A stretch of 32,000 nucleotides of DNA from contig JAIYCG010000048.1 of NCBI GenBank assembly GCA_027488115.1, forward strand, positions 84,763-116,762, read 5' to 3'. The notes beneath the pieces were generated by a model. The model was not told where the DNA came from. It ran no database searches and worked only from the letters and a program-made list of their open reading frames with translations. Of the stretch, positions 1 through 32,000 are shown piece by piece. Position 1 is the first letter of the stretch, and each line of letters opens with the position of its first letter. The translations under genes and the position numbers were made by a program. The stretch is from Comamonadaceae bacterium (GTDB lineage: Bacteria; Pseudomonadota; Gammaproteobacteria; Burkholderiales; Burkholderiaceae_C).

Positions 1-2
1 CT

Positions 3-1796
3 GTGGCAACAGAGCGGATGGCCATGGAGGCAGAGTCTACTGTCAATGCCACGCAAGCAGCAGCTTACAGAAGCTTGGCATTGCTTAACCTGAAAAGCGA
101 GAAAGCTTCAAGTTCAGCGGATGTCATGATGGGTCAGCAATTGGCTTCCATGTTGCAATTGATTCAAGAGATTCAAGACTCACCAGATGAAGGTTTGCGT
201 GGCCTGTTTAAGCCCATGAAAGCCTATGAAACCGCTCTGCGTGACGCCTATGACGCCGCCAGTTCAGACACCAACCTAGGTGCCATGATGATGCAAAATG
301 TAGACAAGGCCTTTGACGATTTAAATGAAAAACTGAACAAATTTGAAGCAGCCAGCCGTATTACCGCTAGCAATGCACAAAATGAATTAAACCATCGCAT
401 TAACTTTTTCCAGCAAGTTCAAATGGCATCACTTATGTTGGCTGTGATATTGGGCTTGTTGCTGGCTTACTTTGCAGGACAAAAAATTGCGAATCCCCTG
501 CGAGAAATGCAATTGCAAATCACTGCCATTGAAACCAGTGCTGATTTTTCACAGCGCATCAAGATCCAAAGCCATGACGAAGTCGGCAAAGCCTCGACCT
601 CTTTAAACAGCTTGCTTGAATCATTGCAACGAGCAGTGCAAGAAGTCAATGCCGTGGTGGGCTCGGTGTCGGCAGGCGACTTTAGTCGTCGTGTAGACGC
701 GCCCTTAAAGGGCGATATGGCGGTCATGAAAAAAGCTGTCAATGATTCTGCAGAGAGCATCATGCTAACCATGAATGGCTTGAATGAATTGATGCAGGCC
801 TTGCAGAAAGGTGAGTTTGCCAAACGCGTCAATCTGAAAGTCTCTGGTGAATTTCAACGAGCCCTGACCCAAGCAACAGATGCCATGTATGCACTGAACA
901 GCATGATGAGCGATGTTGGCACGGTGATACAAGGTGTATCCCAAGGCAATTTGAGTTCAAGGGTTCATGCTCAAGGGCATGGTGATTTGCTCACACTCAA
1001 AACAAACATCAATTTATCACTGGATTCATTGAGTGCCTCCATGCGCTTGATCAATCAAAATGCGCGCCAAGTTGCAACAGCTTCCGCTGAGTCCAGCCAG
1101 GCCATCGGTCAGATTTCTGATGGCGCCATGAACCAAACACACGCCATCAGCCAAGTGGCCGCTGCTGTCAGGCAAACAGCGACGTCTGTGACGGATGTGT
1201 CAAGAAATACCGAAGTTGCCAGCCAAAAATCGAAAGAATCTGTTCACTTGGTTCGCGATGGCATTCGCAAAATGAATCACATGGTGGATGTTGTGAACAG
1301 TATTGCTGCCAATTCAGCAAAAATTAACAAGATCACGGAAGTCATTGAAAAGATTGCAAACAAGACCAACTTGCTGTCGCTGAACGCTGCCATTGAAGCA
1401 GCGCGAGCAGGCGAACACGGCAAGGGTTTTGCAGTGGTTGCTGATGAGGTTGGCAAATTGGCCGTCAACAGTGCCGAGAGTTCTCAAGAAATTGCGCAAT
1501 TGGTGCAAAAAGCTGTCGAAGACACTCGACAAGCGGTCGCCGCAGTTCACGAGGTCAGTGCCGACATGGCTCGGATTGAGAGCGGCTCACAAGAAACCGA
1601 TGACATGTTGCAACGCATTGCGTCGGCGCTCGAGCAACAAAGCAGCGCCGTTGAGGAAATCAATGCCAACTTAAGCAGTGTTGACAACATTGCTCGCAGC
1701 AATTCTGCGGCCTCTGAACAAATTACAGCCACTGTGATGGAGTTGTCTAAAATTGCCGATTCGACTCACCGTGAAGTAGAAAAATTCAGACTTTGA
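3..1796 (+). CDS. methyl-accepting chemotaxis protein (N-terminus outside window), TM + poly-HAMP + MCP signalling domain
   Basis: ORF is open from the window edge. It has the MCP hairpin-tip motif [34 protein letters not shown] and one TM segment ([19 protein letters not shown]). Several HAMP-like units follow (GDFSRRV, GEFAKRV, GNLSSRV). Confidence 0.9.
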
Positions 1797-1797
1797 T

Positions 1798-2631
1798 GTG
1801 TCCATGGATCTGACATATTTAGAAACCACACTGCAAAATCTAAGAAAAAAATGGCCTAAGGACTGGCCAGGGTTGGCAGTCGTTCTCAACAGTTCATTGC
1901 AAAAACTAGGCTTCGATGACCGTATCAAGTTGCCGGCAAGAGATCAGGCCATTCATGACTGTATTTTCTCGGTCATCGAAGCCATTGAAAAAGATGGCCG
2001 TCAGCGCGCAAAGCTCAAACTTGAGCCCAGATACCACAACCGACTTCACTTTGCCGACACTGTTGTGGCACTGACAGTGATGCTGGTGAACTTGCGAAAA
2101 GTTTCTGCTCGACCCCAAAGTGAACAACTCAGTCATGAAGAATGGTTAGCGCTGTTAATCATGGTCAGCCATGATTTTTTGCACAACGGTCAAATCAACC
2201 GGTTCCGTTCTGAGATTGAGGCTGTCACGGTCAAGGCCCTCGCCCCTTACATGAAAAAACACAAGGTAAGCGCCACTGATCAGGCGCTGGTCAATGACAT
2301 CATTTTGAAAACAGACCCGGCCTACGTTGCCGAATCTCATCAGCAAATTCAAGGCTTGCCTTTTGATTTGGCTGACCACCGCTGTCTTTTGGTTTTAATT
2401 CAAGAGTGTGATATTTTGGCAAGCTCACTGCCCGATACTGGCAAGACCCTGACACAACAGCTTTCGGAGGAATGGGCCGATGTAGCGCCGGACAAGTCTT
2501 TGGCGCTGTTGCCACCTGCAGGCAGAATTTTTTTCCTAAAGCGCATGGCTTTGTTTTCAAGTCCTGCCAGCCACGCCATAGGCATTCAACACAACATTGC
2601 CCGCCAACTGGCTGACATTGAATTGATCTGA
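1798..2631 (+). CDS. class I-like (eukaryote-type) cyclic-nucleotide phosphodiesterase catalytic-domain protein
   Basis: 277-aa ORF. Its start (GTG 1798 or ATG 1804) lies 1-7 nt after the MCP stop at 1794-1796. Motifs RYHNRLHFADTV, SHDFLHNGQINRF, ILKTDPA and ECDILASS occur in the order and spacing of PDEase_I metal-site motifs (YHNxxHAxDV, HDxxHxGxxNxF, LATD, CADLSNP). Motif recognition only. Confidence 0.7.
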   Translation: MSMDLTYLETTLQNLRKKWPKDWPGLAVVLNSSLQKLGFDDRIKLPARDQAIHDCIFSVIEAIEKDGRQRAKLKLEPRYHNRLHFADTVVALTVMLVNLRKVSARPQSEQLSHEEWLALLIMVSHDFLHNGQINRFRSEIEAVTVKALAPYMKKHKVSATDQALVNDIILKTDPAYVAESHQQIQGLPFDLADHRCLLVLIQECDILASSLPDTGKTLTQQLSEEWADVAPDKSLALLPPAGRIFFLKRMALFSSPASHAIGIQHNIARQLADIELI

Positions 2632-2675
2632 TTCATTTCGATCTCACCTGGCTCACACAGTTGCTACGCTGCGGC

Positions 2676-3518
2676 TTACTGAATCGCTTGAATTTCTTGG
2701 TCGATGGCGGCTTGGATACCCAACGCCTTGGACGCTGGTGAGGAGAACGTGATGATTTTCAGAAACCCCTTGCGACCCGCTGGCGTTGCAACCGTTTTGT
2801 GCGCTACAAAATCAATTTTTTTCCATTCACTGGCTAAGGCTTCACCCATGCCAACTCCAAAGTTGGTAGAGGCGCTGGCCATGACATCGGATTCGTTCAA
2901 AAACACAATGAGCCATTTCAAATCCCATTCAAAAACAGCATTTTTCACAGCCAAGTGATTTTGGGAAACGAGGGCAAAGTCCGATTGAAGAATGCATCGC
3001 TCTACCCATTCGCGCCAGACGCCTTCAACACCACATTCATCCATGATGGGGCGCAACAACTTAACGGAGTAGCTTTCTAGCTCTGACTCAAATTGGTTGA
3101 CACGCCCGTTGTGTCCAAAATCATGGGCTATGCAAGCGAGCAACGCGCAGGCACTCCACTCTGCATTGAAATCTTGGTTCAGTTGCGATTGAATGGCAAT
3201 TTGAACACTGACTGTGGTGATGGCATCTGCAAAGTGCAAGCGGTTGTGATAAAGGGGTTCTGTCTGAAAAATGTCGTTGGCAAAGGACGCTTCAATTTCG
3301 TGGGCCACACGTTCTGCAGCCTTCAGCATCTGCTGTGCAGGCAGTGAGTCTTGATTGCGATCTAAACCAAGGTACCTCACACACTCTTTGAGCACCCAAG
3401 GCAAACCAACCCACTCTCCTTGCCACGAGACCCGCAAAGCAGTGTATGAATTTTCCAAACACTGCATCCAACTCTTTTCATCGCGAATTAAATAGCCAAG
3501 CATAGGAGCAGTCTGCAT
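2676..3518 (-). CDS. class I-like cyclic-nucleotide phosphodiesterase catalytic-domain protein (paralogue)
   Basis: 280-aa ORF with ATG at 3518 and a GAAGGA Shine-Dalgarno about 9 nt upstream. Motifs LYHNRLHFADAI, AHDFGHNGRVNQF, ILQSDFA and ESDVMASA are present. YHN-to-HD spacing is 41 residues versus 40 in mammalian PDE4 as I recall it. Confidence 0.7.
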   Translation of the reverse strand: MQTAPMLGYLIRDEKSWMQCLENSYTALRVSWQGEWVGLPWVLKECVRYLGLDRNQDSLPAQQMLKAAERVAHEIEASFANDIFQTEPLYHNRLHFADAITTVSVQIAIQSQLNQDFNAEWSACALLACIAHDFGHNGRVNQFESELESYSVKLLRPIMDECGVEGVWREWVERCILQSDFALVSQNHLAVKNAVFEWDLKWLIVFLNESDVMASASTNFGVGMGEALASEWKKIDFVAHKTVATPAGRKGFLKIITFSSPASKALGIQAAIDQEIQAIQ

Positions 3519-3585
3519 GAAGCTGGTCCTTCTATGGCGTCAGACGCAATGAAATAAGAAAATTTTTCACGGAAATGTGATCTTC

Positions 3586-3933
3586 TTATTTGCTGTATTT
3601 GATGGCATTGGCCATGGCTTGTTGAAGCAAGAGTCCCTCCATGATGACAACCAGCAATGGCGAATAACTGATAAGCAATTCTCTGGCTTGATCGTTGCCA
3701 ATGACCTTGCAGACCGCGTCGGTCTTGGCCCTGATCGATGCAGCTCGTATGCCGCCTTTTAAAATGGCAGCTTCACCAAACGACTGCCCTTCAGGAATCA
3801 CAGCAAATGCATCACCCGATGCGCTGACCAACTCAACGCTACCCTGTTGCAAAAAATACAGGTGTGTTGCTTGGTCACCTACTTTGCAAATGAATTGACC
3901 CGCTTCAAATGTCTCTGTTTTGAAATCGCTCAA
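3586..3933 (-). CDS. stand-alone cyclic-nucleotide-binding (CAP/PKA-type) domain protein, 115 aa
   Basis: TTG start at 3933 with AGAGGTG Shine-Dalgarno 6 nt upstream. The sequence FEAGQFICKVGDQATHLYFLQQGSVELV...GQSFGEAAILKGGIRAASIRAKTDAV is a canonical cNMP-binding beta-barrel with phosphate-binding cassette (FGE...RAA). No other domain is present. Confidence 0.75.
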   Translation of the reverse strand: MSDFKTETFEAGQFICKVGDQATHLYFLQQGSVELVSASGDAFAVIPEGQSFGEAAILKGGIRAASIRAKTDAVCKVIGNDQARELLISYSPLLVVIMEGLLLQQAMANAIKYSK

Positions 3934-3943
3934 GTTACACCTC

Positions 3944-4411
3944 TTATGGAGTCAGAATGCGCTTGATGATGGTGGCCAAAATGGCCCTCACCTCTGATGG
4001 AAGCACGTTGATGATGGAGTCCACTTTATGGAAATCAATGATCTTGAGTTGTATGGAGGTAGCAGCAACCGCTGTGTAACGTGAAGGCAAACCCACCATG
4101 CCTTCAGACAAACCCAGAACCGCACCTGGCCCAACGGTGTAAGTTTTGTTTTTGTGCGTAATTTGAACCTCACCACTCACAATGAAAAAACCTTCCTCGA
4201 ATTGCTCACCGGCTCGGATTAACACCTTGTGTGGCAAGAACATGGTTGCATTGAGCAGGGGGGTGCTAAGCATCGCCACATAGAGCCGCTCCTCGCCTTT
4301 GAACTGTCCAGATTGGATGGCCTGCATCCCCTCTTGAGAGTTCAAAAAGTTGACTCCCAATTTGTTTAATTTTTCGTTATCAACTGCAAAAACTGGTCCG
4401 TTGCTTGACAT
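3944..4411 (-). CDS. stand-alone cyclic-nucleotide-binding domain protein, 155 aa
   Basis: The segment LIRAGEQFEEGFFIVSGEVQI...GPGAVLGLSEGMVGLPSRYTAVAATS fits the cNMP-binding fold with a slightly diverged phosphate-binding cassette (LSE...RYTA). It sits 10 nt upstream of the 115-aa CNB gene on the same strand, so an operon is likely. Confidence 0.65.
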   Translation of the reverse strand: MSSNGPVFAVDNEKLNKLGVNFLNSQEGMQAIQSGQFKGEERLYVAMLSTPLLNATMFLPHKVLIRAGEQFEEGFFIVSGEVQITHKNKTYTVGPGAVLGLSEGMVGLPSRYTAVAATSIQLKIIDFHKVDSIINVLPSEVRAILATIIKRILTP

Positions 4412-4663
4412 TCATAAACCTTTGGTAATAACTGAGCCTGAGGCTGCGTCCTTGTCTGCGACATTTTCGACAATTCTAATCGTTGAATTTATATTCCTGG
4501 AGGATGCAGATTGATTTATGTATGGCATTAAAATCCAAGCTTCTCTGCAGGTTGACATTGAGCACTCCCCCCCCACACCTTCAACCTATTCCACGCTGGA
4601 TTTGGTTTCTGTTTTTAGGTTGGTTGGTTTACACCTTCGCTGCCATGGGTTGGTATTTCGTCA

Positions 4664-6553
4664 ATGACCCTGTTTTCATGGGCAGTTTTTGCAGGTCACC
4701 CTAAAATGAGCTTGAGCGTTCAACATCCCGGTTCCAATCACGAAGATGAAATCTTGCAGCCACAACGCGCTGCAGCAGACAGAGTCATGCTGAGCATGAT
4801 GGTTTTCCTGTTGTTGGTTTGCTTTGTATGCGCCTACTTCACCAGCACCTGGACATTGACTGCAGCCATTGGACTGCCATCTCTGTTGGTGCCATGGGCC
4901 ATTTACAAAAGCGCTCCAGGATCTTTGGCTTCAAGAATAGCCATTGCCTGTGCCTTGATGGTTTTTTCAGCGCTCAACATTCAACAAAGCCAGGGAATGA
5001 TAGAGAGTCATTTTGGCATCTTCACACTGCTTGCTTTTTTACTCTACTACCGAGATTGGCGCACCATTGTGGCTGCGGCCGGTCTGATTGCAGTTCATCA
5101 TTTGTTGTTTGGTTATTTACAAGCACAGCAAATGGCGGGCATCACTGTCATTGAAGGGCAAGTTCACATTGGCACCATCGTTTTGCATGCTGCCTATGTT
5201 GTTTTTGAAGCGGCCGTTTTAATCTTCATGGCCACTATTTTGCGCAGAGAAGCTGTTGAGTCTGCATTGGTTGCAGAACTTTCTAGTCAAATCAGCCATG
5301 GCGATTTTTCAGTTCGAGGCAAACCTGTCAATGCCGCCGAATCACCGCTCCTGTTCAAAGTATCGCAAATGCAACAATCATTGCAGTCCACGCTACAAGA
5401 CATTGTGAGCGTCATGACCGCCGTTGCCCAAGGTCACCTTGATCGGCGCGTGACGGTAGCTGCCAAAGGCGATTTGGGCGCCCTGAAAGAAAACATCAAT
5501 CAAAGCATACAAGTTCAGCAATCTGTGTTCCAAGATATCACCCACGTCATGCAAGGTGTGGCCAACGGCAACTTTACACTGCGTGTGACTGCTGAGGCCA
5601 AAGGTGAGCTGAACATATTGAAGCAAAATATCAATCAAAGCATGGCGGCCCAGCAAACAGTATTCCAAGACATCACGCATGTGATGCAGGGTGTTTCACA
5701 AGGCAATTTGCAAAGACGAGTCGTTGCACAAGCCCTGGGCGAACTCGACCAACTTAAACAAAATATCAATCAATCCTTGGATGAGCTGCGAAATGCCATG
5801 ACCACCATTCACGGCAACGCAAGGCAAGTGGCTGCGGCATCAGGAGAGGCCTCCAATGCCATTGGACAAATTTCCGATGGTGCCCGTTCACAAACCGATG
5901 CCATCAGCCAAGTCTCTAATGCTGTTCGACAAACAGTCACTTCGGTTTCTGAAGTTTCGCAAAATACCGAGTTGGCAAGTCAGAAATCTCGTCAGTCATT
6001 TGTTTTGGTTCGCGCCAGCATGGCCAAAATGGACGAAATGGTCAAAGTCGTTAACAACATTGCTTCCAACTCAGAAAAGATCAACAAGATCACCGATGTC
6101 ATTGAAAAAATTGCCAACAAAACCAACCTGTTGTCTTTGAATGCGGCCATCGAGGCAGCACGTGCTGGCGAACATGGCAAAGGCTTTGCGGTAGTTGCCG
6201 ACGAAGTGGGCAAGTTGGCTTTGAACAGCGCGGAGAGTTCACAAGAAATTGCCATTTTGGTTCAGCAAGCTGTCGAAGAAGCTCGCAGTGCCGTGACTGC
6301 AGTTGGAGATGTCAGCAAAGACATGTTGGGCATCGAACGTGAAACCCAAGCTACCGATGAAATGCTGCAACGCATTGCAGCTTCACTAGAAGCCCAAGGT
6401 ACAGCCGTAGAGCAAATAAACTCTAACTTGAACAATTTAGATCAAATTGCACAAAGCAACGCTGCCGCATCTGAGGAAATTGCAGCCACTGTTGTTGAAC
6501 TTTCTAAAATTGCAGATGCAACCCAACGCGAAGTGCAACGATTCCAAACCTGA
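4664..6553 (+). CDS. methyl-accepting chemotaxis protein with polytopic His-rich N-terminal membrane domain and tandem HAMP units
   Basis: MCP tip motif [34 protein letters not shown] is present. About 200 aa of N-terminal transmembrane segments precede three 45-aa HAMP-like repeats. ATG 4706 (MSLSVQ...) is an alternative start; neither start has a clear SD. Confidence 0.9.
5390..5800 (+). repeat. three in-frame tandem 135-nt (45-aa) HAMP-like units inside the MCP gene
   Basis: The QD(I)(V/T) anchor codons recur at 5396, 5531 and 5666, an exact 135-nt period. Units 2 and 3 share [12 protein letters not shown] and LKQNINQS. Confidence 0.8.
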
Positions 6554-6592
6554 TGACCAACGGACACACCCATATCCGTTAGGGCTTTGACA

Positions 6593-8566
6593 TTAGATCT
6601 TGAACTTTTCAACCTCGTTGCGAGTGGCATCGGCCACACGAGAGAGTTCCATGACAGTTGCCATGATTTCATCTGATGCGGAGGCATTGTTGTCTGCAAT
6701 TTTGTCCAAGCTGCCTACGTTGGCATTGATCTCCTCAACGGCTGCGCTTTGTTGCTCCATGGCAGCCGAGATGCGATCTAGCATGCCATCGGTTGCATTG
6801 GCACTGACCTCGATGTTGCGCATGTCCTCGGCAACTTGCCTCACGGTTTCCACGGCTCGAGCTGACTCAGTAGCAGCTTCATGAACCAACAGTGTAATTT
6901 GTTGGGCACTTTCAGCGCTGCTGCTGGCCAACTTACCAACCTCTTCGGCTACCACAGAGAAGCCCTTGCCATGTTCACCTGCTCTGGCTGCCTCAATGGC
7001 TGCATTCAATGACAAAAGATTTGTTTTGTTCGCAATGCTTTCAATCACTTCGGTAATTTTGTTGATCTTTTGAGAGTTGGCTGCAATGCTGTTGACCACC
7101 TCAATCATGATGCCCATTTTGCTTTGACCACTCTTCACCAAATCAATGGACGCGCGAGACTTGATGCTGGCTTCTGCCGTGTTTCGGGCAACATCCATCA
7201 CGGCCGCTGTGGTTTGCGTGAGCGCAGCCAAAACCTGCCTCATGGCAAGTTTTTGGTTTTGCGCACCGTCGGAAATTTGTCCTATTGCCGTTGTAAATTC
7301 GTTTGCAGCAGTGGCAACCTGGCGTGTATTCAAATGAATCGCTTTCATGCTGCCCGCCAAAGCGTACAAAGACGTGTTGAGGTTTTCTTTGAGGACAGCA
7401 AGTTCGCCGCGTCCTTCTCCTTCAACACGAACGGTTAAATTGCTTTGAGAAACACTTTGCATCACGTTGCCAATTTCCCCCAACATTCTTTGCAAAGCGC
7501 TCATGGCCATAGTAGCTTGGTCTAGGGCCTGCTTGAACTCGCCTTTGCCTTGCGCATTGGACTGCACATCAAATTGGCCGTTGTACAAGGCCAACATGAC
7601 TTTGTTCAAACCGCGCATGGTGGTTTGAATGCCGTCTGCGCTTTCATTGACGGCGCTCTTCATGCGCAACAAGTCGCCCTTTAGATCTGAGTGAACACGA
7701 CCCGAGAAATCACCCTCAGCCATTTTCACTGCGACTGAACTGACCTCTGAAATGGCCTTGTCTTGAGCATCCAACATGGCATTGAATGATTTGGCCATCA
7801 AGCCAATTTCATCACCTGATTGAATCAGCACACGTTGCTTGAAATTACCTTTGGATTCAATATCCTCAATGGCAGATTGCAACTGACCAACGGGTTTGAC
7901 AATGGTGCTTGTAACCCAGTAACTGACATAGGCACCTAGCAACAAACCTATGCCCCCCCCAAGCAACAAGGCATTGCGCGATTGGGTGCTGCCATGAACT
8001 ATGGCGTCGGCCATGGCATTGGCTTCGTCCACTTGCTCTTGCCTTAATTCATTCAGTACATCACCCAAAGCACTGCTGCGTTTGTCGAAGTCTTCCATCA
8101 GAACATTGCCAGCTTCAATGCCTTTGCTGATGTAAATCTCGGTCATTTTTTTACCGAGGTCATAGAATGCATCGAAGTTTTGATCGATTTCTGCCAATTT
8201 TTTCAACGCGACAGCATCTTGTTCACTTTCAAACATGGCGCGGAATTTGGCAATATTTTTCTTGAAGTCTTGGGCGTACTTATCAGCTTCACCAAAACTG
8301 TCGCGATTGTGAGTGGCTGCAGCATCTTGCAAAAATTGCTGGACCTGTACGACATCCAAAACCATTTGATCAGCTGTCAAAGCAAAGGGCAAGCTTTCCC
8401 GCTGAATTTGCTGCGCAGCCTGAAGGGCCTCTTTTTGAAAATACAAAACAACCGACATTGCGGCCAAAAAAACGCAAATCACAAGGCCAAAGCCTGCAGT
8501 GAGGCGTGAACCTATTTTGAGATTGCTCAGCAATTTAGAACATCCATTTGAAGCCAAGTGTGACAA
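6593..8566 (-). CDS. methyl-accepting chemotaxis protein (TM, periplasmic helical sensor, TM, poly-HAMP, MCP domain)
   Basis: Tip motif [34 protein letters not shown] and two TM segments ([38 protein letters not shown]) are present. The annotated start overlaps the upstream OMP gene by 32 nt, so the true start may lie a few codons downstream (TTG/CTG). Confidence 0.9.
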
Positions 8567-9194
8567 TGTTTTGTTTGTTTGTGCGGCCTACACTGGTGTC
8601 CAACTGCAGGTCGTCCATGACGTTGAAACGAAAGCCAGTGGCAACAGTAGGTTTCTCGTGTTCCAAGCCGAATTTTTCAATGTGAACAGTCACAGGACCG
8701 TAGGCACGTTCCCAAGCCACGCCCCATGTACGCACTCTTTTTGAACTGGAAACGTTAAGCGCACCCACATTGGTATGCAAGCTACCCAACGTGGCGTTAT
8801 TACAAGTAAACAGGCCATTGATGTACGGCTTGGATGACTCGCCATCTGTTTGGGCATAACCCGCCACAGTGCCAAAATTGCAAGCGTTTTCTTGGGTAGG
8901 CGTGATTCTAAATTTGACCTGGATGTTTTGAGTTTGAATGCCCGTCCTTTGCTCGCGGGCAATTCCGGCACTCAGTTCTAGGTTGTCTACTGGGGCATAG
9001 GCTGGTGCAATCGTCCAAGAACGAACACCGCTTGGTGACCTGGTCCACCAGGCTTCTACATGCCCATCACCCGTGTCATTGACGTTGGCATCGTCAACTG
9101 TCAGCGGCCGACCTGCAAAGCTTGAGGTACTGACGAAGAGCGCCATCAAGACAACAAACGCAAAAGAGATGGGGGATAAAGATTTTGAGAACAC
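8535..9194 (-). CDS. outer-membrane beta-barrel protein (phenol-degradation MetA-like family?)
   Basis: It has a signal peptide ([18 protein letters not shown]) followed by GRPLTVDDA. Alternating beta-strand patterning runs through the protein, with a C-terminal aromatic residue (GFKWMF). GTG start with no clear SD. Confidence 0.55.
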
Positions 9195-9286
9195 GGGAAG
9201 AAAAAATTAATTGCAATATTTAGAGATTAACGCAATTTCAAATGGATTTTGAAACTTTGGCTAGATTTTGGAGTTAGCCGAGCGCT

Positions 9287-10624
9287 TTAATTTTTCAGCG
9301 AAACAGAAGTCAATGATGGATGGTCAATGCTTTGACGCTTTGATGCTTGCATTGCAAGAAGTTGACCTCGTTGCACATTAACCGGCATCAGCAACAGCCA
9401 GCCCAGCAAAAACAGACTTGTGGTGGCTGCAATGGCCAATCGCTGATTGCCATCGGTCAACCACGCAATGAGGCCAAAGCCCATCGGTCCCAAAATACTG
9501 GCTAAACGAATTGCAAATGCCCACAGACCAAAGAATTCAGCCAGGCGGTGGCTTGGAATGAACAAGGCAGCCATGGCCCTGCCCGTTGACTGACTGGAAC
9601 CCATGCATACGCCAGCCAATACAGCAGCCCACCAAAACATTTCTTTGCTGGTACTTAAGGCCGCCAAAACACAAGTAATGCCCCAGCCCCACAATGTGAG
9701 CGACAAAGCCAATTTATGGCCAATTCGGTCTTGGGCATAGCCCAAAACCAAGGAGCCAATGAGGGCAGCGATATTCAGTACAAAAATAAGCACCATGGTT
9801 TCTTGAGGCTGAAAACCAATGACCTGCTCTGCATAAATTGCCGCCAAGGTAATAGCAACGGCCACACCGCCCTGGTAAGCAACGGCACAAACCAACAATT
9901 GCATGAAGTCTTTGTAATTTTTTGCCTCTCTGAACGTCTGAACCAGTTGCTGCCATTTTCCACCCCCAGCGGGACGCGTCACTTGAGCTTGGGCATGTTC
10001 TTTGAGGAGCGCGAAAGTGACGCAAGCGGACAGTGCATAAATGGCGGCGGTCAATAGCATGGTGAAAGGCACAAACTCTCTCGCTGTTTGTCCTTGCGCC
10101 TGTGCATACAAAACATAGCCAAGGCAAAGGCCCAAGGTCAACATACCGCCGAGGTAGCCCCATGCCCACCCCCAGGCGCTGATTCGCCCCATGGCTTCTG
10201 GTTTAGCCAACTCTGGCAAGAATGCGGCGCTCAACGATTCGCCATAGGTATAAAAGCTGTTAGAAATAACGATAAAAACCAATGCCAAAAGAACCTCGCC
10301 AGGACCCACCCAAGCCAAGGCCGCAGTACTCAACACACACGCAGCAGTGACCGCCATTAAGAGCTTCTTTTTTGCAGCATGCCGATCGGCCCATTCGCCC
10401 ATGGCTGGCATGGTGAGCATGACAATGGCATATGAAAAACTGAGGGCGCTGGTCCAAGCCAAAGTAGCCCATTCGGCATTGTTGGCGACAGCACCTACAA
10501 AATAAGCTGCAAAAACGGCTGTGATGACAACGGTGGTGTAACCTGAATTGGCAAAGTCATACATGGCCCAAGCAAATACCTCCCTGCGCTTGACGCCAGG
10601 ATTGAGCATTTGATTGAAGCCCAT
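9287..10624 (-). CDS. MFS transporter, UMF1/Atg22-like family
   Basis: 445 aa with about 12 TM segments. The N-terminal motif KRREVFAWAMYDFANSGYTTVV is typical of the UMF1 family. Confidence 0.8.
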   Translation of the reverse strand: MGFNQMLNPGVKRREVFAWAMYDFANSGYTTVVITAVFAAYFVGAVANNAEWATLAWTSALSFSYAIVMLTMPAMGEWADRHAAKKKLLMAVTAACVLSTAALAWVGPGEVLLALVFIVISNSFYTYGESLSAAFLPELAKPEAMGRISAWGWAWGYLGGMLTLGLCLGYVLYAQAQGQTAREFVPFTMLLTAAIYALSACVTFALLKEHAQAQVTRPAGGGKWQQLVQTFREAKNYKDFMQLLVCAVAYQGGVAVAITLAAIYAEQVIGFQPQETMVLIFVLNIAALIGSLVLGYAQDRIGHKLALSLTLWGWGITCVLAALSTSKEMFWWAAVLAGVCMGSSQSTGRAMAALFIPSHRLAEFFGLWAFAIRLASILGPMGFGLIAWLTDGNQRLAIAATTSLFLLGWLLLMPVNVQRGQLLAMQASKRQSIDHPSLTSVSLKN

Positions 10625-10651
10625 AGAAGGTCCGCAGGTAAAGGTGATTTG

Positions 10652-11281
10652 TTAGTGCAAATGGCGAGGTCTGCGACCGCCACCGTGGCCGCCTTGTGGT
10701 CCACCACCACTGCCGCGAGGCGGTTTACCTAATTCGAGGGAACTGACCAAATCGTTAAAGCGTTCAGAGAACAACTTGTCGATTTCTTGAACCACGCCGC
10801 TCAGTTCGGAGCCGTCAAAATGGCGCTCCATAAGACCCACCACATCTTGAACCAGCAAATCGCGTTGGGCTTGCATGATGGCAGCAGGATCGGGACCAAC
10901 AAAGACGATTAAAAAGTCGTCTCGAGACTCGGAGCCGCGTGATTCATCTTCATCGTCAAACTCTGCGTCGTAAAAGGTAATTTCCAATTGGGCGCCGGCT
11001 GCTGAAACTTCGTTGAGGTTCATACAAAGATCGTCTAGCACTTGGCGGAAATCTTCGTCGCCTCGGGCTGTCCAACAAAGCTGGAGTTTGTGTTCTGCGG
11101 CTTCAAAACGAATGCCGGGCTCTTCTTCGTAAAGGCTTTGAGCGCCCTCGGTGAGGGATTTGGCGCCTGCATATTTCCAAAGGGGCCTGGTGGCTTCTTG
11201 AAGGGCTTTGAAATCCACGTCGTCTCGCAACAGGATTTCACCATGAACATGAATTTCAAGAGGTGCGCTGAAGGATGTCAT
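10652..11281 (-). CDS. hypothetical acidic protein with C-terminal Gly/Arg-rich tail
   Basis: 209-aa ORF with coding-like composition. I recognise no family. It has an acidic core (DAEFDDEDESRGSESRDD) and the tail PPRGSGGGPQGGHGGGRRPRHLH. It starts 18 nt after the tRNA-Leu 3' end. Confidence 0.55.
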   Translation of the reverse strand: MTSFSAPLEIHVHGEILLRDDVDFKALQEATRPLWKYAGAKSLTEGAQSLYEEEPGIRFEAAEHKLQLCWTARGDEDFRQVLDDLCMNLNEVSAAGAQLEITFYDAEFDDEDESRGSESRDDFLIVFVGPDPAAIMQAQRDLLVQDVVGLMERHFDGSELSGVVQEIDKLFSERFNDLVSSLELGKPPRGSGGGPQGGHGGGRRPRHLH

Positions 11282-11299
11282 GGCGGTCTACTTAGTCGA

Positions 11300-11393
11300 T
11301 GGTGCCCCGAGCCGGAATCGAACCGGCACGCCCGTTATTCACGAAAGCGGCGGATTTTAAGTCCGATGTGTCTACCAATTTCACCACCGGGGC
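11300..11393 (-). tRNA. tRNA-Leu (anticodon UAA), class II with long variable arm, CCA encoded
   Basis: The minus-strand read is GCCCCGG..GGUAGACAC..UCGGA-CUUAAAA-UCCGC..GCCGG-UUCGAUU-CCGGC-UCGGGGC-A-CCA. The acceptor stem is 7 bp including one G-U, the T-arm is canonical and the anticodon loop is CU-UAA-AA. At 94 nt it is long for tRNA-Leu (about 22-nt variable region). Confidence 0.85.
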
Positions 11394-11434
11394 TAAAGCT
11401 CTATTGTGCCTTCAAGTTGAGCTTTTTTAAAATA

Positions 11435-11458
11435 AAAAGCCCTCATTAGAGGGCTTTT
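11435..11458. terminator. rho-independent terminator hairpin (AAAAGCCCTC-ATTA-GAGGGCTTTT)
   Basis: Perfect 10-bp stem with a 4-nt loop and A/T runs on both sides. On the minus strand it lies 45 nt after the small ORF and just upstream of tRNA-Leu. Confidence 0.6.
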
Positions 11459-11502
11459 ATTGAGACCAAAGTGGAAGCTCTGAGCTCAATGGTCTCAAGG
11501 AC

Positions 11503-11673
11503 TTAGCCGCCTTTTTTGGCACGCTTTCCAGGATTTTTCTTGCTGCGTGTTGCGACGCCGCGCTCTAAACTCACACGCTGACCGCGGCCAGTTGTTGGCA
11601 ATGTGACGCCAGGCAATGCCTTTAAGGGCGGTGTGTATTTGCGATCAGCTTCGGTAACAATCTTATTGCCCAT
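11503..11673 (-). CDS. small basic hypothetical protein, 56 aa (below the ORF-track cutoff)
   Basis: ATG at 11673 is preceded by GGAG 7 nt upstream. It translates as MGNKIVTEADRKYTPPLKALPGVTLPTTGRGQRVSLERGVATRSKKNPGKRAKKGG and is followed by the 11435-11458 terminator. Confidence 0.4.
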   Translation of the reverse strand: MGNKIVTEADRKYTPPLKALPGVTLPTTGRGQRVSLERGVATRSKKNPGKRAKKGG

Positions 11674-11755
11674 CAGTGGCTCCAGGAAAAAAAGTTCAAG
11701 GCGATATTAAGCCACAGATTCAAGGCGCCTCAGACTGCACACCCCAAATTAGGTC

Positions 11756-13057
11756 TTATTCTTGCGAACTTTCTTGGAGTTCGCTCAAGGAATTCAAGGC
11801 CCTGACGCGTGAAAAACCAATGATGATGGCTTGAACTGAAAATCCTGCCACAACCACCAACAAACAGGCCAAGTCTGAAAACGTCTCGCCCACAAAACCA
11901 CCGAGTAAAGCACCAAGGGGCCTCGCGCCAGTACCGGCAACCATGTTGATGGCTGTGACACGCCCCATGAGGCTGTTTGGCGTGACGCTCTGACGCAGCG
12001 TGGTGGAGGTGATGGTCCAAATGATGGGGCCAAATCCGAATAAAAAATAAGCCAAACCTGCAACTGCCGGGGCTGGCCAAAAATGAGTCAGTGCCATGAC
12101 CACAGCGGCCAAGACAGAAAAAAGTGGCCCTAACAAAATGGCATTGCCAAATGTCATGCGTGCTACTATTTTAGAGGCCATGAGCGAACCCAAAACCATG
12201 CCAGCCCCATAGCACGCCAAAGTAAGGCCCACGGCACTCGAATTCATGCCCATGGTGCGAATGGCATAGGGCACATAGATGGCTTGCAAAACAAACCAAG
12301 AAATATTCCAAGCCACAGAGGTGATCAAGATAGGCCTCAACAGTTCGTGCATCCAGACAAAATGGGCACCCTCTTTAAGCTCTAGCCAAGGATGTCTCTC
12401 TGGGGCGGCTTGTCGAGTTGGCTCCTTGATTTGATTCAAGAAACCCAGCGCCGCCAATGAAAGCATGAGCGACAACACAAAGGACGTCGACGCTCCCATC
12501 CAAGCAATGAGAGCGCCAGCCAATGCGGGGCCACCCGCAAAAGCCATGCTCCTGGCCAACTCCAAGCGCCCATTGGCCTTGGCCAAATGCGCTCTGTTCA
12601 CCAACGCGGGCACCAAAGAAGGTGCACTGACACTGAAACCCACGGTGCCCACTGCGGCAAAAAATCCAGCAACTGCCAGCATCGGCACACTGATTTGATC
12701 GAGCAACAAGCCAGCAATCAAAACCATCAAGGCACCGACCCGAAGCATTTCGGACAGGAGCATGAGTTTTTTGCGCGACATGCGGTCGGCCAACAAACCC
12801 AAAGGCATAGAGAGCAGTAAAAACGGCAGCGATTGAACTGCGGCAATGACTCCGATTTGACCGGGGCCCGCTTGAAGCATGAGCACGGCCACAATGGGCA
12901 CAGCGGCCAAGGTGAGTTGCTCTGCAGATTGCGCCATCAAATTCGAAATAGCGAGCTTGTGAAAAGCGGGCGGGAGTGGATCATTGGGAAGACCATGCAT
13001 GGCGCCGCCGGGTTCTTTGAACATATTGTCTGATCCTGTTTTGAACTCAATTATCAT
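11756..13057 (-). CDS. MFS transporter (EntS/MFS_3-like)
   Basis: 433 aa with about 12 TM segments. The longest start (ATG 13057) is only 6 nt from the divergent ybaK-like ATG. The real start is probably internal (Met12 at 13024 or Met20 at 13000). Confidence 0.8.
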   Translation of the reverse strand: MIIEFKTGSDNMFKEPGGAMHGLPNDPLPPAFHKLAISNLMAQSAEQLTLAAVPIVAVLMLQAGPGQIGVIAAVQSLPFLLLSMPLGLLADRMSRKKLMLLSEMLRVGALMVLIAGLLLDQISVPMLAVAGFFAAVGTVGFSVSAPSLVPALVNRAHLAKANGRLELARSMAFAGGPALAGALIAWMGASTSFVLSLMLSLAALGFLNQIKEPTRQAAPERHPWLELKEGAHFVWMHELLRPILITSVAWNISWFVLQAIYVPYAIRTMGMNSSAVGLTLACYGAGMVLGSLMASKIVARMTFGNAILLGPLFSVLAAVVMALTHFWPAPAVAGLAYFLFGFGPIIWTITSTTLRQSVTPNSLMGRVTAINMVAGTGARPLGALLGGFVGETFSDLACLLVVVAGFSVQAIIIGFSRVRALNSLSELQESSQE

Positions 13058-13063
13058 TGAAAC

Positions 13064-13540
13064 ATGAGCATCCTATCCGTCCGAGAATTTTTCAAAGCCA
13101 AGCAACTCGATGTGCCCATCATTGAGTTGGAGGTCAGTACAGCCACCGTGGCATTGGCAGCAGAAGCCCATGGCGTTGAGCCCGGTCGCATTGCCAAAAC
13201 GCTTTCTTTTAAATTGAACGATGCTCGCGTGGTCTTGGTCGTGGCACGGGGCGATGCCCGCATCGACAACAAGAAGTTCAAGAATGTATTTGGCAAAGGG
13301 AAAATGCTCGGGCTTGAAGAGGTCTCTGAAATCACTGGACATCCTGTGGGAGGCGTTTGTCCATTTGGGCTGGCCAACCCTTTGCCTGTCTACATGGATG
13401 TCAATTTGAAAATCTATGACATCGTGATTCCGGCGGCAGGTTCGGTGAACAGTGCCGTTCGCATGAGCCCAGAAAAAATGGCAGACATTACCCAAGCGCA
13501 ATGGGTCGATGTCTGCCAAGCGGTTGAGCAACCCGAATAA
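13064..13540 (+). CDS. YbaK/EbsC-family aminoacyl-tRNA deacylase domain protein
   Basis: 158 aa. The motifs IAKTLSFKL...VVLVVARGDARIDNKKF and HPVGGVCPFGL are typical of the YbaK/ProRS-associated editing domain. Confidence 0.8.
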   Translation: MSILSVREFFKAKQLDVPIIELEVSTATVALAAEAHGVEPGRIAKTLSFKLNDARVVLVVARGDARIDNKKFKNVFGKGKMLGLEEVSEITGHPVGGVCPFGLANPLPVYMDVNLKIYDIVIPAAGSVNSAVRMSPEKMADITQAQWVDVCQAVEQPE

Positions 13541-13563
13541 ATCGGGTCGACAACTCATTCAAA

Positions 13564-15627
13564 TTACTTGCCGTACAAATAGTTGGGCAACCACAGAGTA
13601 AGCTCTGGCCAGATGTACATCAAGACCAAGCACAAGATCACGATCAACATGTAAGGCATCATGCCGGCAAAAATCTGATTGATGGTGACGTGCGGCGGCG
13701 ACACCCCTTTCAAATAAAAGGCAGACATGGCCACAGGTGGCGACAAGAACGCAGCTTGCAAGTTCACAAACACCATCACACCCCACAGCATGGGATCGAT
13801 TTGGAAGTGCGCCAGCAAGGGCAAGAAGATGGGCACAAAAATCACAATGATTTCAGTCCACTCCAAAGGCCAACCCAAGACAAAGATGATGGCTTGCGAC
13901 AAGAGCAAGAATTGGATGGGCGTGAGGTTAAGGGCCATGACCCACTCTTCAACCAAACGCTGTCCACCCAAAATGGCAAAAACCGCAGAGAACAAGGCAG
14001 AGCCCACAAACAACCAACACACCATGGAGGTGGTTTTAGCGGTCAGGAACACGGCTTGTTTGATCTTCTCAAAGTCTAGGGTGCCTGCAGACCATGCCAT
14101 CAGAAACGCACCTGCTGCGCCCACCGCCGCCGACTCGGTGGCGGTGGTAATGCCAAACAAGATGACGCCCAACACCACGAAGGTCAGGATACCGAGTGGC
14201 ATCACAGACTTCACCAACATGTTGAGAATTTCATACTGCTCGGCATCGAAATGCCAGTAGTAATAGGCCAGCAAGGCAACGCACAAACCACAGGCAATCC
14301 AGAAGCCCATGTAAAAGCCTTCAGGAACTGGTTCAGTTTTAGGCGCATCTGAAGTGTCACCGTCACCCAAGGCTTGAAGCGGCGCATCCGTTTCTTCCGC
14401 TTTTGCGCTGGTCATCTCAGCGCCAGGTGGCAATTGCACACCCTGAGATCCGGCACTGCTTTGAACTTTTTCTGCACCAGGCGGCTCTTGCACACCATTG
14501 GCACCGGGTGGCTCTTGGAGTCCGCCTGCGCCTGGAGGCTCTTGAAGCCCACCTGCAGCAGGCGGCTCTTTGAGTCCACCAGCGCCAGGTGGCTCTTGAA
14601 CGCCTGATCGCTCAGCAGCAACGGGCGCTGGAACTGCAGCGGCAGAAGATGCAGCTGCATCGGCAGGTGCTGCTTCCGTTTTGACTGTCTGTGTCGCCAC
14701 CACTTGTGCAGCGGCTGCGTTATTTTCTTCTTGCGAGTGAATGACCACGTACCACCACACAGTACCCATGGTTGCAACGGTCATCAAGATGGGTACCAAA
14801 CTCATCAGGAAACTCTTGGCCACAAAACCCCAAGTGACGACGACGCTGTCGGCTGATTTTTTCAGAACCCTTGCAGGGAACACGAAAGCCTGCATCAGTG
14901 CAATGAAGAATTTGGGGGCGTAATGATCCGCAATCTTTTGAACTTCGGGAGAGATAGGCGCCCGAGTTTGCTCCACCGGCAGTTTGGGGGCAATTTTGGG
15001 ATCAATAAGAACCCATCCAATGACGTAGATGAGGTAAAGCGCCGCCAAGAAAAAACCAGGAAACATGGCTGCTGCATAAAGCTTCACAACAGACTGTCCT
15101 GCAACTGCCGCATAGACAATGATCATCACGGATGGCGGGATCAGAATGCCCAAGGTGCCGCCCGCCGTGATGACACCGGCGGCCAACCGTGTGTCATAGC
15201 CGGCATTCAACATGGGCCGCATCGCAATGACGCCCATGAGCACCACGACCGCGCCAACCAAACCACTTGCAATGCCCCAGAAGGTACAAATGACCAAGGT
15301 GGCAACAGCCAAAGATCCAGGCAACTTGCGAAAAGCCAACTGCACGCTGTGGAACATTTTGTCAACCAATGCACCTCGCTCCATGACATAGCCCATGAGC
15401 ACAAACAAGGGAATTGACAATAAAACGTCGTTGGTCATGGCGCCAAAAGTGCGCTGAACCATGAGGTTGAAAACCTTGTTTTCAAACCAAGGTGCCGAAG
15501 GGTCGTAAAAGGCCGAAAAACCAAACACCATGCCCAAGCCCATCAGGGTGAACGCGGTTGGAAAACCCAACATGATCACCACCACGATAAGTGAAAGCAT
15601 CAAGAGGCCGAGTGCGGGATCGCTCAT
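13564..15627 (-). CDS. TRAP transporter large permease (DctM family) with large internal low-complexity insertion
   Basis: The N- and C-terminal parts are typical DctM membrane sequence (GTLGILIPPS, FVGSALFSAVF, AFLSPPVAMSAFYLKG). The protein is 687 aa versus about 430 aa for canonical DctM. Its start overlaps the DctQ-like stop (ATGA). Confidence 0.9.
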   Translation of the reverse strand: MSDPALGLLMLSLIVVVIMLGFPTAFTLMGLGMVFGFSAFYDPSAPWFENKVFNLMVQRTFGAMTNDVLLSIPLFVLMGYVMERGALVDKMFHSVQLAFRKLPGSLAVATLVICTFWGIASGLVGAVVVLMGVIAMRPMLNAGYDTRLAAGVITAGGTLGILIPPSVMIIVYAAVAGQSVVKLYAAAMFPGFFLAALYLIYVIGWVLIDPKIAPKLPVEQTRAPISPEVQKIADHYAPKFFIALMQAFVFPARVLKKSADSVVVTWGFVAKSFLMSLVPILMTVATMGTVWWYVVIHSQEENNAAAAQVVATQTVKTEAAPADAAASSAAAVPAPVAAERSGVQEPPGAGGLKEPPAAGGLQEPPGAGGLQEPPGANGVQEPPGAEKVQSSAGSQGVQLPPGAEMTSAKAEETDAPLQALGDGDTSDAPKTEPVPEGFYMGFWIACGLCVALLAYYYWHFDAEQYEILNMLVKSVMPLGILTFVVLGVILFGITTATESAAVGAAGAFLMAWSAGTLDFEKIKQAVFLTAKTTSMVCWLFVGSALFSAVFAILGGQRLVEEWVMALNLTPIQFLLLSQAIIFVLGWPLEWTEIIVIFVPIFLPLLAHFQIDPMLWGVMVFVNLQAAFLSPPVAMSAFYLKGVSPPHVTINQIFAGMMPYMLIVILCLVLMYIWPELTLWLPNYLYGK
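14419..14607 (-). repeat. in-frame 27-nt tandem repeats encoding (Q/K)EPPGAGG(L/V) units
   Basis: The GGCTCTTG anchor recurs at 14483, 14510, 14537, 14564 and 14591, an exact 27-nt period. More diverged units lie at about 14429 and 14456. The peptide is VQEPPGAGGLKEPPAAGGLQEPPGAGGLQEPPGANGVQEPPGAE. Confidence 0.85.
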
Positions 15628-16283
15628 GCTTGGCCTCCTTTTGCGCGCTGGTGAGCCGATTCTTCAATGTTTTTGGCATTGGCAATGGCTTCTAGGGCTG
15701 CGGCTTGGTCAACCAGGGTACTGCCAGCCAACTGCTGCTCCACCACATCAATTTCATCTGCGTCTTTCAGGCGCGGCGTCCAGACTCCAGTTCGAATGCA
15801 AACAATGCAACGGAAAATTTCAGCCAAACCTTGCATCAGCACAATGACGCCCGCCAAGGGAATGATTGATTTAAATGGGTACAAAGGCAATGGGTCGGCG
15901 TTGAACGTTTGTTCATGGATGGCCCATGAATCGGCTGCGTAATTCCAGCCTGCCCAAGTTAGGGCAATGACTCCAGGGATGAAGAAAATAATGTACAAAA
16001 CAAGGTCGAGCCATGCTTGTGTTTTAGGCTTGGCACTGCCATAAAAGAAGTCACCTCGAACGTGTCCATCTTGACACAGGGTGTAAGCACCGCCCATCAT
16101 AAAAAGGGTGCCATACATCATGTTACTGGCATCAAAAATCCAGGCTGTCGGTGCATTCAGCGCATAGCGCTTAAAAACCTCCACAACCACTAAAAGCATA
16201 AGCCCAACAATGAGCCAAGCAAATGCTTTTCCAACCCAAGTGCTGATTTGGTCAGCCGTGTGGAGCAATGTTTGCGTATTCAT
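15624..16283 (-). CDS. TRAP transporter small permease (DctQ family) with C-terminal soluble extension
   Basis: 219 aa with four TM segments. It sits between the binding-protein gene and the large permease gene. Confidence 0.8.
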   Translation of the reverse strand: MNTQTLLHTADQISTWVGKAFAWLIVGLMLLVVVEVFKRYALNAPTAWIFDASNMMYGTLFMMGGAYTLCQDGHVRGDFFYGSAKPKTQAWLDLVLYIIFFIPGVIALTWAGWNYAADSWAIHEQTFNADPLPLYPFKSIIPLAGVIVLMQGLAEIFRCIVCIRTGVWTPRLKDADEIDVVEQQLAGSTLVDQAAALEAIANAKNIEESAHQRAKGGQA

Positions 16284-16306
16284 ATAAAACCATCAAAAGT
16301 AAAAAG

Positions 16307-16333
16307 ACCCATCCAGAACAAGCCTGGATGGGT
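16307..16333 (-). terminator. intercistronic hairpin/attenuator between binding-protein and permease genes
   Basis: ACCCATCCAG-AACAAGC-CTGGATGGGT forms a 10-bp stem. On the minus strand it is followed by CTTTTTACTTTTG. Confidence 0.5.
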
Positions 16334-16356
16334 ATTTTACGAAAACAAAAAAGCGC

Positions 16357-17475
16357 TTAAGCCTTCTTAGGAGCGGGCTTGGAGAAATAACGGTTGTAGG
16401 CCATTTTGAAATCGACCATGTAGTCGTTTTGCCACTGACCTGCACGCTCTGCGAAAGCCATTTGTGAGTCCATGACTTTCTTGAAGAATGGATTCTCTAG
16501 AGACTTCTTAGCAACCACTTTGTCCCATGCGTCTAACTGGGCTTTCAAAATGGCATCGGGTGTTTTGTAGAACTTGATGCCTTGCTTTTTCATCTCAGCG
16601 TAGTCTTTAGAGTTACGGTCGATGGCTTTCCAGCTCATTTCGGCTGAAGACGCTTGAACCGCATAGTCAATGATGGACTTCAACTCGGTTGGCAATGCAT
16701 TGAGCTTGCCTTTGTTGAACAGAATTTCAAACTGCTCGCCGCTTTGATGGAAGCTTTGCAACATGCAGTTTTTAACCACATCTGGGAAGCCCAATACACG
16801 GTCTGAAGACGCATTGTTGAATTCAGCCGCGTCAATCAGACCACGATCAAGGGCAGGCACAATCTCGCCGCCTGGCAAGGGGTTCACTGAAGCACCCAGT
16901 TCTGTGAAGATATCGACAGCCAAACCAACGGTACGGTACTTCAAGCCCTTCAAATCGGCTACTTTGGCAATTGGCTTCTTGAACCAACCCAAGGGTTGTG
17001 TCGGCATGGGGCCATAGACATAGGAAGCAACGTCAATGTTCAGTGACTTGTAAATTTCTTCGAGCAGCTGTCTGCCGCCGCCATAGTTGTGCCAAGACAG
17101 AACCATGTTGGGATCCATGCCGAATGCAGGGCCAGAACCCCACAAAGCCAAAGCAGAGCTCTTGCCATAGTGATAAGCCAGCACGCCATGGCCGCCATCC
17201 AAGGTACCCTTGTTCACGGCATCCAACAATTGGAAGGCAGGAACCACAGCACCTGATGGCAAGACTTCAATTTTCAAACGGCCACTGGCCATGTCGTTGA
17301 CTTTTTTAGCGAAGTCATTGGCATATTCGTGAAAAATGTCTTTGGCAGGCCAAGTACTTTGAAATCTCAAGCTGACGGTGTCTGCTTTGGAAATCATGGG
17401 CGCTGCAAGCGCGCCCGCTGCCACAGCGCCTTTTAAAAGGCCGCGGCGAGAAGAGGAAGTTTTCTTTTCTGTCAT
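16357..17475 (-). CDS. TRAP transporter substrate-binding protein (DctP family, Tat signal)
   Basis: The twin-arginine leader SSRRGLLKGAVAAGALAAP is present. AGGAG Shine-Dalgarno lies upstream of ATG 17475. The general DctP-family layout resembles the COG4663-type subfamily. Confidence 0.85.
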   Translation of the reverse strand: MTEKKTSSSRRGLLKGAVAAGALAAPMISKADTVSLRFQSTWPAKDIFHEYANDFAKKVNDMASGRLKIEVLPSGAVVPAFQLLDAVNKGTLDGGHGVLAYHYGKSSALALWGSGPAFGMDPNMVLSWHNYGGGRQLLEEIYKSLNIDVASYVYGPMPTQPLGWFKKPIAKVADLKGLKYRTVGLAVDIFTELGASVNPLPGGEIVPALDRGLIDAAEFNNASSDRVLGFPDVVKNCMLQSFHQSGEQFEILFNKGKLNALPTELKSIIDYAVQASSAEMSWKAIDRNSKDYAEMKKQGIKFYKTPDAILKAQLDAWDKVVAKKSLENPFFKKVMDSQMAFAERAGQWQNDYMVDFKMAYNRYFSKPAPKKA

Positions 17476-17670
17476 GGTTATCTCCTAATGGTAAATTTGA
17501 ATAGCAACCACGCATAATGCAACCAATCAGCCGCACAAACGCTTAGGGAAAACACCAAATTAAATACAATTTGTAGAAGATTGTCACAAAAATAACACGA
17601 AAACCCCCACTGGAAAACAAACAATAGGGACTCGTGTTAACCGCTCATTCCAACAACTGAAAGATGACTC

Positions 17671-18252
17671 ATGGAAGCTCAAGATACCGCTGAACTCATG
17701 GAGCAAAAGCCTCATGCCGATCAAAATCAAAATCGCTCTGCTCTGACCATTTCGATTCTGGCCATGGTTTTGGCCATTGCCAGTTTGGGGGGTTCTAACG
17801 CCATGAAAGAAGCCACCCAAGAAAACATCTTGGCAGCCAACGCTTATGCTTTCTACCAAGCCAAGAACATCCGTCAAACTTCGTTCAAGCTGGCCGCTAC
17901 CGACTTGGAGTTGCAGCTGGCGCGAGAGCCCAACATGAACGCCACTGCCAAGGCCATGTTTGAGAAGAAAATTGAAGATTACAAAAAAACTGCTGACCGA
18001 TACGAGTCAGAGCCAGAAAACAAAGAAGGCAAAAAAGAGCTCTTGGCCCGCGCCAAGGCCCATGAAGCCACTCGAGACCACGCCATGCGGCAAGATCCTT
18101 GGTTTGACTACGCTGAGGGCGCTTTGCAAATTGCCATTGTTTTGCTATCGGTATCAATCGTCGCCTCCATGCCTATTTTGTATTGGGCAGGTACCGTGTT
18201 GGGAGCTCTCGGATTTGTGAGCACTGTCAACGGCTATTTCTTATTTTTCTAA
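17671..18252 (+). CDS. DUF4337-like membrane protein
   Basis: The layout is an N-terminal TM segment (ALTISILAMVLAIASLGG), the YAFYQAKNIRQ motif, a helical middle and a C-terminal TM pair (LQIAIVLLSVSIV...). This matches my memory of DUF4337, but it is not verified. Confidence 0.55.
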   Translation: MEAQDTAELMEQKPHADQNQNRSALTISILAMVLAIASLGGSNAMKEATQENILAANAYAFYQAKNIRQTSFKLAATDLELQLAREPNMNATAKAMFEKKIEDYKKTADRYESEPENKEGKKELLARAKAHEATRDHAMRQDPWFDYAEGALQIAIVLLSVSIVASMPILYWAGTVLGALGFVSTVNGYFLFF

Positions 18253-18259
18253 GTCATTC

Positions 18260-19321
18260 ATGGCTACCCCCGCAAGCAAGTCGAATGCGCTTCAAGAAGC
18301 CATTCATTTCATTGAGCGATGCGAAACGCCCTGGTCGCGCGACACGACAAGCCCTTGGGGTATTCACGATGCAGATCCGCCGCCCTACAACCGTTTGTTT
18401 GGACCGGTTCATGGGCGAGGCCCAGTTTCTGGAATTCTTTTTCACAAGCATCAAATGCTTGCTCAATGGGGTGAGCCCCACAAAGCCGATCTCACGTTCA
18501 GTGTGGCCAAAACCTATCTGGCATTGTTGGCGGGGCTAGCATTTGATCAGGGTCTCATCAAAGATGTGCACACGCCTGTGGCTCAGCAATGCCCGGGCAT
18601 TGGTTTTGAAGGCGCGCGTTTGTCGCGCATTACTTGGCACCACCTGCTTCAACAAACCAGCGAGTGGGAGGGCACCTGTTTAGGCATTCCAGAACAAGTG
18701 GATCGCTACCGCTGGCTAACTTACCAAACCGGCCAAGCCGATGGCAAAAAAGGCGACCCCAGGCCCTTGGGCGAGCCAGGGTCCAGGTTTGAGTACAACG
18801 ATGTTCGAATCAACCAACTCTCTTTGGCCTTGTTGCATTTGTTCAAGCGCCCACTGCCCGAAGTATTTGAAGAGTTTTTCCGAAAGCCTCTGGGCTGTAC
18901 CGATGAGTTTCAATGGGTGGGCTACGAACAAGGATGGACCGAGGTCAACGGCCAAAGTATGATGTCGGTTCCTGGGGGCAGCCATTGGGGCGGCGGCGTT
19001 TCGATTTCGGCCATAGACCAAGCCCTCATTGGCTTAATGCTCATGGGCAATGGCACCTACAAAGGCAGGCAAATATTATCAGCCGAATGGCTTGCCATGA
19101 TGCAGCAGCCCTGCATTGTGGCGCCCTACTATGGCTACCTCATTTGGCTTAACAACGAGGGCGCATTGTTCAAAGATGCACCACGAAGTTCTTGGTTTGC
19201 CATTGGTGCAGGCTCTTCCATCACATGGGTTGATCCAAAGCTAGAACTTGTTTGTATCCTGCGCTGGATTGAAGCCGACAAAACCAATGACTGTATCGCG
19301 CGCATTCTGGGAGCGCTGTAG
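18260..19321 (+). CDS. serine hydrolase, beta-lactamase/transpeptidase-like family
   Basis: An S-x-x-K motif occurs in FSVAKTYLALLAGLAFDQGLI. The gene lies 7 nt downstream of the previous gene. Confidence 0.7.
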   Translation: MATPASKSNALQEAIHFIERCETPWSRDTTSPWGIHDADPPPYNRLFGPVHGRGPVSGILFHKHQMLAQWGEPHKADLTFSVAKTYLALLAGLAFDQGLIKDVHTPVAQQCPGIGFEGARLSRITWHHLLQQTSEWEGTCLGIPEQVDRYRWLTYQTGQADGKKGDPRPLGEPGSRFEYNDVRINQLSLALLHLFKRPLPEVFEEFFRKPLGCTDEFQWVGYEQGWTEVNGQSMMSVPGGSHWGGGVSISAIDQALIGLMLMGNGTYKGRQILSAEWLAMMQQPCIVAPYYGYLIWLNNEGALFKDAPRSSWFAIGAGSSITWVDPKLELVCILRWIEADKTNDCIARILGAL

Positions 19322-19337
19322 GGTATTCAATGCCCCT

Positions 19338-19916
19338 TCATGCTTTGACCGAATTTAAATAAAGTGAGGCCAGTTCTTCTTGACAGATCAATTGAACCGC
19401 ATTGGCTTTGGCAAATTGCAGTGCAACGCCTGTTGGCAAGCTCAGGCTGATGCAAGCGGCATAGTCTGCATCTTGGGAAATTTGCAAGGTTTTTAAATCG
19501 CGAAGAACTTCAACCCCCAAGGTGGCAGCCTTCCAGCGTTTGCAACTGACCAAGGTGATCTTGCCTGACTTTTCCAACCGAAAGTCTGCCGATCCCAAGT
19601 TCAAACGAGTCACCTCGAAACCTTGCTGCACAAAGGCTTTCGCAATGGTGGGCAAAAACGCCTTCACAGACATGTTGGCCAATGCCGTCAAGGCCAAGTT
19701 GACGCTTTCAGGCGAGGGTTTGTTGCGCTGCTTCCAAGCTGCCAGCACGCCCAATACACAGAAGGGTAGCCCACTGAGCATGCCGACCACACGCAAGGTG
19801 TCGGGCAAAAATACACGTGCTAATAGTGCCAAAATGGCAGCGATCAGAAAACTGATCCACCAAGGCGACCGCAACAAAATCGCAAACAGCGATTTCTCTG
19901 ACATGTTGAATTTCAT
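19338..19916 (-). CDS. membrane-anchored restriction-endonuclease-like (Mrr_cat) protein
   Basis: Two N-terminal TM segments are followed by GSADFRLEK...ITLVSCKRWKAATLGVEVLRDL. This resembles the Mrr catalytic core (D...ExK / QxKR-type motif). Confidence 0.5.
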   Translation of the reverse strand: MKFNMSEKSLFAILLRSPWWISFLIAAILALLARVFLPDTLRVVGMLSGLPFCVLGVLAAWKQRNKPSPESVNLALTALANMSVKAFLPTIAKAFVQQGFEVTRLNLGSADFRLEKSGKITLVSCKRWKAATLGVEVLRDLKTLQISQDADYAACISLSLPTGVALQFAKANAVQLICQEELASLYLNSVKA

Positions 19917-19975
19917 TGCGCGATTCGCCTAGGCAAATTCACTCGACATGAGACGGGTTGTGAGTCAGCACTGAA

Positions 19976-20389
19976 TTATTTGGCAAACAAACTGGCGGGG
20001 TTTGCAAATGCTTTGAATTCGACGGCATTGCCGCAAGGGTCAAGGAAGAACATGGTGGCTTGCTCGCCCACTTGGCCTTTGAAGCGAATGTGCGGTTCAA
20101 TGACAAATTGGATCCCCGCTTTTTTCAGCTTGTCTGCCAATGTTTCCCAGTGACCCATTTCCATGACCAAGCCAAAATGGCGAACTGGCACATTGTCGCC
20201 ATCAACTGCGCTGGTGTTGTGGTAACCCGCCTCTGAAGGACTGAGGTGAGCCACAATTTGATGTCCATAAAAATTGAAGTCAATCCAGTCATCGCTGGAG
20301 CGACCTTCAGGGCAGCCTAATAAATCGCCGTAAAAAGCCCTTGCTTTGGCCAAAGATGTGACGGGGAATGCGAGGTGGAAGGGTTGCAT
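19976..20389 (-). CDS. VOC (glyoxalase/bleomycin-resistance/dioxygenase) family protein
   Basis: 137 aa. The N-terminal FHLAFPVTSLAKARAFYGDLLGC is typical of VOC-fold proteins. Confidence 0.75.
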   Translation of the reverse strand: MQPFHLAFPVTSLAKARAFYGDLLGCPEGRSSDDWIDFNFYGHQIVAHLSPSEAGYHNTSAVDGDNVPVRHFGLVMEMGHWETLADKLKKAGIQFVIEPHIRFKGQVGEQATMFFLDPCGNAVEFKAFANPASLFAK

Positions 20390-20475
20390 GAGATTCTCTG
20401 ATCAAATTCAAAAAGACAATTTTGCCTCAAACCCGGGGCTATTGGACCATGCCAGCCTAATCAATTGTCACAGGC

Positions 20476-21369
20476 TTAAGTTTTCAAAGTTCGGTTGAAC
20501 AACTCAAGCGTTCTGGTCCAAGACAAATCAGCCGCAGTCTGGTTGAATCTTGGTGTGGAGTTATTGTGAAAGCCGTGCTGCGTTCCGGCATAAAAATGGG
20601 CCTGCGCTTTCACGCCCTGAGTTTTTAAAGCGCCTTCAAAGGGAGGCCAAGTGACATTGATTCGAGGGTCTGTTTCGGCAAAGTGCAACACCAACTCTGC
20701 CTTGATTTTGCTGACTTGATCTGCCGGCGCTGACACACCGTAGTAAGGTGCACCGGCCTGAACGTTATCACCTAACTCTGCCGCCAAGGCATTGGTCATT
20801 CCGCCGCCCCAGCAAAATCCGGTGACACCCAATTTGCCTGAAGACAAGGGATGGTTTTTAAGAAACACGGCACCATTCAACATGTCAGTTTGTAGTTTGG
20901 CAGGGACCAAGCTGTCTTGAAGCCGTTTGCCTTCTTCGTCATTGCCAGGGTATCCGCCCAAGGGGTAAAGCCCATCAGGCGCCAAGGCCAAGAAGCCTGC
21001 TGCTGCGAGGCGCCGTGCCACGTCTTCAATGTACGGATTCAAGCCACGGTTTTCATGAATGACGAGAACGGCAGGAAATTTGGTGACTGTGGTTGACACA
21101 GGCTGCACCAAATAACCCCTCATCTCGCCCGAGCTACCGCCAGGTGATGCATATTTCACATAGCTGGCTTTGATGCGCGCGTCTGTGAATGAGATGGTTT
21201 GTGCATTGGCATACCTTGGAAACAAAGCTTGCGCCATGGCCATCCCCCCCACAACTGTTGCGGCGGCTTTGGCTAAAAACTCGCGCCGATCCATGTCGCC
21301 ATGACAATACTCGTCATACAGCGCGTAGATTTTGGGGTCAATTGCTTGCGTTGGCAGTTCTTGGGACAT
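20476..21369 (-). CDS. dienelactone hydrolase family protein with Tat signal
   Basis: Contains MDRREFLAKAAATVVGGMAMAQA, then VLVIHENRGLNPYIEDVARRLA and GVTGFCWGG (nucleophile-elbow Cys). Confidence 0.85.
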   Translation of the reverse strand: MSQELPTQAIDPKIYALYDEYCHGDMDRREFLAKAAATVVGGMAMAQALFPRYANAQTISFTDARIKASYVKYASPGGSSGEMRGYLVQPVSTTVTKFPAVLVIHENRGLNPYIEDVARRLAAAGFLALAPDGLYPLGGYPGNDEEGKRLQDSLVPAKLQTDMLNGAVFLKNHPLSSGKLGVTGFCWGGGMTNALAAELGDNVQAGAPYYGVSAPADQVSKIKAELVLHFAETDPRINVTWPPFEGALKTQGVKAQAHFYAGTQHGFHNNSTPRFNQTAADLSWTRTLELFNRTLKT

Positions 21370-21497
21370 TGTTGGCTCCTGACAAAAACCGATGTTAATG
21401 CAAACTCAATGTCTCTGCAGATTGCTGAAGTCATGTGAATGTGTCATTTCTCAAATGGTCATTGGAATTTTTATTATGATCCCCGTCATCAACTTCA

Positions 21498-21710
21498 TTG
21501 ACACATCAAGTGGCCGCCCTTCCCTCTCATTTAGAAAAAATTAACTGCTGGCAGTGCAAGCATTTTGCGACAAGCTGGGATCCTAAGATGCCCTACACAT
21601 GCAAGTTGTTGGGGTTTAAATCTCAAATTTTGCCAAGCATACAGGTCATGAATTCAGATGGGCGTCCCTGCTTAGGATTTGAAGCCAAGCCAGCGGCTAA
21701 AACCAAATAA
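21498..21710 (+). CDS. small Cys-containing hypothetical protein (about 70 aa)
   Basis: Contains CWQCKHF...C...C (four Cys, possibly a zinc ribbon). It ends 7 nt before the likely ATG of the next gene. The start codon is uncertain (TTG 21498, no SD). Confidence 0.35.
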   Translation: MTHQVAALPSHLEKINCWQCKHFATSWDPKMPYTCKLLGFKSQILPSIQVMNSDGRPCLGFEAKPAAKTK

Positions 21711-21717
21711 GCCCTTT

Positions 21718-22782
21718 ATGACACGATCCATTGACAATCAACCCCATGCTCACAGTGCCAGCACGCAGCACATTGTCATTTTGGGTGCGGGTGCAATTGG
21801 GTGCTATCTCGGTGCTTGGCTTCACACCACAGCTGCACAGGTCAGCCTCTTAGGCCGCCCTAGGGTTGCAGAAAGAATTAGGCAACATGGTTTAACTGCA
21901 TCAGATTTAAACCAAAGAAAAATCAAATGGAGTGCCTCGGAAATTAGTTTCAGCACAGACCCTGACGTTTTAAAAACGGCTGATTTAATTGTGGTCACTG
22001 TAAAAAGTGCAGACAGTCCTGAAGCCGCCAAACTCATTGCGCAACATGCAAAGTCTTCTGCCTTGGTTCTGAGTTTTCAAAATGGCGTGGGCAATGCCAT
22101 GGTTTTGCAACACGATTTGCCTGGCATGACCGTTCTCAGCGGCATGGTTCCTTTCAACGTTGCAACTTTGCCAGAAGGCCGTCTTCACTGCGCTACGGAG
22201 GGGCAACTGTGCGCAGAAGATCACTCAGCGCTTCAAGCTTGGTTGCCCCTGTTCAACGCATGCGGTCTTCCTATTCAACTTCACACGAACTTTGAACAAA
22301 TTCAATGGGGCAAATTAATTTTGAATCTGAACAATTCAGTCAATGCCTTGTCGGACATGCCCTTGAAGGCTCAGCTGTCAGATCGCGCATACCGTCAATG
22401 CTTGGCTTTGCTGATTGAAGAAACCATTCAAATTTTAAAATGGGCTGGTATTCAGCCTGCCAAAATATCCAAGGCACCCCCAGCCTTGCTGCCCTTTTTA
22501 ATGAGAGCACCCAACTTCATATTCAGGCGCTTGGCAGCTGGCATGCTCAAGATGGATGAGAACGCTCGATCGTCAATGTGGGAAGACCTGCAACTGCAGC
22601 GCAAAACTGAAGTCGATTACATCAATGGTGCCGTGATCAACTTGGCGCATTCACTGGCACAAACGGCACCTCTCAATTCCCGCATGGTGTCACTTGTTAA
22701 AAAAGCAGAAGCTGGTGAATACAGACCCAAAGATGGGCATCAATTATTGAGTGATTTGTTAAGACCCCAAACTTCACAATAA
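21718..22782 (+). CDS. 2-dehydropantoate 2-reductase (ApbA/PanE) family oxidoreductase
   Basis: Rossmann motif IVILGAGAIGCYLGAWL at the N-terminus, and a C-terminal SSMWEDLQLQRKTEVDYINGAV typical of ketopantoate reductases. The ATG at 21718 is chosen over the longer TTG-started ORF at 21679. Confidence 0.8.
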   Translation: MTRSIDNQPHAHSASTQHIVILGAGAIGCYLGAWLHTTAAQVSLLGRPRVAERIRQHGLTASDLNQRKIKWSASEISFSTDPDVLKTADLIVVTVKSADSPEAAKLIAQHAKSSALVLSFQNGVGNAMVLQHDLPGMTVLSGMVPFNVATLPEGRLHCATEGQLCAEDHSALQAWLPLFNACGLPIQLHTNFEQIQWGKLILNLNNSVNALSDMPLKAQLSDRAYRQCLALLIEETIQILKWAGIQPAKISKAPPALLPFLMRAPNFIFRRLAAGMLKMDENARSSMWEDLQLQRKTEVDYINGAVINLAHSLAQTAPLNSRMVSLVKKAEAGEYRPKDGHQLLSDLLRPQTSQ

Positions 22783-22825
22783 TTGACTTAGATCAAACCA
22801 AACCCTTTGAACAAGGCTTTGTTGG

Positions 22826-24103
22826 GTGGCAAAACTGAATCGCGCGTTTAACATGAAGCGCATCATGTCAACACTTCAAACCACCCAGCCATTTTGGAAA
22901 AAGAACAGCCTCAAAATCATTGCCATTGTCGCGCTACTCGCAGTGCTTGGGGTGTCTGTTCAGCGCTGGGGTTTTGGGCCAGAGGTCGATGCATTCAGGG
23001 TTGAGCAAAGAGATTTTGTGCAAACGGTCGTCGCCAGTGGGCACGTTGAAAACGCACACCGCGTGGACATTGGGGCACAAATCACAGGCACGGTCAAAAG
23101 CGTACCTGTGGCAGAGGGACAAACGGTTCAAGCAAAGCAGATCTTGATTGAATTGGAAAACACAGAACTCCAAGCAGGCCTGCAACAAGCTGCGATCAAT
23201 GTGCAGCAAGCAGCAGCCAAGCTGAGGCAGTTGCGAGAAGTACAGACACCTGTCACTGAGCAAGCTTTAAAGCAAGCCTTGGCAACACAAGAAACGAGCC
23301 AACATGCGTTGCAAAGATCGCAGGAGCTTTATGAAAAAGGCTTCACTGGACAGGCCGCTTTAGACGAGTCTCAACGCATCGCAAAAGTGACCCAATCGCA
23401 AGTCTTCAGCCTGAAAGATCAAATGGCCAGCTTGAAGGAAGGCGGCAGTGAGTCTGTTTTAGCGCAAGCCAATCTCTCTCAAGCCAAAGCCGGATCTGAA
23501 CTGGCAAGGGCCAGGCTGCGTTATGCACAAATCTCTGCACCTATTTCGGGCACCCTCATTTCTCGAAACGTAGAACCCGGCGACGTGGTGCTAGCTGGCA
23601 AAATTTTGATGGTGCTCTCCCCTGCAGGCGCCACTGAATTGGTTGCGCAGATTGACGAAAAACATTTGAGTCAGTTGACATTAGGACAAGCGGCCACAGC
23701 CTCAGCAGATGCTTATAGCAAGGATCAATTTACGGCAGTTCTTTCGTACATCAACCCAGGGGTTGATGCGCAGCGGGGCTCCGTCACGGTCAAACTCAAA
23801 GTTCCTCAAGCGCCCGCCTACTTGCAACAAGACATGACGGTGTCTCTTAACATTGAAGTGGCCAAGCGCAGTCAGGCTATTTTGGTGGCCACTGAAGCTG
23901 TTCAAGAAATTGAAAAGTCCCCTTGGGTTTATGTGATCAAAAACGGCAAAGCGGTTCGGCAACCCATTCAGATAGGCCTGCGTGGTCCGGGCTACTGCGA
24001 GGTGCTGCAAGGCCTGCAAGCCCATGAAGTGGTCATTCGAAATGCAACAGGCATTCAAAACAACGCCCGTGTTCGAATCAAACCACTTGCTGTCCAACCA
24101 TGA
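22826..24103 (+). CDS. HlyD/MacA/DevB-type periplasmic adaptor (membrane fusion) protein
   Basis: It has an N-terminal TM anchor, a coiled-coil hairpin and the lipoyl-like motif ISAPISGTLISRNVEPGDVV. Likely true starts are ATG 22853 or 22865. Confidence 0.85.
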   Translation: MAKLNRAFNMKRIMSTLQTTQPFWKKNSLKIIAIVALLAVLGVSVQRWGFGPEVDAFRVEQRDFVQTVVASGHVENAHRVDIGAQITGTVKSVPVAEGQTVQAKQILIELENTELQAGLQQAAINVQQAAAKLRQLREVQTPVTEQALKQALATQETSQHALQRSQELYEKGFTGQAALDESQRIAKVTQSQVFSLKDQMASLKEGGSESVLAQANLSQAKAGSELARARLRYAQISAPISGTLISRNVEPGDVVLAGKILMVLSPAGATELVAQIDEKHLSQLTLGQAATASADAYSKDQFTAVLSYINPGVDAQRGSVTVKLKVPQAPAYLQQDMTVSLNIEVAKRSQAILVATEAVQEIEKSPWVYVIKNGKAVRQPIQIGLRGPGYCEVLQGLQAHEVVIRNATGIQNNARVRIKPLAVQP

Positions 24104-25362
24104 GCGCTCATCCGGTTTCTTCAGAGCAAGGAATTGCGCCATGGATTCCCTTTGAATGGCTTGTTGCGCTGCGTTTTTTAAGGGAAGGCCAGGTTCAGAC
24201 CTTGTTCATCATTGGTGGTGTGGCCATTGGAGTTGGCGTGATTGTTTTCATGTCGGCTTTGCTAAGTGGCCTTCAAGCCAACTTTGTCAAAAGAGTCCTC
24301 ACTGGCCAAGCTCATATTCAATTGTTGCCCCCCAAAGAAATTTCAAGGGTGTTGCCGCTGGGTGCCCACAATGTGTTGCAAAACAGCATCGTTCAAGCCC
24401 CTCTGCAACGTGCCAAAAGCATTGACCAATGGCAAAGTTTGGAGGCTCAAATTTTGAAGCTGCCGGAAATCAATGTGGTGTCACCTAACGTTTCTGGCTC
24501 TGCACTGGTGGTCAGAGGGGAAGCCAGCCGCGCCATTAGCGTGTTGGGCGTTGATCCCAATTTGTATTTTCAAATTGTGCCCATGCCTGAGAAGATAGTG
24601 CACGGCAATGCCAACATGACGGTCAACGACATTTTGATTGGCACCGAACTCGCCATTGATTTAGGTTTAAGCGTCGGCGACAAGTTGCGTGTCAGTGCTG
24701 CCAACGGCAATGCCAATACATTTTTAGTAAGTGGTATTTTTGATCTTGGCAACAAAGCTGCCAACTCGCGCACCACGTTCATTCCCCTTAGGGCCGCTCA
24801 AAGTTTGCTGGGCTTGGTTGGAGGGGTGACGTCTTTGGACATGACGGTGCGAGATGTTTACGCCGCAGAAGCTGTGGCCCAAAAAATTAGTGCGCAAACA
24901 GGCATGCAGGCAGACAGTTGGATCAAAACCAATGAGCAATTTTTTACAGCAGTCAATGCGCAAACCACGGCCAACACGGCCATTCGAATGTTTGTCGGTT
25001 TGTCCGTTGCATTTGGCATCGCCAGTGTCTTGGTTGTTTCAGTGATTCAAAAGTCGCGTGAAATTGGTATTTTGCGAGCCATGGGTGTGACGCGAGGTCA
25101 AATTCTCCGCATCTTTTTATTACAAGGTGGCTTGCTCGGATTTGGCGGTTCGCTGGTCGGGTCATTGTTGGGCTTTGCAGGCTTGGTCATTTGGCAACAA
25201 GCTGAAAAGAACCCCGATGGCTCTGTCATGTTTGCCATGAAGCTAGAGCCTTCTTTGATCCTCATTGCACTCGTCTTGGCCAGTGTCACGGGGCTCATTG
25301 CTTCCTTTGCGCCCGCTCTGCGAGCTGCTCGTTTAGATCCTGTGGTGGCCATTCGTGGATAA
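24100..25362 (+). CDS. ABC transporter permease, FtsX/LolC/MacB-like
   Basis: 420 aa with a TM segment, a large periplasmic domain and three C-terminal TM segments containing [16 protein letters not shown]. Its start overlaps the adaptor stop. Confidence 0.85.
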
Positions 25363-26050
25363 ATTGACACACACAGACTGGGTGGTCGAACTCAGAGAAG
25401 TATGCAAATCGTTCAATGTGGGCAAGCCCAACAACATTGAAATTCTTCACAACATCAATTTGCAACTGGCCCGTGGTGATTTTTGTGCAGTGATGGGGCC
25501 CTCTGGGTCTGGCAAAAGCACCTTGCTCAACATCATTGGTTTGTTGGACAGGCCCACCTCGGGCCAACTGGCCATCAATGGCGAAGATACAACTCAATTG
25601 GACGACCATGCGCTCACTCGCTTGCGAGGGCACGCCATTGGCTTTGTCTTTCAGCACCACCACCTCTTGAGTGCATTTACTGCCTTGGAGAACGTCATCA
25701 TGCCTATGATGGGTTCGAACGGGTTTTGCACGGCCGAAATGACGGCCCATGCCAAGAGTTTGTTAGACAGCGTTGACCTGTTACCCATGTGCCACCAAGC
25801 CTCTGGCAGCATGTCAGGGGGCCAACAACAGCGGGTGGCGGTTGCGCGCGCATTGGCCATGAACCCCACCCTTTTGCTGGCCGATGAACCCACGGGCAAT
25901 TTGGATACCAAAAGTGCAGATGCTGTGTTTGAATTGCTCAGACGTGTGAGCACAGAGCAAGGAACCTCGGTACTTTTTGTAACGCACAACCCACAATTGG
26001 CCGCGCGATGCGACAAAACCATCCAAGTCGTGGACGGCCGAGTGGTTTAA
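25355..26050 (+). CDS. ABC transporter ATP-binding protein (LolD/MacB ATPase-like)
   Basis: Walker [10 protein letters not shown], signature [15 protein letters not shown] and Walker [13 protein letters not shown] are present. The GTG start overlaps the permease end. Confidence 0.9.
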
Positions 26051-26104
26051 GCCCTTGAAACTGGGGTTTATCCTCCCATGGCCCGTTGATCGAGTGCCTA
26101 AAAT

Positions 26105-26701
26105 TTGGGAATGAACGAACGACTTTCCCAAATTTCTTACGACGACCTGCCCGCTTCTGTGAAGCCCTTGGCAGATGACATTCTCAAAGTGTCCAGTGCA
26201 GCGCTTGGCGGGCCCTACAACGCCTTGTTGCGCAGCCCCGAAATGGCCCGAAGGTGTTTTGATTTTTTAGATTACCTCAGGTTCCGAACCTCGGTCAACA
26301 AGCGACTGAATGAATTTGCCATTCTGATTCAAGCACGTATTTCGAATGCGCAATATGAATGGTGGGCGCATGAAACCATTGCCAGAAAAGCAGGCCTGTC
26401 CGATGCGGTCATGAAAGATTTGCAAGCCTGCAAACGACCCACCAGCATGGCAGACGATGAGCGCTTGGTTTATGACTATTGCATTCAACTGAGTTTGAAT
26501 CACCGAGTGCCCGATGCTCTTTGGCAGGAGGCAGTGACCGCCATGGGTGAGCAAGCCGTCATTGACCTCACAGTTTTGTCGGGCACGTACGTCATGGTGT
26601 CCATGCTTTTGAATGCCACTCAGGTGGGCATTCCAGGTGATGGCGCATTGCCGCTTGAAGTTTTAGAACCCACAGACATTAGAAAACGTTTGCTCGCTTG
26701 A
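26105..26701 (+). CDS. carboxymuconolactone decarboxylase (AhpD-like) family protein
   Basis: Contains LRSPEMARRCFDFLDYLRFRTSVNKRLNEFAILIQARISNAQYEWWAHE, typical of the CMD family. The likely start is ATG 26111. Confidence 0.75.
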   Translation: MGMNERLSQISYDDLPASVKPLADDILKVSSAALGGPYNALLRSPEMARRCFDFLDYLRFRTSVNKRLNEFAILIQARISNAQYEWWAHETIARKAGLSDAVMKDLQACKRPTSMADDERLVYDYCIQLSLNHRVPDALWQEAVTAMGEQAVIDLTVLSGTYVMVSMLLNATQVGIPGDGALPLEVLEPTDIRKRLLA

Positions 26702-26775
26702 TTGTTTGTTTGTTTCATTCAATCGTTCATTCACATGCGAGCGTTCCACTCAAAACCCAAAGAAAAATACAAGCC

Positions 26776-27768
26776 ATGAAACTGAATGCACACATTTGCA
26801 AAGCACTTGTTTTAGCCCTGAGCGCATGGGTCACAGCTTGGACAGGACAAGCCTGCGCTCAAGACTTTCCCAACAAGCCCATTACCATGATGATGCCCTA
26901 CGCTCCTGGCGGTCCAGGCGACACCATCACACGCCTGTTTGCGGGCTCCATGCAAAAGATCTTGGGCCAACAAATTGTGGTGGACAACACGGCAGGTGCC
27001 TCGGGTGCCATTGGAACGGCCAAAGTGGCACGGTCCAAGCCAGATGGCTACACCCTGCTCATGATTCATGTCAGCCACGCGACCAACTTGGCCATGTACA
27101 AGAACTTGAACTATCACCCTGTTGATGATTTTGAGCCCATTGGTTCGGCCACCAGCGGCCCCATGGTCATCGTGGCGCGAAACGAATTTCCGCCGAAAGA
27201 CTTGAATGAATTTGTGGCCTACCTTAAAACCAATCAGAAAAAAGTCAGCTTGGCCCATGCAGGTGTGGGCTCTGCCTCTCACCTTTGCGGTTTGATGATG
27301 ATGAACGTATTGGGTGTTCAACTGAATGAAATTCCTTACAAAGGCACTGGCCCTGCCCTGACCGACCTCATGGGCGGCCAAGTTGATATTTTGTGCGATC
27401 AAACATCGGGCACGGTGCCTTCCGTGAAGAACGGCAAAATCAAAGCTTACGCCGCAGCAGGCAAAAATAGATTGCCCTCTTTACCAGAGACACCCGCAAT
27501 TGCAGAAGCTGGCGTGAAGGGCTTTGACATCAACATTTCTTTTGGCCTTTATGCACCCAAAGGAACACCCAAACCCGTTTTAGAAAAACTCACGGCTGCT
27601 TTGCAAAAGTCTGTCAGCGATCCCGATGTCATCAAGCGCTTGGATGGCATGGGTGTTTCAGCCGTGAGCGTTGAACAGGCTACGCCAGCAGCACTCAGGG
27701 CGCATTTGAAAAATGAAATTGACACCTTAGGCGGCTTGCTCATCAAAGCAGGTGTGCAGGCGAACTGA
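26776..27768 (+). CDS. Bug-family (TctC-like) tripartite tricarboxylate transporter substrate-binding protein
   Basis: Signal peptide, then QDFPNKPITMMMPYAPGGPGDTITRLFA and IPYKGTGPALTDLMGGQVD (Bug hallmarks). The ATG at 26776 is preferred to the longer ORF. Confidence 0.85.
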   Translation: MKLNAHICKALVLALSAWVTAWTGQACAQDFPNKPITMMMPYAPGGPGDTITRLFAGSMQKILGQQIVVDNTAGASGAIGTAKVARSKPDGYTLLMIHVSHATNLAMYKNLNYHPVDDFEPIGSATSGPMVIVARNEFPPKDLNEFVAYLKTNQKKVSLAHAGVGSASHLCGLMMMNVLGVQLNEIPYKGTGPALTDLMGGQVDILCDQTSGTVPSVKNGKIKAYAAAGKNRLPSLPETPAIAEAGVKGFDINISFGLYAPKGTPKPVLEKLTAALQKSVSDPDVIKRLDGMGVSAVSVEQATPAALRAHLKNEIDTLGGLLIKAGVQAN

Positions 27769-27800
27769 ACTTTCTAAATTGATTGAACGAGAATCACACG

Positions 27801-28955
27801 ATGACTATCGACAGAAGAAAATGGTTTGTAGGCGCTTCGTCATTGCTCCTTTCAAAAGCACTGTTGGCACAATCAGACGGTGCGCATGGCTCACAGGGTC
27901 ATCATGGCGCTCACCCGGCTCTTCCAAAGGCAAATCCTTCTTCTGAGCCTTACGCCAGACTACAAGGTGGCGTGCCGCACCACTTAACCGCCGATCAAGA
28001 ATCTCAACGCTCTATCAGCAGCCCTGCACCAAAGGGCCCTGCAGGTCGTTGGATCACAAGGGCTTCATTGCCAATTCCCCGCAGTGAAATGGCATGGGCC
28101 ACAGAATGGGCAGGCAGACTTCACGTTATTGGCGGCTATGGAGAAGGACGCGTCGACAGGGGCTACCACCATGTCTACGAACCCAAAGCAGATCAATGGC
28201 ATTTGGCGGCTCCACTGCCTCGTGGCGCCAACCATGTTGCCGTGGTATCCCTAGAGGGTCGCATTTACGCGTTTGGCGGTTTTATTGAACAAAATAGAAA
28301 TCCAGACAACCATGCTTATGTTTACGAAGTTTCGCAAGACAAGTGGACCTCGATTGCACCCCTGCCAAGACCCAGAGGTGCGGCTGCCGCGGTTGCATTG
28401 AATGGCAAACTGCACCTGATTGGCGGCGCTTCGTCGCCAACAGATGAACGTGCAAGCGTGGGTTGGCATGAAGTCTATGACCCCAAATCAGACCAATGGA
28501 CTCGCAAGAAAGCCCTGCCTGGTGCTCGCGACCATGTGGGCTGTGTGGCTTACAAAGGCAGAATTCACATCATTGGTGGGCGCTTCAACACCTTTGAATA
28601 CAACACCGATTTGCACCAGGTGTACCTACCCGAAAGAGACACTTGGGAGCTCTTGGCGCCATTACCAACAGCGCGTTCTGGGCACGGCTTGGTGATCTAC
28701 CGTGATCGTTTTTACGCCATGGGCGGTGAAGGTGGCATCATCAACAAACCCGGTCAACAAACCGTGTTTGGGCAAATGGAAAGTTACGACCCCGCCAGCA
28801 ACACTTGGCAATCACATGCCCCCATGCCTATTCCGCGTCATGCGGTAGGTGCAGTGACGATTGGTGATTGGATTTATGTGGCTGGGGGTGGCGCAGTGTT
28901 AGGCGGCAGTGTTCAATCTGCTGTGCACGAGGCCTTTACGCTGAGTGGTGTTTGA
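27801..28955 (+). CDS. Kelch-repeat beta-propeller protein with Tat-type signal
   Basis: Leader MTIDRRKWFVGASSLLLSKALLAQS. A repeated unit of the type G(R/K)(L/I)(H/Y)xxGG...YDPxxDxW occurs about six times. Confidence 0.75.
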   Translation: MTIDRRKWFVGASSLLLSKALLAQSDGAHGSQGHHGAHPALPKANPSSEPYARLQGGVPHHLTADQESQRSISSPAPKGPAGRWITRASLPIPRSEMAWATEWAGRLHVIGGYGEGRVDRGYHHVYEPKADQWHLAAPLPRGANHVAVVSLEGRIYAFGGFIEQNRNPDNHAYVYEVSQDKWTSIAPLPRPRGAAAAVALNGKLHLIGGASSPTDERASVGWHEVYDPKSDQWTRKKALPGARDHVGCVAYKGRIHIIGGRFNTFEYNTDLHQVYLPERDTWELLAPLPTARSGHGLVIYRDRFYAMGGEGGIINKPGQQTVFGQMESYDPASNTWQSHAPMPIPRHAVGAVTIGDWIYVAGGGAVLGGSVQSAVHEAFTLSGV

Positions 28956-28989
28956 GGACCCACATAGAACAGAGCATGAGATCAAAAAA

Positions 28990-29018
28990 CAGCCCTCAAG
29001 CTTGGGGATTGAGGGCTG
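28990..29018. terminator. bidirectional rho-independent terminator (CAGCCCTCA-N11-TGAGGGCTG)
   Basis: 9-bp GC-rich stem. On the minus strand it is followed by TTTTTTGAT immediately after the tRNA-Cys 3' end. On the plus strand it follows the Kelch gene. Confidence 0.7.
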
Positions 29019-29023
29019 TGATT

Positions 29024-29067
29024 TGGAGGCGCGGGCCGGAGTCGAACCGACCTACACGGATTTGCAA
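29024..29067 (-). other. orphan 3' half of tRNA-Cys(GCA): putative att junction of an integrated element
   Basis: The minus-strand read is UUGCAAA-UCCGU-GUAG-GUCGG-UUCGACU-CCGGC-CCGCGCC-U-CCA. That covers the anticodon loop, 3' anticodon stem, variable loop, T-arm, 3' acceptor strand, discriminator and CCA. In the next ~150 nt I found no 5' acceptor strand (CCGCGCC on the plus strand), and I did not see a D-arm or 5' anticodon-stem strand. Confidence 0.8.
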
Positions 29068-29094
29068 ACACGGTAACACCACGCTGTTAAACCC

Positions 29095-29180
29095 TGCAAC
29101 AACAACTTGCAACATCCTACGCACACGGTGTGCACAAACTGCAAAACGTAACTGCAACGTACTTGCAAAAAGTGTGCAAC
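29095..29180. repeat. array of seven TGCA(A/C)(A/C) motifs, including three tandem 11-nt units, next to the att junction
   Basis: TGCA occurs at 29095, 29108, 29131, 29140, 29153, 29164 and 29175. The tandem units are ACGTAACTGCA, ACGTACTTGCA and AAAAGTGTGCA at 29146-29178. Confidence 0.6.
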
Positions 29181-29227
29181 GTGTTTTACTGGAAACAGAT
29201 TTAACAAACAGCGTGTAATAGCGGCAA

Positions 29228-29416
29228 CTACGTTTGAATTTTGCGTAAACGCTCTGCATCACGCAGTTGACGCTGTCTGTCACGTTCTGCTTGCAGTTGT
29301 TTCCTGCCATTCTCGATGTTAAGTTGCAAACTTTTGACACGCTGTTGTGCAGGTGTTGTCGGCTTGATTGCTTTAATCGGTTTAATGTCTTCTTGTGTAA
29401 TGTCTTTGATACGCAT
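29228..29416 (-). CDS. small Lys/Arg/Gln-rich hypothetical protein, 62 aa
   Basis: MRIKDITQEDIKPIKAIKPTTPAQQRVKSLQLNIENGRKQLQAERDRQRQLRDAERLRKIQT. This is the internal ATG of the 107-aa track ORF. The upstream part of that ORF overlaps the 146-aa gene and looks non-coding. No SD is evident. Confidence 0.35.
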   Translation of the reverse strand: MRIKDITQEDIKPIKAIKPTTPAQQRVKSLQLNIENGRKQLQAERDRQRQLRDAERLRKIQT

Positions 29417-29453
29417 AACGTATTTACACAAACGAAAACAACTGCAGTTGCAA

Positions 29454-29894
29454 TCATCGCTTAAATCCTGCACGCAATTTTGCACCTGCCGACACAATTT
29501 GCTCGTCAAGTTCGCCTGCAACAACTGCATCTTGCACAACTGTAAGTGCATTTACAAGTTCCGACATGTTTGCAACTTCAATTGCGTTTGCACCTTTTGC
29601 ATTTAGTGCAATAACAGTTGCACCATAACGTACGCTGAATGCAATTTTTCCGTTTTCTTGTTTCCACCACCATGTACGCAACTTTTTCGGCACGTTTGTG
29701 TATGCAGAAACACCTTCGCTGTCAGTTGTTTTGCGTTTACGCATAACACTGAACATTTTTCCTTCTGCAATTGCACGTGCATTTTGCAATTGCTCATCCA
29801 AACGCAATAACAATTTATTTCTGCGTTGTACAGCAACTGGCAATTGAGTTGTGCGCTTTGCAGTGATGAATTTAAGTGTACTTAAAGTAGCCAT
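29454..29894 (-). CDS. hypothetical protein, 146 aa (island cargo)
   Basis: ATG at 29894 with GGAG 8 nt upstream. The composition is protein-like (MATLSTLKFITAKRTTQLPVAVQRRNKLLLRLDEQLQ...GELDEQIVSAGAKLRAGFKR). I believe similar proteins occur in proteobacterial islands and plasmids, but I cannot verify this. Confidence 0.65.
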   Translation of the reverse strand: MATLSTLKFITAKRTTQLPVAVQRRNKLLLRLDEQLQNARAIAEGKMFSVMRKRKTTDSEGVSAYTNVPKKLRTWWWKQENGKIAFSVRYGATVIALNAKGANAIEVANMSELVNALTVVQDAVVAGELDEQIVSAGAKLRAGFKR

Positions 29895-29926
29895 TTATTA
29901 CTCCGGTTTGTTGTGTTGAGTAATAA
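29895..29926 (-). promoter_or_regulatory. leader hairpin overlapping the Shine-Dalgarno of the 146-aa gene
   Basis: TTATTACTC (29895-29903) pairs with GAGTAATAA (29918-29926), a 9-bp perfect inverted repeat. On the mRNA the 3' arm GAGUAAUAA abuts the AUG and contains three of the four SD bases. Confidence 0.35.
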
Positions 29927-30593
29927 CTGTAGTTTCGAACAATTGGTTTGGACAACCGGAATTTGTCGGTTTGGGCAATCTGTCCAAAACACCTAATAAA
30001 ACACAGTTTTGTGCAACATATTCTTTAGTCAAGACTAAATAACTGTATGAACTACAAAGCAGACTATCAAACAAACAAGTGGATTTCGGACAATGGAATG
30101 GATACAAAGACATTCAGCATCACACATCCAAAATTACTCAAAGCACAAATGGCTGCCAACACACTACTCAAACATCACCAAAACTTATTGTCACAACACC
30201 AAACTACAGCACTGAAGAAATTCGCATCCAATATGGCACACAAGAACACCAGAACCAAACTCAAACCAAATTCAGCAATTCCTATTCTCAATATTTCGGC
30301 ACAAATCAATCGCAAACTTTTCGCTCTGGCTAAACTAATCAAATAACTTACATACAAATGCAGGATACATCACCTGCTTAAAAAAGGATTAAAACGCGGG
30401 TTGGAATATGACGGCTAATGACCCCGCACTTGCACTACGTCGCTGTAAAGATGTTTTGCGTATAAGTGGATGCCGCTGGATTGCTGTTATGCAAATCAAT
30501 GCAGAAACAGTTTGGAAGTTCTAATTCGACCGTCTTCTGTCAAATCCTTTTACAGTCGTTGCACGTCATACTGAATCAGTTGTAGCAACGAAA

Positions 30594-30636
30594 GCGACGA
30601 CTATGTTGACTTCGCAAGATGTCACATAGCCGTCGT
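30594..30636. repeat. long imperfect hairpin / palindrome in the ORF-poor region
   Basis: GCGACGACTATGTTGAC-TTCGCAAGAT-GTCACATAGCCGTCGT gives 14 Watson-Crick pairs plus 1 G-U, with one bulge, one mismatch and a 10-nt loop. Confidence 0.6.
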
Positions 30637-31176
30637 TTGTCTCCAAAATCAGTCTTACAAAATACAAGTGATATGTATCAACATAATTGTCAGTAATTAA
30701 TCATCTTGATGTTGAAAATTACACTTGAAACAGTGAATTGAAATAAATGTGATGAGTTGTGCTCTGAAGCGAAGCGTAAGAAGCAAACGAAATCACTTGC
30801 GAACGACGAGTTCGCAGACACAAGATGAAACATCTTTTTACACAAATGAACTGTCACGATTAAAACAACTGCAAATGCATCAAATCACGTGCACAAGCAA
30901 TTAATTTGCAATTAACTACACAGACTGCACGATTGCAAAACAAACGCTTGTAGACGTTTTTACACAATCAACGCAGTCTATTGCAGTTTTCGCACAGAAA
31001 CTGCAGATATTTCCAATAAATACATGACCAAAGAGAATACACAAACTCAGCAGTCATGCAGATAAGTGCTTGATATTGAACAAATCACCAATACACCGCC
31101 AAGTTGATGGGTTTTACTTGTCCACTCTGCATCAAAGAACACATACTTAAACAACACAAATTAATAGGAGATACAA

Positions 31177-31749
31177 ATGGCAACAGCAAAATCACTTACA
31201 TCAGCAGAAATTAGCAAAGTACTGGACTACATTGCAATAAATCCAAATGCACAACGCAATCGCGTAATGTTTATGTTCACAGTTCTTGCAGGACTGCGTG
31301 TCAGCGAAGTTGCTGACTTGAAAATTGGTGATGTACGCAACGCAGATGGCACAATTAAAAGTGAGATTTACTTAAGCGGTGCACGTGTTAAACACAATCA
31401 CGCTCGTACTGTGTTTGTCAGCACACGTTTGCAAGACGAAATTACCAATTACATCAGTACGAAAGTAGTATTGAGTGATGCACAGCCGTTGTTCAGCACA
31501 AATCGCGGTGCGAGACACGCATTTAGTGCAAATACACTTACACAACACTTCCATTACATGTACAAAAGATGCTCAATCGCATCAGGTTCGTCACATTCAG
31601 GCAGAAAGACGTTCATTACTTCGCTTGCCAGTCAGGGAATTAGTGTATTTGTGCTTGCAAGTTTGGCGGGGCACAAATCCATAAGCACTACACAAAGATA
31701 TGTTTCGGTAAATGACGACATGAAACGACGTGCTGTCGAACTTGTTTAA
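31177..31749 (+). CDS. small tyrosine recombinase (catalytic domain only, FimB/FimE-sized, 190 aa)
   Basis: AGGAG lies 6 nt upstream of the ATG. The catalytic set is R in AGLRVSEV, H-x-x-R in HSGRKTF, H in LAGHKS and Y in TTQRYVSV. Only about 40 aa precede the first catalytic Arg. Confidence 0.85.
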   Translation: MATAKSLTSAEISKVLDYIAINPNAQRNRVMFMFTVLAGLRVSEVADLKIGDVRNADGTIKSEIYLSGARVKHNHARTVFVSTRLQDEITNYISTKVVLSDAQPLFSTNRGARHAFSANTLTQHFHYMYKRCSIASGSSHSGRKTFITSLASQGISVFVLASLAGHKSISTTQRYVSVNDDMKRRAVELV

Positions 31750-32000
31750 TTATCGCGAAGTGAACGGAGGAATTTAAACTGCTTATCAAGTCGATTTTTC
31801 TGTTCTTCTGTAAATTCGACAACTTCTTCAACAATCGTGTTCTCATATGTCAGTTCAAAAGCGGCTTCTACAAGTGCGTGCAACTGACATTCGCGTTTTT
31901 TCAATCGCGAACTTAACTTTGGCAATCCTGTGTCAAGTGCATTAATACTTTTACTACCGCGAACGCGTGGCACGCCAACACAATCAATCGAGTGCGTCAT
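31746..32000 (-). CDS. hypothetical protein (may extend beyond the window)
   Basis: The ORF converges on the recombinase gene and their stop codons overlap. An ATG sits exactly at the window edge (31998-32000), so completeness is unknown. I recognise no family. Confidence 0.35.
   Translation of the reverse strand: MTHSIDCVGVPRVRGSKSINALDTGLPKLSSRLKKRECQLHALVEAAFELTYENTIVEEVVEFTEEQKNRLDKQFKFLRSLRDN

Follow-up and report, generated by a model that had tools for sequence, protein, structure and literature searches.

The Wsp system of Pseudomonas is of the ACF class, and its output, WspR, is a REC-GGDEF protein. Another chemosensory system, Pil-Chp of Pseudomonas aeruginosa, controls CyaB and cAMP, together with CpdA, Vfr and the cAMP-binding protein CbpA, which has no DNA-binding output (PMC11139211). 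Its cyclase carries no receiver domain and lies outside the Che operon, its phosphodiesterase (PDE), CpdA, is a class III enzyme, and cAMP is read mainly by a transcription factor of CRP type. Among bacterial cAMP PDEs, those of class III (CpdA, Rv0805) are metallophosphoesterases with a beta-alpha sandwich, and class II (CpdP) is metallo-beta-lactamase-like (PMC4320098, PMC4222275). Class I, by contrast, is the eukaryotic family (PDE1-11 and kinetoplastid; PF00233, PS00126), whose catalytic domain is all-helical. [quoted passage not shown]

Here we describe a locus from a freshwater betaproteobacterium in which two adjacent genes encode minimal class-I-like cyclic-nucleotide PDEs. We found no published description of the family or of the module in which it takes part. 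The window, that is, the whole stretch of 32,000 nucleotides that was analysed, opens inside a chemoreceptor (MCP) gene cut at its 5' end (3-1796, plus strand; MCPsignal 122 bits, HAMP), whose full form of 647 aa is encoded by L002 8050-9993 and which is the final MCP in a gene string MCP-sCache-MCP-PDE-A. Its TGA stop (1794-1796) is followed by PDE-A (1798-2631, plus strand; 277 aa), which can start at GTG 1798 or at ATG 1804, the latter giving the 275-aa database form P0121. The start thus falls 1-7 nt after the MCP stop, as first reported. The translational coupling suggested on that ground agrees with this adjacency and with its presence in all close relatives, but as a wider trait it does not stand, being confined to them.

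On the opposite strand, PDE-B (2676-3518, minus; 280 aa) closes an operon that begins with CNB2 (3944-4411, minus; 155 aa), a stand-alone protein of cyclic-nucleotide-binding (CNB) fold with N-terminal helices, and continues with CNB1 (3586-3933, minus; 115 aa), a stand-alone CNB domain protein. Only 10 nt separate CNB2 from CNB1; the 67-nt gap between CNB1 and PDE-B contains a GAAGGA Shine-Dalgarno sequence and no predicted terminator. A divergent intergenic region (4412-4663) separates the operon from the next MCP gene and, from the gene arrangement, is presumably the promoter region of both, consensus scans of it giving matches no better than chance. Two MCP genes follow: 4664-6553 (plus strand; 629 aa, MCPsignal 115 bits, HAMP repeats) and 6593-8566 (minus strand; 657 aa as listed, MCPsignal 116 bits, HAMP), the second differing from the L002 strain by an indel of ~785 bp (blastn). 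The reading frames of PDE-A, PDE-B, CNB1, CNB2 and the three MCPs coincide exactly with those given in the preliminary description, and all three MCPs have both MCPsignal and HAMP.

The two PDEs had been described as paralogues that bear every hallmark of the class I catalytic site. They are 34% identical to each other (E = 1e-46), and all the motifs quoted for them are found in the translations; PDE-A carries YHNRLH, HDFLHNGQINRF, ILKTD, ECDILAS and GRIFFL. The PROSITE-type signature H-D-[LIVMFY]-x-H-x-[AG]-x(2)-[NQ]-x-[LIVMFY] occurs in both proteins, as HDFLHNGQINRF and HDFGHNGRVNQF; a six-frame translation of the window holds exactly two matches (2170-2205, plus; 3090-3125, minus), and 200 shuffles of the window gave none. 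The spacing from YHN to HD, 46 in PDE-A and 42 in PDE-B, is close to that of human PDE4D2 (41), as had been claimed for PDE4. Against the PF00233 (PDEase_I) gathering cut-off of 24.8 bits, PDE-B scores 32.9 bits and PDE-A falls slightly under with 21.5 bits; either match covers just profile positions 1-60 of 238. Precomputed PF00233 annotation is likewise present on most PDE-B-type homologues and absent from PDE-A-type ones. Neither protein matches the HD-GYP or generic HD models (PF01966, PF13487) at E<=1, and no rival HD family scored for either.

In single-sequence searches similarity is restricted to the H-x3-H...HD core, and PDE-A alone has no match in the PDB. A profile of the family matched 148 PDB sequences, the 60 of them that were listed being class I PDEs without exception (best E 4.9e-6), and in a second stretch it aligned ILxxD and ExDxxAS with ILATD and TACDLSA of PDE5. 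By hhalign, a 135-sequence profile matches PDE4D2 with 95% probability (E = 3e-8). The class I relationship of PDE-A and PDE-B is supported by the Pfam score of PDE-B, the PDB profile search, hhalign and the fold search presented below. The label "eukaryote-type" used at first is right about this relationship; the deep divergence of what is a compact bacterial clade (~15% identity), the partial Pfam match and the score of PDE-A below the cut-off therefore turn it into "class-I-like".

The AF2 model of PDE-B (pLDDT 91.1, pTM 0.91) consists of 14 helices. When it was searched with Foldseek, the best 50 matches were exclusively class I PDE catalytic domains, all with probability 1.00, TMq of 0.50-0.67 and about 300 aligned columns, over the full length of the model, at 13-17% identity to the solved PDEs; the closest are TcrPDEC1, PDE1B, PDE10A and PDE4B. 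In the hhalign alignment, residues Y90, H91, H95, D98, H132, D133, H136, N141, E148 and D180 of PDE-B correspond to Y159, H160, H164, D167, H200, D201, H204, N209, E230 and D272 of PDE4D2, and a permissive alignment places D211 on D318. The predicted metal ligands are H95, H132, D133 and D211, with H91 as the predicted general acid and H136, E148 and D180 predicted to back up the metal site. Counted over 135 family representatives, H91, H95 and D211 are each kept in 133, and H132, D133, H136 and E148 in all; the catalytic-site hallmarks thus hold at the sequence level.

The nucleobase side of the pocket is less clear. In the permissive alignment, of low confidence in this region, R249 falls on Q369 and F252 on F372 of PDE4D2, within the equivalent penultimate helix; the two residues are found in 122 and 129 of the 135 representatives. 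Tentatively, a near-invariant Arg, R249, takes the place of the Gln that recognises the purine and is invariant in class I PDEs, and with an alignment of such low confidence the substrate specificity is not readable from sequence.

With the eukaryotic class I catalytic domain, the bacterial proteins share the all-helical fold, the general acid and ligand of YHN...H, the HDxxH...N signature at the same spacing, the supporting Glu, ILxxD, an xxDxxxS helix bearing the distal metal Asp and, probably, the Phe clamp. However, the bacterial form is ~50-60 residues shorter, with 14 helices instead of 16. It lacks the long H8 region and the M-loop, has a short C-terminus, and is without regulatory domains in cis, be they GAF, UCR, PAS or CaM. 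Its tentative Gln-to-Arg exchange, its identity of 13-17%, a Pfam match limited to the first quarter of the model, and its bacterial, operon-encoded nature set it further apart. The clade is compact (~280 aa), deeply divergent and mainly of Burkholderiales, and is no recent import from eukaryotes; it is best explained as a sister family, in bacteria, of the class I (PDE1-11-type) PDEs.

Both small proteins pass the PF00027 gathering threshold of 27.5 bits, CNB1 with 64.4 and CNB2 with 35.4 bits, in agreement with their description as stand-alone cNMP-binding domains. CNB1 has a canonical phosphate-binding cassette, FGE...RAAS (FGEAAILKGGIRAAS), that aligns with PKG and PKA-R; across 69 orthologues, its FGE and Arg show a conservation of at least 95%. 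In the PDB, CNB1 matches PKG domains with the highest scores, and it has the R-A-A found in the cAMP sites of PKA-R. We predict from these residues that CNB1 is a cAMP receptor. For CNB2 the description stands in fold but not in site: its cassette is degenerate, Leu standing opposite the Glu and Ser opposite the Arg in an alignment with MloK1, so that it may not bind cAMP. The cassette Arg is not conserved among CNB2 orthologues from the 80 reference-genome loci; among the closer relatives aligned (52-94% identity) it is invariant (R111). The AF2 model of CNB2 (pLDDT 78.7) has CNB domains of HCN, PKA-R, PKG and MloK1 as its top Foldseek matches.

A tblastn search confirmed the earlier observation that no nucleotide cyclase lies within the window. 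The class III cyclase that was to be looked for elsewhere is found 3.4-4.6 kb past the left edge, as a REC-adenylyl cyclase (REC-AC) gene at L002 3642-4820, base 1 of the window being L002 position 8198. Its motifs EKIKTIGD and YDLWGDTVNVASR contain the Lys/Asp pair, both metal Asp, the Asn and the Arg (DKDDNR), and its best PDB matches are AC5/8/9 and mycobacterial Cya; it is predicted to be an adenylyl cyclase. Aligned to E. coli CheY, its receiver domain keeps all five positions (DD, acceptor Asp, Ser and Lys). Among 45 cyclases linked to the family, Lys stands at the first specificity position in 39, paired with Asp (19), Thr (18) or Ala (2). In the remaining six a gap, Thr or Gln takes its place, and the Glu of guanylyl cyclases occurs in none of the 45.

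To see which genes accompany the family, we compared 80 loci, 56 of which have at least 1.5 kb of flank and 29 at least 5 kb. The CNB pair adjoins the PDE in 46/56; with the longer flanks it is present at 25/29 loci and a cyclase at 21/29. The CNB-CNB-PDE operon is therefore strongly conserved, as had been expected. The expected conservation of MCP adjacency failed: MCPs occur at 15 loci in all and at 7 of the 29. Plain CNB2-CNB1-PDE or AC-CNB2-CNB1-PDE operons, the cyclases of which have no REC, house most members, and one distant member adjoins a CHASE2-cyclase gene. The general partners of the PDE family are a class III adenylyl cyclase and the CNB pair, rather than MCPs.

In a subset of genomes, the module is nevertheless embedded among chemosensory genes. 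At L072 a single operon reads CheA-CheW-MCP-CheR-CheB-REC-AC-PDE-CNB2-CNB1, and about 11 loci are similar. P0207 is a natural REC-AC-PDE fusion, preceded by CheB and followed by CNB2 and CNB1. In this genome the order is CheR, 3xCheW, MCP, PAS, REC-AC, REC, MCP, sCache, MCP, PDE-A; around the REC-AC lie six MCP genes and those for CheR and a triple-CheW protein, and it is 57-60% identical to the REC-ACs inside complete Che operons. No CheA or CheB was seen within the 10 kb read beside the window, and the PDE-B operon forms a transcription unit apart from the Che genes. The connection with chemoreceptors drawn in the preliminary description thus survives for the L072-type operons and for the local CheR, 3xCheW, MCP and REC-AC genes, but not for the family at large, with MCPs at 7/29 loci only. 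We conclude that the module is probably the output of a chemotaxis-like pathway in some genomes, this one included.

Like Wsp, L072 is a complete Che-type operon (CheA, CheW, MCP, CheR, CheB) with a nucleotide cyclase fused to a receiver at its end, by which chemoreceptor input would set the level of a second messenger. Contrary to Wsp, the predicted messenger is cAMP and not c-di-GMP, the operon encodes a dedicated PDE as well as two proteins resembling receptors, and the genes in this genome are spread over several transcription units. With Pil-Chp the system would share chemosensory control of cAMP and, in CbpA, a cAMP-binding protein devoid of DNA-binding output (PMC11139211). However, here the cyclase is a REC-AC, the receptors are single-domain CNB proteins, and the PDEs are all-alpha HD-type proteins, unrelated in fold to the class II and class III enzymes, with which they share a presumed job, cAMP removal. 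The fusion P0207 is a direct analogue of CAPE, although in the bacterial module the AC precedes the PDE, the genes are usually separate, and an AC-controlling receiver domain and two CNB proteins are added.

We propose that this conserved four-part module for cAMP synthesis, degradation and reception serves a Wsp-like chemosensory pathway as its output in this genome and that its PDEs hydrolyse cAMP, with a probability of about 0.7. It is grounded in homology and fold, in the conservation of residues and the linkage of genes, in the natural fusion, and in the residues that set the specificity of the cyclase; from this evidence we infer the activity and substrate of the PDEs, phosphotransfer from CheA, and how the CNB proteins act and on which target. 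The class III adenylyl cyclase would synthesise cAMP, which a PDE would degrade to 5'-AMP (3',5'-cAMP to 5'-AMP) at the predicted two-metal site; CNB1, with its canonical cassette, would detect it, and CNB2, with its degenerate one, would pair with CNB1. The part of adaptors or buffers first suggested for the two CNB proteins is a putative one. In this genome the signal would run from the chemoreceptors through a CheA-type kinase to phospho-REC-AC, cAMP, CNB1/CNB2 and a putative target, and PDE-A and PDE-B would switch it back. The logic would be that of the Wsp pathway, with cAMP substituted for c-di-GMP.

It is conceivable that the cAMP module is real and its location among MCP genes incidental, so that it is not a chemoreceptor output in this organism. 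We consider this unlikely, if far from negligible: the scarcity of MCPs across the loci, the prevalence of plain operons with REC-less cyclases, the richness of such genomes in MCP genes and the CheA and CheB missing from the vicinity of the window all speak for it, against the close identity of the local REC-AC to those of complete Che operons, the CheR, triple-CheW and MCP genes around it, the PDE-A start abutting the MCP stop in all close relatives, and the REC-AC-PDE fusion directly 3' of CheB. A different substrate on the same fold and metal site (cGMP, another 3',5'-cNMP, a 2',3'-cNMP or a cyclic dinucleotide) is distinctly improbable. The Arg tentatively found in place of the Gln "switch" would suit it, since Arg often reads guanine O6/N7, as would the PKG domains that head the CNB1 matches by score; bacterial PDE classes are also difficult to assign from sequence (PMC4222275). 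Yet the Glu/Cys-type guanylyl signature is found in 0/45 linked cyclases, CNB1 has the PKA-R type of cassette, the loci contain no GGDEF, cGAS or DAC genes, and the HD-GYP and generic HD models are unmatched.

Very improbable is that PDE-A, PDE-B or both are non-catalytic or generic HD-superfamily hydrolases with a superficial resemblance to cNMP PDEs. The core-limited single-sequence similarity, the lack of a PDB match for PDE-A alone and one distant family member that touches the HD-CE model would fit such proteins. The full-length fold matches, the downstream Asp motifs that align as well, the strong conservation at every predicted catalytic residue, and the tight linkage, once a fusion, to adenylyl cyclases and CNB genes argue for class I PDEs instead. 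A phage-defence or counter-defence system of Pycsar/CBASS type was considered because PADLOC weakly matched CNB1 and CNB2 to the CNB domains of Pycsar effectors and the cyclase to PycC. We rejected it as scarcely credible: these matches are at domain level only, the CNB proteins lack TIR, TM and any other killing domain, no PADLOC defence model is matched by the PDEs, and the cyclase combines the purine (ATP) Lys/Asp signature with a receiver domain inside Che operons.

The cAMP-linked output proposed here can be taken further, to a view that we regard as doubtful: a new chemosensory output with its own turnover and readout, in which a hetero-complex of the output-less CNB1 and CNB2 binds the minimal PDE and makes its activity cAMP-dependent, and a family that represents the prokaryotic stock of the eukaryotic class I PDEs, and not a eukaryote-to-bacterium transfer. 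If true, CNB1/CNB2 would be the trans-acting counterpart of the GAF and UCR modules of eukaryotic PDEs, and a CNB-regulated PDE would constitute a second adaptation loop, at the level of the messenger. The route from chemoreceptors through CheA and a REC-adenylyl cyclase to cAMP would then be a hitherto undescribed type of output pathway.

In the list of open reading frames, an MCP gene cut by the window start (3-1796, plus strand, 597 aa as listed) is followed on the same strand by PDE-A (1798-2631, 277 aa), one of two putative class-I-like phosphodiesterase paralogues. The other, PDE-B (2676-3518, 280 aa), lies on the minus strand together with two stand-alone cNMP-binding proteins, CNB1 (3586-3933, 115 aa) and CNB2 (3944-4411, 155 aa). 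Two further MCP genes occupy 4664-6553 (plus strand, 629 aa) and 6593-8566 (minus strand, 657 aa). The preliminary description placed the start of PDE-A right after the MCP stop, and this is indeed the case: the stop codon at 1794-1796 is followed by a GTG at 1798 and an ATG at 1804, the latter being the start in the database form of the protein (P0121). On the opposite strand, 10 nt separate CNB2 from CNB1 and 67 nt separate CNB1 from PDE-B, with GAAGGA as the PDE-B ribosome-binding site. No terminator was predicted across the CNB2-CNB1-PDE-B junctions; promoter and terminator scans stayed at shuffle level and carry no evidential weight. The MCP at 6593-8566 varies between strains: about 785 bp, at window 7098-7884, are missing from the otherwise 99.5% identical L002, a longer strain contig reaching left of the window, where the gene is broken into 151- and 207-aa fragments, and other strains encode 629 or 646 aa. 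Its HAMP-repeat region seems to be a strain-level indel hot spot.

The PDE motifs first read from the DNA are all found in the translations of both ORFs, and the PROSITE-style signature occurs exactly twice in the six frames of the window and never in 200 window shuffles. The distance between YHN and HD is PDE4-like (46 and 42 residues, versus 41 in human PDE4D2), and the two proteins are paralogous, with 34% identity (E 1e-46). The anticipated Pfam assignment stood for PDE-B, whose PDEase_I score of 32.9 bits exceeds the cut-off of 24.8, but not for PDE-A, which reaches 21.5 bits. In both proteins the match covers only profile positions 1-60 of 238, and no other Pfam model, HD and HD-GYP included, scored.

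An NCBIfam scan of PDE-A, PDE-B and CNB2 gave no match, phmmer with PDE-A as single query against the PDB found nothing, and hhalign to one PDE4D2 sequence, at single-sequence level, recovered the H...HD core alone. As single-sequence searches recovered this core at most, a larger family profile was needed. A family profile of 23 sequences yielded 148 distinct PDB matches (best E 4.9e-6), and each of the 60 listed is a class I PDE. Another stretch aligned weakly, with ILxxD and ExDxxAS facing ILATD and TACDLSA of PDE5, which locates the distal metal Asp. A 135-sequence profile matched PDE4D2, whose reference sequence was checked to be identical to PDB 1OYN, with 95% probability (E 3e-8).

Residues Y90, H91, H95, D98, H132, D133, H136, N141, E148 and D180 of PDE-B correspond confidently to Y159, H160, H164, D167, H200, D201, H204, N209, E230 and D272 of PDE4D2, respectively; D211, R249 and F252 correspond to D318, Q369 and F372 in a permissive alignment. 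The zinc ligands named in the literature are the equivalents of H164, H200, D201 and D318 (PMC13095499). H132, D133, H136 and E148 are each kept in all 135 family representatives, and H91, H95 and D211 in 133 each. R249 (codon at window 2772-2774), tentatively placed at the invariant purine-binding Gln, is Arg in 122/135, and an equivalent Arg occurs in PDE-A at the position tentatively matching Q369. The Phe clamp position beside it is apparently retained (Phe in 129/135, the alignment being tentative). Judging from sequence, an Arg replacing the purine-reading Gln could bring a different mode of base recognition.

The AlphaFold model of PDE-B (pLDDT 91.1, pTM 0.91) contains 14 helices. Its kinship with PDEs was supported by a fold search of the PDB, where catalytic domains of class I PDEs make up the whole of the best 50 matches, including T. 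cruzi PDEC1, PDE1B, PDE10A and PDE4B, over about 300 aligned columns, with TM scores of 0.5-0.67 and 13-17% identity. By sequence and model, PDE-A and PDE-B are class-I-like in fold and predicted catalytic machinery. Their family is a compact, deeply divergent clade without the long loops or regulatory domains of eukaryotic PDEs.

An exhaustive search of 1.84 billion cluster representatives with the family profile retrieved 726 members at a threshold of E<=1e-3, of which 123 reach E<=1e-30; almost all measure 270-300 aa. In 185,579 reference species, 173 loci were found. The best 80 of these loci come almost all from freshwater Burkholderiales/Comamonadaceae (Limnohabitans, Rhodoferax, Polaromonas, Hydrogenophaga), and the module is present in at least one isolate in culture, Limnohabitans sp. 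2KL-17. Source names of members are 'hypothetical protein' and, once, 'cyclic nucleotide phosphodiesterase'; PDE-A-type proteins have zero Pfam annotation, and the PDE-B type is already flagged by automated Pfam labels. One match, a predicted 377-aa protein (P0251, at 415-1548 of the 2.5-kb metagenome contig L088), combines the family's N-terminal half with a HECT ubiquitin-ligase domain; it may be a chimera created by assembly or gene calling, or else an effector aimed at eukaryotes.

Gene partners were surveyed by tblastn over the best 80 of the 173 loci, with window and L002 proteins as queries. A tight, one-strand CNB2-CNB1-PDE arrangement is present at 51/80 loci, 16 of them with a cyclase directly upstream, and PDE-CNB2-CNB1 at 12/80, in 11 cases with a REC-cyclase directly upstream of the PDE. 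The CNB-CNB-PDE operon is conserved as proposed, an adjacent CNB pair being found at 46 of the 56 loci with at least 1.5 kb of flank on both sides. Among the 29 loci with at least 5 kb on both sides, 25 have the CNB pair, 21 a cyclase catalytic domain and 7 an MCP; MCP adjacency as a family trait was not upheld. Not MCPs but the cyclase and the CNB pair are the family's universal partners. Within the 80 loci, an adjacent pair of PDE paralogues is limited to the window's close relatives. A CHASE2-cyclase adjoins one distant family member, and a metagenome contig of 5.4 kb (ERZ22067504) encodes P0207, a protein of 669 aa in which receiver, class III cyclase and family PDE are naturally fused; its gene follows CheB and precedes genes for CNB2-like (158 aa) and CNB1-like (116 aa) proteins. 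P0207 is thereby the bacterial counterpart of plant CAPE, which joins adenylyl cyclase to class I PDE (PMC8115329).

Neither CNB protein has an output domain, in agreement with the initial reading. CNB1 consists of scarcely more than a beta-barrel and a C-terminal helix. The cAMP and cGMP sites of PKA-R and PKG align with its cassette FGEAAILKGGIRAAS, whose FGE and Arg are at least 95% conserved in 69 orthologues. CNB2 scores above the Pfam threshold, and its model (pLDDT 78.7) shows a full CNB fold with N-terminal helices, the top fold matches being CNB domains of HCN, PKA-R, PKG and MloK1. Relative to MloK1, its cassette Glu is replaced by Leu and Arg by Ser; the 'SRY' of the window reads 'SNK' in the consensus of genome-locus orthologues, and R111 is invariant in closer relatives (52-94% identity). 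CNB2 is probably a degenerate partner, not a second receptor.

The window is confirmed to hold no nucleotide cyclase, and the search for a cognate class III enzyme led to a 392-aa REC-cyclase outside it. Since window base 1 equals L002 position 8198, this gene (L002 3642-4820) lies 3.4-4.6 kb left of the window. The protein retains the two metal-binding aspartates, a Lys/Asp pair for the substrate (EKIKTIGD, YDLWGDTVNVASR), and Asn and Arg as catalytic residues; among solved structures it comes closest to mammalian AC5/8/9 and to mycobacterial Cya. In 39 of 45 family-linked cyclases the first specificity position is Lys, paired with Asp (19), Thr (18) or Ala (2), and in the other six it is a gap, Thr or Gln. 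Together, the specificity residues of the local and the linked cyclases point to cAMP as the predicted messenger. A guanylyl-cyclase (cGMP) reading is unsupported, the Glu/Cys-type guanylyl signature occurring in 0/45.

In a Limnohabitans MAG (NZ_JAFEIF010000042), nine overlapping same-strand genes (2424-11683) read CheA-CheW-MCP-CheR-CheB-REC-AC-PDE-CNB2-CNB1, REC-AC being the receiver-domain adenylyl cyclase. By its gene content, this operon is predicted to be a complete chemosensory pathway with the cAMP module as output; the order REC-AC-PDE-CNB2-CNB1 recurs at about 11 other loci. In the window's own genome the order is CheR, triple-CheW, MCP, PAS, REC-AC, REC / MCP, sCache, MCP, PDE-A / PDE-B, CNB1, CNB2 / MCP, MCP, and the receiver of the local REC-AC keeps its acidic pair, acceptor Asp, Ser and Lys. 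Operon layout, neighbourhood and receiver residues all support the proposed cyclic-nucleotide branch on chemoreceptor signalling, but MCPs are not universal partners. Wsp drives c-di-GMP. It joins Che genes to a REC-GGDEF protein, and the family's Che layout mirrors it with cAMP replacing c-di-GMP. Pil-Chp/CyaB/CpdA/CbpA of P. aeruginosa is among the nearest analogies (PMC11139211).

Two neighbours left of the window deserve mention. A 460-aa protein (L002 180-1562, minus strand), adjoining CheR and MCP, consists of three CheW-like domains alone, an uncommon make-up for the scaffold of a chemosensory array. A 165-aa secreted sCache_2/dCache_2 protein is encoded between two MCPs of 647 aa each, in the gene series ending with PDE-A (L002 5522-9993), and may be a separate ligand-binding partner of these MCPs.

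Homology, fold, catalytic-residue conservation, gene linkage, the natural fusion and the cyclase signature are established; beyond them, we infer a signal flow from chemoreceptor to kinase to cAMP to CNB1/CNB2. Chemoreceptor input would reach a CheA-type kinase, which would phosphorylate REC-AC and raise cAMP; CNB1 would bind it, and CNB1 and CNB2 would act on a target. PDE-A and PDE-B would cleave cAMP at their two-metal HD site, resetting the signal. Given the tight conserved operon, the PDE itself is one attractive option for that target.

Several other explanations were considered. The PDEs may, less probably, act on a substrate other than cAMP; the Arg tentatively placed at the purine-reading position is in favour of this, and the adenylyl-type residues of most linked cyclases speak against it. 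That they are pseudo-enzymes is improbable, the predicted metal ligands being near-invariant. The MCP neighbourhood may be incidental, a reading in keeping with the few MCPs at well-flanked loci, while the Che operons ending in the module favour a chemosensory link. Phage defence was rejected: PADLOC matches exist, but they are weak and domain-level.

Elsewhere in the window, the stretch 29000-32000 probably marks the edge of a mobile island: G+C falls there from about 0.50 to 0.38-0.43, and a phage-integrase-family gene lies at 31177-31749. It has no adjacent tRNA, the sole tRNA of the window being tRNA-Leu at 11300-11393. A 219-aa ORF (8535-9194, minus strand) with a signal-peptide-like N-terminus and the C-terminal ...GFKWMF may encode a small beta-barrel protein of the outer membrane; it had no Pfam match in our scan, and its orthologue in precomputed tables is PF27733 UCP029691. 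Kelch propellers are uncommon in bacteria; one such 390-aa repeat protein (27783-28955, plus strand) adjoins a TctC-family receptor, with no tie to the PDE module.

Class I PDEs are assigned to eukaryotes, and bacterial cAMP removal to class III and some class II enzymes (PMC4320098, PMC4222275, PMC8115329). M. xanthus PdeA/PdeB were rejected as a known bacterial class I example, both being class III (PMC4222275). Searches of the literature, in which subscription journals are thinly covered, found no description of bacterial class I PDEs, of this family or of a Che pathway whose output is a REC-AC. If our reading is true, this conserved bacterial family, class I in fold and with its catalytic site intact, would give bacteria a fourth route of cAMP turnover, one tied by its genes to adenylyl cyclases and cAMP-receptor-like proteins and in some cases fused with the cyclase. 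Structural and evolutionary studies would gain a minimal, regulator-free form of a fold that is a major drug target, and the family would bear on the origin of eukaryotic PDEs. The module is carried by Comamonadaceae that abound in fresh water (Limnohabitans, Rhodoferax, Polaromonas), and the cultured carrier makes the system testable. Finally, Che operons ending in REC-AC-PDE-CNB-CNB would mean that chemosensory arrays may drive cAMP signalling directly, as Wsp does for c-di-GMP.
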